A stretch of 64,000 nucleotides of DNA from contig JBAXAI010000003.1 in NCBI GenBank assembly GCA_037142615.1, positions 1 through 64,000 on the forward strand. The letters run 5' to 3'. The translations under genes were made by a program, and so were the position numbers. Shown piece by piece: positions 1 through 64,000 of this stretch (positions within the stretch are counted from its first letter, which is position 1; the number at the start of each line of letters is the position of its first letter). A model generated the notes under the pieces. That model was not told where the DNA came from. It saw nothing but the letters and a program-made list of their open reading frames with translations, and searched no databases. This DNA is from Spirochaetales bacterium. GTDB lineage: Bacteria; Spirochaetota; Spirochaetia; JABEVK01.

Positions 1-9
1 GCCTCGATT

Positions 10-82
10 TAGCAGGGACAGGACTCGAACCTGTGACCTTCGGGTTATGAGCCCGACGAGCTGCCAACTGCTCCACCCTGCG
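10..82 (-). tRNA. initiator tRNA-fMet (CAT)
   Basis: Minus strand reads CGCAGGG-TG-GAGC-AGTTGGCA-GCTC-G-TCGGG-CTCATAA-CCCGA-AGGTC-ACAGG-TTCGAGT-CCTGT-CCCTGCT-A: a 73-nt cloverleaf with unpaired position 1:72 and GGG/CCC in the anticodon stem (initiator hallmarks). CCA is not encoded. Confidence 0.95.
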
Positions 83-96
83 TCGTGTGTGGAAAG

Positions 97-125
97 AAGT
101 TACCCGAGACGGGGGACAGTGTCAA
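97..125 (-). promoter_or_regulatory. sigma70-type promoter for tRNA-fMet, inside the hisC 3' end
   Basis: TTGACA(125-120)-N17-TAACTT(102-97). Confidence 0.6.
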
Positions 126-1173
126 GCGCTTGGCACAGGGCATTCCAACAAAGTTCGTTCTGCTCGCGGGTGCCGGTGGTGATGCGGATGGCAGTGGGCA
201 GGCCGAAGCTGGTGAGCGGGCGGATGGTCACCCCGCCCTGCACCATGGCGGCGGCTACGGCTTGGGCGTCGCGGCCGAGTTCGAGGCAGAAGAAGTTGGC
301 CTGTGTGGGGTACGGCTTGAGGCTGCGGGTGGCCAGTTTCTCGGTCCAGAACTTCAGGCCGTCGTGGTTGAGGGCGCGGCTCTGGCTGACGAAGTCGGTG
401 TCGTGCAACGCGGCAATCGCGGCCTTTTGTGTCATGTTGCCAACATTGAACGGTTGTTTGACCACCGAAATATCGCGGATCACACTCTCGCTGGCGGCCA
501 CAAAGCCGATACGCAAGCTGGCGAGCCCGTAGATTTTGCTGAACGTGCGGCTGACGGCCAGGTTGGGCCAGCGCGCGAGCAGGGGGAACGAGTCGGGAAA
601 GTCGGCGGCGTCGGCATAGTGGCCGTAGGCTTCGTCGAGCACCACGAGCACACTGGCGGGAACCCGGGTCAGAAAGGCCTCCAGTTGGGCCTGCGTAAAC
701 GCGGTGCCAGTGGGGTTGTTGGGATTGCACAGGAACACGATCCGGGTGCGCGGGGTGATCGCGGCCACCAACCCGTCGAGGTCGAAGAACCCTTCCTTGA
801 GCGGCACCGTGTCCATGAATCCACCGAAGAGCCTCACCGCAAAGGTATACTCAGAAAAGGTTTCCTTGGCGGTCAGGCCGTGGTCGCCGGGACGGATAAA
901 CGCACCGGCGATCAAGGTGAACACTTCGTCGCTGCCGTTGCCAACCAAGAAGTTGCCGGGCTTGAGCCCATAGGCGTTGGCCAGGGCTTCGCGCAAGGCT
1001 GTGGCGGCGCCGTCGGGGTAAATGTTGAGCTCTCGTGCCGAAGCGGCGATGGCTTCGAGCGCGCGGGGAGAAGGTCCCAGCGGATTCTCGTTCGAACTGA
1101 GCTTCACGGCCCCGGGAAGCAACTTGCCTGCCACGTAAGGCTTGAGGTCCCGCAGGTCTTCTCTCAAGGTCAC
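100..1173 (-). CDS. hisC: histidinol-phosphate aminotransferase
   Basis: KLSSNENP, GNGSDE, LCNPNNPTG, DEAY and RTFSKIYGLASLRIG motifs. Start placed at GTG 1173 (GTGA overlap with the upstream stop). Confidence 0.9.
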   Translation of the reverse strand: MTLREDLRDLKPYVAGKLLPGAVKLSSNENPLGPSPRALEAIAASARELNIYPDGAATALREALANAYGLKPGNFLVGNGSDEVFTLIAGAFIRPGDHGLTAKETFSEYTFAVRLFGGFMDTVPLKEGFFDLDGLVAAITPRTRIVFLCNPNNPTGTAFTQAQLEAFLTRVPASVLVVLDEAYGHYADAADFPDSFPLLARWPNLAVSRTFSKIYGLASLRIGFVAASESVIRDISVVKQPFNVGNMTQKAAIAALHDTDFVSQSRALNHDGLKFWTEKLATRSLKPYPTQANFFCLELGRDAQAVAAAMVQGGVTIRPLTSFGLPTAIRITTGTREQNELCWNALCQALDTVPRLG

Positions 1174-1859
1174 AGCGTCAGCCCCAGCCACTTTTCGTAG
1201 AACAGGTAGAAGGCCAGCGTCAGCCCGAGGTAGCTCAGGTTGTAGAAGAAGTCTTCGAGCGGAATGCTGCCGATGCGCAGGCCCCAAAGCGCCTTGGGGT
1301 TGTAAAAGATCGTCGGCAGAGCCGTGTAGAGCCCGTCGACGATGACAAACAGCACAAAGCTGATGCCCGTCCAGATCCAGAACGCGCTGGTTCCTGCCAA
1401 GCCCGGAGCTCCGATGGCCAGTGTCGACAAAAAGACCGTCACCGACAGCATGGCGATGAAGGTGTAGCCCAAATTGCGGAACAACCAGGCGGCCAACACG
1501 AAAGCCAAGGCGCCGCAGTACAGCGTCACGGGGTTCACGTCGAACCAGAAGGTGTTGCCGAAATACGCCAGCACACACTCGTACACAAACAAGCAGGCGT
1601 AGGGGATGGCGATAAAGAACAGAATCTCGCCCAGCGGAAGGCCAAAAATCCGGAAGTCGCCGGTGTAGACCGGGTTGAACTGCCAGTCGCCTCGGGCGGT
1701 CACGTACGCGTCCCACAGGAGGTACAACAGGCCCACGGTCAAAATGGCCAGGCCGACGGCGGGAGCATGGGTGTAAAAGTGCACCTTGTCGTCAAAACTC
1801 AGCGCGACGGGACCGGCGACCGACACGAGCGCGATGATGGAGTACAGCTGCTTTTTCAT
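1170..1859 (-). CDS. membrane lycopene cyclase-domain protein (CrtYcd-like, two repeats)
   Basis: Hydrophobic protein with duplicated 'LPLGEILFF' / 'IPLEDFFY' motifs, directly downstream of crtB. Confidence 0.8.
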   Translation of the reverse strand: MKKQLYSIIALVSVAGPVALSFDDKVHFYTHAPAVGLAILTVGLLYLLWDAYVTARGDWQFNPVYTGDFRIFGLPLGEILFFIAIPYACLFVYECVLAYFGNTFWFDVNPVTLYCGALAFVLAAWLFRNLGYTFIAMLSVTVFLSTLAIGAPGLAGTSAFWIWTGISFVLFVIVDGLYTALPTIFYNPKALWGLRIGSIPLEDFFYNLSYLGLTLAFYLFYEKWLGLTL

Positions 1860-2764
1860 ACGTCACCTCGGGGGAGTGCGGGAGGGATATAGAACAGATT
1901 GCGCAGGGCCGTGCCCAGAATGCGGAGCTTGCCGGGCTTGATCTTGCGGCGCCACACTTCCATCGGGTCGCGCATGATCACCTGGGCGGTCCAGTTGTAC
2001 AGGTCGCTGGCGGTTTTGACGGCAAGGCGCAAGCGCCACGGCAGGTAGCCGTAGCCCTGCTGGGCGGCCTTCTGCCAGCCGGTGTACAGGGAGGTTTGGC
2101 CCCGCATGTAGGTGCAGAAGGCTTCGGGGTTGGCGGCAACACTTTCGGGGGTCAGGTCGGTCAGACCGCTGGCCGTTGAACCGCTCTCGCCCAAGGGCAG
2201 ATAACGACGGCCCAAGGCGTGATCCTCGGCCACGTCGCGCAGAAAGTTGATGAACTGCATGCTGCGGCCCATCAGGCAGGCGGTCTCGCGGGCGGCCTCG
2301 GGCAGGTTCAAAATGCGCATCATGTACAGGCCGATCACCTCGGCAGAGCCCCACGTGTAGCGCAGCACCTCGTCGAGCGTGTTGATGGCCACGGTGCCCA
2401 GATCGCTTTCCATGGCCGCCAAAAAGTCCTCGGTCCACTGCGGGTCGAACCCGACCCGCTTGCTCAGCGCCACAAACGGATCGATCACCATATCGCCGGC
2501 CGGCTTGCCGACCATCGCGTTCCGCCAACGCTGGCGGAACGCCCGAAACTCCCCGGGCTGCTGGGGAACGTCATCGACCAGATTGTCGGCGACGCGTACA
2601 AAGGCATAGAGCGTAAACACATCCTTGCGGATCGCTGGCGGAAAGATCCGGCTGGAGTTGTAGTACGTCTTGCTCCCACCGGCGAAAATCTGCTCATGGA
2701 GAGAAGCGACGTCTGTGGACGACGCTTCTGCAGACGTTGCGCTACCAGGCGCAACGTCAGGCAC
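1856..2764 (-). CDS. crtB: phytoene synthase
   Basis: Asp-rich motifs RVADNLVDD and NFLRDVAED, GRRYLP; adjacent to crtI. Confidence 0.88.
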   Translation of the reverse strand: MPDVAPGSATSAEASSTDVASLHEQIFAGGSKTYYNSSRIFPPAIRKDVFTLYAFVRVADNLVDDVPQQPGEFRAFRQRWRNAMVGKPAGDMVIDPFVALSKRVGFDPQWTEDFLAAMESDLGTVAINTLDEVLRYTWGSAEVIGLYMMRILNLPEAARETACLMGRSMQFINFLRDVAEDHALGRRYLPLGESGSTASGLTDLTPESVAANPEAFCTYMRGQTSLYTGWQKAAQQGYGYLPWRLRLAVKTASDLYNWTAQVIMRDPMEVWRRKIKPGKLRILGTALRNLFYIPPALPRGDV

Positions 2765-4232
2765 GTCGTGCCCCGGTGATCTTGGCGGCCACGACGTCGC
2801 TGGCGATAAGGGTCATGGGAACGCCGACACCGGGGTGCGTGTACTGGCCCGAGTAGTACAGATTCTTCACCTTTTTGCTGCGAAGCGCGGGGCGGAACAC
2901 CGCCGTTTGGAACAAGGTGTGGCTCAGGCCGAGTGCGGTTCCCTGGAAGGCGTGGTAGTCGCGGGCGAAGTCTTGCTGGCTGAACACCCGGCACACCTCG
3001 ATGGCGTCGCGGAAGCTCTCGCCGGTGGTCTTTTCGACATGCGCCAACAGGCCGTCGAGGTACTTGGCTCGGAACTCTTCGGGGTCCGAAAGTCCGGGCG
3101 CGGCGGGAACCAGCAGGAACAGGTTCTCACACCCTTCGGGAGCCATGGTCGTGTCGGTCTTGGTGATGGCGCTCAGGTAGTAGCAGGGGTTCTCGGGCCA
3201 ACTGGGAGTCTTGAAAATGGTATCGAAGTGTTTGTTCCAGTCGGCGCTGAAGTAGAGGTTGTGGTGTTCGAGACCCGGAAGAGCCTTCTTGACGCCCAGG
3301 TACACGATGAACATCGACGGGGCCACGACACGGCTGTCCCAGTAAGGTTGCTTGTAGGTCTGCCACGCGGGGTCGAGCAACTGCGTCTCACCGTAGGCGT
3401 AGTCGCCGGTGTTGAGCACCACATCGCCACGGAAAGTACCCTTTTCGGTCTGCACCTCGGTCACCTGACCGCCTTCGACACGAAGATGCTTCACATCGTG
3501 TTTGTAGTGGATCACCCCGCCACGCTTTTTCACCAGGTCGGCCATCGCCACGGCGACGCCGTTCATGCCGCCCTTGGGAAAGAACACGCCGAGCTTGAGG
3601 TCCACATGGCTCATCAGCGAGTACATCGACGGGGCGTCCTGCGGGCTCGTGCCCAAGAACACCATGGCGTATTCGAGAATCTGTTTGGCGCGGCGGTCGG
3701 TGAAGAACCGGGCCACGAACTTGTCGAGGCTTTGGAAAATGCCGATCTTGAGGCCCTGCGTCATCACCTGCCAGTTGAAAAAGTCGAACACCGACTTGTA
3801 TTCCTTGTACAGGAACGAGCCAACGGCGATGTCGTATTTTTCCTGGGCTCCGGTCATGTAGTCGGTGAGCAGTTGGCCGCCCCCCGGCTGGAACGTGTCG
3901 AACAGCTTTTTGGTGGCGTCGAGGTCGTCGGTGATGCGCACGGCGTCGTGCCCTTCGAAGAACACCTTGTAGTGCGTTTTGAGCTTGGTGAGCGTGAGGG
4001 CGTCGGCCGTGGCTATCCCTATGCTCGAAAAGAACTTATCAAAAACTTCGGGCATGAGATACCACGAAGGGCCCATGTCAAAATGGTAGCCCTTTTCGGA
4101 CCAGAGGCGTGCGCGCCCACCGGGCCCCTCGTTGTTGTCGAGGACGGTGACTTCCCAGCCGTCGCGCAGCAGAAGCAAGGCGCTGGACAGGCCGGCGTAG
4201 CCCGCACCGATAATCAGGGCATGTTGTTTCAT
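2757..4232 (-). CDS. crtI: phytoene desaturase family protein
   Basis: GAGYAG FAD motif, FDMGPSWYLMP, C-terminal NLYYSGQYTHPGVGVPM. Confidence 0.9.
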   Translation of the reverse strand: MKQHALIIGAGYAGLSSALLLLRDGWEVTVLDNNEGPGGRARLWSEKGYHFDMGPSWYLMPEVFDKFFSSIGIATADALTLTKLKTHYKVFFEGHDAVRITDDLDATKKLFDTFQPGGGQLLTDYMTGAQEKYDIAVGSFLYKEYKSVFDFFNWQVMTQGLKIGIFQSLDKFVARFFTDRRAKQILEYAMVFLGTSPQDAPSMYSLMSHVDLKLGVFFPKGGMNGVAVAMADLVKKRGGVIHYKHDVKHLRVEGGQVTEVQTEKGTFRGDVVLNTGDYAYGETQLLDPAWQTYKQPYWDSRVVAPSMFIVYLGVKKALPGLEHHNLYFSADWNKHFDTIFKTPSWPENPCYYLSAITKTDTTMAPEGCENLFLLVPAAPGLSDPEEFRAKYLDGLLAHVEKTTGESFRDAIEVCRVFSQQDFARDYHAFQGTALGLSHTLFQTAVFRPALRSKKVKNLYYSGQYTHPGVGVPMTLIASDVVAAKITGARRA

Positions 4233-4259
4233 GCGGGTAACATACCGCCAAACAGGGGC

Positions 4260-4988
4260 TCAGGGCAACAAGGGACGGCTGGCAAGCCAGACCCGGGAAG
4301 GGTGCGCGGTGCCAAACACCAACCGGTCGGAAACCGGACCAAGCATCTCTTGAAACTCGCTTAGCCTGAAACCGCGGCGGATCGAAAGGCGACCATCGTA
4401 GAAGGCGAGCGACCCGTGCAGGAACAGCCCGGTGAAGATCGTGTAGCCGACATAGCCCCAGGGTGAACGCGCCAGATCGTTGAGCAGAATCGCAACTCTC
4501 GAACGGTGCAGTGCCTCGGTGACGGCGGCCTTCACCTGGTCCCAGTCAAAGTGGTGCAGCGTGTGGTTCGACATCACGAAGTCCCAGGTTTCGCCTTCGG
4601 GCAAGGCAAATACGGAGCCGTGCACCGGGGTGATTTCGGGGTACTTTCGGCACAGTTCGCGCGCCCACGGCAGCAGGCGCGCATCGACGTCGAGGGCGGT
4701 GATGCGCAGTTTGAGGCCCTTGCGGCGGCAGAGGCGGATGAGAGACCGGTCGATGTCGCCGCCACCGCTGCCAAAATCAAGGAGGGTCCAAACGCGGGTT
4801 TTGTCTTTGAGCATGTGGGGCAGCAGGTGGCGCCGAAACAGCCCGACTCCCCGCGAAAACAGGCGGTTGATGAGGTCGAACTGGCGGATGGTCCGTTCCA
4901 GCTTTTTGGGGTCTGCGTCGGGGCTGTCCATCAGTTCTTCTTCGTAGAGGCGCTCGGACAGGTCGGGGAAGAACCACGGCGCTTTCAC
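4260..4988 (-). CDS. class I SAM-dependent methyltransferase (type III PKS-associated)
   Basis: EELMD N-terminal motif, LDFGSGGGD SAM-binding motif, SNHTLHH, NDLAR. Confidence 0.85.
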   Translation of the reverse strand: MKAPWFFPDLSERLYEEELMDSPDADPKKLERTIRQFDLINRLFSRGVGLFRRHLLPHMLKDKTRVWTLLDFGSGGGDIDRSLIRLCRRKGLKLRITALDVDARLLPWARELCRKYPEITPVHGSVFALPEGETWDFVMSNHTLHHFDWDQVKAAVTEALHRSRVAILLNDLARSPWGYVGYTIFTGLFLHGSLAFYDGRLSIRRGFRLSEFQEMLGPVSDRLVFGTAHPSRVWLASRPLLP

Positions 4989-6073
4989 AGGATTTCCAAA
5001 AAGGCCGATTCGACGGTGAGGCCGGGGCCGAAGGCGCAGCTGAACAGTTTGCCCTTGCGTCCCTGGTCGAGCAGTTCGCGCAGCACAAAAAACACCGTGA
5101 CCGAGCTCATGTTGCCGTAGTTTCGCAGCACGTTGTAGCTGACGTCGAGCTCACCGTGGGTCAGGCCGAGCACGGCGGCGGTCTTGTCGAGGATGGCCCG
5201 GCCACCGGGATGCACAGCAAACAGTTCGAGCTCGTTGCGCGCCCAGCCGGAGTCAGCAAACAACCGGTCGAGCACGGCCTGGATATTGCCTTCGATGAGC
5301 CGCGGAACGTAACTCGACAGCTTCATGTCAAAGCCGGTTTCGCCGATGATCCACGCCATGTCGTTCTCGCTGCCGGGAATGATGTGACTGCGGAAGTCGT
5401 GCAGCTGCAACGGCCCGGGGTTTGCCGACAACAGCGCTGCCGAAGCCCCGTCGGCAAACAGGGCGTTGGCCACCACCACGTCGAGCTCGAAGGTCTTCTG
5501 AAAGTGCAGAGTGCACAATTCGACATCGACGATGAGCACTTGGGCACCGGGGTTGGACTTGACGAGGCTCTGGGCGAGTTTGAGGGCCGGGAAGGCGGCG
5601 AAACACCCCATGAACCCCAAATGGAACCGGTGGATGCCGGGGGCCAGACCGAACTCACGGAACAGGTGGTAGTCGAACCCCGGCGCAGAAAAGCCGGTGC
5701 AGCTTACCGTGATCAGGTGCGTCACCTGCGAGGGTTCAAACCCGGGCAGCGAGTCGAACAGTTTGCGCACAGCTCGAAAGGCCAGCTTGTCGGCCTCGAC
5801 CACGAACAGGGCGTTGCGTTTGGCGGTGCTGGGCTCGGGTTCGCCCTCGGCGGCGGTGAAGAACGTACGCTCAGCCTTAGGCAGACCGTAGTCAGCGATC
5901 ACCGAATGGCGGGTCTCGATGGCTGAGCCTTCGTAGATCTTTTCGATGAAGCTGCGATGCCGGGGGGTGTCACCCAAGGTCTCGAGCATGAAGTCACGGA
6001 TTTTTCGCTGGGGGATGGCCGTATCGGGAACAACGGTCACCAAAGAGTTGAGGTACACGGGGGTGGAGTTCAC
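4985..6073 (-). CDS. type III polyketide synthase (chalcone/stilbene synthase family)
   Basis: Cys-His-Asn triad in FMGCFAAF, VHPGGRAIL and YGNMSS; FGPGLTVE. Confidence 0.92.
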   Translation of the reverse strand: MNSTPVYLNSLVTVVPDTAIPQRKIRDFMLETLGDTPRHRSFIEKIYEGSAIETRHSVIADYGLPKAERTFFTAAEGEPEPSTAKRNALFVVEADKLAFRAVRKLFDSLPGFEPSQVTHLITVSCTGFSAPGFDYHLFREFGLAPGIHRFHLGFMGCFAAFPALKLAQSLVKSNPGAQVLIVDVELCTLHFQKTFELDVVVANALFADGASAALLSANPGPLQLHDFRSHIIPGSENDMAWIIGETGFDMKLSSYVPRLIEGNIQAVLDRLFADSGWARNELELFAVHPGGRAILDKTAAVLGLTHGELDVSYNVLRNYGNMSSVTVFFVLRELLDQGRKGKLFSCAFGPGLTVESAFLEIL

Positions 6074-7260
6074 AAAGTTTCCTTCAGGGAGCTTAGTTCA
6101 GGGTGGCGGGCCTTGGCTTGCGCTAGATCACGGAACGGGATGGTCAGCATGGCGTAGTGCGGCGGAATTTGCTTTTTCAGGGCTTTCAGACCCCACGCCA
6201 GCACGGCATTTCGCCACTGCGACGCCCAACCGCGAACGGTGCCTACGCTCATCGAGAGCTCCGAACGAGCGGCGGCGGTGCGGCCGGCCTTGCGGCGGAT
6301 GCGACTGTACAGCTGATTCCACTTTTCGGCCAAAGGGGCGTCGGGTTTGTCCAACCGGGCATCGAGGAGCGCAGCCAGAAACTCGGCGTCGGCGAAGCCG
6401 GTGTTCATGCCCTGCCCGCCGATGGGCGACATCTGGTGGGCGCTGTCACCGGCCAGGTACACCCGCCCCCACGCGTAGTGAGAACTGATCCAGCGGTGGA
6501 TGCCGAAAGGGCTCTGCCAAGTACGGGTGGCCGGATCGAGCTCAATGCCCGTGCGCAGCCGCACCTGGTCTTCGAGGTACGAGCCGGGGTCGTCCATATA
6601 GGTCGGCGTCTGGACGATCCAGCGGCGTTTGCCCTGCCCGAGGGGAAACGACTCGACGGCGCCAAACGAGGTGAAAAAAAGGTGGGCGTCGTGCTTCCAG
6701 CCAGTGGAGTCTTCGTAGTCGCCCATCAAAAAGGTGGAATCGAAGTGCTGCGGGCGCCAGTGGACCTCGATTGAGTTGCGGACCACGCTCTTGACGCCAT
6801 CGCAACCGACCAAGAAGCTGCCCCGTTCGGCTCGCGGATTCCCGGCGGCGTCCTGGAACATGGCCATCAAGAAGCCGGGCCCTTGATCGAAGGACTGAAA
6901 CTCCCAGCCGTATTCGACCGTGACATTTTGAAACTCGCGGAGTTTTTGCTCCAGCAGCATCTCGGTGACGCCCTGAGGGACGGAAAGGATGGGGTTGTCG
7001 AAGTTGACTTCACCCAGAAGCCGGGAGTCCTGACCGTGCACATAGACCTTCTCGATCGAAGCGCCCCACAGTTTGAGGTCGCCGGCCAGGCCGAGCTTGT
7101 CCAAAAGCGCAAGGCTAGGAGGTGAGACGCCGATGGCGTTGCTGCCCGAGGCCCGGGAAGGCCGCTTTTCGAGAACCAGAACCTGCCGGCCGCGTTTGCC
7201 CAGCAGAGCGGCGAGCATCAACCCCACGGGTCCGGCCCCAACGATGATCACTTCGGTCAT
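6070..7260 (-). CDS. FAD-dependent monooxygenase
   Basis: GAGPVG, GCDGVKSVVR, LAGDSAHQMSPIGGQGMNTG. Confidence 0.9.
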   Translation of the reverse strand: MTEVIIVGAGPVGLMLAALLGKRGRQVLVLEKRPSRASGSNAIGVSPPSLALLDKLGLAGDLKLWGASIEKVYVHGQDSRLLGEVNFDNPILSVPQGVTEMLLEQKLREFQNVTVEYGWEFQSFDQGPGFLMAMFQDAAGNPRAERGSFLVGCDGVKSVVRNSIEVHWRPQHFDSTFLMGDYEDSTGWKHDAHLFFTSFGAVESFPLGQGKRRWIVQTPTYMDDPGSYLEDQVRLRTGIELDPATRTWQSPFGIHRWISSHYAWGRVYLAGDSAHQMSPIGGQGMNTGFADAEFLAALLDARLDKPDAPLAEKWNQLYSRIRRKAGRTAAARSELSMSVGTVRGWASQWRNAVLAWGLKALKKQIPPHYAMLTIPFRDLAQAKARHPELSSLKETL

Positions 7261-7310
7261 CTGCTCAGGATACCCTTATTCCCCCCAAGGCTCAAGACGT
7301 TTCACTTTCA

Positions 7311-7328
7311 GCAATTCTTCAGAATTGC
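7311..7328. promoter_or_regulatory. inverted repeat, candidate operator in a divergent intergenic region
   Basis: gcaattct-tc-agaattgc, a perfect 8-bp inverted repeat between the divergent monooxygenase gene and the 7385 operon. Confidence 0.4.
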
Positions 7329-7384
7329 GCCCTTGCCTTGTCATTTCTGAGGGGTACCTTGGAGTCATCACCAAGGAGGTGACG

Positions 7385-7963
7385 ATGAAAAAGATCTTTA
7401 TCACGGGCGCGCTGGTCCTGGGCCTTGCCCTGGCCCTTCCCGCCCAGCAGGCCACGGCCAACGACTGGGTCGAATCGCACAGCTCCACGAAGCTTGCCGA
7501 CCTGACTATTGGCGACCTCAAGGCCCTGGCCGACCAGCAGTCGGTGCAGATGCAAAAGAACCATTATGTGGCCTCGGCGAGCATTGCGTCGTATCTGGCA
7601 CCCGGCTGGGGACAGTTCAAGACCGGTAACGCCGTGGGCGGCGGCCTGTTCCTCGTTGGCGACCTGGCGCTCATGGCCGGCACGATGTACGGAGCCTACA
7701 CCTTGGCTCCCGCTGACGTGGTGGCAACAGGATTGACCATGAAAGCTCGCCACGCGCTGATCGAGAACTACTGGGCCACGGCCCCCGAAAAGATCGCTCC
7801 CGCTGCGGGAGTTTTGGCCGGTGGCATGGCGATCCGGCTGGTCTACTCGATCTGGTCGGCCAAAGACGCCCGCGCCGCCGCTATCGACAACATCCAGTCG
7901 GGCAAGGTGACCTTTGAGCCCTACGACATGGCCAACGGCTTTGGCATGAAGATGAGGTACTAG
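7385..7963 (+). CDS. exported/membrane hypothetical protein
   Basis: AAGGAGG RBS upstream of ATG 7385, signal-peptide-like MKKIFITGALVLGLALALPAQ, APGWGQF motif and two TM segments. Confidence 0.75.
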   Translation: MKKIFITGALVLGLALALPAQQATANDWVESHSSTKLADLTIGDLKALADQQSVQMQKNHYVASASIASYLAPGWGQFKTGNAVGGGLFLVGDLALMAGTMYGAYTLAPADVVATGLTMKARHALIENYWATAPEKIAPAAGVLAGGMAIRLVYSIWSAKDARAAAIDNIQSGKVTFEPYDMANGFGMKMRY

Positions 7964-8374
7964 GTGAAGCCCGCCAAAAAGCCCTCGCCTCTGTTTTGGG
8001 TGGCCTTGGCGGTGACCGGGCTGGGCAGCCTCGCTTTGGGGTTGCTGGTCTGGTTTCTGCCGCCGGAACAAGGCTATGCTTGGATGGCCCGCGGCTGGGG
8101 CCGAGGCGCCGGCGCCGGTGGTTTTGGGATGGGTCACATGAACCCGCTCCCGATGATTCTCGGGTTCCTGTTCGTGGTCTTCGTGATCTCGATGCTGGTT
8201 CGACGCGGTCGCCACGGCCATCACGGCTGGCATCACGGTCACCACGGGCCCGAAGGTCATGGTCATCCGATGTTTGCTGATCCGTTGAGTGATCTGGCCG
8301 AAGCGTACGCCGAGGGTAAAATCACCCGCGAGCAGTACTTGGAGCGCAAGGCTGTGCTGGAGGAAAACCGATGA
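7964..8374 (+). CDS. SHOCT-domain membrane protein with His-rich linker
   Basis: Two TM helices, HGHHGWHHGHH, C-terminal AYAEGKITREQYLERKAVL. Confidence 0.8.
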   Translation: MKPAKKPSPLFWVALAVTGLGSLALGLLVWFLPPEQGYAWMARGWGRGAGAGGFGMGHMNPLPMILGFLFVVFVISMLVRRGRHGHHGWHHGHHGPEGHGHPMFADPLSDLAEAYAEGKITREQYLERKAVLEENR

Positions 8375-8592
8375 CGTGGCAACTGTTGGCCTTCTTCGGG
8401 GCCAAACTTCTGGCCGGGCTGTTTGTGCTGCTGTTGGTCGTTGGCTTCTTTCGGCGGATGGGTTCCCAGTTCGGTCACGGCCACTTTGGGCGCCGCCGGG
8501 CGGTGAACCTGGCGGGAAGCCGCTACGCCAAGGGCGAGATTACCGCCGACGAGTACCGCCAAATCCGCGACGATTTGAAGGAAACGCTCTGA
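8371..8592 (+). CDS. small SHOCT-domain membrane protein
   Basis: TM helix plus RYAKGEITADEYRQIRDDL; ATGA overlap with the upstream gene. Confidence 0.8.
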   Translation: MTWQLLAFFGAKLLAGLFVLLLVVGFFRRMGSQFGHGHFGRRRAVNLAGSRYAKGEITADEYRQIRDDLKETL

Positions 8593-8593
8593 C

Positions 8594-9967
8594 ATGACCC
8601 TGCGCGCCCGCCTGTTTTGGGCTTTCAGCACGATGCTCCTGGTGCCTCTGCTGCTGATGGTGCTCTTGGGCGGCGTCGTGCAGGGTTTTTGGATGCCCGA
8701 AGACGACATGGCGGCGGTGGGAGCCCTCAACGCCGCCTTGCTCGACAACCCCGACGGGTTGCTGACGCGCGAGGGCTTCCACGCGGTGGCCGACCTTTTG
8801 CCGCCGTTTGTGATCGCCGGGCTCGAGGTGAACGGCGCATGGAAGCAGACCAGCGAGGGCTTTGTCACCCAGGGAACCAGAACCCACCAACGATCGCTGT
8901 TCGAATGGCGTTTCCGGCTCGCTGACGGCACAATGGCGCGGCTCGAAGCCCGCTTCTACCCACATCAACTGATGACCCGGGGCGGCTGGCATTACTTGAT
9001 TTTGCCACTGTTGGCCATGCTGATCCTCGTGTTGACCAACGGAACCCTCACGTGGCTGGTGAGCCGAACCATCCTGCGCCCCTTGCGCCAGTTGGAAGTC
9101 GCCGCCCGCCGGCTGGGCGAAGGCGATCTGAGCCCGTCGGGCTTGCCGACCACACCGCCCGAGTTCCGTCGCGTGGGCACCGCGTTCGACGAAATGCGCC
9201 AGCGGCTCAAGGCCTCGCTCACCGAGCGCGAACAAAACGAGGAAGAGCGGCGCGTCTGGGTGGCCAGCGTGTCACACGATCTGCGCACGCCGCTGGCGGT
9301 GGTGCGGGGCTACGCCGAAGGCCTGCGCGACGGTATCGCCAACACCCCCGAAAAGCACGAGCGTTACGTGGGTGTTCTGCTCGAACGAGCCCAGCAGATG
9401 GAGCGTCTGGTCGATGACTTGTTCCAATGGGCCCGGTGGGACTGGGGCCATCCTGAACTGCAACGCCAAACGCTGTCGCTGAGCGCCGAAGTGTCGCGCG
9501 CGGTGGCCGACTGGGCCGTCGATTGGCCCACGCTGACGGTTCACTGGAGTCCGCCCCAAATCGACCAAACTGACGTGGTGTCTACTGACGTGGTGTCTAC
9601 TGACGTGGTGTCTACTGACGTGGTGTCTACTGACACCACGGCTCTGAGGCGCATCTTCGACAACTTGGCCCGCAACGCCGTCCAGCACTCCGGCGAGGCG
9701 CCCCATCTGCACGTCACGCTGACCCCCGGAGCGGCGGGTGGCTGGCTCCTGACCTTCCGCGACCAAGGCCCCGGCATCGCCACCGACCTTCTGCCCAAGG
9801 TTTTTGAGCGCTTTTTCCGTGGCGACCCGGCGCGCGACCCGGCTTGGGGCGGCGGCGGCCTGGGCTTGACCATCGCCCGCTCGCTGGCCGAGGCTTTGGG
9901 AGGCACCTTGACCGCCGACAACGCCCCCGAAGGAGGCGCCCGATTCACGCTGACCCTATCCTCCTGA
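8594..9967 (+). CDS. HAMP-domain sensor histidine kinase
   Basis: Two TM helices, HAMP, H-box SHDLRTPL, N-box NLARNA, DQGPGI, FERFFRGD, GGGLGLTIA. Confidence 0.92.
   Translation: MTLRARLFWAFSTMLLVPLLLMVLLGGVVQGFWMPEDDMAAVGALNAALLDNPDGLLTREGFHAVADLLPPFVIAGLEVNGAWKQTSEGFVTQGTRTHQRSLFEWRFRLADGTMARLEARFYPHQLMTRGGWHYLILPLLAMLILVLTNGTLTWLVSRTILRPLRQLEVAARRLGEGDLSPSGLPTTPPEFRRVGTAFDEMRQRLKASLTEREQNEEERRVWVASVSHDLRTPLAVVRGYAEGLRDGIANTPEKHERYVGVLLERAQQMERLVDDLFQWARWDWGHPELQRQTLSLSAEVSRAVADWAVDWPTLTVHWSPPQIDQTDVVSTDVVSTDVVSTDVVSTDTTALRRIFDNLARNAVQHSGEAPHLHVTLTPGAAGGWLLTFRDQGPGIATDLLPKVFERFFRGDPARDPAWGGGGLGLTIARSLAEALGGTLTADNAPEGGARFTLTLSS
9569..9634 (+). repeat. 15-bp perfect tandem repeat x4.4 (ACTGACGTGGTGTCT)
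   Basis: Four identical copies plus ACTGAC; encodes (TDVVS)4-TD in frame within the kinase. Confidence 0.95.
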
Positions 9968-10641
9968 TCGAGGACGACCCGGCGCTGGCCGAACTCGTGC
10001 GCGACTACCTCGAGGCCGAAGGCTTCGTGGTGGAGCACTGCGCCGATGGCACCGCTGGCCTCGCGGCCGCGATGACCGGTCGGCACGCGCTGATCCTGCT
10101 CGACCTGATGCTGCCGGGGGCCAGCGGCTTCGACATTTTGCGGGCTTACCGGCCGCAGTGGCCCCATCCTGTGTTGGTTGTTTCGGCCCGGGGCGACGAC
10201 TCCAACAAGATCCGGGGTCTGGGCATGGGCGCCGACGACTACCTGTCGAAGCCTTTCAGCCCGGCCGAACTGGTGGCGAGGGTCAAAGCCCACCTGTCGC
10301 GCTACCGCCGCCTCACCGGCACCGAAGACGCCGCCTCGCTGCGCGAAGTCACGGTGGGTCCGCTGAGCCTCGACGCCGAACGGCGCTTGATCCGGTTGCG
10401 CGGCGAGACGCTGGCTCTGACGGCCAAGGAACACGAAATGCTCACGCTGCTGCTGCAGAATCCCGGTCGTCTGTTCTCGAAAGAGGAGCTCTACGAGCGC
10501 GTGTGGGGCGAAAACAACGCCGGTGACCAGAGTACCGTGGCCACGCACATCCGCCGCCTGCGCGAGAAGATCGAGGCCGACCCTGCCGACCCGCAGCTGA
10601 TTCTCACCGTTTGGGGTCTGGGCTACCGGCTGGCGGAGTGA
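9943..10641 (+). CDS. OmpR/PhoB-family response regulator (start probably non-canonical ATT)
   Basis: ILLIEDD, LLDLMLPG, GADDYLSKPF and wHTH ILTVWGLGYRL. No ATG/GTG/TTG lies near the domain start; AGGAGG-N6-ATT at 9931-9945. Confidence 0.88.
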   Translation: MHADPILLIEDDPALAELVRDYLEAEGFVVEHCADGTAGLAAAMTGRHALILLDLMLPGASGFDILRAYRPQWPHPVLVVSARGDDSNKIRGLGMGADDYLSKPFSPAELVARVKAHLSRYRRLTGTEDAASLREVTVGPLSLDAERRLIRLRGETLALTAKEHEMLTLLLQNPGRLFSKEELYERVWGENNAGDQSTVATHIRRLREKIEADPADPQLILTVWGLGYRLAE

Positions 10642-11801
10642 GAGGCCAGCGTTCGCAGCCAGTCCAAGCAGGGTCGCAGGCCTCCCACGGTGACGCCGTC
10701 TTTCCAAGGGTAGGACGTTTCGAGCGGACAAACGATCCACAGATGGGTGAGTTCCAGATCTTCACGGGCGGTCCAGAAGCCCTTTGTCACGGTGGGGGCC
10801 AGGGAGGCTTTGCACTCAATACCCACCCGGGTTGAACCCCGTTCCAGAACAAGATCCAGCTCGGCCCCGTTCGACGTCCGGTAGAAGGAGGCACTCCAGT
10901 CCGGCCCCAGCGCGCCGAGGATCTGATCGACAACCAAACCTTCCCAGGAGTCACCCACCTTTGGATGGCCGAGAAGTGCGTTGTAGTCGGGTATTCCCAG
11001 CAGACTTTGGAGAAGTCCGACGTCACGCAGGTAGACCTTGGGTGACTTCACGAGCCGTTTCTTGTCGTTGCCTGCCCAGGGTGCAAGGCTACGGACCAAG
11101 TAGGCACCTTCCAGCCAGTCGAGCCAGCTTCGAAAGGTGGTGTGGCTGGCTCCGAGGACCTCGCCGAGCTTGCTGGCATTGAGCAGTTCGCCGTGGGAGT
11201 GCGCGACCAGATTCAGCAGCCTCCAAAGTTTCACGGGTGGCAACGACAGCCCCAGCTGCGGCAAGTCGCGCTCGACGAGGGCGCGCAGATAATCGGCTCG
11301 CCAGGCGCGGCTCTGCTCAAGGCTCACAGGCAACAGGCTGAGAGGAAAACCTCCCCTCTCCCAGAAACTCTGAACCGGCGTTTGGTTGAGCTCGCCGACA
11401 AGAAAGGGCGTCAGGTCGAGGTAACTGAGCCGACCGGCCAGCGACTGGGAACTCTGGCGCAGAAGCGGAGGTGAGGCCGATCCCAAGAGCAGAAGGTTGC
11501 ATTGGCGCTCATTGCGGTCGATCCACGAACGAAGAAACGGGAACAGGTCAGGCTTGAGCTGGATTTCATCCAGGATGATGAGCGACCCGCGGTTACTGTC
11601 AAGAAACAGCTGAGGCTCATCGAGCCGGCGGAAGTCGGCAGGGTCTTCCAAGTCAAGGTAGATGCTTGCCGGGTAGGTGGAGGCGATCTGTTTGGCTAGG
11701 GTGGTCTTGCCGCACTGCCGGGGTCCCAACATTGCCACAGCCGGATTCCAGCTGAGGCGCTCGAGAATGACAGAGTGAAGGGTTCTTTGTATACCATGCA
11801 T
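10623..11801 (-). CDS. AAA_14 ATPase with DUF4143 C-terminus
   Basis: GPRQCGKTT, ILDEIQ, LLGSAS, GGFP, KSPKVYLRDVGL, ELDLV...IECK. Confidence 0.88.
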   Translation of the reverse strand: MHGIQRTLHSVILERLSWNPAVAMLGPRQCGKTTLAKQIASTYPASIYLDLEDPADFRRLDEPQLFLDSNRGSLIILDEIQLKPDLFPFLRSWIDRNERQCNLLLLGSASPPLLRQSSQSLAGRLSYLDLTPFLVGELNQTPVQSFWERGGFPLSLLPVSLEQSRAWRADYLRALVERDLPQLGLSLPPVKLWRLLNLVAHSHGELLNASKLGEVLGASHTTFRSWLDWLEGAYLVRSLAPWAGNDKKRLVKSPKVYLRDVGLLQSLLGIPDYNALLGHPKVGDSWEGLVVDQILGALGPDWSASFYRTSNGAELDLVLERGSTRVGIECKASLAPTVTKGFWTAREDLELTHLWIVCPLETSYPWKDGVTVGGLRPCLDWLRTLASHSASR

Positions 11802-11807
11802 ATCGCA

Positions 11808-11836
11808 ACTATAACTTGCAAATTACATGGTTACAA
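11808..11836 (-). promoter_or_regulatory. sigma70-type promoter, leaderless configuration
   Basis: TTGTAA-N17-TATAGT-N6-ATG(11801). Confidence 0.6.
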
Positions 11837-11855
11837 GTCGCCCTGGGAACTCAAC

Positions 11856-11928
11856 TGCGCCCACTTGGATTTGAACCAAGGACCAAGGGATTATGAGACC
11901 CCTGCTCTAACCACTGAGCTATGGGCGC
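11856..11928 (-). tRNA. tRNA with CAT anticodon, most likely tRNA-Ile2 (lysidine type)
   Basis: GCGCCCATAGCTCAGTGGTTAGAGCAGGGGTCTCATAATCCCTTGGTCCTTGGTTCAAATCCAAGTGGGCGCA. The layout resembles ileX-type tRNAs; Ile2 versus elongator Met is inferred. Confidence 0.9.
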
Positions 11929-11940
11929 GAAACGCCCCCA

Positions 11941-11970
11941 AAAGTAGCGCCTGACGCGGGCTGGTGTCAA
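11941..11970 (-). promoter_or_regulatory. sigma70-type promoter for the tRNA
   Basis: TTGACA(11970-11965)-N18-TACTTT(11946-11941). Confidence 0.55.
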
Positions 11971-11983
11971 GGTTTGCGGCTGG

Positions 11984-12110
11984 CTATGCCACCGTGCCGA
12001 CAACGCTTCGGGCCCAAGTGAGCGCCACCTTTCCCAGCTGGAGAGCTTCGTCGGCCTCTTCCTTGGTCCAAGCCAGCATGAAACACCCGTTCCTGCTGCG
12101 AAGGGCTCAT
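11984..12110 (-). pseudogene. internally deleted HEPN-domain toxin remnant
   Basis: ATG overlaps the MNT stop (MSPSQQERVF). A second frame gives WTKEEADEALQLGKVALTWARSVV*, resembling a HEPN C-terminal helix. Only 127 bp in total. Confidence 0.55.
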
Positions 12111-12457
12111 GGCATCACTCCGTGGAGCACGGTACCCTCAGCCCGGATGAGCTGGCACAAGCCCCCGGTGGTGGCCTTTTGGGCGAAGGCCGAGGCTGTC
12201 AGAAACACGAGATCCTGCGATCGGTCGTCGGGCGGAGGACGGCGGAAAATGGCGGCGCGACTGCGGAGCAGTTCCTCTTCGTCGCTGAAGATCAACGCAA
12301 AGTCCACATCCGACCGGTCGGTCATGGCACCCCGTGCCGCCGACCCGAACAGAACGACCGCGAGGGGTTGGCTGGCCGCAAGGATCCAGGCCAGCTTACT
12401 TTGTACAATGTCCGAGACCTGTTGAGCTTCCAAGTGCTGCGGAAAGAACAAACCCAT
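12107..12457 (-). CDS. minimal nucleotidyltransferase (MntA-like antitoxin)
   Basis: VVLFGSAARGAMTDRSDVDF (GSx10DxD), 116 aa. Confidence 0.85.
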   Translation of the reverse strand: MGLFFPQHLEAQQVSDIVQSKLAWILAASQPLAVVLFGSAARGAMTDRSDVDFALIFSDEEELLRSRAAIFRRPPPDDRSQDLVFLTASAFAQKATTGGLCQLIRAEGTVLHGVMP

Positions 12458-12572
12458 GCCTCAGTCTAGGTTCGAGGCTGGCAATGGTCAAGCTTCGGGG
12501 ATTTCCATTGTTCGCAACTTTTTTTCTGAACGGTGCTTCACTTCCCCGCATTTCCTGACTATATTCCTCGCC

Positions 12573-14615
12573 ATGGATCAACTACAGCACGAAAAACGCA
12601 ACAGGACCTACACGGTTCTGGGCATCGCTCTCGCGATGTTCCTCGGGGCCCTGGACCAGACCATTGTGTCAACGGCCATGCCCAAGGTCGTTGAAGAACT
12701 GGGCGGCCTCGACCGCATCTCCTGGGTCTTCACGGTCTACGTCCTTATCTCGACACTTCTGATTCCGCTCTACGGCAAGCTGGCCGACATTGTCAGCCGC
12801 AAGGTGCTGGAAATCTTCGCGGTGACGACCTTCATTCTGGGTTCGGCCCTCTGTGGCATCGCCGGCGAGTTCGGTGTTCTGCCTTTCCTAGGCGACGGCA
12901 TGACCCAGCTGATCGTGTTCCGGGGCCTTCAGGCCGTCGGTGGCGCCGGGCTGTTCTCGCTGGCCTTTATCATCGTCAGCGACCTGTACCCACCCCGCGA
13001 ACGCGGCAAAATCAACGGCCTGTTCGGCGCGGTGTTTGGCCTTTCGAGCGTGCTCGGGCCGCTGATCGGCGGCTTTTTGACCGACAACGCCGGGGCCTGG
13101 CTGCCTCCGATCGAGGGCTGGCGCTGGGTGTTCTACGTCAACCTCCCGTTGGGCCTGGTCGCGCTATGGTTCATCATCACCCGCATGCCCCGCCTGCAAC
13201 CGCCCGACAACAGCCACGAGGTCGACTTTGTGTCGGCCGGGTTGATGATGGCGACGTTCTTCCCGCTGGTGTTCGCGTTGCAGCTCGACAAGAACGAGCA
13301 CGCGTGGACGAGTCCCGAAGTGCTGTACGAGCTGATCGGCTCGTTGGTGGTGGGCCTGATCTGGGTTTGGCATTCGCTCAAGGTGTCGAAGCATCCGATT
13401 GTCGACCTGCACCTGTTCCGCAACAACGTGTTCACGACGGCCAACGTCGCGTCGTTCTTTTTCGGCGCTGGCTTTTTCGTCATCATCCAGTACCTGCCCT
13501 TTTACATGGTGAACGTGCAGGGCGTTTCGGCCACGCAGGCCGGTGCCAGCCTGATTCCGATGACGATGGGCATCGTGCTCGGCTCGGGCCTCGGTGGGCC
13601 GCTGGTGAGCAAGATCGGCAAGTACAAGGCCGTTTTGGTGATTGGCACCATTGTCGCCATGGCCGCCGGCGGCTTGATGGCGCTGTTCGGTCTCGACACT
13701 CCTTACTGGCAAGTGATCGTGACCATGGTGGTCGCCGGCTTGGGCTTTGGTCCGGGCATGGGCCTGTATTCGCTGGCGGTGCAAAACGTAACCCCCCGCG
13801 AAGAAATGGGTCAGGCGACCAGCTTCAGCCAGTTCATCCGCCAGATTGGTTCGGCCATGGGTTCAGCCATCGCGGGTTCGCTGTTCTCGGCGGCCGTGTT
13901 GACCGCTTCGGCGGCGCACATGCCCACCGGAATGGACCTCAACCAGGGCATTTTGCGAGCTGGGCCCACCGAGGTGAAGAAGTTCATCGAGCTCGGGTTC
14001 GACAAATCAATCACGCAGGTGAGCGATCTGATGGACCTGCGCGGTGCCGAGGCCAAGGCTGCCTACGACAAGCTGATGGCCGACCCGACCACTTCGGCGC
14101 AGTTGAAAGACAACCTGAAGAGCGGCACCCCAGCCATGGCCATGGAAGCCCAGTTTGCCGAGTTTGAGGCTGGTCTGGAAGGCATTGTGCTCAGCGGTGA
14201 CAAGAAGGCTTTGGCCGCGCTGTACGCCTCGCCAGCCGCCGCCCGGATGTTGCCCGCTGAGTCGCGCGCGGGCATTGACGCTCTGATGAACCTGCCCGCC
14301 AAGGCCCGTCAGGACGCGGTGCCGCGCGTACGCGACAAAATGCAGCAAGGTATGGACATCGCTATCAGCGCCACGAGCGAAATGGTGAAGGCCAAAACCA
14401 AGGCCGCCCTCGACGCCAAGAAGAAGGAAGTGGCCGACAGCGTGGTGGCGGGCATGAAGCCGGCCGTTGTCGAGGCGTTGCAACCCATCTGGCTGTTCAA
14501 CATCATCGTGTTTGTGCTGCTGTTCGTGTTTAACCTGTTTATTCCGAGCATTCCGCTCAAGAACAAGCAGGACCCCACACCGACCGAAGGCCCCCCGCCA
14601 GCGGCCGCGCACTAA
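12573..14615 (+). CDS. DHA2/EmrB-QacA family MFS efflux transporter with a long inserted loop
   Basis: LDQTIVSTAMP, YGKLADIVSRK, FRGLQAVGG, GPLIGGFLT, WRWVFYVNLP. Start placed at ATG 12573. Confidence 0.9.
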   Translation: MDQLQHEKRNRTYTVLGIALAMFLGALDQTIVSTAMPKVVEELGGLDRISWVFTVYVLISTLLIPLYGKLADIVSRKVLEIFAVTTFILGSALCGIAGEFGVLPFLGDGMTQLIVFRGLQAVGGAGLFSLAFIIVSDLYPPRERGKINGLFGAVFGLSSVLGPLIGGFLTDNAGAWLPPIEGWRWVFYVNLPLGLVALWFIITRMPRLQPPDNSHEVDFVSAGLMMATFFPLVFALQLDKNEHAWTSPEVLYELIGSLVVGLIWVWHSLKVSKHPIVDLHLFRNNVFTTANVASFFFGAGFFVIIQYLPFYMVNVQGVSATQAGASLIPMTMGIVLGSGLGGPLVSKIGKYKAVLVIGTIVAMAAGGLMALFGLDTPYWQVIVTMVVAGLGFGPGMGLYSLAVQNVTPREEMGQATSFSQFIRQIGSAMGSAIAGSLFSAAVLTASAAHMPTGMDLNQGILRAGPTEVKKFIELGFDKSITQVSDLMDLRGAEAKAAYDKLMADPTTSAQLKDNLKSGTPAMAMEAQFAEFEAGLEGIVLSGDKKALAALYASPAAARMLPAESRAGIDALMNLPAKARQDAVPRVRDKMQQGMDIAISATSEMVKAKTKAALDAKKKEVADSVVAGMKPAVVEALQPIWLFNIIVFVLLFVFNLFIPSIPLKNKQDPTPTEGPPPAAAH

Positions 14616-15739
14616 GAAAGCAGGCGTTTCCGGTAGATTTCGAGGGCCTTCGACATTGCGGTGTCGAAGGCCTTTTTTTGCTTTGCAGGGCCGTCGTAGC
14701 GCAAGTTGCGCACGGTCAGCGTGCCCGCTTTGCGGTCGAGCTTGGCGTCGAGCAGGCCGGCGATCTGGCCCCGCCACAGGAGCGGCAAACCAAAGTAGCC
14801 GAACGTGCGCTTGGGAGCCGGTACATAGCACTCGAGCTTGAGGTCGTAGCCGAAGAGCCGGAGCAGCCGCTTGCGGTGGATCACGAACGGGTCAAAGGGG
14901 CTGAGAATACGAAGGGTATTCTCGGGGCCGGGTAGCGTATCGAGGGCCTCGAGCGACTTGGGTCGGGCCCAATAGGGTCGGTCGGAGCCTTCGACGGTCA
15001 GCTTGACGAGGTCTCCGGCGGCGGTGCGTTCGGCCAGGAGCGGACCCACGAGGTCGGTGTGTTCCCGGCGCTGGTAGGCCACTTCGTCGCGCGCCACGAG
15101 GCCCCACAGGTCGAGCGCCCTGTCGAGGTAGTGGTGGGCCGTTTCGGCGGCGCTGGGCTCGCGGGTATCGACGCCCAGCGGTAGTACGCGCTCGGTGAGG
15201 TCGAACACCTTTTGAAAGCCCTGGCGGGGCAGAATCATCAGCTGGCCACTCATGAACAGGTACTCGAGGGCCCGTTTGGCCGGCTTCCAGTCCCACCAGC
15301 CGGCGCGGCCCTGGGCGTCTTCAAAGTCCTGGCTGCGCAGGGGGCCTTCGGCCTTGATCCGTTCGAGTACCCGGTCGGCGTCGGCGCGCTCCAGTTTGTA
15401 CCAGTCGTGACCGTTTTCCTTCACGCGGGCCTTTCGCGGCAGGGTGTAGCGAAAATCACTCCACGGCAGGTACGAGGCAGCGTGGCCCCAATACTCAAAG
15501 ACCTCGGCTTGGTCGAGCCATTCGGGCCGATAGCCTGGCAGACGAGCGCCGAGAATGTGGTGGTGAGCCCGCTCGACCACACTGATGGTGTCGATCTGCA
15601 CAAAACCCAGGCGTTCGACCAAGGCGGTGACGGCGGCAGGCACTTGTTTGGCGGCCAGCTTGGCCGGAAGACCCTGCCAGCCTGAGGCGGCGGCCAGAGC
15701 CAGGCGGCGGGCTTCGTCGGTCGAGAGCGCGAGGCTCAC
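14612..15739 (-). CDS. YcaQ/AlkZ-like (HTH_42) crosslink-repair DNA glycosylase
   Basis: FVQIDTISVVERAHH, FEYWGHAAS, LSPFDP, LECYVPAPKRTFGYF. GTG 15739 overlaps the upstream stop. Confidence 0.85.
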   Translation of the reverse strand: MSLALSTDEARRLALAAASGWQGLPAKLAAKQVPAAVTALVERLGFVQIDTISVVERAHHHILGARLPGYRPEWLDQAEVFEYWGHAASYLPWSDFRYTLPRKARVKENGHDWYKLERADADRVLERIKAEGPLRSQDFEDAQGRAGWWDWKPAKRALEYLFMSGQLMILPRQGFQKVFDLTERVLPLGVDTREPSAAETAHHYLDRALDLWGLVARDEVAYQRREHTDLVGPLLAERTAAGDLVKLTVEGSDRPYWARPKSLEALDTLPGPENTLRILSPFDPFVIHRKRLLRLFGYDLKLECYVPAPKRTFGYFGLPLLWRGQIAGLLDAKLDRKAGTLTVRNLRYDGPAKQKKAFDTAMSKALEIYRKRLLS

Positions 15740-16521
15740 GGAAACACGGTTCCGGGGGCCGAGGTGAACCTCTTCTGGTACTTCTGCAGCAAACGGTCCA
15801 GTGTCCCGTCGGCCTTGAGTTGAGCCAGCTTTTTGTCGATCTCGGCGAGAACCCCGAGGTGTGGCGAAAGCCGGCTCATGCCCAGGTGGATGGAGTCGTT
15901 GGAAATGTAGGGGGTCAGGGCCACGATGGGGTGGGCCAGCTTCGAGATAGAGAGCCACGCCAAGCCCATGTTGGCCCCGCTGACGAACCAGTCGATACGG
16001 CCCGCGTCGAGCATTTTGAAGTTCTCGATCATCGACGGCGCCACGCTATAGCTCAGATTCTGCTTGAGGTAGGCGTCGAAGCCATTGCCGAAGGTGTCGC
16101 CCAAGCTGACGCCGCCCGTCAGCGGCTTCAGAACGTCCCAACTGATCAGCGAGAGCTTTTTGTCGTCGCGCACAAAGACGGCAACGGGGTTGGGGAAGGT
16201 GGGGTTGGTCGAGAACTGCAACCATTCTTCCCGCTCGGGGGTGATGCGGAAATTGACCAGCAGGTCCAACTTGCCCACCTTGGCGAGTTCCTGGGCGCGC
16301 TTCCAGGGAACCAGCACGGGCTCAAGCGTATAGCCCTTGGGCGTCAGCAAGGTGACCAGTTCGGCGGCGGCTCCATCGTAGGTTCCGTCGGCGTTCACCC
16401 AGTCGTACGGAGGATACTGGGGATTGGTCGCCCAGGTGATCACCTTTTCTTGGGCCATCAGCGCAGGGACCAGCATCGCGGCCACCAAACCGACAAGAAG
16501 CAGGAACCGAAGGAGCTTCAT
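15736..16521 (-). CDS. orphan periplasmic substrate-binding protein (family 3)
   Basis: Signal peptide, YPPY, VPWKRAQ, TPEREEWLQFS, DGTLDRLLQKY. Confidence 0.8.
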   Translation of the reverse strand: MKLLRFLLLVGLVAAMLVPALMAQEKVITWATNPQYPPYDWVNADGTYDGAAAELVTLLTPKGYTLEPVLVPWKRAQELAKVGKLDLLVNFRITPEREEWLQFSTNPTFPNPVAVFVRDDKKLSLISWDVLKPLTGGVSLGDTFGNGFDAYLKQNLSYSVAPSMIENFKMLDAGRIDWFVSGANMGLAWLSISKLAHPIVALTPYISNDSIHLGMSRLSPHLGVLAEIDKKLAQLKADGTLDRLLQKYQKRFTSAPGTVFP

Positions 16522-16578
16522 GCCTCAAGCATCGTTCATGGGCCTACCTTCGTCGAGGTTTTTGAGTATACTCCCGCC

Positions 16579-17745
16579 ATGCCCTTCCCCGACCCGTGGT
16601 CCTCCCACCTCGCCCAGCGAGGCCTCACCGAACCTACCGACGTCCAGACCGCCGTGTGGGCGCCTTTTCTTGCCGGAGCCCATCTCGCGGTGCAGTCGGC
16701 GACGGGCACGGGCAAAACGCTGGCCTACCTGCTACCGCTGTTCACCCGCCTCGACCCGGCCCGCAAAGAGTTGCAGGCCCTCATTCTGGTGCCGACACAG
16801 GAACTCGCGGTGCAAATTTTGAGGCAGATGGACCTGCTGACGGCAGCTCAACCGCCAGAACTGCGGCTGCGCACCGTGTCACTGATGGGCGGAGTGAACC
16901 TGCAACGCCAGCTAGACCAGCTCAAGTCCAAGCCCCACGTAGCCGTCGGTACCCCGGGACGCGTGCTCGAACTTCTCGAAAAGAAGAAGATCACCGGGCA
17001 TTTTATGGCCACGGTTGTTCTCGACGAAGCCGATCGCCTGCTCGACGACTCCTCGATCGTCGCGCTGCGGGCCATTCTCAAGACCACGCTCAAGAGCCGC
17101 CAGCTGTGCCTGTTTTCGGCGAGCCTGCCCGCCGCCACCCTGGCCGTGGCGACCTCGTTGCTGGCCCCCACCACCCCGGCACAAGAGCTTGTCGTGCTGA
17201 CCCTCGACGCCGAAACGCCAATACCGCCAGGCATCGCGCATTGGAGCTTCGAGACCGAACTGCAGGCGAAAAACGACCTGTTGCGGCAGCTCCTGCACGC
17301 GCTCAAACCTGGGCGGGCGCTCGTGTTCCTCAACAAGCCGGACCAAATCGAGCTCGTGGCCTCCAAACTTCGCCACCATAGCGTCGCGGCCGAAAGCCTG
17401 CACGGAACCCGCTTCAAGGAAGACCGCCAAAAAGCCATGAAGGGGTTTGCCAGCGGCGAGGTGACCGTGCTGGTGGCCAGCGACCTGGCCGCGCGCGGGC
17501 TCGACATCGGGGGTGTGACCCACGTGTTCCACTTCGACATTCCTGAGAACCCTCTGGACTACCAGCACCGCTGCGGACGTACAGGACGGTTGACCGCTGG
17601 GTCGCCGACGACAGGGTCGAAGATCGCGCCGGGTGTCAGCGTGTCGCTGGCCACCGAATACGAGTTGGGCCGGCTGGCCGAGATTGCCAAGAAGTTCGGC
17701 ATTACGATTGAAGCACACCGGCTCCAGCACGGCAAGGTGTTCTAG
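16579..17745 (+). CDS. DEAD-box RNA helicase
   Basis: Q motif PTDVQ, SATGTGKT, PTQELAVQ, GTPGR, LDEADR, ARGLDI, HRCGRTGR. Confidence 0.92.
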   Translation: MPFPDPWSSHLAQRGLTEPTDVQTAVWAPFLAGAHLAVQSATGTGKTLAYLLPLFTRLDPARKELQALILVPTQELAVQILRQMDLLTAAQPPELRLRTVSLMGGVNLQRQLDQLKSKPHVAVGTPGRVLELLEKKKITGHFMATVVLDEADRLLDDSSIVALRAILKTTLKSRQLCLFSASLPAATLAVATSLLAPTTPAQELVVLTLDAETPIPPGIAHWSFETELQAKNDLLRQLLHALKPGRALVFLNKPDQIELVASKLRHHSVAAESLHGTRFKEDRQKAMKGFASGEVTVLVASDLAARGLDIGGVTHVFHFDIPENPLDYQHRCGRTGRLTAGSPTTGSKIAPGVSVSLATEYELGRLAEIAKKFGITIEAHRLQHGKVF

Positions 17746-17754
17746 AGGCAAGAC

Positions 17755-19182
17755 TTAGGCATAGAGCCGATACACCGTGGTTGGCGCCGAGATTCCCTTG
17801 AGCGTGGCCATCTTGGTCTCGGAGCGTAGCCGCGAGGCCGTGATCACCTCGGCGACTCCAGGGCTGTCGAACACGGCCTCGGTGACCCACACTTCGCCGG
17901 CTTCGGCGAGTCCCTGAACGCGCGCCGCCAGGTTGATGTTCTGCCCGAAGTAGTCCAGCCGCTCATCAGCGTTCACCGCGAGCGCAGCACCTTCGTGCAC
18001 GCCCACTTTGAGGCCCAACTCGTTGCTCTGGCTGCGGTTGAGTTCGTGCACACGCTCCACCATGGCCAAGGCGGCCAGCACGCCCTCCTGGCTGTTCGAG
18101 AACGTGGCCATGATGGCGTCGCCCATGGTCTTCACCATCGCTCCGTGATGCGCCCGCACCACTTCGGTGAGCAGGTCGAAGTGCTTCTGCACCACGTCGT
18201 AGGCGTTGATATCGCCCACCCGGCCGTACATGTCTGTCGAGCCTTTGAGGTCGGTGAACAGAATGGTCAGGTTCTTGATCTTGAGCTTCATGTCGGGAGC
18301 CCACGCTTGAATGCGGAACAGCTCACGGAAGCTCTGGTTGTTCAAAAAAGCTTTGCCGGTGAGGAAGGGATGCCAGCGGCGCTCGGCGCCCCGGTGGGGC
18401 ATGGCGATGGCCCAGAACATCGAGCCGTTCTGCAAGACCACTCCGGTGGCGGCACGGAAACGGTTGCTCACGTGGAACACGACCCGGCCCGGTCTCAGGG
18501 TGATGGCCGCCGGAGAAAAGCCGCCGGTGAGCAGGTCGACATCGACAAGCTGCTCCAGCCCGACCGGCGCCCCCTCGACCGTGATTTCCAACTGACTGTG
18601 GCTTTCGAAGTTCATCAACCGGTACAGGCCTGCCTCGAGGTTGGCATTAAGCTTGCCCTTCTCGTCGGGCTGGATGGCGAGGAAGCCCATCATGGTTTGG
18701 CCGGCGCCGAGTTCGTCCAGGTTGGGAGACTTGAGGTTCGCCGACCGGTACGACCGGATGTAGGCCTCGAGTCCCGACAACGGGTCAGGGCGACCTACCC
18801 CGAGCGACTCGCTGAGTTCGAACGACACCTCGATGAAGTCGTCCATCGCCGCCTCCCTGGTCATGGAGCAGACGGTGCAGTGAATCTGGTCGCTGTGGAT
18901 GGCATCGAGGCGGGTGTGCTGGTGCTCCACCCCGCCGCACGAGGCGCAGATCTGCCCGAAGTGGAAGTCGAGCAAACCAATCTTGGCGCCATGGATGAAC
19001 AGGTCGAGCAGCACGTCGGGGTCAAACCCGAACCGCTGGGCAAAGACCAGCGGGTTGATGCGCACGAGGTCCCAGGCGCCGAGCGTCGGCAGGAGCGCCC
19101 CCAGCTTGTCGACTTCGGCCGCCGGAAGGCGGGGATACAACTTGAGGGCTCGGATTTTTTGGTCCAACGCGGATCGGTTCAT
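17755..19182 (-). CDS. class III adenylate/guanylate cyclase with N-terminal DUF5939-like domain
   Basis: FTDLKGST, VKTMGDAIMA, DYFGQNINLAARVQ; N-terminal CxxC...CxxC. Confidence 0.85.
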   Translation of the reverse strand: MNRSALDQKIRALKLYPRLPAAEVDKLGALLPTLGAWDLVRINPLVFAQRFGFDPDVLLDLFIHGAKIGLLDFHFGQICASCGGVEHQHTRLDAIHSDQIHCTVCSMTREAAMDDFIEVSFELSESLGVGRPDPLSGLEAYIRSYRSANLKSPNLDELGAGQTMMGFLAIQPDEKGKLNANLEAGLYRLMNFESHSQLEITVEGAPVGLEQLVDVDLLTGGFSPAAITLRPGRVVFHVSNRFRAATGVVLQNGSMFWAIAMPHRGAERRWHPFLTGKAFLNNQSFRELFRIQAWAPDMKLKIKNLTILFTDLKGSTDMYGRVGDINAYDVVQKHFDLLTEVVRAHHGAMVKTMGDAIMATFSNSQEGVLAALAMVERVHELNRSQSNELGLKVGVHEGAALAVNADERLDYFGQNINLAARVQGLAEAGEVWVTEAVFDSPGVAEVITASRLRSETKMATLKGISAPTTVYRLYA

Positions 19183-19191
19183 GAAATCCTC

Positions 19192-20610
19192 CTAGATATG
19201 GATGGCCCAGCCCTCAACCCCACGGGCGGCTTCCATCACGCTTTCGCCCAAGGTGGGGTGAGCGTGAACCATGGTCGCGAGGTCCTCGGGCAGAAGCTCG
19301 GCCTTTTTGGCCAACAACAGTTCGTGGATGAGCTCGGTGGCGTTGGCCCCGACGGTATGCCCGCCCAGAATCTCGTGGGTCTTCGGGTTGTACAGAATCT
19401 TCACCAAGCCTTCGGGCCGCTCGATGGCGTTGGCCTTGCCGTTGCCTGTGAAGGGGAAGCTGTAGGCCTTGTAGTCGATCTTCTTTTCCTTGGCCTTTTC
19501 TTCGGTGAGGCCAAAACTGGCGATTTGCGGCTCGCAGTAGGTGGCGCCGGGAATGGCCATCGGATCGAGCTTCTTCTCGTGCGGCGCGTGGGTCCCCTTG
19601 AGTTTGCTGGCCAGGAACTCCACGGCGATCTCGCCTTCCTTGCTGGCAACGTGGGCCAACAGAGGGCTGGGGATGATGTCGCCAATGGCAAAAATGCTGG
19701 CAGCGTCGGTCTGGTAGTAGTCCTTGGTGAGCACAAAGCCGCGGTCGAGTTTGACCCCGGCCTTTTCGAGGCCCAGGTCGGCGGTGTTGGGCACGCGGCC
19801 CACGGCGACGAGGATTTTTTCGGCCTTGAGCACCTCGGTCTTGCCGTCCTTTTCGATGGTCAGCTCGACACCGGTGGCGGTCTTCTTGAGCGTGCTGGCC
19901 TTGGTGTTCACCAGAAACTTGACGCCGTTTTTCACAAACGCTTTTTCGACGACGGCGGCGGTTTCGTGGTCTTCGACAGGAAGGATGCGCGGCAGCATTT
20001 CGATCACGGTGACCTCGACGCCAAAGGTGCGCATCACGAAGGCGAACTCCATGCCGATGGCACCCGAACCGAGGATGAGCAGGCTCTTGGGAAGGCTCGT
20101 GAGAGCGAGGATGCCCGTGCTGCTGAGCACCTGCTTTTCGTCGAACTCCATGCCGGGCAACTCCCGGGGGCGCGAGCCGGTGGCGACAACGATGTAAGCT
20201 GCGCTGATTTTGCTGGTGGCGCCGTCGGCGGCCTTCACGGTGATTTCGTTGGCGCCGGTAAGGGTGCCGGTGCCGCTGACCACCTCGACCTTGTTCTTCT
20301 TCATGAGGAACTGAACGCCCTTGCCCGAGCGTTCGGCGGCGCCACGGCTCTTGGCCTGCACCTTGCTGTAGTCGAGCCCGCTGACGTCGATTTTGACGCC
20401 CATGTGGGCCAGCGCCTCGATGGCGTGGTAGGCCTCGGCCTGGTTGATCAGCGCCTTGGACGGAATACAGCCCCAGTTTCCGCACACGCCGCCGAGCTTG
20501 TCTTTTTCGATGACCACGGCCTTGAGGCCGAGCTGACTGGCGCGGACGGCAGCCACGTATCCGCCGGGTCCTCCGCCCAGAATCGCGACGTCATAGGGAA
20601 AGTTTGCCAT
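19192..20610 (-). CDS. lpdA: dihydrolipoyl dehydrogenase (E3)
   Basis: GGGPGGY, GGVCGNWGCIPSK redox disulfide, GSGAIGMEF, HPTLGE; ATG 20610 with GGAG RBS. Confidence 0.95.
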   Translation of the reverse strand: MANFPYDVAILGGGPGGYVAAVRASQLGLKAVVIEKDKLGGVCGNWGCIPSKALINQAEAYHAIEALAHMGVKIDVSGLDYSKVQAKSRGAAERSGKGVQFLMKKNKVEVVSGTGTLTGANEITVKAADGATSKISAAYIVVATGSRPRELPGMEFDEKQVLSSTGILALTSLPKSLLILGSGAIGMEFAFVMRTFGVEVTVIEMLPRILPVEDHETAAVVEKAFVKNGVKFLVNTKASTLKKTATGVELTIEKDGKTEVLKAEKILVAVGRVPNTADLGLEKAGVKLDRGFVLTKDYYQTDAASIFAIGDIIPSPLLAHVASKEGEIAVEFLASKLKGTHAPHEKKLDPMAIPGATYCEPQIASFGLTEEKAKEKKIDYKAYSFPFTGNGKANAIERPEGLVKILYNPKTHEILGGHTVGANATELIHELLLAKKAELLPEDLATMVHAHPTLGESVMEAARGVEGWAIHI

Positions 20611-20949
20611 ACAGAGTCCTCCGGACAACAAAGTACGCTTTTTGGGCCTGATGGCAAAGCTCCGGACCGGGAACTCTGGAAGGACAAGTTGTTGATCGAC
20701 CTTGAAGACACGCAGAACCTGCCGGCGCAGACCGTGGCTACCGCCCAAAAGTTCATCGCCGGTCCCAGGGTTCTGCTGTCGCTCAAGGCGCGCGGACAGA
20801 GTATGATCCTCATCGATCACAGTGCACGACTGGACGAACGGACACCGCTCGACGTGTCGCGCCCGCTGACGCAGCCCGCCGTGTTGCTGGTGAGCGACCT
20901 GCGCCGCACACGGGCAACCCAAAAGACCTGTCGAGTATGAGGAGTTTAC

Positions 20950-21879
20950 ATGACCATCGCCGAAGACCTCACCGCATTCGTCGGGAAGACCCCGCTGCTC
21001 AAGCTCAGTCGGTTCCAAGCGGGACAGGGCGGAGCCACTGTGCTGGCCAAACTCGAACTGTTCAACCCCGGCTCGTCCGTGAAGGATCGCATCGCTTTGG
21101 CCATGATCGAGGATGCCGAGCGAAACGGAACCCTCAAACCGGGCGCCACCATCATCGAACCGACTTCGGGCAACACCGGCATCGGTTTGGCGTGGGTAGC
21201 GGCCGTCAAGGGCTACAAAATGATCCTGACCATGCCGGAATCGATGAGCATCGAACGACGCAAACTGCTGCAGGCCCTCGGTGCGACGCTGGTGCTCACC
21301 CCCGCCCAGGAAGGCATGGCAGGCGCCGTCGCGCGGGCCAGCCTGTTGCAGGCCGACATCGCTGGAAGTTGGATCGCGGGTCAGTTTGAGAACCCCTCCA
21401 ACCCTTCGGTTCACTACCGGACGACCGGCCCGGAAATCTGGGAAGCCACCGACGGCAGGGTCGATGTGTTCGTGGCCGGGGTTGGTACCGGCGGAACCAT
21501 CTCGGGAACCGGGCGCTACCTCAAGGAAAAGAACCCCAGGATCCGCATCGTGGCGGTGGAACCCTCGACGTCGCCCCTGCTCTCGAAGGGCACCACAGGC
21601 CCGCACCTGATCCAAGGCATCGGCGCCAACTTCGTGCCCAAAAACTACGACGCCTCGGTGGTCGACGAAGTGCTCACCGTCGAAAGCCACGAGGCCATCG
21701 CCGCCGCCAAAGAGCTGGGCCTCAAAGAGGGCTTGCTGGTGGGCATCTCGTCGGGCGCCAATGCCCTCGCCGCGCGTCGGTTGGCGGCCCGCCCCGAGTT
21801 CGCGGGCAAAACCCTTGTCACCCTCTTGTGCGACACGGGCGAGCGCTACCTTTCCACGCTGCTCTTTCAGAACGACTGA
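20950..21879 (+). CDS. cysK: cysteine synthase A
   Basis: NPGSSVKDRIA, EPTSGNTGIG, GVGTGGT, IQGIGA, DTGERYLST. Confidence 0.95.
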   Translation: MTIAEDLTAFVGKTPLLKLSRFQAGQGGATVLAKLELFNPGSSVKDRIALAMIEDAERNGTLKPGATIIEPTSGNTGIGLAWVAAVKGYKMILTMPESMSIERRKLLQALGATLVLTPAQEGMAGAVARASLLQADIAGSWIAGQFENPSNPSVHYRTTGPEIWEATDGRVDVFVAGVGTGGTISGTGRYLKEKNPRIRIVAVEPSTSPLLSKGTTGPHLIQGIGANFVPKNYDASVVDEVLTVESHEAIAAAKELGLKEGLLVGISSGANALAARRLAARPEFAGKTLVTLLCDTGERYLSTLLFQND

Positions 21880-21888
21880 CGCCGGGCC

Positions 21889-22854
21889 TCAGAGCCAGGC
21901 GGCAAGCCGTTTGAGTTTGAGCGCCGTCTGAAAGCTCTCGCCGCCTTCGTGGTGGTTGTAGGTCCACACCTGGATTTCCTTGGCGCCCGCCCAACGGTTG
22001 TAGGCGGCGAAGACCGTTCGAGGGGGGCAGATGTCGTCCATCAGACCGACCGAAAACAGCGTCGGCATGGTGGCCCGCGCCGCGAAACTGCGACCATCGA
22101 AATACCCGAGGGTGTTCCACACCGCTGCCTCGTGATTGCGGTGCCGCTTGAGAAAGTCGCGGATCTCGGCGTAGGGGTAGGCATCGGTGGCCACCACGGC
22201 ATGATCGAAGTGACACAGGAAGGGCACATCGGGTAGTGCGGCTTGCACCTTGCCGTCCAGGCCTGCTGCCGCGATGGCCAGGCCCCCACCCTGACTGCCT
22301 CCCGTGACCGCGATGCGCGAGGCGTCGACGGCGGGATGGCTGCGTGCGGCCTCGATGGCCCTGGCGGCATCGGTAAACAGGCGTCGGTAGTAGTAGGTTT
22401 CTTTCTTGAGGATGCCACGGGTCATGAAGCCGGGTATCTGCGGGTTACCGCCTTCCAGCTCGGGGTCAGGCGTATCTCCTGTCCTCCAGGTAGAACCCTG
22501 GCCGCGGGTGTCCATCACCAGCAGGGCGTAACCGGCGCTTGGGTAGGTCAACCAATCGTAGGGCAGGCCTCGGCCTCCCCCGTAGCCGATGTACTCGACC
22601 ACGCAGGGGACCTTGCCAGTACGGTGTTTGGGCAGGAGGAACCAGCCACGGATAGGTTGGCCTCCGTACCCGCCAAACGTCAGGTCGAAGACTTCGAGTT
22701 GGCTGAGCGAGGCGTCGTAGGGCACAAAACTGGCTTCGAGCGGGAACACGCGCGCGGCAGCCAGGGTCGCGGCCCAGAACGCGTCGAAGTCAGTGGGTTC
22801 GTTCAGCGGCGGATTGTAGGAGCGAAGCTGCTCCAAGGGCATATCAACGAACAA
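21889..22854 (-). CDS. acetylxylan esterase / cephalosporin-C deacetylase (CE7)
   Basis: DTRGQG, GGSQGGG nucleophile, DDICPP, NHHEGG. Confidence 0.9.
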   Translation of the reverse strand: MFVDMPLEQLRSYNPPLNEPTDFDAFWAATLAAARVFPLEASFVPYDASLSQLEVFDLTFGGYGGQPIRGWFLLPKHRTGKVPCVVEYIGYGGGRGLPYDWLTYPSAGYALLVMDTRGQGSTWRTGDTPDPELEGGNPQIPGFMTRGILKKETYYYRRLFTDAARAIEAARSHPAVDASRIAVTGGSQGGGLAIAAAGLDGKVQAALPDVPFLCHFDHAVVATDAYPYAEIRDFLKRHRNHEAAVWNTLGYFDGRSFAARATMPTLFSVGLMDDICPPRTVFAAYNRWAGAKEIQVWTYNHHEGGESFQTALKLKRLAAWL

Positions 22855-23239
22855 AAGTGATCCCTCCCAGGGCTCCTAGGCCCAACAGACTCGGCACCAA
22901 CTGGACGAGCGCGCCACGAAGCCTGCGCCGGTTCGAAACGACGAGCACCACCCCGGCCGCGCCCATCGAGAGCAGGCCGTACACCATGAGCACAAGACCG
23001 ATGGTCCCACCGTCGATGATTTCGGGGCCCACGCCGGTGTAGATCACCCAGCCGGCCGCCATGGCCACCGAAAGGAACAGGTTGTAGAAGCCCTGGTTGA
23101 AGGCCCACGGCCGCAATGGTTCCACCTGCTCAGGCATGACTCCAAAGGTCTTGTTGACCCGCGGTTGCCCCCACTGCAGGCTCTCGAGCACGAAAATGTA
23201 AAACTGGACCACGATGGGCACGATAACCAGGTAAATCAC
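22844..23239 (-). CDS. DUF1304-like membrane protein
   Basis: YIFVLES...W, AFNQGFYNLFL, four TM segments; GTG overlaps the pdhC stop. Confidence 0.8.
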   Translation of the reverse strand: MIYLVIVPIVVQFYIFVLESLQWGQPRVNKTFGVMPEQVEPLRPWAFNQGFYNLFLSVAMAAGWVIYTGVGPEIIDGGTIGLVLMVYGLLSMGAAGVVLVVSNRRRLRGALVQLVPSLLGLGALGGITFVR

Positions 23240-24492
23240 TACAGCAGCACCTGATACGGGTCTTCGACCATTCGTTTGAACTCGGTGAGAAAGGCTGCCC
23301 CGACGGCCCCATCGACCACGCGGTGGTCGCAGCTGAGGGTCACCTTCATGATACGCCTGACGACAATGCTGTCGTCGTCGGCCACCACGGGGGTCTTGAT
23401 GGTAGCGCCGAGCGCCAGAATGGCCACGCCGGGGGGGTTGATGATGGCGGTGAACTCCTCGATGCCAAAGCTGCCCAGGTTGCTGATGGTGAACGTGGCG
23501 CCGGTGAACTCCTCGGGCTTCAGGCCACCATTGCGGGCGCGGTCGATGAGGTCCTTGAGCTCGGCCTCGATCTGCAAAATGCCCTTGCTGCCGGCGTTCT
23601 TCACGATGGGGGTGATCAGGCCGTCGGGCTGGGCCACCGCGATGCCCAGGTCGACGCTGGAATGGTTCTGGATGTACTCGCCTTCCCAGCTGGAATTGAG
23701 CGCCTGGTGACGCTTGAGCGCCTCGGCGAGGAACTTGAGGATGAACGGGTTGAGGCCTACCTTCTCTTTGCGCTTGGCGTTGATGCGGTCGCGGGCCTCG
23801 AGCAGATTGTCCATCTCGATGCTCAGCGTCAGAAAGAAGTGCGGCGCGGTGAACAGGCTTTCGCCCAGGCGCTTGGCGATGGTCTGGCGTTTGCGGCTCA
23901 CAGGGACCTGATCGTCGTTGAGCGCGGAAGAACCGACGCTGACCGCAGCAAACGAGCCCGCCGAACTGCCCGCACTCGCCTTGGCGCTCGGTGTGTAGGA
24001 ATCGATATCGGCCTTGACCACACGCCCGTCGGGACCGGTGCCAGAAACCTGGGCCAGGTCGATGCCCTTGTCGGCGGCGAGCTTGCGGGCCAGCGGACTC
24101 GACTTGATGCGCCCACCGTCTGCCGGCGCAGCGTGACCGGTGGCAGGAGCGGCAGCGGCCGACTTGGCGGCAGCAACGGCGGCGGCTGTGGGGGGTGCCG
24201 CGGCGGCCTTCGCCACCGGCGCGGCCTCGGCCACCAGCGCGGCAAAGTCCTCGCCGGGATTTCCGATGATGGCGATGGTGTCGCCGACCTTGGCTCCGGT
24301 GCCGACTTCTTTCACAATGGCAAGCAGGGTGCCTTCCTGGCTCGACAAGTAGTCCATGCTGGCTTTGTCGGTTTCGACCTCGCACAGCGGGTCGTCCATC
24401 TTGACGGTGTCACCGACCTTCTTCTTCCACTTGAGAATACTGCCCTCTTCCATGGTGGGGCTCAACGCGATCATGAAAATCTTCTCGGCCAT
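23239..24492 (-). CDS. pdhC: pyruvate dehydrogenase E2 (dihydrolipoamide acetyltransferase)
   Basis: Lipoyl motif ETDKA, E3-binding SPLARKLA...GTGPDGRV, catalytic DHRVVDG. Confidence 0.93.
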   Translation of the reverse strand: MAEKIFMIALSPTMEEGSILKWKKKVGDTVKMDDPLCEVETDKASMDYLSSQEGTLLAIVKEVGTGAKVGDTIAIIGNPGEDFAALVAEAAPVAKAAAAPPTAAAVAAAKSAAAAPATGHAAPADGGRIKSSPLARKLAADKGIDLAQVSGTGPDGRVVKADIDSYTPSAKASAGSSAGSFAAVSVGSSALNDDQVPVSRKRQTIAKRLGESLFTAPHFFLTLSIEMDNLLEARDRINAKRKEKVGLNPFILKFLAEALKRHQALNSSWEGEYIQNHSSVDLGIAVAQPDGLITPIVKNAGSKGILQIEAELKDLIDRARNGGLKPEEFTGATFTISNLGSFGIEEFTAIINPPGVAILALGATIKTPVVADDDSIVVRRIMKVTLSCDHRVVDGAVGAAFLTEFKRMVEDPYQVLL

Positions 24493-24515
24493 GTTCTATT
24501 CCTTTTTCGTTTCGC

Positions 24516-25496
24516 TTAGGACCGGTAGAGGGCTTTCTTGGCGGCGGCCACGATCTTGGCCACCGTCGGCTGAACTTCGAGCTCCAGCGTATGGTTATAC
24601 GGCATGGGCACGTCTTCACTCGACACAAACTCCACCGGGGCGTCGAGGTCGTCGAAGCAGTCCAGCATGATCTTGGCTTGGATCCAGCTGCCCACCGAGG
24701 CCTTGGGCCACGCTTCATCGACGACCACCGCGCGGTTGGTCTTGCGCACTGACGAGTACAGCAGTTCCTCGTCGAGCGGCACCAGCGAACGCAGGTCAAC
24801 CACTTCGGCGTTGATGCCTTCCTTGGCGAGCTCTTCGGCCGCCCGCAGGCACATCAACACGGGTTTGCTGAAGCTCACGAGCGACACGTCGGTGCCTTCT
24901 CGCTTGATATCGCCCTTGCCGATCTCAACCACATAGTCGCCCTCGGGCACTTCGCCCTTGTGCCCATAGCTCATTTCGCTTTCGAGGAAGATGACCGGAT
25001 TGTCGTCGCGGATGGCCGCCTTGAGCAGGCCTTTAGCGTCGTAGGGCGTGGCCGGAGCGACGACCTTAAAGCCAGGCACGTGAACAAAATAGCTGGCAAA
25101 ACTCTGGCTGTGCTGCCCCCCTAAGTACTCTGCGGGCCCATTGGGCCCGCGCACCACCATGGGGCACTTGAACTGGCCGCCCGACATCGAGCGGTACTTC
25201 ACGGCGTTGTGGATGAGCTGATCGATGGCCAAAAGGCCGAACTGAAACGTCATCCATTCGACGACGGGGCGCATGCCGGCGAACGCGGCACCTACCGCCA
25301 GGCCGGTGAAACCCAATTCGGTGATGGGGGTATCGAGCACGCGGTCGGCGCCGTACTTGTCGAGCAGTCCTTTGGTGACCTTGTAGGCGCCGTCGTATTG
25401 GGCAACTTCCTCGCCCATGATGACAACTCCGGCTTCGCGGGTCATTTCTTCGTCGAGCGCCTGCCTCAGCGCCTCCCGCATGGTAATGATGGCCAT
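24516..25496 (-). CDS. pdhB: pyruvate dehydrogenase E1 beta
   Basis: GEEVAQYDGAYKVTKGL, DTPITELGF, QHSQ, DLRSLVPLD. Confidence 0.95.
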   Translation of the reverse strand: MAIITMREALRQALDEEMTREAGVVIMGEEVAQYDGAYKVTKGLLDKYGADRVLDTPITELGFTGLAVGAAFAGMRPVVEWMTFQFGLLAIDQLIHNAVKYRSMSGGQFKCPMVVRGPNGPAEYLGGQHSQSFASYFVHVPGFKVVAPATPYDAKGLLKAAIRDDNPVIFLESEMSYGHKGEVPEGDYVVEIGKGDIKREGTDVSLVSFSKPVLMCLRAAEELAKEGINAEVVDLRSLVPLDEELLYSSVRKTNRAVVVDEAWPKASVGSWIQAKIMLDCFDDLDAPVEFVSSEDVPMPYNHTLELEVQPTVAKIVAAAKKALYRS

Positions 25497-25506
25497 ATGT
25501 GTCTCC

Positions 25507-26481
25507 TCAGGCGTAGATGTCGGTGTAGATTTCTTCGTAGCCGGGTTCCGGGCTCGCTTCGGCGAACTCGACGCACTGCATGACGACTTCCTTGAGCTGC
25601 TTGTCGAGCTCCTTGTATTCGTCCTCGGTGATCAGCTTGGCGGCTTCCATGCGGCTCTTGAGCAGCAAAATCGGGTCCTGGGCCAAGAAGGCCTCGGTCT
25701 CTTCCTTGGTGCGGTACTTGGCCGGGTCGCTCATCGAATGGCCCTTGTAGCGGTAGGTTTTGATCTCGAGGAAGCTGGGCTCGAACTTGGTGCGCGCTGT
25801 GTCCATGGCGGCCTTCACTTCTTCCATCACGGCAATCACATCCATGCCATCGACCATTTTGCTGGGAATATTGTAGGCCTGACCCTTGATGTACAGATCG
25901 GTGACCGAACTGACGCGTTCGACGGCTGTACCCATGCCATACTGGTTGTTCTCGCACACGAAGACGACCGGAAGCTTCCAGATGGCGGCGAGGTTCATCG
26001 CTTCGTGAAAGGCCCCCTGGTGGATGGCGCCGTCGCCAAAGAACACGATGGTGGCACCGCCGTCCTTTTGACTCTTTTGCGCAAAGGCCGAGCCGGTGGC
26101 CAGCGGAATCTGCCCGCCGACGATGCCGTTACCGCCCCACATGCCCTTGGCGTAGTCGAACATGTGCATCGAGCCGCCCTTGCCCTTGGAAACCCCGGTG
26201 GCCTTACCGTACAGCTCCGCCATGAGTTTTTGCGGGTCGAGGCCCAGGCTGATGGCGTGGCCGTGGTCGCGGTAGCCGGTGAGCAGGCGGTCGAGCCCGC
26301 GTTTCATGCCCGCCGCCGCGCCCGAACACACGGCCTCTTGCCCGTTGTAAAGATGACAGAAGCCGCCGATCTTCTTGAGTCCGTACATTTGACCCGCTTT
26401 TTCCTCGAAGCGACGGATCAGCAGCATCTCTTTGAGCAGGTCGTGCAGGAACGTTTTCTCGTAGCCTTTGATGGGTCGCAA
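25507..26481 (-). CDS. pdhA: pyruvate dehydrogenase E1 alpha
   Basis: GFCHLYNGQEA, GKGGSMH, TPP motif GDGA...NN, YRYKGHSMSDP. Confidence 0.95.
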   Translation of the reverse strand: MRPIKGYEKTFLHDLLKEMLLIRRFEEKAGQMYGLKKIGGFCHLYNGQEAVCSGAAAGMKRGLDRLLTGYRDHGHAISLGLDPQKLMAELYGKATGVSKGKGGSMHMFDYAKGMWGGNGIVGGQIPLATGSAFAQKSQKDGGATIVFFGDGAIHQGAFHEAMNLAAIWKLPVVFVCENNQYGMGTAVERVSSVTDLYIKGQAYNIPSKMVDGMDVIAVMEEVKAAMDTARTKFEPSFLEIKTYRYKGHSMSDPAKYRTKEETEAFLAQDPILLLKSRMEAAKLITEDEYKELDKQLKEVVMQCVEFAEASPEPGYEEIYTDIYA

Positions 26482-26511
26482 GGAAGCCTCCGGTTACAGG
26501 TCGGGACGGTC

Positions 26512-26949
26512 CTAAAGGACCGTCTGAAATTTCTCTGCTGTCTTGGGGTTAAAGTATTCCCCAGAAAGCAATTCGGTTTCGAGGACAATCAGGTCGGACG
26601 GATCGTCGTTCAACTTCCAGAACGTTTCGAGCCCGCGGCCGAGCTCCTCGAGAAGCTCGGACTTGAACCGGGGATCCTGCACCAGCGTGATGCGCCCCCG
26701 GAACGAGAAAATCTCTCGCGTCTTGGGAGAAGTCAAGAGCCACGACACCTGGGGGTGCCCGGTCAGGTCGGCCACTTTGGGGAAGGCGGCGGCCGTCACC
26801 GCGTACAGGTGCTTCTTGCGGCCCTTGATCATGGCCGGCGTCATGTAGCGCATCGCGGGAAACCCCTCGGGGGTAACGGTGGCCAGAATGGCCATGGGGC
26901 TTTCTTCCAAAATGGTGGCGAACTTGCCAAGCAGGTCGTCTGCTGTCAT
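26512..26949 (-). CDS. pyridoxamine 5'-phosphate oxidase-like (split-barrel flavin-binding) protein
   Basis: ILATVTPEGFPAMRYM, KVADLTGHPQVS, 145 aa. Confidence 0.7.
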   Translation of the reverse strand: MTADDLLGKFATILEESPMAILATVTPEGFPAMRYMTPAMIKGRKKHLYAVTAAAFPKVADLTGHPQVSWLLTSPKTREIFSFRGRITLVQDPRFKSELLEELGRGLETFWKLNDDPSDLIVLETELLSGEYFNPKTAEKFQTVL

Positions 26950-26958
26950 GGGGACTCC

Positions 26959-27828
26959 TCAGTCAAACACGTCGAAGAACTCGGACGAAAAGAAACTCTT
27001 CCCTACCATTCTACTCAGATTCGCCGCTTCGACAATCCTGCCGTCCTCGACTCTCGCGGTCAGGTCGCCCTGGCGTGTGTCTCCACGCCAAGTGAACGGC
27101 GGTGTGCGGTCGAAGGTCCAAGCGTGGCTTCGCAGGCTGGTTTCGTGGCGCAAGACCGCGTCGGCGCCCGTTGCGGGCGCAGCGACGGCCCCCGCAACGG
27201 GCGCCACGGGGGCGAGGTGGAGTTCCCACTGGCGCGTAATGGCTGTCGCCGCCTCGCGGAGCTCGAGCCCCAAGTTCGTCACGGGTTGTGGTCGCGACGA
27301 GACTCCCACCCACTCGACCAGTTCGCCGGTGGGTCCGAGCACCCCGTGCAAGTGCTCAAGGTCGGCGCTGCACAACAACGTTCCGTGCACCAGCGCCCGG
27401 TCGCGGCGCAGCTGAGAGGCGGTTCCCGACACCTTGGCAAAGCCAGTGCCCGCAGGTACCACAAGGTCTCCCTGCGCCGTGAGCTGCACCGGCCGACCAA
27501 GACCGTTCAGGGCCTCGGCCACAAGACCGAGCAAGGCCTGCTTGTCGAAACCTTCGCCGGCCCAAAGGAACGAGTAGTTCAGGTTGCCGAGGTCTTGGTA
27601 GACCGTGCCCCCGCCCGACGAGCGGCGCAGCAGGGGAAGCTTCCTTGTGGCGAGCTCGCCAAAGCGCACTTCGCGAAGTGGGTTCTGGTGCTTGCCCAGG
27701 ACCACGCACGGCCGGTTCACGTAGAACAGCAGGGCTCGGTCCCCGGGTTGCAGGGCTTCGAAGCGCGTCTCTTCGACGGCCAGATGAACCCAAGGGTCGT
27801 CACCCTCCAGAAACTCGGTGTAGACCAT
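26959..27828 (-). CDS. lplA: lipoate-protein ligase A
   Basis: GKHQNP, RRSSGGGTVYQDLGNLNYS, KVSGTA, HGTLL; adjacent to the pdh genes. Confidence 0.88.
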   Translation of the reverse strand: MVYTEFLEGDDPWVHLAVEETRFEALQPGDRALLFYVNRPCVVLGKHQNPLREVRFGELATRKLPLLRRSSGGGTVYQDLGNLNYSFLWAGEGFDKQALLGLVAEALNGLGRPVQLTAQGDLVVPAGTGFAKVSGTASQLRRDRALVHGTLLCSADLEHLHGVLGPTGELVEWVGVSSRPQPVTNLGLELREAATAITRQWELHLAPVAPVAGAVAAPATGADAVLRHETSLRSHAWTFDRTPPFTWRGDTRQGDLTARVEDGRIVEAANLSRMVGKSFFSSEFFDVFD

Positions 27829-27863
27829 CGTCTCCTCCCCGTGTGGTAGAATGGCACTCTACC

Positions 27864-28703
27864 ATGAAGGCCCTCATTTTGAGCCGCCCCGGTGACTTCG
27901 GAGTGCTCGAAGACCACTGGCCCGCGCATCCGCTGCTGCTTCCCGTGCTCAACTTGCCGGTTTACTTGCATCTGGCCGCCTACCTCAAGGCACTCGGTGT
28001 GTTCGAGGTAAGGGTGCTTCGTGGTGGCAACGGGCTCTTGGAGCCTCGCGACCTTGCCCTCGAACCCCAGTGGGTGCGGCAGTCCGGGGGACTGGACTGG
28101 TCGCTGCGAGGCTGGGCGCTGGGTGCACACCCGCAGGGGCTCACGCTGCCCGAGGTGCTCGCCCAGCAGAGACTTTTTCAGGACGGCGAGGACCTTCTGG
28201 TGCTGTCGGCCCCCCTTCTCCCGCTGGAACCCCTGACGGGCCCGAAGATTCCCCCTCTATTCCCAGTGAGCGAATCGCGGCTGCTGGCACCGCGCCTGCT
28301 TTCGGGGGGCGGGCTACTGGCGCAAGCCGAGCTCGGCACCTTTGCCTCGCTGGCCAGCCTCAAGGACTATTACCGCACTCAAATGCGCCTTCTGGCGACG
28401 GTTTCACCGGCCGGGGCCTCGCTCAAGGGCGTTCATCCCCGGGCCGTGCTCGAGGCCCCGTTGCTGCTGGGCGCCGGGGTGAGGGTTGCCGCCCATGCGC
28501 AGGTGGGTCCGGAGTGCATCCTGGCTGCTGGAACCCGCGTGGACAAGGAAGGCCGCCTCAGGCGCACGCTGGTTCTCAGCCGGGTGCGCGTCGGTCGGGG
28601 CGCTGCCTTCGACGGCAAAGTCATCATCGGGACGACGGTGCTCGATCCCGAGAACGGCGGCGGTGTCAGCATCCGTGAGCCCGAGATCCTCAGGGTTCCT
28701 TGA
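27864..28703 (+). CDS. degenerate NDP-sugar nucleotidyltransferase-like protein with left-handed beta-helix tail
   Basis: MKALIL...LLPVLNLP N-terminus lacking the canonical GxGTR motif; hexapeptide-like C-terminus. Confidence 0.55.
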   Translation: MKALILSRPGDFGVLEDHWPAHPLLLPVLNLPVYLHLAAYLKALGVFEVRVLRGGNGLLEPRDLALEPQWVRQSGGLDWSLRGWALGAHPQGLTLPEVLAQQRLFQDGEDLLVLSAPLLPLEPLTGPKIPPLFPVSESRLLAPRLLSGGGLLAQAELGTFASLASLKDYYRTQMRLLATVSPAGASLKGVHPRAVLEAPLLLGAGVRVAAHAQVGPECILAAGTRVDKEGRLRRTLVLSRVRVGRGAAFDGKVIIGTTVLDPENGGGVSIREPEILRVP

Positions 28704-28756
28704 TTCACTCGAGCACATCATCTAGAGTACTTCCGAAGTTTCAATAAGGAGTTTTC

Positions 28757-30043
28757 ATGTCCTCAATAGACATCGCCAAGCTGGACCTGACGTCCATTGC
28801 AGTCATTGTTGTGGTCGGGTTGGTCGGGGGCGTCATCGCCAAGAAGATCAAGGTACCCGACATCGTCCTCTTCCTCGTCTTCGGAATTGCGATCGGACCA
28901 TCGCTCTGGGGACTGTTTGGTCTCCCGGGCGTTCTCAATGTTCCCGCTGAGTCTACGATGAACCAACTCATTCTCACGATCGGGGCCTGTTTTCTGCTGT
29001 TTGATGGCGGGGCGTCGTTGCGCTTTTCCGTACTCAAAGAAATCTGGATCACCCTGCTCGTCATCGCCACCCTCGGCGTGTTGATCACCGGGGCCATCAT
29101 GGCCACGTTTGGCGTCTGGCTAGGCATTCCTGTTATGACCGCCGTACTCCTCGGAGCCGTAACGGCCTCCACCGACCCGGCGACCTTGGTTCCCATCTTC
29201 AAACAGATCCCCATTAAGGATCGCGTTGCGCAGACCGTGATGAGCGAATCGGCCCTGAACGACGCCATGGGCGCCATTGCCACGTTTGCCGTGGTCGGTG
29301 TCGTCCTCGCTGCTCAGAACGGTGGTGAGGGCTTCAATCTGGGAACCAACCTGATTCATTTGGGCTGGGAGGCAGGTGGTGGACTGCTTATTGGCGCTGT
29401 GGTCGGCTACGTTGCCAACTTCCTGCTGGGGCACAAGAAGTGGGGAGTGTTCCAGGGTTATGAATCGTTCGTGGTCTTGCTGTCCATCATCACCGCCTAC
29501 ATACTCTCCGACATCTCCAAGCTACCAGGGAACGACTCCGTTGCGGCCTCCGGCTTTATGGCCGTCTTCACGGTCGGGGTCATGGTTGGCAACAAGAACT
29601 TCTTCAAGCACGAGTTGCCCCACGAACACCAGGAAAACTTCGAGCGAGACCTCGGCAACATCACCTTCCTGATGCGCATGATGATCTTCATACTCTTGGG
29701 CAGCCAGGTCAGCTTCGCTGTTCTTGCTCAGTACTGGTGGCAAGGCCTGATAATGCTGGTGCTGTTCATGTTCGTCGCGCGCCCGGCCGCCGTCTTCTTG
29801 TGTGCCGGCCCCGACCGCAACGCCAAATGGAGCCTGAACGAGCTGATCTTCATGAGTTGGACCCGTGAAACGGGAGTTATTCCTGCCGCTCTGGTGGGAA
29901 TTCTCGTAGGCATGAAAGTTCCCGGAATGGACGTGGTGGGTTCGATCACCTTCATCTTCATCCTTGGGACGATTCTGATCCAGGCACCGACCACAGGGCC
30001 GTTGGCCAAAAAGCTGGGGCTGTTGCTCGAACAGCAGAAGTAA
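28757..30043 (+). CDS. CPA1 cation:proton antiporter (NhaP-like)
   Basis: LLFDGG, ASTDPA, ESALNDA, SGFMAVF, many TM segments. Confidence 0.9.
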   Translation: MSSIDIAKLDLTSIAVIVVVGLVGGVIAKKIKVPDIVLFLVFGIAIGPSLWGLFGLPGVLNVPAESTMNQLILTIGACFLLFDGGASLRFSVLKEIWITLLVIATLGVLITGAIMATFGVWLGIPVMTAVLLGAVTASTDPATLVPIFKQIPIKDRVAQTVMSESALNDAMGAIATFAVVGVVLAAQNGGEGFNLGTNLIHLGWEAGGGLLIGAVVGYVANFLLGHKKWGVFQGYESFVVLLSIITAYILSDISKLPGNDSVAASGFMAVFTVGVMVGNKNFFKHELPHEHQENFERDLGNITFLMRMMIFILLGSQVSFAVLAQYWWQGLIMLVLFMFVARPAAVFLCAGPDRNAKWSLNELIFMSWTRETGVIPAALVGILVGMKVPGMDVVGSITFIFILGTILIQAPTTGPLAKKLGLLLEQQK

Positions 30044-30075
30044 AAAAAAGCCACCCTTCGCCGGGTGGCTTTTTT
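30044..30075. terminator. bidirectional intrinsic terminator
   Basis: aaaaaagccaccc-ttcgcc-gggtggctttttt between convergent genes. Confidence 0.85.
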
Positions 30076-30088
30076 GTTGCTCAGAGGC

Positions 30089-30565
30089 TCAGTCCCACAT
30101 CCCCAGAACGGTTTTGATGTCGGCCGGTTCGAGGCGGAAATGACTGCCACGACCCTGCAGAAAATGGTGCTTTTCGAACATATGCAGACTCAATTCGTTG
30201 TACAGAAGGATCTTGCCTTCAGGCTTGCCTTCCTTGTTCAGGCGGCGGACCTCGCAGTTCACCTTGTGGAAGATGCCCTCACCCACCCAAGGTGAGGGAA
30301 GCGTGCCACGGGTTTCATCGACGCGGATGAGCCACAGCTTGTCGACGGTGGTGGGTTCGCCCAGGCCGTCGGAACCCTTCTTGAGCAGTTCGTGCATCTT
30401 GGCGGCGACTTCGTCCCAGTTCAGCTTGAGCCGGGCCATTTCTTCCTCGTCGTGCTGGATGATGGTGGCAATGTCGCGGTCATCAAAGCCGAGAAACCCT
30501 TCCACCGTGATGACGCCGGCCTTCATCTGGGCCTGCGCCTTTTTCAAGTCTTCGTTCATTTTCAT
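30089..30565 (-). CDS. hypothetical protein at the end of the nqr operon
   Basis: 158-aa ORF starting 12 bp after nqrF; no family recognised. Confidence 0.75.
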   Translation of the reverse strand: MKMNEDLKKAQAQMKAGVITVEGFLGFDDRDIATIIQHDEEEMARLKLNWDEVAAKMHELLKKGSDGLGEPTTVDKLWLIRVDETRGTLPSPWVGEGIFHKVNCEVRRLNKEGKPEGKILLYNELSLHMFEKHHFLQGRGSHFRLEPADIKTVLGMWD

Positions 30566-30576
30566 AGCCGGCCCCC

Positions 30577-31701
30577 TTATGCGAACTTGTCGAAGAAGAT
30601 CTTATCTTCGGCCATCTTGTTCTTCTTCATGACGACCATACAGGCGTCGAGCATACCGGGCGAACCGCAGAGGTAGCCTTCCTTGGTCTGCTCGTTGGGA
30701 ATCTTGTTTTGCAGGTAGTCGTCGAGCACGTTGGTGATCAGGCCGACGGGGCCGTCCCACTTTTCACCCGGACCGGGCTCCGAGAGCGCAGGCACAAAGT
30801 GGAACTTCTCGTACTTCTTGTCGAGGCCCCACAGCCAGTCGAGGTAGTACATGTCCTTGGTCGTGCGGGCACCAAAGAAGTACCAGATGTCGCGCTGGCC
30901 CATGGTTCCCTTGGCGATGAAGTCGTTGAAGATGCTTTTGAACGGCGCCATGCCCGAACCACCGGCCACGCAGATCATCGCCGCGTCGGTGTCTTTGACG
31001 TTAAAGTCACCCACGGGGGCGATGACGTTGATCTTCTGGCCTTCCTTCAGATGCTTGTGCACGTAGGTCGTGACCGCGCCGCCGGGAACCAGGCGAATCA
31101 GGAACTCCATGTGTTCCTTCATTTGCGGGTTCGAACTGAACGAGTAGGCACGGGCCGTCGGTTCCTTGATGTCACCGTACTTGGGCACCTCAAACTGTCC
31201 GTACTGGCCCGAAGTGTAATTCAGTTCTGTCCCGGCCGGCATGCGCACCAGAACTTCCTTGATGTCGTAGGTCAGTTCGGTGATTTTCTCGACCACGCAT
31301 TCCATCTTGCGGATGTTGAACAGCTCTTCAGGAATGTGCACCTTGATGTCGGCCTTGACCTTCACCTGACAGGCGAGGCGCACGTTATCCTTAAGTTCCT
31401 TATCGGTCATGTAGGGCGTTTCCGTGGGCAGATGAGGGCCAACGTCACTATCAACCTGGCACTTGCACGCGCCGCAACTGCCGCGACCGCCGCAGGCCGA
31501 AGGCAAGAAGATGCCTTGGTCGGCGAGGGTGCCGAGCAGTTTGGTGCCGCCCTTGACCGTCATTTGTTTTTTGCCGTTCACATCGACGACGACTTCGCCG
31601 TAGTTGTTGACGATGCCGTCGATGATTGAAATCATCACGGCCATCAGCACGCTCACACCACCCACCATCAGGGTCTGCAGAATCAGTGTTTCAATGGTCA
31701 T
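30577..31701 (-). CDS. nqrF: Na+-NQR subunit F-like (TM, 2Fe-2S, FAD and NAD domains)
   Basis: SACGGRGSCGACKC...RLACQ, RAYS, GGSGMAP, FFGAR, YLCGSP. Confidence 0.85.
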   Translation of the reverse strand: MTIETLILQTLMVGGVSVLMAVMISIIDGIVNNYGEVVVDVNGKKQMTVKGGTKLLGTLADQGIFLPSACGGRGSCGACKCQVDSDVGPHLPTETPYMTDKELKDNVRLACQVKVKADIKVHIPEELFNIRKMECVVEKITELTYDIKEVLVRMPAGTELNYTSGQYGQFEVPKYGDIKEPTARAYSFSSNPQMKEHMEFLIRLVPGGAVTTYVHKHLKEGQKINVIAPVGDFNVKDTDAAMICVAGGSGMAPFKSIFNDFIAKGTMGQRDIWYFFGARTTKDMYYLDWLWGLDKKYEKFHFVPALSEPGPGEKWDGPVGLITNVLDDYLQNKIPNEQTKEGYLCGSPGMLDACMVVMKKNKMAEDKIFFDKFA

Positions 31702-31713
31702 TCTGGCGTCTCC

Positions 31714-32304
31714 TTACTGCACCCGCAGGATTCCGGAGAATCCCACGAACGCCATGGCCATAAAGCCCATGGTAATCAAGGTGATACCGGGGCCCTGAAG
31801 GCCGGCCGGAACCGGGTTCTTGTCGATCTTTTTGCGCATGGCGGCAGCGGCCACGATGGCGAGCCACCAACCGATGCCCGAGCCAGCGCCAAACACGATG
31901 GCCTGACCAAAGTCGTAGTTGCGGATCTCCATGAACAGCACCACGCCGAGGATGGCACAGTTGGCCACGATGAGAGGCAGGTAGATGCCCAAACTCATGT
32001 ACAACGCCGGACTGACGCGTTCTATGATCATTTCGAGCGCCTGAACGACCGCCGCGACAATGATGATGTACACGAATAGGTCCAGGTAGATCATGTTGAA
32101 CGGGATCAACACGTAGTGCAGGATGGGCCAACTGATGGCCGAGCTGAGCACCAGCACCACGATGACCGCGATGCCCAGGCCGTTGGCCGAGCCGATGTCT
32201 TTCGAGATGGCGATGAACGAACAGGTGCCCAAGAAGTTTGCCAGCAGGATGTTCGACGTGAAGATCGACGCGAACAGCAGGGTAATGGGGTCAACGTAAC
32301 TCAT
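31714..32304 (-). CDS. nqrE: NqrE/RnfA family subunit
   Basis: NFLGTC, LGIYLPLIVANCAILG; ATG 32304 overlaps the upstream stop. Confidence 0.85.
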   Translation of the reverse strand: MSYVDPITLLFASIFTSNILLANFLGTCSFIAISKDIGSANGLGIAVIVVLVLSSAISWPILHYVLIPFNMIYLDLFVYIIIVAAVVQALEMIIERVSPALYMSLGIYLPLIVANCAILGVVLFMEIRNYDFGQAIVFGAGSGIGWWLAIVAAAAMRKKIDKNPVPAGLQGPGITLITMGFMAMAFVGFSGILRVQ

Positions 32305-32951
32305 TTTGTCCCTCCGGCGGTGGCAGGTTTGGCCGCGGCTTCGATTTTCAGAGCCCGGGTCTTGAACACCCACAAGATGATCGCGACGAGGAAGAAGGCG
32401 CTCGGGGCCATGATGGCGATGGTCCAGTTGTTACCCGACGACACGTATTCCGGCGGGAAGATCGGGATATCGGCGATGGTTCCGAAGGCCAGCGGTTCAC
32501 GGATGAGCGACATCAGGCCGAGCACAAGCATGTAGCCCAAGCCGCTGGTAAAGCCGTCCCACCAACTGATGAGCGGGGGATTGGCCGGCGCGAAGGTCTC
32601 AGTGCGGCCCATGACGATGCAGTTGGTGATGATCAGCCCGACGTACGGCCCCAGCGATCGTGCCACTTCCGGCACGAAGGCGTTCAAAATCAACTGCAGC
32701 AACACGACGTAGAACGTGATGGCCAACACCTGGAAGATCATGCGCACGCGACGCGCGATCAGGGTGCGGATCCAGCTCAGCGTGTAGCTGGCAAACCCGG
32801 TCACCAGCGATACGCCGATGGTCATGATCAGGGTGTTGGTCACCTTGTTGGTGACCGCGAGGGTCGAGCAGATGCCCAGAACCTGAACCAACACTGGGTT
32901 GTTGATGTTCAGGTTTTCGCGGGTGACCTGCTTGAAAGTGGGGGTGCTCAC
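32301..32951 (-). CDS. nqrD: NqrD/RnfE family subunit
   Basis: NNPVLVQVLGICSTLAVT, GLIITNCIVMGR, MAPSAFF. Confidence 0.88.
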   Translation of the reverse strand: MSTPTFKQVTRENLNINNPVLVQVLGICSTLAVTNKVTNTLIMTIGVSLVTGFASYTLSWIRTLIARRVRMIFQVLAITFYVVLLQLILNAFVPEVARSLGPYVGLIITNCIVMGRTETFAPANPPLISWWDGFTSGLGYMLVLGLMSLIREPLAFGTIADIPIFPPEYVSSGNNWTIAIMAPSAFFLVAIILWVFKTRALKIEAAAKPATAGGTK

Positions 32952-33730
32952 TTGCTGCCTCCCTTTTGCTGGATGAAGGCCTTGAGCAGGACCAGGGCCC
33001 TTTGGTTGACGGTGTCTTTGACTGCCGTCGACGAGATGGTCGCGCCGGCGATGGCGTCAAACCCGTTTTCGGCCTTTTGGCCGCTCTGGTTGAAGATCAG
33101 GCCGGTTCCTGCGACGGGCTTGAGCCCCGCAAACTGGCCGGTGAACCAAGGTTCCGCGATGCGTCCGCCCAAGCCAGGGGTTTCGACGTTGAACAGGACC
33201 TGCATGCCGGTCAACTGCGTCTGGTCGGGACTGATGCCGATAGCCAAGGCCACGTTGCCCCACAGGCCGGGACCGGTGAAATCGCCGCCATAGTGCTGCG
33301 CACCTTGAGCATCGGTGTAGATGTAGAAGAAGGCGGGGTAGTTACCGGTGTAACTGTTGTCTTGCAGCGCCTTGCTCACGTCGGCGTCGGTCACCTTGAG
33401 GACGGTCGGCAATTTGGAAGGGTCGGTAGCGATGCTCGCGTAGTCCAAGCCCGCGTATTCGACAATATCCTTGTTGTTGGTGTCTTTGACGTACTTGCCC
33501 ACAGTGAACTTTTCAAGCTTGGCGTAGTCCTGTCGGGCCTGATCGATGTTCTTGGCATCAGCGGGCAGAGCCATCGAGGTCAGCGTCTTGAGAATGTGCT
33601 GGTCGAGCCAGTACGCGTCGGCGATGGGCTTGGTCCCCACGTAGGCCAATGTCAGCGGAAAGACCAAGACAATCGTACAGATGAAGGTGAACGCGATCGT
33701 GAAGACGTGTCCGTCTTTGTTGATTTTCAT
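32948..33730 (-). CDS. nqrC: NqrC/RnfG FMN-binding subunit
   Basis: N-terminal TM helix, GLWG, ETPGLGGRI, flavinylation motif DAIAGATISS. Confidence 0.85.
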   Translation of the reverse strand: MKINKDGHVFTIAFTFICTIVLVFPLTLAYVGTKPIADAYWLDQHILKTLTSMALPADAKNIDQARQDYAKLEKFTVGKYVKDTNNKDIVEYAGLDYASIATDPSKLPTVLKVTDADVSKALQDNSYTGNYPAFFYIYTDAQGAQHYGGDFTGPGLWGNVALAIGISPDQTQLTGMQVLFNVETPGLGGRIAEPWFTGQFAGLKPVAGTGLIFNQSGQKAENGFDAIAGATISSTAVKDTVNQRALVLLKAFIQQKGGSK

Positions 33731-35016
33731 TCTTCACCTCCGGCGGAGGCGACTGTGCCCCCTGCTTTGGCGGGCACGGCAGGCTTCTTGGCACCGGCCT
33801 TCTTCTTGTTGGAGGGCATCACTTCGTCAATCAGCGAAGCGAAGGTGTTGGCCGTCAGAATGGCAAAACTCACGCCTTCGGGGAAGCCGGCGAACACGCG
33901 GATGGTGATCGTCAAGCCGCCGATGATGATGCCGTAAAGCCACTGACTCCAGAACTTCTTCGGAGCCGACACGGGGTCGGTGGACATGAACACGGCCGCA
34001 AACAGCAGGGATCCCGCCATCATGAACGACAGGATGTCCATCCATTGGTCCATCGACGTTCCGTGCAGACGGTGGTCGGCAAAGATCGGGAACCGGTGGT
34101 CCATGATGCCGCTGTAATAGAACGCCACGGTAAAGCCCAAAGCGCTGACAATCGTCACCAACATGGGGCGCCAGTTGGCGGTCTTGGTCCACAGCAGGTA
34201 GATGCCTGCGAGGATAATCAGGAAGATGGCGCCTTCGCCCATCGACCCGACGCGGATGCCGAACAACAGGGCCAGCGGGTTATTTTGTTCCAGGGCGACA
34301 TTCCAGCCGAAAATCGACACGGTTTGTTGCCAGTGGTTTTGCTGGGCAATACCTCGCATCACTTCGATGGGGGTAGCCATGGCCACGGCGTCGAGTTCGG
34401 TCAGGCCGTTGGCCTTGTGGTTCAAAAACGGGAACGCGTAGGCAATCGTGACGTAGAACGCCACCGTGATCGCGACCGTCAGAGCGACCGAGATGAGCAG
34501 CGCGTTCGACTTGCGCTGTTTGCTCGTGATGTACCAGAACAGGACAGCGACGAGCACGAGCATGACGACAGCCTCGAGCCAGGTGCTGCCCTGAATCAGC
34601 CGGTTCATCCCACTTCCCAGGCCAAAGTTGCCAGGAAGCATCCAAGTCGTCTGAAGCATCAGCGGGAACGAGATGTAGGCGAACGTGCGACCTGTGATGG
34701 CAGGGTTGTACACGTTGCGGCCAAAGCCACCGTAGACTTCCTTACCAAAGATCACAGCGAACAGAATGCCGACGCCGGCGGCCCAAAAGGGCACTCCAGG
34801 CGGCATCGAAAGGGCGTACAAAGCACAGGAAACCAGCACGGCCTCGCTGACTTTCTTGTTCTTTCCCTTTTCGAACACGTACTCGGCCAAAATGCCAAGT
34901 AAATAAATGAAACCGGTCATGGCGACAACGCGCCAGCCGTAGAGGTAGACCGACCAGATGAAGATCGGTACCAGGGAGTAAAGGACCCGTCTCATGGGAT
35001 CCTGTTTGGTGAACAC
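33727..35016 (-). CDS. nqrB: NqrB/RnfD family subunit
   Basis: GKEVYGGFGRNVYNPA, DAVAMATP (FMN site), GSMGE, FMSTDPVSAP, PEGVSFAIL. Confidence 0.85.
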   Translation of the reverse strand: MFTKQDPMRRVLYSLVPIFIWSVYLYGWRVVAMTGFIYLLGILAEYVFEKGKNKKVSEAVLVSCALYALSMPPGVPFWAAGVGILFAVIFGKEVYGGFGRNVYNPAITGRTFAYISFPLMLQTTWMLPGNFGLGSGMNRLIQGSTWLEAVVMLVLVAVLFWYITSKQRKSNALLISVALTVAITVAFYVTIAYAFPFLNHKANGLTELDAVAMATPIEVMRGIAQQNHWQQTVSIFGWNVALEQNNPLALLFGIRVGSMGEGAIFLIILAGIYLLWTKTANWRPMLVTIVSALGFTVAFYYSGIMDHRFPIFADHRLHGTSMDQWMDILSFMMAGSLLFAAVFMSTDPVSAPKKFWSQWLYGIIIGGLTITIRVFAGFPEGVSFAILTANTFASLIDEVMPSNKKKAGAKKPAVPAKAGGTVASAGGEE

Positions 35017-35176
35017 TCTTCCCTCCTTGTGCCTCGAACAACGCTGCCGCCGATTTTAGCCCAGCGACTACTTTGTGTGCAACCGGAATATGATAAAAAA
35101 AGTCACGAATAACTGCCCGCCGGGACCGGTGCGATCCAAGTTGGGCAAAAAAAAGTCTAAGGGAGAGGTTTACCGT

Positions 35177-35205
35177 TTGCAAGCGAATCCCGTGGACCCT
35201 AGAAT
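35177..35205 (+). promoter_or_regulatory. sigma70-type promoter
   Basis: TTGCAA-N17-TAGAAT upstream of ATG 35224. Confidence 0.55.
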
Positions 35206-35223
35206 GAGATTAAGAGGTCCTGC

Positions 35224-37272
35224 ATGGCTGGCGAACGCATACTGATCGTGGAAGACGAAGCCGTGATTGTTTTTGACCTCCAGCGACGGCTCAAGAGCTT
35301 TGGTTACACCGTGTTGGGACCGTGCTCCAGTGGAGCCGAAGCCCTCGCCGTTTGCGAAGCAGACAAGCCCGAACTGGTACTGATGGACATCAGCATCGAG
35401 GGCCCCATGGACGGCATCGAGACAGGCCGCCGCATACTGGAACAGTTCCGTATCCCGTCGATCTTCCTGACGGCCTATTCCGACGACAAGACCTTTGAAA
35501 GGGCCAAGACGGCCGATCCGCTGGCCTACCTGATAAAACCGTACAAAGAACGCGAGCTGTTCACCACGATCAACATCGCCCTGTTCAAAACCCGCGCCGA
35601 CGCCAAGATCCGCGACCAGGAACGGTGGCTGTCGGCCATTTTGAACAGCGTGAGCGATGCGCTGATCGCGTTCACGCCACAACTCGAGATCCACTATGCG
35701 AACCCCTCGGCAGCAGCCCTGCTCGGAATTTCTCCCGAGGAGCTCGTGGGCCGACCGCAAGCCGAGGTCTTTTCGCTGCTCGATGAAGAGACCCTGATTC
35801 CGCTGCAACTGCTGGAACAGACGCAGGACCGCGAGGAGAGTTTGTTTTTCCGCCGCTGTCTGCTCCAAGCGTCCGACGGGTCGTCGTACCACGTGGAAGG
35901 CAGCCTCTCGAAGGTGCACTTTGCCAAAATGCCGGTGGGACTCGTGCTCACACTCCGTGACGTGTCGCCACTGCGCAAATTGAGCGAAAAGCTGGAGTTT
36001 CAGTCCAAACACGACGCCCTCACCGGCCTGACGGGACGCAAGGAGTTCACCGCGCTCTTGGCCGACGTGTACCTGAACAAGGTCAAGGCCGGAACAAGCT
36101 GCTACATGCTTTACCTCGATCTCGACCAGTTCAAGTTGGTCAACGATACCAGCGGGCATCTGGCGGGCGACGAGTTGCTGCGGCAGGTGGCCGAGCTGCT
36201 CAAGGCGCAGCGCGACCAGCAATTGACCGCCCTTTCGAGACTGGGCGGCGACGAGTTCGCGCTCGTGTTCGAGGACTGCAACCAGGAACAAGCCCTCGAA
36301 AAGGCCTGGGTGATCAAACACGCCATGGGCAGCCACGAGTTCGTCTGGAAGCAGACGCGCTTCAAAATCAAGGCCAGCATGGGCCTGATCCCGCTGTCGG
36401 GGCCCTACGACGACGTGAAAAGCCTTTTGGCGGCGGCCGACGACGCGTGCTACCTGGCCAAGGAAGAAGGCGGAAACCGGATCCGCCTCTATTCGAGCGA
36501 GGAAGACGTGTTCCAGAAGCGCCGGGGCGAGATGGCGTGGATTTCGCGCCTTCAGCACAGCCTCGAAAACGATCGGTTTGTGTTGTACCACCAGCCCATC
36601 CGGCCGCTTTCGCCTACTTCGGGGTTGCGCCCCAAGACCGAGGTGCTGTTGCGTCTTCGCGGCGAAGACGGGCGCATCATTCCGCCGTCGGAGTTCATTC
36701 CTGCCGCGGAACGGTACAACCTGATGCCGCAGATCGACCGCTGGGTGGTGAGCCATGCGATGGCGCAGTGGGAACGGTTCCAAGCAACCCAGACCGATAA
36801 GCCCTTGATGTGCCTCAATTTGAGTGGTGAATCGATCGCCGACCCCAACTTGGTGAGCTTCATCAAGAACGAGCTGAAGAAGAACCACCTCGACCCGGCC
36901 GATTTTTGTTTTGAGATTACCGAGACGGCCGCCATCGCCACGCTTTCGCAGGCCGTGGAACTGATCACCGACCTCAAGGCCATCGGTTGCCGGTTTGCCC
37001 TCGACGACTTTGGCAGCGGCTTCTCGTCGTTTGGCTACCTGCGCAGCCTTCCTGTGGACGATCTGAAGATCGACGGGGCCTTCGTGAAGACGGTCGACAC
37101 CGACGAGGTGAACTACGCCTTTGTCGAAGGCATTCAGAAAATCAGCCGCGTGATGGGCCTGCACACCATCGGCGAGTTTGCCGCCTCGCAGGCCATTCTC
37201 GACACTCTGATCGCGATCGGCGTTGACTACGGCCAAGGTTACGCCCTGGCCAAACCCGAACCTATGCTTTGA
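35224..37272 (+). CDS. REC-PAS-GGDEF-EAL c-di-GMP signalling protein
   Basis: ILIVEDE/LMDI receiver, PAS (NPSAAALLG), RLGGDEF, EVLLR, EITET, DDFGSG. Confidence 0.93.
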   Translation: MAGERILIVEDEAVIVFDLQRRLKSFGYTVLGPCSSGAEALAVCEADKPELVLMDISIEGPMDGIETGRRILEQFRIPSIFLTAYSDDKTFERAKTADPLAYLIKPYKERELFTTINIALFKTRADAKIRDQERWLSAILNSVSDALIAFTPQLEIHYANPSAAALLGISPEELVGRPQAEVFSLLDEETLIPLQLLEQTQDREESLFFRRCLLQASDGSSYHVEGSLSKVHFAKMPVGLVLTLRDVSPLRKLSEKLEFQSKHDALTGLTGRKEFTALLADVYLNKVKAGTSCYMLYLDLDQFKLVNDTSGHLAGDELLRQVAELLKAQRDQQLTALSRLGGDEFALVFEDCNQEQALEKAWVIKHAMGSHEFVWKQTRFKIKASMGLIPLSGPYDDVKSLLAAADDACYLAKEEGGNRIRLYSSEEDVFQKRRGEMAWISRLQHSLENDRFVLYHQPIRPLSPTSGLRPKTEVLLRLRGEDGRIIPPSEFIPAAERYNLMPQIDRWVVSHAMAQWERFQATQTDKPLMCLNLSGESIADPNLVSFIKNELKKNHLDPADFCFEITETAAIATLSQAVELITDLKAIGCRFALDDFGSGFSSFGYLRSLPVDDLKIDGAFVKTVDTDEVNYAFVEGIQKISRVMGLHTIGEFAASQAILDTLIAIGVDYGQGYALAKPEPML

Positions 37273-37987
37273 GTGGCTGACGCCCGATGGCGTCTTCCCA
37301 GCGAACCAGGAACGCCTGGCGGGGAAGAACTTTGGCGCCGAGGTCGAGTTTGTACTTCATGTAGGGGTGCCCCAAGTTCCAGAACGCATAGCCGGCGTCG
37401 CGCAGGTGCTGGGCCCAGAGCACGAGCTGGAACTTGCCGGCGTTGTTCCACCGGCGGTCGGCCCGGTCAAAAAAGCCGGTCAAGCTGGTGTAGGTGGCTC
37501 CGGCAACGTAGCCTACCTCGCCGGCGACGAGTTGGCCCTCGGCGCTGCGCAGTTCCACGCTCAGCACTTGGAACTCCGGCTGGGGGTCGGCGGCAAGCTG
37601 CAGCAAGACGCGCCGGTATTCGGGGCAAAGCCACGACCGTTGGTGGTAGGCCGCGATGGCGTCGAGCAAGGGCTCCAGACGGGTCGAGGTGGTCAGGCGG
37701 GGGCATTCGTCCACGGGTCCGGAGAGGAACTTTTTGGAGCCGCGATCCACGACAAGGTTGGCCCAGTCGAGCACGGCGTAGTCCGTTTGAAGTTCCGGTA
37801 GCAGCAGGAAGGGGGGGTCGGAGTACTCCACTGCCGTGCTGATGAAGCCAGCGAGAGCCAGCTTGCGGTACCAGGCTGGACTCCAGTCGTGGCTCCAATA
37901 GTGGGTCTGCCCGGAATCGGCGACCAGGGACCGCCAGGCCGACCCGACCAGATCCGCCGGAGTCACCCGGTAGATCTGGCGGCTCAT
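37262..37987 (-). CDS. leucyl/phenylalanyl-tRNA-protein transferase-like protein
   Basis: SVEL...LVAGEVGY..GATYTSLTGF, GKFQL, WNLGHPYMKYKLDLGA; start at ATG 37987 inferred. Confidence 0.6.
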   Translation of the reverse strand: MSRQIYRVTPADLVGSAWRSLVADSGQTHYWSHDWSPAWYRKLALAGFISTAVEYSDPPFLLLPELQTDYAVLDWANLVVDRGSKKFLSGPVDECPRLTTSTRLEPLLDAIAAYHQRSWLCPEYRRVLLQLAADPQPEFQVLSVELRSAEGQLVAGEVGYVAGATYTSLTGFFDRADRRWNNAGKFQLVLWAQHLRDAGYAFWNLGHPYMKYKLDLGAKVLPRQAFLVRWEDAIGRQPLKA

Positions 37988-38133
37988 CGGAACGAATCCA
38001 GCACGTTGGCGCCCAGTCGGAAGGCCAGCGAAATGAGCAAGGTAAGACCCAGAAGTCGATTCATGGCCCCCAGTGTCCCGGGTTGTTCCCTGTTTAGTCA
38101 AGACTTGCTAGGATACGGGGCGAAGGAGGAGTC

Positions 38134-39558
38134 ATGCAAAAGGCCGTTCTCAAGTTCGGGGGTTCCAACCTCCGGCGCCCCGAAGACATCGACCGCATTG
38201 TGCAGGTGGTGCGACTCTACGACCAACCCGTTGTTCTGGTCGTGTCAGCGTTCTACGGTATCACCAACGAACTCGTCGCCTGCGTGGCCGCAGCCCGCCA
38301 GGGAGCCGGCCAAGCCTCCGCGCTGGCCGAGACGCGCCAGTTCACCACCCGCCTGCGCGCCCTCCACGAGGAGATCCTAGACGCGAACTTGGGCCCGGAA
38401 AAGGCCCCGCCCGAGACCCGTGAGCGGGTCTCGAGGGCGCTCGCAGAGCGCCAAGACCAGCTGGAACGCTACCTGACCGGCGTTCACTACATCGGCGACG
38501 TGCCCGACTTTGTCAACGACGCCATCCTCAGCTTTGGTGAGCGCCTTTCGAGCCTGTTGCTGACCGAGGTGCTTCGCTCGCGGAGTCTCGAAGCGCGCGA
38601 GGTTCTGCCAGAGGCGCTGGGCCTTCGCACCGACGGGGTGTTCGGCAGGGCGGCGTGCGATTTTGCCGCCAGCCGGGAGTCGGTCCGCGCCGGCTTGGAA
38701 GGCCCCGGCCTGCTGGTGGTGCCGGGCTTTTACGGCGTCGACGCCGCCGGCAAGGTGACACTGTTCGGCCGGGGTGGGTCGGACTACTCGGCCGCCTCGA
38801 TCGCGCGTTGTATCGCGGCCTCGTCGCTCGATGTGTGGAAGGACGTGGATGGCTTTTTGAGTGCCGACCCGGGAGCGGTGGCCAAACCGCATTCTCTGGC
38901 GCACCTGCACTACCTCGAGGCCGCCGAATTGTCGTACTTCGGCGCCAAGATACTCCACCCGCGCACGGTCGAGCCGCTTTTCGACCAGAACATTCCCATC
39001 CGAATCTTCAACATCACGCGGCCCGAGCGCGGCCTGGAACCCTACACCGTGATCGATGGCACCCGCCGGGTGACCCAGGAGGTCGTCAAGAGCGTGGCTT
39101 CGAGCGATGATGTGGCCATCGTGAAGCTTCATGGGCCCGGCGTCGGCTTCCAGGCGGGAATCTTGGCCCGCGTGACAGGAACACTCGACCGGTTGGGCAT
39201 CAACATCAAAAGTGTTCTGACAGCCCAAACGGCGATCAACCTGCTGCTGGCCCGCGATGATCTGGGCCCGGCCCTGCAGGCGTTGCAGGAGCATCATCTG
39301 GCGGGCGTGGTGGAAGTGACCTCGAACGCCGAAGTGTCGATTCTGGCAGTGGTGGGTGACGGCCTCGTCGGTGGCTCAGTCGTGGGAGGAGGCGTGCCCA
39401 GCCGCGCGCTGTCGGCCGTGCTTGCGGGCGGAGTCCGCGTCACGCTGTCGGCTGCGGGGGCCAGCGAAGTGGCCTGCTACCTGCTGGTGCACCGCGACGA
39501 CCGCAAGAAAGCCCTCGCCCTCATCCACGCCGAGTTCTTCGGCCATGAGAGGACATGA
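38134..39558 (+). CDS. aspartate kinase with two ACT domains
   Basis: LKFGGS, VVSA, GERLS, FGRGGSDYSA, DVDGFLSADP, ELSYFGAKILHP. Confidence 0.93.
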   Translation: MQKAVLKFGGSNLRRPEDIDRIVQVVRLYDQPVVLVVSAFYGITNELVACVAAARQGAGQASALAETRQFTTRLRALHEEILDANLGPEKAPPETRERVSRALAERQDQLERYLTGVHYIGDVPDFVNDAILSFGERLSSLLLTEVLRSRSLEAREVLPEALGLRTDGVFGRAACDFAASRESVRAGLEGPGLLVVPGFYGVDAAGKVTLFGRGGSDYSAASIARCIAASSLDVWKDVDGFLSADPGAVAKPHSLAHLHYLEAAELSYFGAKILHPRTVEPLFDQNIPIRIFNITRPERGLEPYTVIDGTRRVTQEVVKSVASSDDVAIVKLHGPGVGFQAGILARVTGTLDRLGINIKSVLTAQTAINLLLARDDLGPALQALQEHHLAGVVEVTSNAEVSILAVVGDGLVGGSVVGGGVPSRALSAVLAGGVRVTLSAAGASEVACYLLVHRDDRKKALALIHAEFFGHERT

Positions 39559-39564
39559 CGGGGC

Positions 39565-41649
39565 TTACATTTCTACAAAGACCAAGTCATTGCGCTCGGG
39601 GTAAATCGTCGGCGCGATGGTGCTGGTGATCCGTAGAATGATGTCTTCACCCGAGGTGGCGACGATCTCGGCTTCGGCGATGGGGATGCGGTCGCCGGTG
39701 GCCAAAATACGGCTGATGAACACGCGCTTCACCTTGAAGGTCTCGAAGCGGCTCGCTTTTCGCACCGTGACGTTCGGGGTGGCGACGCTGATCACCGAGC
39801 CCAGCGCTTTGGGGATCACCTTTCCGTTTCGGTCCTTGAGGGTGCTGCTGGTCACCTGGTCGATCTCTTTGATCAGCGAGGTCATCAGCGCGGTGGTATC
39901 TTCCTTGGCGTTGCTGGCCCGCGCGAGCAGCCGCACCTGTTCGTCGGCGATCTTTCCTTGGGTGGTGGTCATGAAGGCCAGCAACTCGTCCTGGGCCATC
40001 GCCTTGACGCGAGCGGTCTCGACCTCGATCAGACTTTCGATCAGCGAGTTCATGTACACCGCGTAGTCCGGGAACAGCGATGAGGCCGTGTCGCCGTTCT
40101 TCAGCACTCCCACGAGCGACTGAATGTTGGCCCGCAGTTGCTGCCGGTCGGCGCTGGCCGGAGCTTTTCGCAGGGCCGTGGCCTGCACCTGGTAGTCCTT
40201 GCCTATCTGCGCCACCTTGTCGAGCTGAGCGACGAGCTTGTCGTGGTCGAGCTGCATCTGCGCGATACGGTCGGTGGCCTTTTGGAGCAAGCCCTGCGAG
40301 TCTTGGCCCTGCAAAATGAGCTTCTGCAGGTCGGCCATGCGCCCCGGCAAGGTGTCGACCGTGCTCGAAGTGCTCAGCTGCGGGTCGAAGGTCCGGTACA
40401 GCGCGTCGAAAGAATTGATGACGCTGCTGATCTGCGCCGCCGATTGCGCGCTGCCCGACTGCCCCGAGGCCTTGAGGGTCTCAATTTCGGCGGTCTGTTT
40501 TTGCACCAGCACCTGGAAGTCCTGAACCTTGGCCGCGACAGCCTGCAATTGCTGGATTCGTATCGGGATGCTCTCGAGCGTGGCAGCCGTGAGGTTGCCC
40601 GACGACCCCGGCGACACCCCGGCCATCGGAGTCCCCAACGTGGCGTTGAACGACTTGAGCAGGGCGTCGAGCTGTGAGGCCGCCTGTTGGTTGAGCGTCT
40701 CGAGGCTGGCCAACCGGTCGCCCTGGGTTTTCAGCTGGGCGTTGGATTCCTGCAACTGGACGACTTGCTGACGAATCAGGTCCTGCAGCTTCTTCGTGTC
40801 GTCGGTATTGGCTGCTACCGGGAGCCCGGCGTCGACGGGCCAACCCGACTTGGCCGCCGCGACCAGGGTTTCGAGGCTTGTCAGCAGCGACGCCTGGGCT
40901 TGTGCGCCCGTCTTGTCGGTGTCGGTGACCTTGAGGGCGTATTCGCCGACAAACTGTTTCAGGCGGGCGATTTCGCTTTGCGCGGTATCCCACTTCTTTT
41001 TGCTCAGCTGATCGCTGATGGTGCCCAGCGACGAATGCAGGTTCTGGTCGTAGATCTTGCGGAGTTCCTGCTGGTTCATCAGGTCCTGGAGCGCGTTGTC
41101 GGCTGCCGAGGGTGCCGAGCCCTGAGCTTGCTCCAAGTTCTGGGTCTGGGTTTTGACCTGGGCGGTGAGCGCTTCGCGGTCCTGAAGGGCCTTGGCGAGG
41201 TTGGACTGCAGTTGGGTGCGGCGGTCAGTCAGCGTTTTGCGCTCCACCACTTTGTCGAGGCCGAGCTTGGAGAGTTGGGACTCAATGTCGGTGAGCTCGC
41301 TTTCAATGCCGGCGATTTCTTTGTTCTTGGCGGCCAACGAGTTTTCCGCCTCTTTCAGCAGGGCCGAAATGATGTCAGCACCGCTGGTAGCGGCCGTCGC
41401 GGCCTGAAGCACGTAAGCTTCCTGCGCCGCCGAATACCAGAACCACAGCCCGCTGCCGACGGCGAGCAGAAAAAGCACGGCCCCCGCGTTGAGCAGCAAA
41501 GGAAACGTTCGGCCCGACGATTTGGGCGCAAACTTGGCGCCGCCGGCGCGGAGGGCCTCGCGTTCTTTGGCAATGAGCCCAGAGATTTCGTTCAGGACGA
41601 GGGCTTCGTCGTCGAGAGAAGCGATTTTTTCGAGCGACGTGTCAGACAT
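39565..41649 (-). CDS. membrane-anchored long coiled-coil hypothetical protein
   Basis: 694 aa with a single N-terminal TM helix, extensive Q/L/E heptads and a beta-rich C-terminal domain. Confidence 0.8.
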   Translation of the reverse strand: MSDTSLEKIASLDDEALVLNEISGLIAKEREALRAGGAKFAPKSSGRTFPLLLNAGAVLFLLAVGSGLWFWYSAAQEAYVLQAATAATSGADIISALLKEAENSLAAKNKEIAGIESELTDIESQLSKLGLDKVVERKTLTDRRTQLQSNLAKALQDREALTAQVKTQTQNLEQAQGSAPSAADNALQDLMNQQELRKIYDQNLHSSLGTISDQLSKKKWDTAQSEIARLKQFVGEYALKVTDTDKTGAQAQASLLTSLETLVAAAKSGWPVDAGLPVAANTDDTKKLQDLIRQQVVQLQESNAQLKTQGDRLASLETLNQQAASQLDALLKSFNATLGTPMAGVSPGSSGNLTAATLESIPIRIQQLQAVAAKVQDFQVLVQKQTAEIETLKASGQSGSAQSAAQISSVINSFDALYRTFDPQLSTSSTVDTLPGRMADLQKLILQGQDSQGLLQKATDRIAQMQLDHDKLVAQLDKVAQIGKDYQVQATALRKAPASADRQQLRANIQSLVGVLKNGDTASSLFPDYAVYMNSLIESLIEVETARVKAMAQDELLAFMTTTQGKIADEQVRLLARASNAKEDTTALMTSLIKEIDQVTSSTLKDRNGKVIPKALGSVISVATPNVTVRKASRFETFKVKRVFISRILATGDRIPIAEAEIVATSGEDIILRITSTIAPTIYPERNDLVFVEM

Positions 41650-41722
41650 GCCAAACGAACTTTAGGGATTTTGAGGTGGATTTGCAAGCAACCTTCCCGT
41701 AATCTGGAACCAGAGTGCCCCA

Positions 41723-43390
41723 GTGAACGTCCGATTCAAGATCATCCTGATCGTTTTGCCCCTCCTCATTTTCTCTCTGGCAGTGGCGGGCCTGACTTCG
41801 GCCCTGTCGGCCCGCAACGGGCTTACTTCGATTGCGGTCGAGTTCCTGGGGTTCAAGGCCGAGGAGCTGGAGCTGTTTTCGAACAACCAGTGGAGCTTGC
41901 TGGTCAACAACCACCTCGAAACCCGCGCCGACTTGGTGGGCATCACCAAACAGTCCATCGCGGCACATGCCATTCAGATGACGCGGAGCAAGACCGAACT
42001 CACCCTCGCGCTGGAGGAAGACGGGACCAAGGCGTTCGCCAACCGACCCCTGGATCTGGCCTCCCTTTCGGAGAGCGAAAAGTCCACGCTGCGCACGATG
42101 ATCCGGACCAAGGCCAAGGGCTGGACGACCGTCTACTTGGCCGGTCGCGAGCTGGTCGGGTTCTCCTTTTATTTGGAGTCCTTCCATTGGCTGGTGCTCG
42201 TCGCCGAGGAGTCCACCGAGTTCTACGCTCCGGTGAACCAAATCGTGGTGCAAACCGCCGTGGTCCTTTTGGTGACAGTGCTGCTATCGGTGCTGTTCCT
42301 GATCATCTTTTCGGGCATTTTGACCCGACCCCTGGGCAAGGTGGTGAGCGCCATGGAGCGAATCATTGCCAGCGGCGAGATGACCGAGCGGGTCGAGGTG
42401 CGTTTTCACGACGAAATCGGGCGCCTGGCGCACACGTTCAACGCCATGATGGAGCAGCTCGATGCGGCCTACCGGCAGGTGAAGACCTACGCCATGGACG
42501 CCGTGATCGCCAAGCGCAACGAGCAGAAGATCCGCCAGATCTTCCAAAAGTACGTTCCGAGTGAAGTCATCAACCAGATTTTCGCGCACCCGGAACAGAT
42601 GCTGGTAGGCGATGTGCGCGAAATCGCCATCCTGTTCACCGACATCCGCAGCTTCACCACGATTTCCGAGGCCTTCAAGCCCGACGAGCTGGTGACCATC
42701 CTCAACTACTACTTTTCGATCCTGGTCGAGATCATCATGGAAAAGCACGGCGTGGTCGACAAATACATCGGCGATGCGGTGATGGCCTTTTTTGGTGCCC
42801 CTGCCCGCTTCGAAAACGACGCCGAGGACGCGCTCCGCGCCGGACTGGGCATCGCCGACGCCTTGGCGGTGTTCAACGGCAAGCAGAAGGCCGAGGGCAA
42901 ACAGCAGTTTCTCACCGGAATCGGCATCAATTACGGGGCGGTGACGGTGGGCAACATCGGTACCGAGAAAAAGATGGACTACACCGTCATCGGCGACAAC
43001 GTGAACCTGGCCAGCCGCCTCGAGGGCCTCACCAAGGAATACCACCAGGCGATCCTGATTTCGCAAAGCTTGACCGAAAAGGCCGGGCCCTCGTTCCCGT
43101 ACCGTCTGGTCGACACCGTCATCGTGAAGGGCAAAACCGAAGGAGTGCGGATCTACACCTCAAGCCTGGCGCTGGACGCTGCGACCAAAGCCGCCTGGGA
43201 GTCCCACAACGCGGCCACCGACCTGTTCTACGCGCGCAAGTTCGCCGAGGCCCGGGCGGCCTTCGAGAAAGTGGGCCGGGTGCTGCCGGGCGACTACCTG
43301 GTCGAACTTTTTGTGCAGCGCTGCCACGACTTTGAGGCCAACCCTCCCCCCAAGGACTGGAACGGGACGATACAGATGACCCACAAATAG
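41723..43390 (+). CDS. membrane adenylate cyclase (2TM-HAMP-class III cyclase-TPR-like tail)
   Basis: FTDIRSFTT, DKYIGDAVMA, DYTVIGDNVNLASRLEG (K/D residues typical of ATP specificity). Confidence 0.92.
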   Translation: MNVRFKIILIVLPLLIFSLAVAGLTSALSARNGLTSIAVEFLGFKAEELELFSNNQWSLLVNNHLETRADLVGITKQSIAAHAIQMTRSKTELTLALEEDGTKAFANRPLDLASLSESEKSTLRTMIRTKAKGWTTVYLAGRELVGFSFYLESFHWLVLVAEESTEFYAPVNQIVVQTAVVLLVTVLLSVLFLIIFSGILTRPLGKVVSAMERIIASGEMTERVEVRFHDEIGRLAHTFNAMMEQLDAAYRQVKTYAMDAVIAKRNEQKIRQIFQKYVPSEVINQIFAHPEQMLVGDVREIAILFTDIRSFTTISEAFKPDELVTILNYYFSILVEIIMEKHGVVDKYIGDAVMAFFGAPARFENDAEDALRAGLGIADALAVFNGKQKAEGKQQFLTGIGINYGAVTVGNIGTEKKMDYTVIGDNVNLASRLEGLTKEYHQAILISQSLTEKAGPSFPYRLVDTVIVKGKTEGVRIYTSSLALDAATKAAWESHNAATDLFYARKFAEARAAFEKVGRVLPGDYLVELFVQRCHDFEANPPPKDWNGTIQMTHK

Positions 43391-43456
43391 TCGCGGTGGT
43401 TGTCTCTTGAAATCCCCGGGTGCAAATGCTAGCCTACAAGTCAAACTCGTATAAGG

Positions 43457-44374
43457 ATGTTTTTCATGAAGAACACAATGATCGCCCTGCTTCTGGCCAC
43501 TTGCCTCGCGGTGCCTTCGCTTTCGGCACAGGTCAAGGCGTACAACAATGGGACCACCGAGTTTGTTCCGCCAGGAACCACTTTTGAGCTGACCGCTAAC
43601 GACCAACTGATTGGGGTCGCCAAGACCCAGTACACCATCAACGGCGGTGAGGCCTTGGAATATTCGGAACCCCTGGTGTTCAACGACGAAGGCCGCTTCA
43701 CCGTCACCTATTGGTCGGAAGACCTGTTGGGCAACGTGTCGGCGCCCCAGATGTTCACGTTCACCGTTGATACGACCGCCCCGACCCTCAAGTCGGCCAC
43801 TCGCGGCGTGTCGCTCGTCAAGGACGGCGTCGTGTACCTCAAGTCGATCACGGGCATTCTGCTCGCGGCCAACGACGCCGGCGCCGGTGTCGAGGCGACC
43901 TACTTCAGCCTCGACAAAGAAAACTACATCAAGTTCAACGAAGAAGCTTTCGTGTCGGAAGAGGGTGAGCGCAGTGCTTGGGCCTACGCCGTCGACCGCG
44001 TGGGAAACAAGAGTGAGCCCATCGAAATCCAACTCGTCGTCGACAACTCCGCACCCGCCGTGTCCATCGTTCCCCTGGATCCTTTGCAGGCCGTTCGAGG
44101 CGACCGCTACGCCAAGCCTGGCAACAGCTTCATCATCAATGCCGTCGACGAGGTTTCGGGCGTCAAGTTCACCGAGGTTTCGATCAACCGCCACGAGTAC
44201 TTCACGTACAACGAGCCCATCCTGCTGACCGAAGCCGGCGAATACTCCATCCGCGCGCGCTCCACCGACAACTTGGGCAACGTCAGCCCCTTGGTGGAAT
44301 TGAACTTCCTGGTCGACGGCGGCAGTCCGAACACCACGATCGGCAAGCCCGTCGTTCCCGAAGTCGCACCATAA
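43457..44374 (+). CDS. secreted Ig-like repeat protein (OmpL47-like)
   Basis: Signal peptide and three repeats ending in D..GN.S (EDLLGNVS, VDRVGNKS, TDNLGNVS) with VDxxAP linkers. Confidence 0.75.
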   Translation: MFFMKNTMIALLLATCLAVPSLSAQVKAYNNGTTEFVPPGTTFELTANDQLIGVAKTQYTINGGEALEYSEPLVFNDEGRFTVTYWSEDLLGNVSAPQMFTFTVDTTAPTLKSATRGVSLVKDGVVYLKSITGILLAANDAGAGVEATYFSLDKENYIKFNEEAFVSEEGERSAWAYAVDRVGNKSEPIEIQLVVDNSAPAVSIVPLDPLQAVRGDRYAKPGNSFIINAVDEVSGVKFTEVSINRHEYFTYNEPILLTEAGEYSIRARSTDNLGNVSPLVELNFLVDGGSPNTTIGKPVVPEVAP

Positions 44375-44410
44375 TTCGCTCGAGCGAAGCCAGGGGCCAC
44401 CCAGCCCCGC

Positions 44411-44441
44411 AAAAGCCGCCCCCCAAAGGGCGGTTTTTTTT
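44411..44441. terminator. intrinsic terminator
   Basis: aaaagccgccc-cccaaa-gggcggttttttt between convergent genes. Confidence 0.8.
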
Positions 44442-44468
44442 ATGCGCCCGGGTGGAGTGCTTGCCCGG

Positions 44469-45263
44469 TCACTTCATGAACAGGGCGGTGAGCCGCCGGG
44501 TGGTGAGAGCCAGCCCCGCGACAATCATCACCGCGAAGTAGGCCACGTGCGTGAGCAGTCCCCAGGTTGGGGCAGCGAGGGTCAGCCCGCGCATGAGTTC
44601 CACGCCGTGCCACAACGGCAGGACCATGATGATGTTCTGGATGAACGTGGGGTACACCGACAGCGGGTAGAAGGTGGCCGAAAACAGGAACATGGGCAGC
44701 ATCAGGAAGTTGATCCAGTCCATCTGCTGAAAGGTCTTCATGTAGCTGGTGATGGCCATGCCGCAGGCCGAAAAGGCAAACGCGATCAGGGTTGCCCCGC
44801 CCACCGCCAGAAAGCCCCACGGCGACAACACCAAACCCAGGGCGTACATCACGATCATGAAGCCGAGCGAGTAGACCAGGCCTCGCAGCAGCGCATAGCT
44901 GATCTCGCCCAGCGCGATGTCGAAGGTGCCCAGCGAGGTGGCAACCATGCCCTCATACAGCCGCGCGAACTTGAGCTTGAAGAAAACATTCCAGGTGGAG
45001 TCGTAAATCGCCCCGTTCATAGCCGAGGTGGCCAAGAGGGCGGGGGCCAAAAAGGCGGCGTAAGGCACCGCGTTCCCGGCGGGCCCATTGACGGTGCCGA
45101 TCATGCCACCCAGGCCCAGGCCGAAGCTCATCAGGTAAAACACCGGCTCAAAAAACCCCGAGAGGACCACGCCCCACGACGAACTCTTGACGGCCCAAAG
45201 CGAGCGTTGCACCACCGTATGGGCGCGACCGGCGTACAGACCGCGCAGCAGGTTTCGGATCAT
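44469..45263 (-). CDS. ABC-2 type permease
   Basis: SGFFEPVFYL, APALLATSAMNGA, PMFLFSATFYP; ATG 45263 overlaps the upstream stop. Confidence 0.9.
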   Translation of the reverse strand: MIRNLLRGLYAGRAHTVVQRSLWAVKSSSWGVVLSGFFEPVFYLMSFGLGLGGMIGTVNGPAGNAVPYAAFLAPALLATSAMNGAIYDSTWNVFFKLKFARLYEGMVATSLGTFDIALGEISYALLRGLVYSLGFMIVMYALGLVLSPWGFLAVGGATLIAFAFSACGMAITSYMKTFQQMDWINFLMLPMFLFSATFYPLSVYPTFIQNIIMVLPLWHGVELMRGLTLAAPTWGLLTHVAYFAVMIVAGLALTTRRLTALFMK

Positions 45264-46144
45264 TTGGACAGCCTCCTCGCGAACACGCGGAAGGCCAAGT
45301 ACAACCCAACCACCGACAGCACCAGGAGATAGCCCAGGTGGACTACCACCAGCCACGGTTCCTCGGCACGCCCGTAGGTGAGCATGCGGCCGAGCTCGGT
45401 GGCGTGCCACAGCGGCGAGACCCAGCCGATGGCCTGCAGGAAGGTGGGGAGTTGGGTCAGCGGATAGAACGTTCCCGAAAACAAGAACATCGGCGCGATC
45501 ACGAACCGGCCGATCATGGCGAAATAGCCATCGTCGTTTTCGAGCGTGGCCGCGAACGCCATCATCGGAGCCCCGAAAGCCAAACCGGCCAGCATCGTGG
45601 CGGGAACAGCGAGCAGCGACAGCGCCGAAGGGGCAGCGCCGAAGGCTGCCAGAATGGCCCAGAACACCGTGACGGTCAGGATGACGCGAGCGAAGGCCGC
45701 GAGTATGACCCCCACCACGATCTGGCCGGGGGTAATCGACGTGGCGTTCATGGCCCAGAACTCGCGGGTCCACTTGAAGCCTCCCATGACGGGAAACGAC
45801 AGTTCTTCGTAGGCCGAGGTGATAGCGGCTGAGGCGAGCAAGGCCGGCCCGACAAAGGTGATGTAATTGACGCCATCGACGCCCTTGGCGCCGGAGTTGC
45901 TGTCAATCAGGGCCCCAAGCCCCACTCCCAGCGAAAAGAGGTAGAAGAACGGCGAGCCAATGCTGCCCATCAGGATGGACCACAGGTAGGCCCGCATGGT
46001 GCGCAGCCTGTGTTCGGCAACGAACCACCAGCCCAACGTGCGCGCGCTGGCGGCCCGGTCGTTGCCCAAGTGGGCTCGTGCTCCCACGAGGGCTGCCCGC
46101 TCGATGCGGGGGTTCGCGGTGCTCAGGGGACGAGCCCCGTTCAC
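45260..46144 (-). CDS. ABC-2 type permease
   Basis: PFFYLFSLGVGLG, PMFLFSGTFYP, SPLWHATEL. Confidence 0.9.
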   Translation of the reverse strand: MNGARPLSTANPRIERAALVGARAHLGNDRAASARTLGWWFVAEHRLRTMRAYLWSILMGSIGSPFFYLFSLGVGLGALIDSNSGAKGVDGVNYITFVGPALLASAAITSAYEELSFPVMGGFKWTREFWAMNATSITPGQIVVGVILAAFARVILTVTVFWAILAAFGAAPSALSLLAVPATMLAGLAFGAPMMAFAATLENDDGYFAMIGRFVIAPMFLFSGTFYPLTQLPTFLQAIGWVSPLWHATELGRMLTYGRAEEPWLVVVHLGYLLVLSVVGLYLAFRVFARRLSK

Positions 46145-47109
46145 TCGACCAGACTCCGGCCGGTCAGGCGCAAAAAGACGTCCTCGAGGCTCGAACGGCG
46201 AACCAGCGACGTCAGCGGGTGCAGGCCCTTGGCGGCGATGGCTTCGAGCACCGCCTCGCCGTCACCCGAGTAGATCAAAATGCGGTCGGGGAGCACTTCC
46301 AGGCGGTCGCCGAGGCCTTCGAGCTGTTTGGCAACGTCGGCGTTCTTGTCGCTGCCGAAGCGCACCTCGACCACTTCACGGCTCGAATAGCGGGCAATCA
46401 GGTCGGCCGGGGTGCCTTCGGCCATGATTTTGCCCTTGTCCATCACAATGAGCCGGTCGCAAAGTTGTTCGGCCTCGTCCATGTAGTGGGTGGTGATCAC
46501 CAGCGTCACGCCCTCTTCTTTGAGCCGGAACAGCCTGTCCCACAAGATGTGGCGGGCCTGAGGGTCAAGGCCGGTCGTCGGCTCGTCGAGCAGCAGAATG
46601 TCGGGTTCGTTCACCAAGGCGCGGGCAATGGTAAGTCGGCGTTTCATGCCGCCCGACAGGTCATCGACCTTGGTCTTGGCCTTTTCGGTCAGTTGGGCAA
46701 ACTCGATGAGCTCGTCGGCCTTTTTTTTGAGGAACTTGTGCGGCAGGCCGAAGTAGCGACCGTAAATGATGAGGTTTTCGCGCACCTTGAGCTCGGTGTC
46801 GAGGTTGTCTTGCTGCGGCACCACGCCGAGGTGGGCGCGGATGTCGGGGCCGCGCGTGTTGGGGTCGAGCCCGAGAATCGTCAGTTCGCCCGAGGTGCGC
46901 TTGGACACGCTGGCTACCATGCGCATGGTCGTCGACTTTCCGGCGCCATTGGGCCCGAGCAACCCGAAGGCCTCGCCCTTTTTCACTTCAAAATGGATGG
47001 AATCGACGGCCTTGAAGTCGCCGTAGGTTTTGGTCAGATTGTGGGCCGAAATCATCACGTCGGCCGCCGGTTGGGGAAGTTTGTTCACCGCGACAGTCTC
47101 GGCTTGCAA
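46141..47109 (-). CDS. ABC transporter ATP-binding protein (NodI/DrrA-like); exact start uncertain
   Basis: GPNGAGKS, LSGGM, LLLDEPTTGLDP, TTHYMDEA. Confidence 0.92.
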   Translation of the reverse strand: MQAETVAVNKLPQPAADVMISAHNLTKTYGDFKAVDSIHFEVKKGEAFGLLGPNGAGKSTTMRMVASVSKRTSGELTILGLDPNTRGPDIRAHLGVVPQQDNLDTELKVRENLIIYGRYFGLPHKFLKKKADELIEFAQLTEKAKTKVDDLSGGMKRRLTIARALVNEPDILLLDEPTTGLDPQARHILWDRLFRLKEEGVTLVITTHYMDEAEQLCDRLIVMDKGKIMAEGTPADLIARYSSREVVEVRFGSDKNADVAKQLEGLGDRLEVLPDRILIYSGDGEAVLEAIAAKGLHPLTSLVRRSSLEDVFLRLTGRSLVE

Positions 47110-47155
47110 TGAAAAATTGTCAAAGGGTACCGAGGCACCGCGTGGGCGTGTCCGG

Positions 47156-47608
47156 TCACTTGGGCGGCAGTTCGACCAGTTCGGGAAAGTAGTAGTCCAG
47201 CGTGCCGTTGTCTTTGACGCGCAGTTCGGCGTAGCCCCGTTTCGACAAGTCGGTCAGCACGGTCTCGGCCTCTTCGAGCTTCAGGTCGGACTCGAGCACC
47301 ACCAGCGCGGGCGTCACGACTCCGCTTCGATTGCGGGCCACCTTCAGGACCGTCTTTTCGAGGGAGTCGCGGCGCTTGGTGTCCTTCTCGATGCGTTTTT
47401 CGAGGGCCCGGCGCTTTTCGTGGCTGCGGTCGGCAATCGCGGTGGCGCCCCGGCGCAGTCCCGTGATCACGGGGAGCACGCCAAAAACCAGGCCGAGACC
47501 CAGAGCCCAAGCGGGGTTGAGAATCTGAAAGAAGAACAGACCGTAGATTGCCGCTCCGGAGGTAAGCCCGGCGACGATGCGCTCGAGTCCTGACTTGGAT
47601 CTTGCCAT
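47156..47608 (-). CDS. membrane hypothetical protein with C-terminal winged-helix-like domain
   Basis: Two TM helices then EKTVLKVA...GVVT...EAETVLTDL...YYFPEL; start ATG 47608. Confidence 0.7.
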   Translation of the reverse strand: MARSKSGLERIVAGLTSGAAIYGLFFFQILNPAWALGLGLVFGVLPVITGLRRGATAIADRSHEKRRALEKRIEKDTKRRDSLEKTVLKVARNRSGVVTPALVVLESDLKLEEAETVLTDLSKRGYAELRVKDNGTLDYYFPELVELPPK

Positions 47609-47764
47609 GCCCCGAAAGATACCGACACAACTGCGAGTTGTAAAGCGGAGGCGAAGGGCTTTGACGACTTCGCGACCAGCGTCCCTTTCGTGTCCCCCAG
47701 TCCAGTACAAGCTAGCCGTGCCCACGAAAATGAATCATCCTGATTGAATCTGATTGGAGGGTCT

Positions 47765-47938
47765 ATGGATCAAGCCCTGGCCGCTTGGGTCGACCTCGAG
47801 GAAGAAAAAACACGACTGACGTTGGAAGCCCTCAAGGATGTTGACGAAGGAAGAGTCGTCGAGCACGCAGACGTCCTCGCCTGGGCAGAAAGCTTGGCGT
47901 CCAGCGAACCGATTCCCGTCCCCGGTACTCCCGCTTGA
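47765..47938 (+). CDS. CopG/ParD-like antitoxin, apparently lacking the N-terminal RHH domain
   Basis: QALAAWVDLEEE..RLTLEAL.DVDEGRVVEHADVLAWAESL; GGAGG RBS; overlaps the toxin gene. Confidence 0.75.
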   Translation: MDQALAAWVDLEEEKTRLTLEALKDVDEGRVVEHADVLAWAESLASSEPIPVPGTPA

Positions 47939-48210
47939 AGATCGTCTGGACCAGCAAAGCGCTTTCCGGCCTGGTCCGAGTCCACGAGTTTCTCGCGCGG
48001 GTGAATAAGCCCTCGGCGGCACGCCGGGTCTTGGCCTTTACGAAGGCCCCCGAGGTGTTGCTCTCGAACCCTCAACTAGGCGAGAGACTCGAAGAGTTTG
48101 CTCCCCGCGAAGTGCGCCGAGTTCTGGTGGTGGAATACGAACTGCGGTACGAGCTTCAGGAGACTACCATCTTCATCTCGCGGATCTGGCACACCAAAGA
48201 AAACCGCTAG
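47935..48210 (+). CDS. RelE/ParE family toxin
   Basis: KIVWTSKALSGLVRVHEFL, NPQLG, YELRYE, IWHTKENR. Confidence 0.88.
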   Translation: MKIVWTSKALSGLVRVHEFLARVNKPSAARRVLAFTKAPEVLLSNPQLGERLEEFAPREVRRVLVVEYELRYELQETTIFISRIWHTKENR

Positions 48211-48224
48211 GGTCCGCGAGAGAC

Positions 48225-48245
48225 GTCTGACCCCCGGTGGATTCA
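48225..48245. repeat. REP-like motif copy 1 (gtctgacccccggtggattca)
   Basis: Shares gtctgacccccggtg and cccccggtggattca with 50090-50120; its terminal tca is the Rpn stop codon. Confidence 0.75.
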
Positions 48246-49058
48246 GGATTTCAAAAGCGCCTCGACGGTCGCCGAAGGGAGTCCAGTCAGCGCTGCGACT
48301 TTGGCAACACTCATGCCATCTTCCAACAAGGCCGCTGCGACTTCGGCCTTTCCCTCGGCCTTTCCCTCGGCCTTTCCTTCTGCTTTTACGCTGAAGTAGT
48401 CATGCCGCTCCATTGACTCGTGTATCTCTCTGTAAACTTCAGGTTCAAACATGAGGTACGCCTCCATCCGTTGCTTCGCTGATCCGAGCAAGGCAACCAA
48501 ATCGGCCGGGCCGTTGGCTGGCCTCGTCTCGGGCTTCTCCAAGAATGTGTCCCAAATGGCCGCTTTTTTCAACAGCGTTCGGCGGCTCGGCGACCTCAGG
48601 AGTTTGGGAAGTTCCACGAAGATGAAGCCCAGATGTGCCGTATGTGGTAACCGAAAGTGGTGCAACCAAGGTCCTTTCTTTGAGATCTCATACTCGAGAA
48701 AATTGAGAGAAATGACCGGTTTCAACGTGGCGTAGTTTTCGCCTTTGGGGAGTTGGCGGGCAAAAAGGCGCGCCCAGTAGAACAAGGTCCGCTCGAAATA
48801 GGCGGGTTTGCGGGTAGTTTGCACTTCGACATTGATGATGCGGCCGTTGTCGTCTTCGGCCAACAGATCGAGAATTGCCAGCTTCTCGCCATTGTGTCCT
48901 GGAGTCAATTCTCGGGGCTGGAGCTGCAGCTTGTGGACCAGCGGCAGCCCGACGGCCTCGAAATGGGCGTTGACGAGACTTTCAAGGAGCGGTAAGCCTT
49001 CGGGCTCGCCAAAGACGTGCAAGAAAACGGAGTCGTGAGTGAGCGGGGAATAGGGCAT
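48243..49058 (-). CDS. Rpn family (PD-(D/E)XK) nuclease
   Basis: DSVFLHVFG, LDLLAED, NVEVQ, RTLFYWA, FVELPK; C-terminal (EGKA)n repeats and a GMSVAKVAALTGL HTH tail. Confidence 0.88.
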   Translation of the reverse strand: MPYSPLTHDSVFLHVFGEPEGLPLLESLVNAHFEAVGLPLVHKLQLQPRELTPGHNGEKLAILDLLAEDDNGRIINVEVQTTRKPAYFERTLFYWARLFARQLPKGENYATLKPVISLNFLEYEISKKGPWLHHFRLPHTAHLGFIFVELPKLLRSPSRRTLLKKAAIWDTFLEKPETRPANGPADLVALLGSAKQRMEAYLMFEPEVYREIHESMERHDYFSVKAEGKAEGKAEGKAEVAAALLEDGMSVAKVAALTGLPSATVEALLKS

Positions 49059-49059
49059 T

Positions 49060-49077
49060 TGGTACCTCGAGGTACCA
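49060..49077. promoter_or_regulatory. perfect 18-bp palindrome over the Rpn RBS
   Basis: tggtacctcgaggtacca, immediately upstream of the Rpn ATG. Confidence 0.55.
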
Positions 49078-49180
49078 GACAGGAAAAAGGGGCGTCTTGC
49101 TTCTACGTTGGTAACGAAATCGAAGGAATCGGGGTTTCGTTCTTGGGGACGCAGGCTGCTTTACGCGAATCTAGTTGGAG

Positions 49181-49229
49181 GCCTGGGCGACACTTCGTTT
49201 ACGCTTGGGCGACGCTTCGTTTGCGCCTG
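49181..49229. repeat. 22-bp imperfect tandem repeat x2.2
   Basis: gcctgggcgacacttcgtttac / gcttgggcgacgcttcgtttgc / gcctg. Confidence 0.8.
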
Positions 49230-49233
49230 AATT

Positions 49234-49248
49234 CCCGCGGTGGATTCA
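49234..49248. repeat. REP-like motif copy 2 (cccgcggtggattca)
   Basis: One mismatch to the copy 1/3 core; its terminal tca is the stop codon of ORF 49246-49416. Confidence 0.65.
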
Positions 49249-49416
49249 TTCCACTGGCGGTGTCAGATTACTCCGAAGCAGCTCGTTCAGTAACTGCGAG
49301 GGGTCTTTTCCGGCCTTTTGGGCTTGTTGCTGCAAGAGAGCGGCGAGATCGGCTTCGAGGAAAACAGCCAATCGGTTGTCTGAGCGAGGATAGTACCTCT
49401 TGCCAACGATGATCAT
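49246..49416 (-). CDS. orphan or truncated BrnA-like antitoxin
   Basis: GKRYYP...LAVFLEADL...LLNELLR resembles the 55711-55929 protein (GKFTVP...IPVYLDPEV...VNELLR); no cognate toxin adjacent. Confidence 0.45.
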   Translation of the reverse strand: MIIVGKRYYPRSDNRLAVFLEADLAALLQQQAQKAGKDPSQLLNELLRSNLTPPVE

Positions 49417-49508
49417 GGCAAACGGATTCTGGAAAACACCCTCGGCCTGCTGGAAGGTTACTTTGCGGAATTTGGCGGAGGTCTGTCCCCAGGTGGGAAC
49501 ATGCCCTG

Positions 49509-50027
49509 TTATTGGAGGGTCAACAACCTGTGCGACGGAAACAGCCCTTGCAGCCAGGCCGGCAGAGGAGCGAGCCAGCTTGGTGGGCCAGTCCGTCGAA
49601 GCCCGACGCCGCCCCATTTCCACTGCTCCGGGGTGGAAACCAGTTCGGCCCTGACGGGATTGTTGTCGACGTACGCGAACACACGAAGAAACTCGACAAA
49701 GTTGGGGATAATCCACGAGAAGAACCGGCCACCCCAAAAGTGCCCCCAGAGGCCGTTGGCCTTGTTATAACGGATGGCGAACGTCTGGAGAATCCATTTC
49801 ATGATATTGGCGAGAGTTGAAGCCCCTTTGGGCTGGAGGATCAGGTGAAAATGGTTGCCCATGATCACGAAGTTGTCGAGGTGGAAGTCGAACTTCTCGT
49901 GTGCCCTGGCGAGCACGTCGAGGAACATCTGTTTGACCGTGTCGTGTTCCATCAGGAGTTTTTGGTGGTTGGCCCGGGCCGTGACATGGTATTTGGCGCC
50001 GTCCTGGATGATTCGGGGTTTTCTCAT
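49509..50027 (-). mobile_element. REP-associated tyrosine transposase (RAYT / Y1 HUH TnpA)
   Basis: MRKPR, YHVTARAN, MGNHFHLIL (HUH), GHFWGGRF, YVDNNPVRAELV (catalytic Tyr), PEQWKW. Confidence 0.9.
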
Positions 50028-50089
50028 ACCTGCATGACTGCGATCGAGGCGGTTCTGCTTCTACGAATGACGAAGAAATCGGTTTTGAG

Positions 50090-50120
50090 GTCTGACCCCC
50101 GGTGCCCCCCGGTGGATTCA
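50090..50120. repeat. REP-like motif copy 3 (tandem)
   Basis: gtctgacccccggtg-ccccccggtggattca, about 60 bp upstream of the RAYT start. Confidence 0.75.
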
Positions 50121-50159
50121 CGATGGGATCACCTCTGGAGAGGTCAGTCCCTCCGAAGT

Positions 50160-50393
50160 CTACCGCGAGTGGCTGAGAATAAACTCCCGCAGCGCTGAGT
50201 TCATCAGGGTCTGGTAACCGATCTTTTCTTCACCGGCTTTTTTTCGAAAGTACAGGAGCACATCGTCGTCGAGTCGAATGGAAGTGGAGATTTTCTTCGG
50301 CTGATAGAACCGACCGCGGATTCCCTTGGAGAAGTCGTACTCGTCGGCAAGTTCAAACAAGTCCTCAGATTCTCTCATAGTGCTTTCGTTCAT
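50160..50393 (-). CDS. BrnA family antitoxin
   Basis: EYDFSKGIRGRFY, SIRLDDDVLLYF, GYQTLMNSALRE; start may be ATG 50378. Confidence 0.9.
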   Translation of the reverse strand: MNESTMRESEDLFELADEYDFSKGIRGRFYQPKKISTSIRLDDDVLLYFRKKAGEEKIGYQTLMNSALREFILSHSR

Positions 50394-50649
50394 TCTGGCT
50401 GGCCTCCCTTGCCGAAATAATCCGGATCACTTCTTGACCGTTGGAATCGAAATACAGGTTGGCGACAACGAGAAGCCGGCCGTACGGGGTTTCGCCGATG
50501 GTGATCCAGCGCTCCTCGAAATACGAAAAACGATGATCCAGAAGCGAAACGTGCAGAGGGTCGGCAAACACCAACTTGGCCTCGTCGAACGACACACCGT
50601 GCTTCGCTTGGTTTGAGGCGTCCTTCCCTGCATCCCAGTCGAACGTCAT
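50365..50649 (-). CDS. BrnT family toxin
   Basis: FDWDAGKDASNQAKHGVSFDEA, EERWITIG, IRIISAREA. Confidence 0.92.
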   Translation of the reverse strand: MTFDWDAGKDASNQAKHGVSFDEAKLVFADPLHVSLLDHRFSYFEERWITIGETPYGRLLVVANLYFDSNGQEVIRIISAREASQNERKHYERI

Positions 50650-50655
50650 GGAGGA

Positions 50656-50684
50656 AGCCTAGTGAGTTGTAGTGACACTGTCAA
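50656..50684 (-). promoter_or_regulatory. leaderless sigma70 promoter of brnTA with a palindromic operator
   Basis: TTGACA-N17-TAGGCT-N6-ATG; palindrome tgaca-c-tgtca (50673-50683) overlaps the -35 box. Confidence 0.65.
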
Positions 50685-50715
50685 TGCAAGTACCGTGGAA
50701 TCAGTGGAGGTGAGG

Positions 50716-50738
50716 CCCCCGGTGGACCCCTGTGATTT
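50716..50738. repeat. REP-like motif copy 4 (degenerate tandem)
   Basis: cccccggtgga-cccctgtgattt, followed by the hairpin gaggggc-gcct-gcccctc (50751-50768). Confidence 0.5.
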
Positions 50739-50866
50739 CGAGACCGGTTAGAGGGGCGCCTGCCCCTCGCTTCAGCCTCCTCGGCGGGCGACCTTCGGAT
50801 CGCCAGCCTCCGGGGTCTTCCGCTACCCCCTCTGGGTCTACTGTAGAGGCCTGACCAGGGGTGGGG

Positions 50867-52081
50867 TTACACTTTCCTAACTTTGGTAGCGTCCGGAACC
50901 AAAACGAACCGGCGCTTCCAGTGTGGCGATATTCGACTGGCCACTTCCTCGGTTCGAAACCGCCAACTCCGCGAATGGCGCAGAATACCCAAATAAGAGT
51001 TCATGCTCGCGAGGAAGGCCGCTTTCTGCTCGCGTTTGGGTGGCCTACGGGCGACAACGAGATTATGCCGGTCGATGGCCTGCCGGAAGTTGCTACGAAG
51101 CCGTCGGCTCGGGTACAGCCGGTCGGGACGCACGAAAGCCCCGAGAAACGCCACACCGACACTGGCCCGAGCCAGGCGAATCTTTCGAGGGTGCAAAGTG
51201 AGGGCGAGTCGGTCGTGAAGGAAGTTGCGGATAGCCGCAGTGGCGGTGACGAGCACCTCATGGTCGCGGTGCACCAGGAACAGGTCGTCCACGTAGCGGC
51301 CATAGCTGGCGATGCCTAGGGTGTGCTTCACGTAGTGATCCAGTCCGCTCAGGTAAAAGTTCGCCAGCACCTGCGAGGTCAGGTTGCCAATCGGCAAGCC
51401 GCAGCCCGAAGGAACTTTGAAGAGGCTCTTGTCGGCCGGAAGGTTGTCCCAGCTCGAAAGCGGGCTTTGTCGGCGGCAATCGCGGGTCGGGTCGGCCAGA
51501 ATCAGGTTTCGGAGCAACTGGAGAATCAGTTTCAAGTCGTCGCCGCGGTAAGTCCGGTTGAGGAAATCTTCCAGCAAGTTCAGCAGTTTGGTTCGCTGAA
51601 TGTTCATGAAGAACCCCTGGATGTCGAGACGTAGCACCCAGGGGTCGCAAGGTGGGTTTGACGATTCGCGGCGCAAGAAGCGCTGAAGCCGCGCTATGCC
51701 CAAGTGAGTTCCTTTGCCGACGCGGCACGAATAGCTGTCGTAAATGAACTCGCGCTCAAAAAGCGGATTGAGCCGACGGATCAGCACATGGTGCACCACG
51801 CGGTCTCGGAAGCCGGCGGCAAACACCTCGCGCTTGACGGGGGTTTCCACAATGAAAACGTTCGTGGGTGCAGGAACCCAGCTACCTGCGTTGAGCTCGG
51901 CACAAAGCTCAATCAACGAGTGTTCCAGATCGAGCTCAAAGGCGACGGCGCTGGGTTTATTGCGCTTGTGGCGACGGCACTCATGGTAGGCCTCAAAGAC
52001 TTCGGCCAACGAAAACGCAGGTGGAGAAAGAGGTTGCGGTGTGGCAGTCACACCGCAACCGGCCTGTTCAAGAGCCCGCAC
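50867..52081 (-). CDS. DGR reverse transcriptase (start GTG 52081 or GTG 52051)
   Basis: KREVFAAGFRDRVVHH, YSCRVGKGTHLG, LRLDIQGFF, GLPIGNLTSQVLANFYL, RYVDD, FLG; no maturase or endonuclease domain. Confidence 0.95.
   Translation of the reverse strand: MRALEQAGCGVTATPQPLSPPAFSLAEVFEAYHECRRHKRNKPSAVAFELDLEHSLIELCAELNAGSWVPAPTNVFIVETPVKREVFAAGFRDRVVHHVLIRRLNPLFEREFIYDSYSCRVGKGTHLGIARLQRFLRRESSNPPCDPWVLRLDIQGFFMNIQRTKLLNLLEDFLNRTYRGDDLKLILQLLRNLILADPTRDCRRQSPLSSWDNLPADKSLFKVPSGCGLPIGNLTSQVLANFYLSGLDHYVKHTLGIASYGRYVDDLFLVHRDHEVLVTATAAIRNFLHDRLALTLHPRKIRLARASVGVAFLGAFVRPDRLYPSRRLRSNFRQAIDRHNLVVARRPPKREQKAAFLASMNSYLGILRHSRSWRFRTEEVASRISPHWKRRFVLVPDATKVRKV
52032..52060. other. perfect 12-bp stem-loop just 3' of TR
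   Basis: ggttgcggtgtg-gcagt-cacaccgcaacc. Confidence 0.8.
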
Positions 52082-52183
52082 CGCCCGGACATAGTTTTTG
52101 TTGTTCTTGTTGTTGTTGTTCTGATTGCCATTGTCGAAGTTCTGTTTCCAGGCGTTGTTGTTGTTGTTCTGCGAAGAAGACCA
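52073..52183 (-). repeat. DGR template repeat (TR)
   Basis: AAC-rich; translated in the VR frame it reads WSSSQNNNNNAWKQNFDNGNQNNNNKNNKNYVRAVRA; 43 adenines. Confidence 0.97.
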
Positions 52184-52348
52184 TGAGTGCGGGAGTCAGT
52201 ATGCCCGGCAGGCGTCTGCCGTCCATGTCGTGTTCCTGCCATCACCCGTGCCACTGGGGGCACCATGGGGATCTGCTGGCAGGCCCCGCACCGCTTTTGA
52301 ACGAAGCCTGGCTCGCCCGGCAACACCGTGACACTGCCGGTTCGGGCC

Positions 52349-52690
52349 TTACCGGTGGGCATTGCGCCATCCGGTGACCTGTTTGCTGATGCCTTCCATC
52401 AACTCGGCCAGCTCGGCCTGGTTGCGGATGGGCAGCAGTTTGAGGTCGGTGCACAGACGGATTTCGAGCTTGAGGACCTCGAAGTCGTCGAGGAAGGTTT
52501 CGAGGGGCACCTCCTTGTGTTGGGTCTTGTGCGCGCGGTAAATGCTGCGCACCAGCGACAAACAATCGCGCTTCATATCTTGGCCCAGGGTGAACTTGTA
52601 CTCGCGGGCAAAGTGCTGGGTGAGCTCGAACACCCGCAGGGTGAGTTTGTACACATCTTTGAACACCGGCAAGTCGTAATAGAGCGCCAG
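52349..52690 (-). CDS. avd: Avd accessory variability determinant (four-helix bundle)
   Basis: LYYDLPVFKDVYKL, FAREYKFTLGQ, LKLEIRLC.DL, ISKQVTGW; lies between target and TR; candidate start GGAG-N6-CTG(52690). Confidence 0.88.
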   Translation of the reverse strand: MALYYDLPVFKDVYKLTLRVFELTQHFAREYKFTLGQDMKRDCLSLVRSIYRAHKTQHKEVPLETFLDDFEVLKLEIRLCTDLKLLPIRNQAELAELMEGISKQVTGWRNAHR

Positions 52691-52700
52691 AGTGAACTCC

Positions 52701-52724
52701 TGAGGGGGGCGACCACCCCCCTCA
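52701..52724. other. GC-rich hairpin downstream of VR (candidate DGR target-recognition hairpin)
   Basis: tgagggggg-cgacca-cccccctca, a perfect 9-bp stem about 30 nt after the target stop. Confidence 0.8.
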
Positions 52725-52755
52725 ACCCCCATTCCAAAAAGTCAAAGGACAAAAG

Positions 52756-55266
52756 TCAAAAAGCCCGCACCGCCCGGACACAGCTTTCGTTGCCCTCGGC
52801 GTTGACGTTCTGATAGCCAATGGCGAAGAGCTGTAGCCAGGCGTAGTAGTTGTCGCGCTGCGAAGAAGACCAGTACCACTGCTTGGCGAAGCCTCCCTGC
52901 CCGTTCTTCGCGAGCACGGTGTAGAGCAGGTTCAGCTCGTCTTTGCTGGGCAAGAACCAGTCGTTGAAGCCGCCGGTGCTCAGGTCGTAGCACAGTTGGG
53001 CGGCGTAGCTACCGCTGCCTTGGGCCGCGATAATGGCCTCGGTGTTGGCTTTGCCGCTGCCGATCTTGGTGTCGGTTTTCACGTCGATGTGGCTGCCGTT
53101 GTACCACTGGATGCCGGCGCTGGCGTCGCTGGGGGCGGCCTCGAGGTAGCGCCATCCACCCGAGTTGTTGCCCTTGTCGTAAAACACAATGCCACCAGCG
53201 GGGCCCAGGTCACCCAGCTTAATCCCGGGTTTGTCGGCCACCACGTTGGTTGTTTGCCCGGCGGCGAGCGTGGCACTGCCCTTGTAGGGGATGCCGTAGT
53301 TGTCGGTCCATCTGACCTCAAGTTTCACGCTCCCCTCGGCCAGCTTCACCGTCAGCGGCGTGCTTCCCATCACCTGCCCGTCCACGTACACCTGCGCCAC
53401 GCCGTCGCCCTTTTTGGTGTTCACGACAAGCGTTCCCACGGCCAAGATGGGCTTGGCCCACTGGCCCAGCGCAAAGTACGCGGCCCGTTTGACGGCGGTG
53501 TTTTGCACCACCACCGCGTTGCTGGTCAGGTTGCGTACCCGCACTCCGCGCACCTCGACGGCGTAGCGCTTCTGGTCGGCTTGGCGCACCAGGCCCCAGT
53601 CCACTTCGGCGGTGAGCGCGTTGGCTTTCACGGCGGCGTCGAGGGCGCGGATGGCGGTCGCGGGGTCGTTGGCCAGGCCCAGTTCGGCCACCAACGGTAC
53701 GGGCGTGAGAGGTACGGTGGCGTCGGCACTGCCCACGGTGAACGGCCAGGTTTTGGCGTTGCGGTCGTAGGTGCCCACCGTGAGCGTGGCGGCGCTGCCG
53801 GTCAGCGTCCAGGTTTTCGTCTGCAAGGTGCGCAAGGTGCTATCGAACTGCGCCCGGATGCTCGCGGTCTGCGCCACGCGCTGCGCCTCGGCGCTGGCTT
53901 TGAGCTGGCTCAGGTCGGCCTGTCGTTTGCCTTCGAGCGTGGCGCGTTCCTGATTTTGACGGGTAGCAAACTCGGCGTCGCTTTCCACGATGTCGGCCTC
54001 TTCTTTGTCGATGGCCTTGACTTGTACATCCCACGTCGCGTTGGTGCTGGCCACGCTCTTGGCCAGCGCGGCGGCGTACTGGCCGTCGACCTCCTTGAGC
54101 ACGGCGTCGAGGCGTTCCACGGTGTCGATGAGCACGTCGGGGTTGTCGCTGGCGGCGGCGGTAGCCAGCTTGTCGAGCTCGGCGCGGCGGGTGGCAGCGA
54201 GGTTTCCCAGTTCGTTCTGCTTGGCGGCGGCTTCGTTGGCCGCTGTTTGCCGTTGCAGGCTCACCTGCTGGGCCTGCGCCGCCAATTGCGCCTGACGGGA
54301 GGCCTCGGCGGCCAGGTTGTCGGCTTCGAGTCTTTTGGCCGCCTGCAGGGCCTGTTGGCGTTGCTGTTCCACCTCGAGCTTCTGTTTGGCGCTGGCGTCT
54401 TTGGTGGTGTTGATCTTGGCTTGCAGTGCCGCCACCTGGGCATCGAGCGCGGCCAGTTCGGCGGTGCTCTTGGCGCTGGCCGACTGCGCCTTGGCGGCGG
54501 CCAAAGCGGGGTCATTGAAGTAAAAGGCCTTCGAGAGCCCGTCGTCCACACGGGGTTGCTGTTTGCCGCTGGTAGCCGCTTTCACATCGGCCTTCACCTG
54601 CGTCATCACCTCGGCCACCGTTTTGCCCGGCGCGGCGAGGTTTTTGAGCACCGCAGCCGTGAACACGCCGTTGCGGCCCGCACCGTCTTGCGCCACGTCG
54701 CCGGGCTGCGTGGCGTAGGCAATCAGCGTTTCGACGTCGCGCGGGGCGGCGATCGCGGCGAGGCCCCGGGTGCCCGACCGGCTGGAACCTGGGAACGGGT
54801 TGTCACGGCAGGCGTCAAGGAAGATGAGCGCCGTGGCCACCCCTGCGTCTTTGATGCGACCCAACACGTCGGCCAATGGCACGCCCCGGCTCTTGGCCTT
54901 GGCGAGGCTGGTGATATCTTCTTTGACTGGAATCAGATAGTTCTCGCCATCGGCTTGCACACCGTGGCCTGCGTAGTAGAACAAAGCGGTGTCTTTGCCC
55001 TTGAGGGCCTTCTGAAAGTCGGCCAAGGCCGCGTCCATGCCTGCGTAGTCGGCGTCGGTGCGCAACAACACGTCGAAGCCTTGCTCGCGGAGCGCGGCCG
55101 CGATGTCGGTGGCGTCGTTCACAGGGTTGGTGAGCGCGTTGCTGGCGTAGGCGCTGTTGCCAATCACCAAGGCAGCGCGGGTGTTTTGAGCGGCCACAGG
55201 AACGGCCACCACGGCGAAGATCAGGGCGAGCGCAAACAACGCAATCGGGCGGCTGAGAGTGTTCAT
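52756..55266 (-). CDS. DGR target: exported caspase-family (peptidase C14) protein with coiled coil, PEGA and C-terminal DUF1566/CLec-like variable domain
   Basis: Signal peptide; ALVIGNSAY, YYAGHG, FLDACRDNPF and GRNGVFT (caspase); VYVDGQVMGSTP (PEGA); GPAGGIVFYDKG...WRYLEAAP, DWFLPSKDEL, YWSSS...VRAVRAF. Confidence 0.92.
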   Translation of the reverse strand: MNTLSRPIALFALALIFAVVAVPVAAQNTRAALVIGNSAYASNALTNPVNDATDIAAALREQGFDVLLRTDADYAGMDAALADFQKALKGKDTALFYYAGHGVQADGENYLIPVKEDITSLAKAKSRGVPLADVLGRIKDAGVATALIFLDACRDNPFPGSSRSGTRGLAAIAAPRDVETLIAYATQPGDVAQDGAGRNGVFTAAVLKNLAAPGKTVAEVMTQVKADVKAATSGKQQPRVDDGLSKAFYFNDPALAAAKAQSASAKSTAELAALDAQVAALQAKINTTKDASAKQKLEVEQQRQQALQAAKRLEADNLAAEASRQAQLAAQAQQVSLQRQTAANEAAAKQNELGNLAATRRAELDKLATAAASDNPDVLIDTVERLDAVLKEVDGQYAAALAKSVASTNATWDVQVKAIDKEEADIVESDAEFATRQNQERATLEGKRQADLSQLKASAEAQRVAQTASIRAQFDSTLRTLQTKTWTLTGSAATLTVGTYDRNAKTWPFTVGSADATVPLTPVPLVAELGLANDPATAIRALDAAVKANALTAEVDWGLVRQADQKRYAVEVRGVRVRNLTSNAVVVQNTAVKRAAYFALGQWAKPILAVGTLVVNTKKGDGVAQVYVDGQVMGSTPLTVKLAEGSVKLEVRWTDNYGIPYKGSATLAAGQTTNVVADKPGIKLGDLGPAGGIVFYDKGNNSGGWRYLEAAPSDASAGIQWYNGSHIDVKTDTKIGSGKANTEAIIAAQGSGSYAAQLCYDLSTGGFNDWFLPSKDELNLLYTVLAKNGQGGFAKQWYWSSSQRDNYYAWLQLFAIGYQNVNAEGNESCVRAVRAF
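52762..52872 (-). repeat. DGR variable repeat (VR)
   Basis: Encodes WSSSQRDNYYAWLQLFAIGYQNVNAEGNESCVRAVRA; 89/111 identical to TR. Confidence 0.97.
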
Positions 55267-55272
55267 GCACAA

Positions 55273-55301
55273 AACCTAGGCGATGGAGCGCTCTGCGTCA
55301 A
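55273..55301 (-). promoter_or_regulatory. leaderless sigma70 promoter of the DGR target
   Basis: TTGACG-N17-TAGGTT-N6-ATG(55266). Confidence 0.6.
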
Positions 55302-55411
55302 CGGGCCATTGCAAATGGAGGCGTTGCTTCGCACACCAACACTTCGAAGATTTGTTCCGAAACACACAAGCAAAACGGACGAAGTCCCCGTTACCACCAT
55401 GGGAGGGCAGC

Positions 55412-55714
55412 GTGGCGCTGGACTTCGACTGGGACATAGACAAAGACCTGGCAAATCGGAAGAAGCACGGTCTAGCCTTCGCCGAAGCGGCAGAAGTGTT
55501 TTCGGACGTTGATTTGATGACAAAATTTGACTGGGATCATTCCGATGGGGAAGAACGTTTCATCTCGCTTGGTCAATTGCCAAGTGGAATCACGCTCGTT
55601 GTCTGCCACACGATTCGCAACCGCGCTGGGGTCGAGGTGACCAGAATCATCAGTGCGCGAAAGGCTGACAAGGGTGAGCAAGCAGCTTACTATGAAGGGA
55701 AGGACGCCGAATGA
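55412..55714 (+). CDS. BrnT family toxin
   Basis: FDWDIDKDLANRKKHGLAFAEA, HSDGEERFISLG, RIISARKA; GGAGG-N5-GTG. Confidence 0.9.
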   Translation: MALDFDWDIDKDLANRKKHGLAFAEAAEVFSDVDLMTKFDWDHSDGEERFISLGQLPSGITLVVCHTIRNRAGVEVTRIISARKADKGEQAAYYEGKDAE

Positions 55715-55929
55715 GAGAACACTATGACTTTCGAGGTGCAGAGCGTGGCAAGTTCACAGTGCCCCGCGACCAACTCAGGATTCCCGTGTATCTTGACCCC
55801 GAAGTTAGCCAAGGTCTGAGGGAGTTGCTCCCTACGTTCGAAATGGGACTGGAAGAAACCGTGAACGAACTCCTGCGTCGAGAGCTTGAGAGCCTGCGCC
55901 AGAAAACCCCCAAGTCGACTGGTACCTGA
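55711..55929 (+). CDS. BrnA-like antitoxin
   Basis: MREHYDFRGAERGKF...IPVYLD...VNELLR; ATGA overlap with the toxin. Confidence 0.82.
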   Translation: MREHYDFRGAERGKFTVPRDQLRIPVYLDPEVSQGLRELLPTFEMGLEETVNELLRRELESLRQKTPKSTGT

Positions 55930-56009
55930 CCGCGCCCAAGCTGTTGAACTTGGGCCAATCCCGCAAGCAAAACCTCGTCAACCTCCGTTAGCTCAGGTAC
56001 AATGGAGGC

Positions 56010-56615
56010 ATGAGGAACATGGGAATCCCCGTACGAAAGTTTGACCAGCACTACACCTACCGCGACTACCGCCAATGGACCGGCGAGCGATGGGAACTCA
56101 TCCACGGCGTGGCCTACAACATGAGCCCGGCACCAAGGATTCCGCATCAAGGGGTGTCGGGCGAGATCTTTGGGCAGCTGCGGGATTTTCTCAAAGGGCA
56201 ACACTGCACGCCTTTCCACGCGTCCGTCGATGTGTTTTTCCCTCCGCTGCGCGAAATGGAGGAGGACGACGTGGACACCGTGGTGCAACCCGACGTCCTG
56301 GTGGTCTGCGACAAAACCAAGATCCGCAACAACGGCATTTGGGGTGCGCCGGACCTCGTGGTCGAGATTCTGAGCAAGTCGACCAGCCGCAAAGACCAGC
56401 ACGAAAAGTTCGACCTGTACGAGCGCGGTGGCGTGCGCGAGTACTGGATCGTCGACCCGAACGGCCAGTGGATCCAGCAGTACGTCCGCGAGGGGAACGG
56501 CAAGTTCGGTGTCGAGGTGACCTTCGAAAAGACCGGTCGCGTGGCCAGCGCCGTACTACCCGGCTTCGAACTAGACGTCGACGAAGTCTTCGCCGCGGGG
56601 CAACTTCCCGCATGA
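56010..56615 (+). CDS. Uma2 family endonuclease
   Basis: RWELIHG, MSPAP..HQ, VVQPDV, GAPDLVVEILS, GVREYWIVDP. Confidence 0.92.
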   Translation: MRNMGIPVRKFDQHYTYRDYRQWTGERWELIHGVAYNMSPAPRIPHQGVSGEIFGQLRDFLKGQHCTPFHASVDVFFPPLREMEEDDVDTVVQPDVLVVCDKTKIRNNGIWGAPDLVVEILSKSTSRKDQHEKFDLYERGGVREYWIVDPNGQWIQQYVREGNGKFGVEVTFEKTGRVASAVLPGFELDVDEVFAAGQLPA

Positions 56616-56620
56616 GCGGC

Positions 56621-56674
56621 CCGGCCACGCGCCTGCGGCGCTTAGGCCCGGGCACGCGCCTTCGGCGCTTAGCC
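56621..56674. repeat. 27-bp tandem repeat x2, each copy with a gcgcc-NNN-ggcgc hairpin
   Basis: ccggccacgcgcctgcggcgcttaggc / ccgggcacgcgccttcggcgcttagcc (24/27 identical). Confidence 0.8.
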
Positions 56675-56850
56675 CCACACTTTCCGGGCAAGCCCGAAAA
56701 GTGTCCCCACGCGTAAGGTGCCTGGAGGGCGAGGCGCTCGCCAGAGGCGAACGTCCGGTTCCTGGGGGACGCCGCCCTGCGGCTTACCCCAGAACGGAAC
56801 CCCGGAAGGGACCGGCCCCGGCGACGTCGGCCTGCGGCCGCCTTACGCCC

Positions 56851-56879
56851 ACAGGTCTCGGCCGCTGGCCGAGACCTGT
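56851..56879. repeat. perfect 13-bp REP-like palindrome
   Basis: acaggtctcggcc-gct-ggccgagacctgt. Confidence 0.8.
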
Positions 56880-56899
56880 CATATGCCAACAATGCGGCC

Positions 56900-57036
56900 C
56901 GGCGACAACAGGAACGCGGGTCTGGCCTTGGGGTGGCAGGTAGACCGGCTGCGCTGAGCATTCTCTTCGCATGCTCAGCGCGGTCGGACTACCTGACAGG
57001 ACCCCTGACCCCGATGATGCGTTCCTGGTGTCGCCG
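56900..57036 (+). other. 137-nt long hairpin with central bubble (candidate ncRNA or REPIN/MITE)
   Basis: Outer stem cggcgacaacaggaacgc/gcgttcctggtgtcgccg; inner stem tggcaggtagaccggctgcgctgagcat/atgctcagcgcggtcggactacctgaca. Confidence 0.55.
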
Positions 57037-57045
57037 CGACCAACC

Positions 57046-57074
57046 TTGACCGGGGACACGCCCTTCGGTACAAT
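57046..57074 (+). promoter_or_regulatory. sigma70-type promoter
   Basis: TTGACC-N17-TACAAT. Confidence 0.7.
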
Positions 57075-57099
57075 GGGCTTCCGCATCCAAGGAGTCGCC

Positions 57100-57264
57100 A
57101 TGTCGAAAGCCCACCGGGGAAAACCCCTTCGTGAAACCCCCAACAGCAGCCGGGGTACTTGCCCCAGTTGCAGCCGCACCGCCATCAAGGTCGTGTACGA
57201 GCTTGAAGTCGCAGGTGCCAAGACCAAGGTCTGCAAGCAGTGCAAGGCCAAGGCGAAGGCCTAA
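57100..57264 (+). CDS. small basic zinc-ribbon protein (54 aa)
   Basis: AAGGAG RBS; MSKAHRGK...RGTCPSC...KVCKQC with two CxxC pairs. Confidence 0.75.
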   Translation: MSKAHRGKPLRETPNSSRGTCPSCSRTAIKVVYELEVAGAKTKVCKQCKAKAKA

Positions 57265-58178
57265 ACCCAGCGCATCGTCTCGTCCGCGAGCTGTCCCGGA
57301 TCCTTCTGGGCAAGGACGAGCTTCTGCGGCGCGTGGCCCTGGCCGTTTTGGTCGGCGGCCATGTGCTCATCGAGGACGTTCCCGGGGTGGGCAAAACCAC
57401 ACTGGCGAAAGGCCTCGCTGCGGTGTTGGGCGCCAAGTTCCGCCGCATTCAATTTACCCCCGACCTGCTTCCGTACGACATCACGGGGTTTGATGTGTTC
57501 CACCCCGAAACCCGGCAGTTTGAGTTCCACCCAGGGCCGATCTTCGCGCAGGTGGTGCTGGCCGACGAAATCAACCGCGCCACGCCCAAGGTTCAGGCGG
57601 CCCTGCTCGAGGTGATGGAAGAACACCAGGTGACCAGCGGTTCGGTGACCCGGCCGATGGAACCGTTCTTTTTGGTGCTGGCCACGCAGAACCCGTTTGG
57701 CACCGAGGGCACCTACCCTCTGCCGTCGGCCCAGCTCGACCGCTTCTTTTTGCGCCTGTCGGTGGGCTACCCCGATTCGGCGTCCGAACGGGCGGTGTGG
57801 TTGCAAGACCCGGGCCACCACCTTTCGACGCTGGTTCAACCGTCGGTCAGTGTGGACGAATTGCTGGAACTGCGGCAGGGCTTGGATACGGTGCACGTGT
57901 CTGAAAAACTGCTGAACCTGATCGAAGCGGTGATTGGCCGGACCCGCAACCATCCGTCGGTGCTGCTGGGCCTGAGCCCCCGCGCCGGTGTGCACCTGGT
58001 GAAGGCCGTGCGCGCCTGGGCCTGGCTAGCGGGACGCGACTTTGCCACCGCGCGCGATGTCGCCGAGATCGCCGTAGACGTGCTGGCGCATCGGTTGCAG
58101 CTTCGCGACTTGGGCCTGAGCGCTCAAGCCGTGCTGCAAACCGTGCTCGACGAGGAGTTGGCACGCCATGAAGCGTGA
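57240..58178 (+). CDS. MoxR family AAA+ ATPase (start uncertain)
   Basis: EDVPGVGKTT, RIQFTPDLLPYDITG, LADEINRATPKVQAALLE, ATQNP, AQLDRF. Confidence 0.92.
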   Translation: MQGQGEGLNPAHRLVRELSRILLGKDELLRRVALAVLVGGHVLIEDVPGVGKTTLAKGLAAVLGAKFRRIQFTPDLLPYDITGFDVFHPETRQFEFHPGPIFAQVVLADEINRATPKVQAALLEVMEEHQVTSGSVTRPMEPFFLVLATQNPFGTEGTYPLPSAQLDRFFLRLSVGYPDSASERAVWLQDPGHHLSTLVQPSVSVDELLELRQGLDTVHVSEKLLNLIEAVIGRTRNHPSVLLGLSPRAGVHLVKAVRAWAWLAGRDFATARDVAEIAVDVLAHRLQLRDLGLSAQAVLQTVLDEELARHEA

Positions 58179-59252
58179 TCCGGGGGCCAAGCGGTTCCCG
58201 CTGACCCTCACCGGCGCCGGTTTTTTTTTGCCTCGTCGGTCCTGCTGACCGTCGGCTTTGTCCACGGGGAGCTCGCCACCCTGCTGTGGGGCGCGTTGTT
58301 CGCCTTTCTGGTCGTTTACACCGCCAGTGTTTCGCTGCTGCTCCGTCTCCGCGTTCCTGATTTGGTGGTCGAACAGGTGTTGCCGGCCGCCCATTCGGGT
58401 GAACCGACGAGACTTTCGTGGCGCTCGGGCTTGCCGGTGACGCCGCCTTTGTTCGTTTGGTCGGTGAGCGTGGTGGCCCGCCATGGGGCGCACCGCAAGG
58501 CCGTCGGCCGGTTTGACCTGGCTGCGGGGGCCTGCTCGTGGGAACTTTTGCGGGGGACCTACCAGACGACGGCCCGCCTGGAACTTCGCGACCTGTGGGG
58601 GCTGACCCTCTGGCGTCCCCGCGCCCGCTTCGACCTGACGATCAAGGTGCTCCCCGCGAAGTTTGCGTCGGCGGTGCCCCTGCCGACCGCGCGTCCCACC
58701 GACCTGACCGGTCCGCGCCAAGCGGTGCGCCGCTCGGGTGAGGCCTTCGACGTGCGGCCGTATCAGCCGGGTGACGACTTGCGCCGCCTTCACTGGCCCT
58801 TGTGGGCGCACTCGGGGCAAACGTGGCTGCGAATCCCCGACCTGACTCCACCCCCGACAGGCCTGAGCGTGTGGCTGGTCGATCTCAGCGTCCCGGCTTC
58901 GACACCGGATCCCGAGGCGGTGCTCGACCTTCGGGCTGGGAGCCTGGCGTTCTGGCTTCAGCCTGGCGAGGCGTGGACTCTGCAAGTGCCAGCGCTGGGC
59001 TTGGCTTGCAGCAATCCCGGCGAGTTGGGCAACTTCCTGGCGGCGCTGACGCCGAGTCAGGACGCACCTGACCCGGGCGAGCGCTGGCTTGGGAGCCTGC
59101 CGCCGGAAGTGCTTGTGGTGACAGGAGAGGGCAGTCCGGGTCTAGAAGCGTTGCGGAGGCTGCTCGAGCCCCGCACGCGGGTTCGGCCGGTGCTGGTTCC
59201 CCTGCCTTCGCCGATCGTGCTGGCCCGGCCTCGCTGGTGGGAGCGCCGATGA
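58168..59252 (+). CDS. DUF58 protein interrupted by a frameshift in a T9 tract (58221-58229)
   Basis: GAGGAG RBS with ATG 58168 reads to a stop at 58246; one extra T joins it to the frame carrying DLWGL and RPYQPGDDLRRLHW. Confidence 0.8.
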
Positions 59253-61324
59253 CAACCCTTCTGCGTCTGGCTTCGCTGGGCTTTCTGGCGTGGAACTACG
59301 GCCTCTACTTTCCCGGGTTGGTCAATCCGGTAGCCCTGGTCGCGATCGCCGCAGCGGCGCTGGCGGGGGGCCTTTTTACGTCGCGGACCCGAGCGTGGGT
59401 GGCGGCGTTGGCGTCCGTTGCCGTGTGGCTGGGGCTCCGCTTGCTCTTGGTCGGTGTGCCGCAAGCGCTTTCGTCGTTTTCGGCAACGCCCTTGCCTTGG
59501 GATACTTGGCCCCTGGCGGCCGACCGCCATCTCGTGTTCGCCTTGCCGGTGGTGGCGCTGGGTTGGTTTGAGGGCTGGTGGTTCCGACCCGGCCGCTCCT
59601 CGCCGGCCAGGGAACGGTTGGTTCACGCCCTCGTGCTGGTGGCGTTGTTCTGGGCCCAGGGGCCTTTCCACCTCACGCTGTACTCGTCACCGTTCCTGTT
59701 CGGGCTGGTCCTTTTGCCGTATTTGGCCGTCGAGGCCTACTTGCTGATTCCTGAAGCCAGGCTCGTGGCTCGGCGAACCTTGGCCTCGGTCGCGGGCGTG
59801 CTGCTGCTCGTGCTGGCCGTCGTCGCGGTGCTGTGGAGCCTGTTCGGCAAGTACGAGGAGCTCTCGACAGCGTCGGGAGGGGGCCTGATGAAGCCCGACC
59901 TGTTCCAGTTTGACTTTTCACCGTTGATACGGCTCGAAACGCAGATCTCGCTGAGCGACCACTTGGTGCTACTTTACCGCGAACCCGGGCCAGGCACCAA
60001 GCGGTATTTGCGCCGTTTCGTCTTGTCGGGCTACGACCCGGCCAAGGGGTTCTTTGTCGACCCACCGGCCGGGGGTGGCGAAACCGCGCTTCCTCCTGTG
60101 GGGCACAAAGCTCTCACTTTCCCGAACAATGAAAGCTTGCCGGGGCGACAACTCGTTACGCAGGAATACTTTCTGGTGAACCTGGACCCTGCGTCGCTGC
60201 TTGCGCTCAACGCGCCGGTGCGGTTGCAACCGTACGCCCGCTGGAACAAGTCGTCGTTCGTGAATGCCTACAAGGTCGAGTCTCGCGTGGCTGGCGACCT
60301 GTACTGGGAACTCGGCGACGAACCCGGCGACGGCTTGAACGACGCCGAGAGGCAGCACGACTTGCGCTGGGGCGACGATGCCGAACTCCGGGAGCTGGCC
60401 CTCAGCATTACCGCCCACGCCGAAACGCCCTACGAAAAAGCGCTGGCGGTGCAGAACTACCTCAAGGACAATTTCCTGTATTCGCTCAAGCCAGGCGAGC
60501 CGGGACCCGAGGGGGCGCTGAAGCACTTCTTGTTCCAGTCGAAGAAGGGCTATTGCTCCTACTTTGCGTTTTCGATGGCGCTGCTCTTGCGAAGCGTGGG
60601 GGTCCCGGCCCGGGTGAGCGTTGGGTTTTTGACCAATCCCGACGAAAAAGTGCTCGACTTTTACCCTGTGAGGGCCTTCCAGGCTCACGCCTGGGTCGAG
60701 GTACCGTTTGGCACCTACGGCTGGGTCGACTTTGACCCCACCAGCGAAAACTTAGCGCCGGGGGAAGGACTGACCTCGCCCAAGGGGATGGATCCCGACG
60801 AAATGACCCGCATGATCGCCGAGATTCTCAAGGCCCAGCCGGTGCCGCTCACGGAAACTCCTTCGGAAGCGGTTTCGGCCCAACCCGAGTGGAGCGTGGG
60901 GGCGGCAATGGATTGGGGGCGTCGTTTTGGAGGCCTGCTGCTGTTGACGCTCCTGCTGCTGGCTCAGGAGTTCTACCGGCAGCGCTTCCGCGCCAAGGCT
61001 TGGTTCGCGCCACCCCGGCAAAAAGCCGAACTCGCGTGGCGCCACCTGCGCTGGAAGGCCCTGCAGGTCGGGTTGGGCCCACAGGCCGCCGAGACCCCAG
61101 GCCAGTGGGCCGACCGTGTCGACTTGGCTCAGGGTTGGGTGCAAGGGCTCGAACGCGCACGCTACTCTGCCGAGTTTTCACCAGCCGAGGCGAAACTCGC
61201 TTGGTCGGAGCTTCCGGCGATCACGAGGGAGTTGGCCCTCCGCGGAAGGAATCTTCGTTGGGGCCGCGCGCGGTTGGTCGCGATGGTCGTGTTCCCGTGG
61301 TGGCCGCATCGGAGGCCACGTTGA
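59249..61324 (+). CDS. membrane transglutaminase-like domain protein
   Basis: Multi-TM N-terminus; GYCSYFA, GVPARV, HAWVEV and DFDPT (Cys-His-Asp triad). Confidence 0.9.
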   Translation: MTTLLRLASLGFLAWNYGLYFPGLVNPVALVAIAAAALAGGLFTSRTRAWVAALASVAVWLGLRLLLVGVPQALSSFSATPLPWDTWPLAADRHLVFALPVVALGWFEGWWFRPGRSSPARERLVHALVLVALFWAQGPFHLTLYSSPFLFGLVLLPYLAVEAYLLIPEARLVARRTLASVAGVLLLVLAVVAVLWSLFGKYEELSTASGGGLMKPDLFQFDFSPLIRLETQISLSDHLVLLYREPGPGTKRYLRRFVLSGYDPAKGFFVDPPAGGGETALPPVGHKALTFPNNESLPGRQLVTQEYFLVNLDPASLLALNAPVRLQPYARWNKSSFVNAYKVESRVAGDLYWELGDEPGDGLNDAERQHDLRWGDDAELRELALSITAHAETPYEKALAVQNYLKDNFLYSLKPGEPGPEGALKHFLFQSKKGYCSYFAFSMALLLRSVGVPARVSVGFLTNPDEKVLDFYPVRAFQAHAWVEVPFGTYGWVDFDPTSENLAPGEGLTSPKGMDPDEMTRMIAEILKAQPVPLTETPSEAVSAQPEWSVGAAMDWGRRFGGLLLLTLLLLAQEFYRQRFRAKAWFAPPRQKAELAWRHLRWKALQVGLGPQAAETPGQWADRVDLAQGWVQGLERARYSAEFSPAEAKLAWSELPAITRELALRGRNLRWGRARLVAMVVFPWWPHRRPR

Positions 61325-63117
61325 AGTGGCTGGGTTGGGCGCTCGCTTGCCTGCTGCTCAGCGCGACCTCAGTTGGGGGACAGACCTCACTCGGGGAGCA
61401 GACCCCGGGGCCCCAGACCTCGGCCGACCTCTTGTTACTGGGGCAACAGGCCGAAAGGGCCGAAAACTACCAGCAGGCCATCGCCGACTACCAGCGGGCG
61501 GCCGAGCTCGACCCGAAGTCGCCAGAACCGCCCCGGGCCTTGGCCCTGCTGTATGCGTCGCAGAACCTTCAGCGCTTGGCGCTTCCGGCCTGGGAGGCTG
61601 TGCTGGCGAAAACCCCCGACGATCGTGATTCCTGGATCGAAGTGGCCCAGACTCACGGCTACCTGAACGAAGACCACGAGGCGGTGGTGGTCTACGAGGA
61701 GGCGCTGCGTCGTTTCCCGGCCGACCTGGACTTGGCGCAGGCTTTGGCGTGGATGTTGTTCAAGACCGAGGACTTTCAGCGGGGCATCACGTTGCTCGAG
61801 TCGATGTTGAAGTCCCAGGCGACCACCGCCGGCGTCGAAATGATTCTCGGCACGCTCTACTCGAGCCAATTCAGCGAGGCCCAGGCCCGGGTGCACTACC
61901 TGCAGTCCATCGCGCTGACCACGGGCAACTCGTTGACCGAGAAGGTTTTCCGTTCTATCGCCTGGTACAACCTCAGCCTTCTCGACAAGGACTTTTACCA
62001 CTTTGAGGCCTCGCGGGACGACCTGAAGCAGTCGATTCTCCAACAGGAACGCGCCTCGAACCACCTCGCGATGGGCGAGCTCGAACAGGAGGCGCTCCAG
62101 GAAAAGGCCGCACGCCAGTCGTACACCAAGGCTCTCGAGACTGACGACACGCCCCTGAGCCTGTTCGATCTGGCCAAGCTGGAGCAGCTTTTTGGCCATT
62201 TGAACGACGCGAAGTCGAGGGCCACCGAGGTCGCCAACTTCCGCGACGAAACGTGGATCTTCAATTTCGGCGTCACCAAAGAGAAGTTTCTGCGCGACCA
62301 GGAAGAGCTTGCGGCCGACATTCATCACGCGGCGTGGTTGCTGCTGGATTTTCAGGCCCGCACCACCGTGTGGGACTGGTTCGTCTGGGCTTGGAACAAG
62401 ACCTCGGAAGGCCTGCAGTGGTACTACCACGACCAGAATTGGAAGAACCTGCTGGTGAAGACCGGAAATACCTCGCTCCAAGTGCGCAATTCGCCCGAGG
62501 CCTGGGTCAACCTTACCCTGGCACACCGCGACCTGCCAGGGCTCGGCCTCAAGTACCTGTCGCTGAGCCGCCAGCACGAACTGCCGCGCAACCCGCTGTC
62601 ACAGCCGAGCTATCAGCTCGAAGAGGGTCTGCTCGCGGGCGACGAAAAACTGCTCGAACGAGCGCTGAAACAACTTCAAACGCCGGGCGAAAACGCCGAT
62701 CGGGCCCGAGGACTGGCGAAACTTGTCGAACTCCGCCGGGGTCGGGGCGCTGAAGTCGCCGCACGGCAGGCGCTTTCCGACCTGTTTGCCATCGGAGCCG
62801 GCCTCATGCCCGCTCAGGGTCTGGCACTTCCGGTTCGCTCGCTTTGGTTTGGGGCCGACGCGACCCAACTCGAACAATGGCGCCGGGCCGAGTCCGACTA
62901 CGCCAGCCAGAGTCACTGGGACATCAGTGGCGCCAGCCGTCCGGGTGTGGTGTACGACCTCGACATCCAGGTGTTTTCGAAAGATTCCCGCCAACTGTTT
63001 TGGACGCTCCGCGATGCGACAGGGGCCCCGAAAAAATCGGGCCGTGTCGAGTATGACCCCCAAACGAAAATGGAGGCTCTCGCCTCCATCCTCCTGCAAG
63101 TTCACACTTCGGACTGA
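61321..63117 (+). CDS. exported tetratricopeptide repeat protein
   Basis: TTGA overlap, signal-peptide-like N-terminus, repeated A...Y..A..LDP/FP TPR units. Confidence 0.82.
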   Translation: MKWLGWALACLLLSATSVGGQTSLGEQTPGPQTSADLLLLGQQAERAENYQQAIADYQRAAELDPKSPEPPRALALLYASQNLQRLALPAWEAVLAKTPDDRDSWIEVAQTHGYLNEDHEAVVVYEEALRRFPADLDLAQALAWMLFKTEDFQRGITLLESMLKSQATTAGVEMILGTLYSSQFSEAQARVHYLQSIALTTGNSLTEKVFRSIAWYNLSLLDKDFYHFEASRDDLKQSILQQERASNHLAMGELEQEALQEKAARQSYTKALETDDTPLSLFDLAKLEQLFGHLNDAKSRATEVANFRDETWIFNFGVTKEKFLRDQEELAADIHHAAWLLLDFQARTTVWDWFVWAWNKTSEGLQWYYHDQNWKNLLVKTGNTSLQVRNSPEAWVNLTLAHRDLPGLGLKYLSLSRQHELPRNPLSQPSYQLEEGLLAGDEKLLERALKQLQTPGENADRARGLAKLVELRRGRGAEVAARQALSDLFAIGAGLMPAQGLALPVRSLWFGADATQLEQWRRAESDYASQSHWDISGASRPGVVYDLDIQVFSKDSRQLFWTLRDATGAPKKSGRVEYDPQTKMEALASILLQVHTSD

Positions 63118-63139
63118 GCGACACTCGCCGGAACGCGGC

Positions 63140-64000
63140 CTACGACTTCTTGAGCACCACCAGCGAAATATCATCGGTGAAGAACCCGCCGTGTTTCTTG
63201 AGGTCACCCCCGGCGGCGTGGCGTCGCAGGTTGTCGAGCAGGCCCGCGATGATGTCGGCAGGCGCCTTGTCGGCGTGCTCGGCCATCGAGTTCTTGATGC
63301 CGTCGAGCCCGAACATGGTCCCGTTGGCGTTCTTGGCCTCGCTGACCCCGTCGGAGTACAAAATGAACAGATCGCCGGGCTTCAGGCTGAACTCGACCAG
63401 CGACTGCGCCGAGACGGCGAACTCCGACAGGCCCATGTACCCGGCGCGCCCCGAAAGCCCGGGAATCTCTTCAAACTCGCCCTTTTCGCGGCGGAAAATC
63501 ACCGTTACCAGGTGCGAACCCACCCCCTGAATCTTTCCGTTCTTTTCGAAGAAGTAGTTCTGGGTCATAAACTTGTCGCTGCCGATGCGGTCACGGTTGA
63601 GCGTACAAAGCACGCGGTTCACCGAATCGAACACCTGGTCGAGCGGTAGGGGCTTGCCCAACACCTTGCTCGCGTCGAGGGCACCGTGCAAGGCCGCAAT
63701 CGAAATCACGGCCATCATGCCGGCGGGCAGCCCGTGGCCCGAAACGTCGCCGATGCCGAAGTAGTTGCCAAACGGCGTGGGCAGAAAGTCGAACACGTCG
63801 CCGCCGACTTCCGAGGCTGTTTCCATGAACGAGCCGACTTCGTAGCCGTCCATGACGATGTTCTTGGGAAGGATGGCCGTTTGAAGGTCCTTGGCAATGT
63901 TCATTTCGCCCTGCAGGCGGTTGCGCTCCCGCTGCACTTCCTTGCCGCTGATCAAGGCAAAAATCGTCGCCAGGTTTTCGGCAAGTTCGAACAGAACACC
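63140..64000 (-). CDS. SpoIIE-like PP2C phosphatase (5' part outside the window)
   Basis: EVGGDVFD, IGDVSGHGLPAG, YSDGVSEA, DDISLVV. Confidence 0.9.
   Translation of the reverse strand, partial: GVLFELAENLATIFALISGKEVQRERNRLQGEMNIAKDLQTAILPKNIVMDGYEVGSFMETASEVGGDVFDFLPTPFGNYFGIGDVSGHGLPAGMMAVISIAALHGALDASKVLGKPLPLDQVFDSVNRVLCTLNRDRIGSDKFMTQNYFFEKNGKIQGVGSHLVTVIFRREKGEFEEIPGLSGRAGYMGLSEFAVSAQSLVEFSLKPGDLFILYSDGVSEAKNANGTMFGLDGIKNSMAEHADKAPADIIAGLLDNLRRHAAGGDLKKHGGFFTDDISLVVLKKS

Follow-up and report, generated by a model that had tools for sequence, protein, structure and literature searches.

The window analysed here (a 64,000-nucleotide stretch of contig JBAXAI010000003.1 from an uncultured freshwater spirochaete) very probably carries a complete chromosomal diversity-generating retroelement (DGR) that has been recently active, with its parts in the order target–avd–TR–RT (Table 1). 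We put the probability of this reading at roughly 0.9. DGRs are well-known targeted hypermutation cassettes, catalogued in thousands of genomes, and the one in the window is a canonical member of the family. The element is ordinary; the target protein alone is somewhat unusual. A preliminary description had identified the element, and that part stands; it had overlooked both the caspase-like, probably exported target and two further DGRs in the same genome.

Table 1. Features of the DGR cassette and its target gene (window coordinates)
Feature	Position	Strand	Basis
Reverse transcriptase (RT)	50867–52051	-	394 aa from GTG 52051; Pfam RVT_1 2.3e-16
12-bp stem-loop, then U-rich tract	52032–52060	-	terminator-like scan; RNA fold z = -3.39
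Template repeat (TR)	52070–52183	-	non-coding; 43 A among the 111 nt aligned in the preliminary description
avd accessory gene	52349–52732	-	127 aa; Pfam bAvd 2.6e-17
Perfect 10-bp G+C-rich stem, 4-nt loop	52701–52724	-	DNA folds
T-rich tandem units, three to four, 7–8 nt (GACTTTT)	52737–52761	-	TRF: period 7, 3.6 copies
Target gene	52756–55266	-	ORF list; 836 aa from ATG 55266
Variable region (VR)	52759–52872	-	repeat search and alignment; last 38 codons of the target
DUF1566/Lcl_C C-type-lectin-fold domain, last 156 residues	52759–53226	-	Pfam Lcl_C 716–836, 2.8e-09
G+C-rich 17-nt VR end (GTCCGGGCGGTGCGGGC)	52763–52779	-	alignment; TR copy identical
Beta-rich region, then PEGA	53242–53811	-	strands at 486–600 (model); Pfam PEGA 613–677, 2.7e-05
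Long helical region	53818–54510	-	four helices, ~residues 253–483; DSSP on AlphaFold model
Caspase (Peptidase_C14) domain	54520–55179	-	Pfam residues 32–251, 4.6e-37
Signal-peptide-like N-terminus, residues 1–27	55186–55266	-	Arg, 18-residue hydrophobic stretch, VAA/Q; sequence inspection

Repeats, cassette genes and homing-associated elements

A repeat search returned one direct-repeat family, the TR–VR pair (114 nt, 80% identity, spacing 689, gap-free). The preliminary description had aligned TR 52073–52183 with VR 52762–52872 and counted 22 mismatches in 111 bp without gaps; we reproduced these figures exactly. Its claim that every mismatch falls at a TR adenine (22 of 43 A) was confirmed by minus-strand alignment, and the hypergeometric probability that 22/22 mismatches would hit the 43 A among 111 positions comes to 1.1e-11. 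The substitutions are A>G (10), A>T (7), and A>C (5). Over the full 114 nt there are 23 mismatches; the additional one is a C>T at plus-strand coordinate 52072, outside 52073–52183 and within the final 3 nt, where TR and VR begin to diverge. Differences at non-adenine positions thus number 0/68 in 111 nt and 1/71 over the 114-nt repeat. Codon positions 1 and 2 hold 12 and 10 of the adenine mismatches, respectively, and position 3 none; 41 of the 43 TR adenines sit at positions 1 or 2. Translations agree with the 16 codon changes reported earlier, and the theoretical space of 4^43 DNA variants, previously given as about 8e25, was recomputed as 7.7e25, with 2.3e24 stop-free protein variants. A remote target for this DGR was looked for and not found.

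The translated RT contains the DGR-type motifs GLPIGNLTSQ and YVDD noted previously. Its best PDB match is the RT of the Bordetella phage DGR (8ub7_A, 1.1e-28), followed by a group II intron maturase (2e-08). The frame is open from 52081, within the TR. The start is uncertain and was set at 52051 from the pairing of query residue 28 with residue 18 in 8ub7_A. Avd, placed between target and TR in the preliminary description, scores 63.7 bits against Pfam bAvd (passing the cut-off of 40) and 52.6 bits (4.5e-14) against NCBIfam DivGenRetAVD, below the cut-off of 80. No PDB sequence match to Avd was found at E up to 1. RT, Avd, and VR each passed an independent test, which upholds the Bordetella-phage-type order and signature.

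Beyond the shared 17 nt the two copies part (VR TTTTTGAC versus TR TCTTGAAC), and this divergence point and the G+C-rich end together are, as read from the DNA, an IMH/IMH*-like boundary. The GC-rich block is kept at the VR end and at the TR end in all six related DGR loci. T-rich units, which in the window lie directly 3' of the VR, overlap the target stop codon and are absent after the TR, also occur in 6/6 of these loci, where the unit is TTTAACTA. The G+C-rich stem is located ~40 nt downstream of the VR, inside the first avd codons; five of the six loci have a comparable stem (8–12 bp, 3–4-nt loop) and L151 has a 6-bp stem only. The 12-bp stem-loop begins 10 nt past the TR and overlaps the likely RT start. 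A strong stem is found at this post-TR site in 5/6 loci (z -2.5 to -6.3; L147, z -0.97), with a sequence that is not conserved among them.

By analogy with Bordetella phage BPP-1, the avd–TR–RT region would be transcribed and an RT–Avd complex would reverse-transcribe the TR RNA, misincorporating opposite adenines. The mutagenized cDNA would then replace the VR and leave the TR unchanged throughout. Homing would be guided by the G+C-rich 3' end common to VR and TR and by the differing sequence just beyond it, and the downstream T-rich repeats and GC hairpin probably also direct it. The expected outcome is up to ~2e24 variants over 26 codons at the tip of the DUF1566/Lcl_C lectin fold.

The target protein

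The target reads, from its N-terminus, as a signal-peptide-like segment, a caspase domain, a helical stalk, a beta domain, PEGA, and a DUF1566/Lcl_C tip containing the VR. Reading from TTG 55272, where the frame is likewise open, would give 838 aa; the 836-aa form is present in the protein collection. The full-length AlphaFold model has a mean pLDDT of 85.1, with values below 50 at residues 1–5 and 9–27. A comparable hydrophobic N-terminus was seen in the eight homologues whose sequences were inspected, as well as in the majority of the genome's 18 caspase paralogues (19 caspase-domain genes with the target). The target is probably exported. Its caspase domain contains the dyad His in YYAGHG and the dyad Cys in FLDACRDNPF, and 32/32 aligned family members keep both H101 and C153 (836-aa numbering). 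The MALT1 paracaspase was matched by this domain in phmmer (~1e-7) and by the full model in Foldseek (E 4e-14). The helical region matched no Pfam family. The DUF1566/Lcl_C domain is modelled with a pLDDT of 97.8; its top Foldseek match is the C-terminal domain of Legionella Lcl (8q4e_A, E 2.4e-07), followed by a Bacteroides fimbrial protein (4eps, 3.5e-04) and, below that, weak C-type lectin-like matches.

The variable head lies at the C-terminus of the 836-aa protein, and the helical stalk and beta domains join it to a caspase-like cysteine protease part in which the His/Cys dyad is intact. We give an even chance to the target acting outside the cytoplasm as a protease, or as a receptor linked to one, with a ligand specificity that the DGR keeps altering. 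A different role, as a cytoplasmic anti-phage conflict system in which a lectin sensor is coupled to a caspase effector and the cell is killed on phage detection, is unlikely. It would be in keeping with a weak match to NCBIfam 'caspase, EACC1-associated type' (57.9 bits; cut-off 140), with a MoxR ATPase gene 2 kb away, and with precedents in cyanobacteria and Thiohalocapsa; in PMC7159879, PMC8195603, PMC10907252, and PMC7517822, lectin sensors diversified by DGRs are described as joined to, or linked with, effectors of the caspase or trypsin-like kind. However, the signal-peptide-like start of the target and most paralogues argues against it, NTPase, adaptor (EAD/Trypco), TIR, and vWA-lectin genes were not found adjacent, and the MoxR gene heads a separate MoxR–DUF58–transglutaminase–TPR row on the other strand. 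The variable domain is also DUF1566, whereas the FGE type is described for those systems.

Recent activity and genomic context

Three VR alleles occur on backbones that are 96–100% identical. Compared with the window target, P0001 differs at 14/798 backbone residues (1.8%) and at 21/38 in the VR, and the fragment P0150 at 4/88 (4.5%) and 18/38. In both variant alleles, A-to-N changes in the window TR suffice to explain 37/38 codons; the remaining codon follows the shared GC block and is also altered in the window's own VR. The discriminating power of this test is low, given that an NNC codon can yield 15 residues, and P0002, a homologue 69% identical, likewise gives 37/38. Alleles that fit A-to-N change from the TR, on near-identical backbones, indicate that the element has been active in nature, and the small backbone differences imply that the VR switches are recent on that scale. 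Recent activity, previously proposed from the lack of non-A differences, is strengthened by near-identical strains carrying three alleles. In run X3, assessed on assembled contigs, two contigs cover the TR with 0 differences; the RNA runs contain only 8–12% of the words. The records that share one allele (the window, P0123, and L124) may not be independent.

Could the cassette be a frozen relic, diversified in the past and now inactive, with strain alleles that are old? The window's allele is unchanged in P0123 and L124, so that the VR does not change in every sample, and homologues of the target have lost the DGR. Of the five whose downstream DNA extends for 1.3 kb or more, none retains an intact avd or RT (L128 keeps an avd remnant of 30 aa only), so a linked DGR is not general across the family. 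Against this, all parts in the window are intact, with avd at full length and the RT frame open through YVDD; non-adenine differences are nearly absent (0/68 and 1/71), and strains with different VRs are only 1.8% and 4.5% apart in backbone protein. We regard a relic as quite improbable.

It is more improbable still, to the point of being very hard to credit, that the DGR is part of a prophage or other mobile element and works for that element, switching the tropism of a receptor-binding protein, and not for the cell. The RT matches 101 phage records (among the 12 listed, 34–41% identity over 88–97% of its length), and the DUF1566 tip matches PHROG 4245 (1.3e-33 over residues 661–838). The cassette is flanked by toxin–antitoxin and transposase-like genes, the latter a PDDEXK_2 gene at 48243–49058 and an IS200-like Y1 gene at 49509–50027. 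G+C is 0.54–0.60 in avd–TR–RT and the flanking toxin–antitoxin genes and 0.61–0.70 in genes farther out. These points favour a mobile origin, but a Pfam scan of 19 flanking ORFs (35224–50649 and 55283–63649) detected no capsid, tail, terminase, integrase, or lysis genes, and the same gene types were absent from nine ORFs (eight flanking plus the target) compared with PHROGs; the absence of prophage context noted earlier is thereby borne out. No tRNA lies within 38 kb, the target body matches the genes around it in G+C (0.63–0.67), and the target is one of the genome's 19 caspase-domain genes.

Relatives and known systems

The cassette has the same parts in the same order as BPP-1 (mtd–avd–TR–brt), with adenine-specific substitution and a GC-rich 3' end common to TR and VR in both. 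BPP-1 reportedly has a hairpin downstream of its VR, as does the window. It is also said to have a spacer of roughly 140 nt between TR and brt; in the window ~19 nt separate the TR from the RT start, which places any spacer-like RNA structure partly within the RT gene. The BPP-1 element resides in a phage and diversifies a tail-fibre protein of a different lectin subtype, whereas the window DGR is chromosomal.

In Legionella pneumophila, the DGR that diversifies LdtA (category 'd'/CLec2; Wu et al., 2018, PMC5758913) is chromosomal and not phage-borne, like that of the window, with the same target–avd–TR–RT order, and its VR forms the C-terminal end of a lectin-fold domain of the DUF1566 type in an exported protein. 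The repertoire quoted there, 10^26 DNA variants, is of similar order. LdtA is a lipoprotein and has no protease domain, whereas the window head is mounted on a caspase, a helical stalk, and PEGA; the words 'caspase' and 'peptidase' are absent from the main text of that survey.

Caspase-type DGR targets have already been published for cyanobacteria (Vallota-Eastman et al., 2020, PMC7517822). According to that paper, cyanobacterial variable proteins carry N-terminal orthocaspase domains, and their proposed roles are in regulation or cell death. They share with the window target an N-terminal caspase-family domain, a C-terminal DGR-diversified lectin fold, and a caspase domain common among non-diversified paralogues (18 in the window genome). 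Cyanobacteria are a different phylum, 'DUF1566' is absent from the paper's main text, and the window target, unlike the proteins presented there, begins with a signal-peptide-like segment and includes a helical stalk of 230 residues and PEGA.

Five other spirochaete DGRs have the same gene order (RT 45–50% and Avd 65–71% identical), with a VR–TR spacing of 692–760 nt versus 689 in the window; in the closest RT relatives from other spirochaetes, the diversified proteins are small, of the DUF1566 type, and lack a caspase domain. The Treponema denticola DGR with target TvpA (HRDC-containing architecture C; Wu et al., 2018) comes from the same phylum as the window but combines HRDC with FGE-sulfatase, in contrast to Avd with a DUF1566 variable domain. 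It is the two further DGRs of the window genome, on contigs C55 and C67, that resemble the TvpA type: each has an FGE-sulfatase target and an HRDC accessory gene, and that on C55 has two probable remote VRs.

A gap-free template/variable repeat pair with adenine-specific differences

On the minus strand the genes run in the order target, avd, template repeat (TR) and reverse transcriptase (RT), with avd lying between target and TR as the preliminary description, made from the sequence alone, had placed it. A repeat search returned a single repeat family, consisting of the TR and the variable region (VR): 114 nt, 80% identical, 689 nt apart and without gaps. Read on the minus strand, the two copies have 23 mismatches, of which 22 replace a TR adenine (by G in 10 cases, by T in 7 and by C in 5). 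The other, a C>T at 52072, sits at the boundary past the GC block where the copies start to diverge, and is outside the 111-bp alignment (TR 52073-52183, VR 52762-52872) of the preliminary description. That alignment was recounted on the minus strand and contains, as had been claimed, 22 mismatches, every one at an adenine (22 of 43 adenines used). Its coordinates agree with the repeat search, its peptide strings and 16 changed codons were reproduced by translating both copies, and its figure of 4^43 DNA variants is correct (7.7e25). The probability of 22 of 22 mismatches hitting adenines by chance is 1.1e-11 (hypergeometric). Twelve mismatches are at codon position 1, ten at position 2 and none at position 3; TR adenines occupy positions 1 or 2 in 41 of 43 cases, and 2.3e24 stop-free protein variants are possible from the TR. 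The VR is located at the 3' end of the target open reading frame, in a C-type-lectin-type fold, as is usual for a diversity-generating retroelement (DGR).

The DGR-type motifs reported for the RT are present in its translation. Among PDB sequences it is most similar to the RT of the Bordetella phage DGR (8ub7_A, E 1.1e-28; next, a group II intron maturase at 2e-08), and motifs and match together point to an enzyme of the DGR clade. Its reading frame is open from a GTG at 52081, inside the TR; if translation starts at the GTG at 52051, the N-terminus lines up with that of the Bordetella enzyme. Avd matched no PDB sequence at E up to 1, and its sole NCBIfam match, DivGenRetAVD, scores 52.6 bits, under the cut-off of 80.

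The element fits category 'd' (DUF1566, CLec2) with classical architecture, as set out for Legionella by Wu et al. (2018, PMC5758913). Mechanism, gene order and DUF1566 variable domain are all catalogued, and as a DGR it holds nothing new in principle. The sole feature of some interest is the target, a caspase-like protein that is probably exported and carries a hypervariable lectin head.

When the whole 4.27-Mb genome was scanned with the TR, ignoring adenine positions, only the TR itself and the adjacent VR were recovered and no remote VR was found; the next-best site has 25 of 71 non-A mismatches. BLAST gave no better site. In sequencing run X1, a 273-nt contig matches the TR (52075-52183) with four differences, but its upstream flank is another one. 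The contig could hold a VR with hardly any mutations, or a TR that belongs to a related organism from that sample.

Features of the retroelement and its flanks
Feature	Position	Strand	Evidence or remark
ParE	47935-48210		Pfam scan of flanks
PD-(D/E)XK transposase-like gene	48243-49058		Pfam scan of flanks
IS200-like Y1 gene	49509-50027		Pfam scan of flanks
BrnT/BrnA	50160-50649	minus	Downstream of RT
RT	50867-52051	minus	Pfam RVT_1 2.3e-16; IGNLTSQ and YVDD in translation
12-bp stem, then U-rich tract	52032-52060	minus	10 nt past TR; RNA fold z -3.39
TR	52070-52183	minus	Non-coding; 165 nt past avd
avd	52349-52732	minus	Pfam bAvd 63.7 bits (cut-off 40)
G+C stem, perfect 10 bp, 4-nt loop	52701-52724	minus	About 40 nt downstream of VR
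T-rich tandem units, 7 nt, 3.6 copies	52737-52761	minus	Directly past VR, before hairpin
VR	52759-52872	minus	Final 38 codons of target
Second BrnT and small partner gene	55283-55929	plus	Divergent from target
Uma2	56010-56615		Pfam scan of flanks

Candidate cis elements and recent activity

A G+C-rich 17-mer is common to the 3' ends of VR and TR, after which the copies diverge (VR TTTTTGAC, TR TCTTGAAC); judged by sequence, this has the form of the expected IMH/IMH* arrangement. The surrounding elements were compared between this DGR and five other spirochaete DGRs. All six loci keep both the GC block and the T-rich triple repeat. Downstream of the VR, five of the six have a stem of 8-12 bp closed by a loop of 3-4 nt; a strong stem directly past the TR is likewise present at five (z -2.5 to -6.3), without sequence similarity between loci. 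These look like candidate recognition or RNA-structure elements conserved in this DGR clade, of which the T-rich triple repeat and the sequence-variable stem past the TR may be undescribed recognition elements. Their conceivable roles are in homing, in priming, in termination or as a promoter of avd. A contig of run X2 has 84 other letters instead of 26 nt within 52689-52716, including the GC hairpin, which points to a strain variant that lacks the hairpin or has it altered.

The preliminary description had proposed recent activity, and this is supported by three VR alleles carried on backbones that are 96-100% identical. Three relatives share the target's 90% cluster in the protein collection. 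P0123, with an unchanged VR, is one residue off the window's protein. P0001 matches that protein throughout residues 1-604 and has 14 differences within residues 605-777, yet 21 of its last 38 residues differ, all of them from adenine-containing TR codons. P0150, a 132-aa fragment from among the shorter proteins, differs at 4 of 88 backbone positions and 18 of 38 VR positions. In both P0001 and P0150, 37 of the 38 VR codons are derivable from the window's TR by A-to-N changes, the exception being the boundary codon, which is different in the window's own VR too; this codon-reachability test is weak as proof of descent from that TR because a 69%-identical homologue, P0002, passes it as well. 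The contrast in divergence, 47-55% in the VR versus 2-5% in the backbone, is not weak. (Distant homologues are left out of the backbone counts, since indels upset the ungapped comparison.) We conclude that the DGR is genuine, intact and recently active. Strain-level VR switching is visible here from public data alone, which makes the locus a clean natural case.

Logan contigs from other sequencing runs were mapped onto the locus. A contig of X1, which may be the source sample, spans the VR with no differences. The TR is covered in other samples only by X3, again with no differences. Contigs break off at 52780 and pick up again at 52858 in X2, at 52734 and 52839 in X3, and at 52469 and 52858 in X5; the uncovered VR core in these runs is treated as no cover and was not counted as evidence. 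One X2 contig joins 52784 to 52858, skipping 73 nt (depth 4.6, side depth 30), and may, weakly, reflect a divergent VR. In RNA runs X12, X17 and X18, 8-12% of the words are present.

The differences of P0001 outside the VR gather in the last quarter of the gene (residues 605-777; window 52888-53460), and an X2 contig carries dense substitutions of non-adenine type at 52888-53313. Such clustering could stem from recombination or from selection acting on the lectin/PEGA part.

A caspase-like target with a lectin-fold tip

The target is an 836-aa protein with a signal-peptide-like N-terminus followed by Peptidase_C14 (4.6e-37). Some 230 helical residues and a beta domain come next, and PEGA (2.7e-05) and Lcl_C/DUF1566 (2.8e-09) complete the protein. 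The predicted structure of the full protein has a pLDDT of 85.1, and a model of the C-terminal 156 residues reaches 97.8. The caspase domain scores 128.4 bits in Pfam (cut-off 21.4) and resembles the MALT1 paracaspase both in sequence (about 1e-7) and in fold (Foldseek E 4e-14). His101 and Cys153 are invariant in all 32 aligned family members. Domain score, fold and dyad together place the predicted protein in the caspase family. In structure, the lectin-fold tip comes closest to 8q4e_A, the C-terminal domain of Legionella Lcl (E 2.4e-07), followed by a Bacteroides fimbrial protein (4eps, 3.5e-04) and then by weak C-type lectin-like matches. The target couples a hypervariable binding head to a caspase-like protease with an intact predicted active site, and its N-terminal sequence suggests that it is exported.

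We give a probability of about one in five to the reading that the DGR re-aims the ligand specificity of an extracytoplasmic (secreted or periplasmic) caspase-like protease or protease-coupled receptor. Were this so, the protease head could be directed at changing external proteins or glycans (phage, competitors, prey polymers), and the system would differ from the sensor-plus-suicide-effector systems known to date, which are cytoplasmic. Pairings of lectin sensors with protease effectors have been discussed as conflict systems (PMC7159879, PMC8195603, PMC12642450). A row of MoxR, DUF58, transglutaminase and TPR genes is found in the neighborhood. We assign low weight to a cytoplasmic conflict system of the VMAP/MoxR ternary, STAND-NTPase-lectin or EACC1-caspase kind: a Pfam scan of 19 flanking ORFs (35224-50649, 55283-63649) found no NTPase/vWA partner, EAD/Trypco adaptor or EACC1, the target matches caspase_w_EACC1 at 57.9 (cut-off 140), and its N-terminus resembles a signal peptide.

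A prophage setting also carries low weight. The RT matches 101 phage records, 47 of which cover at least 80% of it; among the best 12 of the 101, identity is 34-41%, and some of these records are Bacteroides uniformis phages for which DGRs have been published (PMC8143477). A PHROGs search of nine ORFs (eight flanking ORFs and the target) gave no structural, packaging or lysis match, and no tRNA lies within 38 kb. These scans of the flanks bear out the earlier remark that no prophage context is visible. The target body and the genes farther out have a G+C content of 0.61-0.70, against 0.54-0.60 for avd-TR-RT and the toxin-antitoxin genes; this hints mildly at acquisition of the accessory cassette by transfer.

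Two BrnT toxin genes (7e-25, 2e-21) bracket the DGR, each with a small downstream partner and pointing away from the start of the target; by eye, the two proteins look diverged. A 17-nt inverted repeat (94%) pairs 50617-50633 with 55692-55708.

Published work holds partial parallels to the target. Cyanobacterial DGR variable proteins with caspase-family N-termini (PMC7517822) and a CHAT/TIR DGR target in Thiohalocapsa (PMC10907252) have been reported, and metacaspase-FGE-sulfatase fusions with possible signal peptides were noted in 2012 (PMC3501461). The main text of Roux 2021 (PMC8144416) has no occurrence of caspase, peptidase or DUF1566. In the portions consulted, the DGR literature does not describe a DGR target of the caspase-DUF1566 kind, and the supplementary tables of Wu 2018, Roux 2021 and Carrasco-Villanueva 2024 (PMC11661182) may list such proteins.

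Distribution of the target family and of related retroelements

A search of metagenome proteins with the target gave 1302 hits with an E-value of 1e-5 or less. Among 120 of them counted by hand, 46 combine Peptidase_C14 with Lcl_C and 16 combine it with FGE-sulfatase; source names read 'caspase family protein' from Spirochaetes, Rectinemataceae and others. The caspase-lectin architecture is thus a frequent one in metagenomes of freshwater spirochaetes, and a member with a linked DGR could help to identify its ligands. A scan of metagenome contigs returned seven loci, one of which (L124) is not independent because it is identical to the window over 2650 of 2650 nt. DGR linkage is not the rule among target homologues: for five of them, 49-64% identical, the downstream sequence extends over 1.3 kb or more, and none has avd or RT. 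Following a 49%-identical caspase-DUF1566 homologue, L128:4847-4936 encodes a 30-aa avd remnant, 80% identical to the window's Avd, without an RT; this resembles the remains of a DGR next to a VR that has become frozen, and hints at repeated DGR loss in other lineages. The paralogues and same-genus homologues (L015-L043) have no avd, RT or TR/VR pair within 1.5 kb on each side, though a DGR could lie farther out. A scan of genome contigs with the family alignment keyed on two caspase motifs and is uninformative for DGR context, since it brought up caspase proteins at large, from many phyla, with at best 32% identity over residues 4-520.

Of 401 genomes sampled from the phylum, 13 carry the RT or its nearest relatives, the window's genome included. 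The five other spirochaete DGRs have RTs that are 45-50% and Avds that are 65-71% identical, the same gene order, and a VR-TR spacing of 692-760 nt. Targets of the RT's nearest relatives are either short DUF1566 proteins, 213-354 residues long, or an FN3/DUF1566 protein of 1135 residues that has two VRs, and none has a caspase domain. Since these related cassettes lack caspase targets and the five caspase homologues with downstream sequence lack avd and RT, the pairing of cassette and caspase is specific to the window's lineage.

Besides the target gene, the window's genome has 18 genes with a caspase domain. Most of their products begin with a hydrophobic, signal-like segment, and together they represent a large expansion of putatively exported caspase homologues in one 4.3-Mb genome. 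Examples are C20:59253-61721, C2:114031-115815 and genes on contigs C57, C5 and C27 (four copies); their C-terminal ends are DUF1566, FGE-like or helical/TM-like, the DUF1566 end being that of the C2 paralogue (594 aa). If the target is indeed a re-aimed extracytoplasmic protein, these 18 non-diversified paralogues would form a fixed repertoire alongside it.

Two further DGRs were observed in the same genome, on contigs C55 (L152:3397-8005) and C67 (L153:354-4044). Both are of the Treponema type, with an FGE-sulfatase target, an HRDC accessory gene, the RT and then the TR; adenine-specific mismatches number 19 of 21 and 13 of 15, respectively. Three DGRs of two architectures in one genome would suit the study of DGR cross-talk and specificity. 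The C55 TR has probable remote VRs at C5:81942-82080 (-) and C59:10003-10141 (+), with 3 and 6 non-A mismatches in 102 and 15 and 16 A substitutions. Each is at the C-terminal end of a large FN3-repeat/FGE-type open frame, and the one on C5 is directly downstream of a caspase paralogue. Rpn-like PD-(D/E)XK transposase and Uma2 families flank the C55 DGR (C55:333-1112 and 8884-9507) as they do the window's; this reflects either similar DGR islands or families that are simply abundant in the genome.

Follow-up and report, generated by a model that had tools for sequence, protein, structure and literature searches.

Discussions of DGR targets mostly deal with adhesins, phage tail fibres and cytoplasmic sensors. 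In cyanobacteria, orthocaspase-CLec proteins also serve as DGR targets, and their CLec domain is reportedly of the FGE-sulfatase type. Such caspase-fused targets have been published from cyanobacteria (Vallota-Eastman et al., 2020, PMC7517822), bearing out the original prediction on this point, and also from Thiohalocapsa. The cyanobacterial proteins resemble the spirochete protein described here in combining an N-terminal C14 domain with a C-terminal DGR-diversified CLec domain and in having undiversified paralogs in the same genome. However, they are reported to be mostly cytosolic, whereas the spirochete protein begins with a signal-peptide-like N-terminus and adds a 230-residue helical stalk, a PEGA domain and a DUF1566/Lcl_C head. 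DUF1566-type targets were included in the survey of Wu et al. (2018, PMC5758913), the main text of which mentions no peptidase or caspase domain. Our literature searches found no description of an exported caspase-fused DGR target of the DUF1566 type, in agreement with the earlier statement that no characterised exported one was known, and the supplements of PMC8144416 (Supplementary Data 5, domain annotations of targets), PMC7517822 (Table S3, with signal peptides) and PMC10907252 (SI Figs S10-S11) may list similar proteins.

The locus comes from a freshwater spirochete and lies in a window of 64,000 nucleotides, the whole stretch of DNA that was analysed. The target gene (52756..55272, minus strand; stop codon at 52756-52758) encodes 838 aa from a TTG start at 55272 or 836 aa from an ATG at 55266. 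Since a 96% identical relative, P0002, starts at the latter, the ATG is more likely the true start, and the feature previously placed at 52756-55266 was confirmed there on the minus strand. The encoded protein comprises, in this order, a signal-peptide-like N-terminus, a Peptidase_C14 domain, an A/Q-rich helical stalk, a beta domain, a PEGA domain and a DUF1566/Lcl_C head with VR, and the gene is followed downstream by avd, TR and RT. We propose that a recently active DGR diversifies the head of a Sec-exported caspase-fold protease and that this head aims proteolysis at a changing ligand. The DGR would rewrite up to 23 codons in the DUF1566/Lcl-type CLec head; after export to the periplasm or the cell surface, the variable head would bind a changing external or periplasmic ligand and thereby tether the protease to, or direct it at, this ligand or whatever carries it, with the head as binder and the protease as effector kept apart by the long stalk. 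We regard this explanation as a whole, Sec export included, as about evenly balanced between being right and being wrong.

The DGR itself is complete. VR (52762-52872, minus strand) covers codons 801-837 of 838 and contains 23 diversifiable codons, corresponding to a theoretical diversity of about 10^24 variants of the binding surface. It forms a repeat pair with TR (52073-52183, minus strand), which has 43 adenines in 111 nt. Over this 111-nt core the two repeats differ at 22 positions; 22 of 22 are TR adenines, every one lies at the first or second position of its codon, and not a single non-adenine mismatch was found. Mismatches confined to TR adenines are the defining DGR signature, and the adenine-only pattern is far beyond chance. 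The accessory gene avd (52349..52732, minus strand; 127 aa) matches Pfam bAvd with 63.7 bits (cut-off 40), and its match to NCBIfam DivGenRetAVD reaches 52.6 bits, under the cut-off of 80. The reverse transcriptase gene (50867..52081, minus strand) encodes 404 aa counted from the first GTG, although translation may really begin downstream of TR; the product scores above the Pfam cut-off for RVT_1 (E 2.3e-16) and shows IGNLTSQ and YVDD, and we take the [LIV]GxxxSQ motif to be a hallmark of DGR reverse transcriptases. A GC-rich hairpin with a 10-bp stem and a 4-nt loop (52701..52724, minus strand; dG -12.7 kcal/mol, z -2.6) is situated 37 nt downstream of VR and is presumably a candidate DGR target-recognition hairpin with a role as in BPP-1. 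Only one VR for this TR was found in the genome; five other DUF1566 genes of the same genome were compared as further targets and rejected, each showing 23-43 non-adenine mismatches.

Comparison with P0002 revealed no change over residues 3-604, while 21 VR residues (806-831) differed, all of them at codons with an A in TR. A near-identical protein with an entirely different VR thus argues that the DGR acted recently. Moreover, a third VR variant was read by eye in a contig of a sequencing run from a different study (X5), where the 30 letters that enter VR differ from TR at four positions, all TR adenines, and from the VR of the window at nine. In an alignment of 35 family members, the columns of TR-A codons have an entropy of about 3 bits, and values of 0-0.6 bits were obtained for the scaffold columns (Trp, Ser, Ala, Phe, Gly, Val and Arg), whose codons lack A. 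Judged by its sequence, the target-avd-TR-RT cassette is complete and recently active. Conversely, the VR/TR pair might be a relic with the present VR fixed and diversification over: DGR loci can decay, as seen at the related locus L139, where the RT is broken into two ORFs, and the low-depth Logan contigs are too fragmentary to reveal within-sample VR variation; in runs X3, X5 and X6 no listed contig spans VR, for which low depth or heterogeneity are equally possible reasons. The intact state of RT, Avd and TR, the zero non-adenine mismatches in 111 nt, the complete turnover of VR in P0002 against zero changes in residues 3-604, and the third variant in X5 nevertheless make a fossil DGR very improbable. 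No RNA run containing the target was among the sequencing runs listed.

The protease domain (residues 32-251; 54520..55179, minus strand) matches Pfam Peptidase_C14 with an E-value of 4.6e-37 and 128.4 bits (cut-off 21.4). The claim of an intact His-Cys dyad held, as the AGHG motif with His103 (54964-54966, minus strand) and the DACR motif with Cys155 (54808-54810, minus strand) align with YYAGHG and LDMCR of the MALT1 paracaspase. Foldseek placed MALT1 at the top for this domain, with MALT1 and caspases at E-values of 1e-13 to 1e-9 and a sequence identity of 22-24% to the MALT1-type matches. Furthermore, Asp53 and Asp153 align with acidic residues of MALT1 which we assume to be the S1-pocket residues giving Arg/Lys specificity, and since two of the three MALT1 S1 acids are thus aligned, the predicted protease probably cleaves after Arg or Lys. 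H103, C155, D53, D153, R165 and R169 are invariant in 35/35 aligned family members, among which identity falls to 32%; the invariance of the dyad and of the S1-aligned acids argues for selection on catalysis, and the domain is predicted to be a catalytically intact protease. The invariant Arg165/Arg169 loop sits after the catalytic Cys, and autoprocessing may occur there. A complex prediction with two copies of residues 29-500 gave scores of 0.01 and 0.29 against a mark of 0.42, and hence no answer either way.

The signal peptide claimed for this protein was recovered as a signal-peptide-like N-terminus (residues 3-28; 55189..55266, minus strand) by inspection and a Kyte-Doolittle scan, a heuristic reading based on a single Arg, a stretch of 19 hydrophobic residues and VAA|Q, which directly precedes the caspase domain. 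The Sec (SPase I) features seen by inspection, a basic n-region followed by a hydrophobic h-region, with small residues at -3/-1, were found by the same heuristic in 35/35 family members, all of which show a comparable basic residue and hydrophobic N-terminus before the caspase domain. Inspection of residues 3-28 found no lipobox Cys, and in the predicted structure the segment is disordered or helical with pLDDT <50. Of the C14 matches in the same genome, 20/22 start with a signal-peptide-like segment.

Between protease and head lie three further regions. The A/Q-rich stalk (residues 255-485; 53818..54510, minus strand) contains 25% Ala and 12% Gln, which bears out the A/Q richness noted earlier, and is modelled as four long helices; no Pfam match was found for these residues. 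It was detected in 0/11 other genomes of the order and 9/400 other genomes of the class, with all full-length stalk matches 22-30% identical, and close orthologs were thus seen only among metagenome proteins. Next to it, predicted structure and family comparison delimit an unnamed domain, beta-rich and including a single helix (residues 486-610; 53443..53817, minus strand), which is kept across the family and in a paralog of the same genome (C20); an Atlas search with residues 255-610 returned no usable match. Both the PEGA domain and the terminal DUF1566/CLec domain of the original prediction scored above their Pfam cut-offs. PEGA (residues 613-677; 53242..53436, minus strand) reached 24.4 bits (cut-off 20.8), and the Foldseek matches of this region are transthyretin-like domains of carboxypeptidases. 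The DUF1566/Lcl_C head, of C-type-lectin fold (residues 690-838; 52759..53205, minus strand), matches Lcl_C at 716-836 with 37.7 bits (cut-off 34.9) and has VR inside it. It also matches the C-terminal domain of Legionella Lcl (8q4e; Foldseek E 2.5e-6, TM 0.73 by target; phmmer E 6.7e-7) and, by Foldseek, a Bacteroides fimbrial protein (4eps).

The gene had been put forward as the best candidate for an undescribed system, but it turned out to be one member of a large family, since by our own count 72 of 120 relatives listed combine C14 with Lcl_C and its own genome encodes about 20 caspase-family paralogs, most of them with a C14 domain without a recognisable binding head. No RT, Avd or TR was present within 5-7 kb of two close full-length homologs (58-60% identical), and the architecture is thus not dependent on a local DGR. 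On the other hand, C14-CLec DGR targets recur elsewhere: two loci of the same class, L134 and L136, have DGRs with signal-peptide C14 FGE-CLec targets, and at L139 a DGR whose RT is 35% identical to that of the window adjoins a C14-stalk gene. A full C14-stalk-Lcl_C protein (L138) is encoded 319 kb away from L139 and shows 25 adenine and 7 other mismatches to the L139 TR, so that it is apparently diversified in trans by the L139 DGR. DGR-diversified C14-CLec proteins with predicted export therefore recur in other genomes of the class. A contig scan with caspase-domain patterns only gave 80 loci from many phyla that match mainly or only C14, and a metagenome scan confirmed two relatives among 592 pattern matches. 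A far broader proposal would be that exported caspase-fold proteases with DGR heads (DUF1566 or FGE) form a family-wide, antibody-like extracytoplasmic system in this spirochete class, in which several paralogs are sometimes served by one TR in trans and proteolysis is retargeted against foreign proteins that keep changing, for example phage receptor-binding proteins, competitor surface proteins or incoming toxins, as a programmable arm of defence or predation; we consider this speculative and rather unlikely.

The resemblance of the head to the Lcl adhesin domain and to a fimbrial protein raises the question of whether the protein acts chiefly as a variable adhesin or binder, in the manner of lipoprotein DGR targets from Legionella and Treponema, with an auxiliary C14 domain that would serve self-processing, release or maturation, or would bind external targets without cleaving them. 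PMC5758913 places DUF1566 DGR targets among surface or adhesion proteins, and relatives commonly encode DUF1566 proteins of about 200 aa that stand alone, a C-terminal 583-aa query having found matches in 22/61 genomes, nearly all over the DUF1566 part. In addition, split forms exist, with a separate DUF1566 gene downstream of the C20 paralog and with the C14-stalk and Lcl_C parts of L139 in separate ORFs, so that protease and head need not be covalently joined, which also counts against the targeting model. However, an auxiliary role of C14 fits poorly with a dyad and S1-aligned acids that stay invariant in 35/35 members despite such low identities, and C14-CLec fusions occur with two CLec types, Lcl_C and FGE, which suggests that the pairing itself is selected. 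We therefore find a mainly adhesive function doubtful.

A further alternative concerns what binding would do. Caspase-fold proteases are commonly activated by proximity, and ligand binding by the variable head might cluster or rearrange the protein and switch the caspase on, so that a signalling or killing substrate would be cleaved; the protein would then do outside the cytoplasm what the DGR-CLec conflict systems do inside it. The invariant Arg-containing loop after the catalytic Cys and a weak match of the caspase domain to NCBIfam caspase_w_EACC1 are in line with this idea. So are literature reports that propose DGR-diversified CLec domains to be antigen sensors acting through coupled peptidase effectors (PMC10907252) and that describe fusions of DGR-type domains to the cysteine proteases found beside EACC1 (2025 preprint, PMC12642450). 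Nevertheless, the caspase_w_EACC1 match of 57.9 bits falls short of the cut-off of 140, no conserved small neighbour ORF of an EACC1-associated caspase module was found, and the target has no conserved partner, effector, adaptor or substrate gene as a neighbour in the window, at L131 or at L132. On the opposite strand, 2 kb from the target, there is an operon with a MoxR (AAA_3) gene, a transglutaminase gene and a DUF58 match too weak to reach its cut-off, but this divergent operon is separated from the target by a BrnT toxin-antitoxin pair and a Uma2 gene. Because the operon is missing from 12/12 homolog loci, a functional link with the target was rejected; likewise, no neighbourhood of a MoxR-vWA (VMAP-type) ternary conflict system is conserved with the target over these 12 loci. 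Since the published systems are moreover mostly cytoplasmic, in contrast to the export signal here, we judge a binding-triggered sensor to be improbable, and the sequence does not separate triggering, as originally suggested, from plain targeting or independent binding.

By prediction, one exported chain joins a conserved cysteine protease to a binding surface open to about 10^24 possible variants, and several spirochete genomes show this protease-CLec pairing again, with two CLec types. Were the head to aim or gate the protease, the protein would be a natural binder-effector fusion acting outside the cytoplasm, relevant to defence against phages and competitors in diderm bacteria, with a bearing on what the many exported caspase homologs of bacteria do, and of possible use as a starting point for targeted proteases that can be evolved. 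Otherwise the gene is simply one more multidomain DGR target.

With respect to known systems, the antigen-sensor conflict systems (Dore et al., 2024, PMC10907252; Kaur et al., 2020, PMC7159879) likewise couple a DGR-varied CLec domain to a caspase-like or trypsin-like peptidase, and some of their targets carry signal peptides. However, those systems are built on STAND or MoxR NTPases, vWA proteins and adaptor domains, whereas the spirochete target has no conserved NTPase, vWA or adaptor neighbour and holds protease and CLec in one chain with a predicted export signal. The EACC1-associated caspase modules (bioRxiv 2025, PMC12642450) also fuse a caspase-like protease to a DGR-type variable domain, but they are cytoplasmic defence systems, in contrast to the predicted export of the spirochete protein, which in addition lacks a conserved small partner ORF and stays below the caspase_w_EACC1 cut-off (57.9 against 140). 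MALT1 and the bacterial orthocaspases share with it the caspase fold, the S1-aligned acids and a His/Cys dyad placed in matching motifs; in contrast, identity is only 22-24%, and the spirochete protein, a protease by prediction, is putatively exported and has no death or Ig domains. Legionella LdtA and the other DUF1566-type category d targets (Wu et al., 2018, PMC5758913) belong to the same VR family and CLec subtype, are extracytoplasmic and have VR at the extreme C-terminus, ending in the same conserved motif. In contrast to these targets, which are lipoproteins or have adhesion, Ig or fimbrial domains, the spirochete target is not a lipoprotein by inspection of its N-terminus and carries a protease domain.

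One minus-strand ORF (52756-55266) makes up the DGR target gene, whose product has 836 aa if translation begins at the ATG at 55266 and 838 aa if it begins at the TTG at 55272; the ATG is more probably the start, since P0002, a metagenome protein 96% identical to the target, starts there. Pfam matches above the curated cut-offs were obtained for Peptidase_C14 (residues 32-251, E 4.6e-37), PEGA (613-677) and Lcl_C/DUF1566 (716-836), and the five features of the original prediction, i.e., a signal peptide, a C14 domain with its dyad, A/Q-rich helices, PEGA and a DUF1566 head holding the VR, were all found. AlphaFold2, given 35 sequences, modelled the whole protein with a mean pLDDT of 86.5 and a pTM of 0.46; here, an N-terminus of low confidence (residues 1-28) precedes the caspase domain (32-250), a stalk (255-485; 25% Ala, 12% Gln) of four long helices (255-289, 293-372, 378-422, and 432-485), a beta-rich domain (488-601), PEGA (612-679) and the C-terminal head (695-838). 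The stalk and the beta-rich domain matched no Pfam family, and an Atlas search with them gave no usable match. When modelled separately, residues 486-838 reached a pLDDT of 91.6 and matched the Bacteroides fimbrial protein 4eps and the C-terminal domain of Legionella Lcl, 8q4e (TM 0.73 by target).

Downstream of the target, all on the same minus strand, lie avd (52732..52349; Pfam bAvd, 63.7 bits against a cut-off of 40), the TR (52183-52073, with 43 adenines) and the reverse transcriptase gene (52081..50867; RVT_1), whose translation contains YVDD and IGNLTSQ, the latter being a DGR hallmark motif. The VR (52872-52762, minus strand) has a 111-nt core in common with the TR, in which all 22 mismatches fall at TR adenines and at codon positions 1 or 2, and its 23 diversifiable codons allow for about 10^24 possible proteins. 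A GC hairpin with a 10-bp stem is located 37 nt past the VR. No second VR for this TR was found by a genome-wide pattern search of G000, the genome holding the window, and five other DUF1566 genes of G000 were rejected as its targets, with 23-43 non-adenine mismatches each.

P0002 is identical to the target over residues 3-604; residues 605-777 hold 14 differences and residues 806-831, within the VR, another 21, all 21 of the latter at codons with adenine in the TR. Logan contigs were also aligned to the locus and differences counted by eye; one contig that runs into the VR comes from X5, a run of a different study, and its 30 letters there show four differences from the TR, each at a TR adenine, and nine from the VR of the window. 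Together, P0002 and the X5 variant indicate that the VR has been rewritten repeatedly in close relatives of the target. Across the 35 members of the aligned family, TR-adenine codon columns have an entropy of about 3 bits, compared with 0-0.6 bits for the scaffold columns (Trp, Ser, Ala, Phe, Gly, Val, Arg), whose codons contain no A. Judged from the alignment, DGR diversification has left its footprint across the whole family. Set beside this turnover, a fossil DGR appears highly improbable. The 14 non-VR differences of P0002 are all in PEGA and the head scaffold (window 52941-53460), and could be caused by recombination of the C-terminal module or by selection on the scaffold. Contigs from X5 and another run, X2, join window 54456 to 55019 with 16 other letters between; their source may be a paralog or relative whose caspase domain differs.

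At the N-terminus of the target, a single Arg is followed by a hydrophobic run of 19 residues and then by VAA|Q, directly ahead of the caspase domain, and no lipobox Cys was seen on inspection of this sequence. In all 35 members, a basic residue precedes a window of 12 strongly hydrophobic residues that begins within the first 22 residues; in many of them an Ala-Gln type site ends the hydrophobic segment, and in one a lipobox does so instead. The signal peptide originally proposed is thus seen as a signal-peptide-like N-terminus throughout the family, and export of the target is a well-supported prediction.

The top Foldseek matches of the target model were MALT1 paracaspase and caspases (E 1e-13), and in a phmmer alignment AGHG and DACR of the target pair with MALT1 residues of the catalytic motifs. 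In the same alignment, Asp53 and Asp153 pair with two S1-pocket acids of the paracaspase, which suggests a predicted Arg/Lys cleavage specificity. H103, C155, D53, D153, R165, and R169 are unchanged in all 35 members, at identities down to 32%. The target could alternatively be mainly an adhesin to which C14 is auxiliary, but invariant catalytic residues argue against a passive C14 domain, and we find this unlikely. Instead, we put at about even chances a mechanism in which the variable head would bind a changing ligand outside the cytoplasm and thereby deliver the protease, from which the long stalk holds it apart, to this ligand or to its carrier. The features shown are the DGR, the intact and conserved protease residues, the conserved signal-peptide-like N-terminus and the CLec head with its VR.

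Relatives of the target numbered 1958 at E <= 0.001 among 8000 database candidates; among the 120 matches listed, 72 have C14 with Lcl_C and 11 C14 with FGE-sulfatase, and the source names listed point to Spirochaetota. The 12 homolog loci with usable flanks differed in their linkage to DGRs. Two of them are DGRs that have C14 FGE-CLec targets with signal peptides, i.e., L134 with two (12 and 14 adenine mismatches) and L136 with one (13) beside a small FGE target (7). At L139 (G185:C1:393000-411000), in another genome of the class, a C14-stalk gene comes first; next to it is an Ig-Lcl_C target of its own (25 adenine mismatches), and then follow an Avd 64% identical to that of the window, a TR and an RT as two ORFs. 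On the same contig, 319 kb away, L138 (G185:C1:712000-730000) encodes a protein that has the full set of signal peptide, C14, stalk, Ig and Lcl_C parts. Against the L139 TR, its 3' end shows 25 mismatches at adenines and seven others, making it a probable remote target; one TR appears to serve both the Ig-Lcl_C target beside it and this distant, full-length caspase-Lcl_C protein. In contrast, RT, Avd, and TR were all absent within 5-7 kb of the full-length homologs L131 and L132 (58-60% identical), and the flanks of the six remaining loci held no DGR. Caspase-fold proteases with predicted export are paired with DGR-varied heads across the spirochetes, and the target is a real, well-formed case of this pairing.

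Within G000 (4.27 Mb, 76 contigs), 22 Peptidase_C14 matches correspond to about 20 genes, and 20 of the 22 have a signal-peptide-like N-terminus, making this an unusually large expansion of caspase-family genes with predicted export. Among 17 paralogs scanned, one has Lcl_C, one FGE-sulfatase and the others C14 alone; four or five caspase-family genes cluster on contig C27. A paralog on contig C20 (C20:59280-62347; L005, L123) lacks the head, ends in a hydrophobic segment and is followed by a separate DUF1566 ORF. Its caspase domain is 91.5% identical to that of the target but its stalk only 47%, which suggests that the protease module was recently exchanged between paralogs. G000 has two more DGRs outside the window, both with FGE-sulfatase-type VRs and neither with C14 in its target: on C67 (about 378-4034), where an RT homolog lies close by, a TR-like repeat differs from the VR of a 680-aa ORF by 12 mismatches, all at adenines, and on C55 (about 3397-7996) the TR shows 19 such mismatches to the VR of a 953-aa ORF, whose N-terminus is of the lipoprotein type.

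BrnT/BrnA pairs lie on both sides of the DGR cassette. On one side, BrnT (50365-50649) and BrnA (50160-50393) are accompanied by an IS200-like Y1 transposase gene and a PDDEXK_2 nuclease/transposase gene (within 48243-50649), and on the other a second BrnT (55283-55714) lies beside a Uma2 endonuclease gene (within 55283-56615). Since toxin-antitoxin and mobile-element genes flank the cassette, its setting suggests an island. Divergent from the target, on the plus strand (57240-61324), is an operon of a MoxR-type AAA_3 ATPase gene, a weak DUF58 match below the cut-off and a transglutaminase-like gene, which was absent beside the target homologs in all 12 loci. No gene adjoining the target was common to the window, L131, and L132. 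The original prediction was a sensor, in which ligand binding by the head switches on proteolysis; however, a conserved substrate or adaptor gene was not found for the target and its caspase_w_EACC1 score was far below the cut-off, so that we doubt this reading and favor delivery of the protease by the head.

Full-text literature searches turned up no account of a C14-DUF1566 DGR target that is exported, although supplements may hold one; the main text of a global DGR survey contains none of the terms "peptidase," "protease," "caspase," or "Spirochaet" (PMC8144416). DUF1566-class DGR targets are, in the account of the class in PMC5758913, described without any peptidase, whereas the target has C14. 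A 2012 survey of prokaryotic caspase homologs notes N-terminal helices, probably signal peptides, and 33 C14-FGE-sulfatase fusions (PMC3501461). CHAT and caspase-like domains are mentioned in DGR conflict systems of Thiohalocapsa (PMC10907252), and a 2025 preprint refers to cysteine proteases adjoining EACC1 fused to DGR-type domains (PMC12642450). Caspase-fused DGR targets in cyanobacteria, as originally stated, are in print: there, caspase/orthocaspase domains are fused to DGR-varied CLec domains in proteins that are mostly cytosolic, unlike the target with its predicted export signal (PMC7517822).
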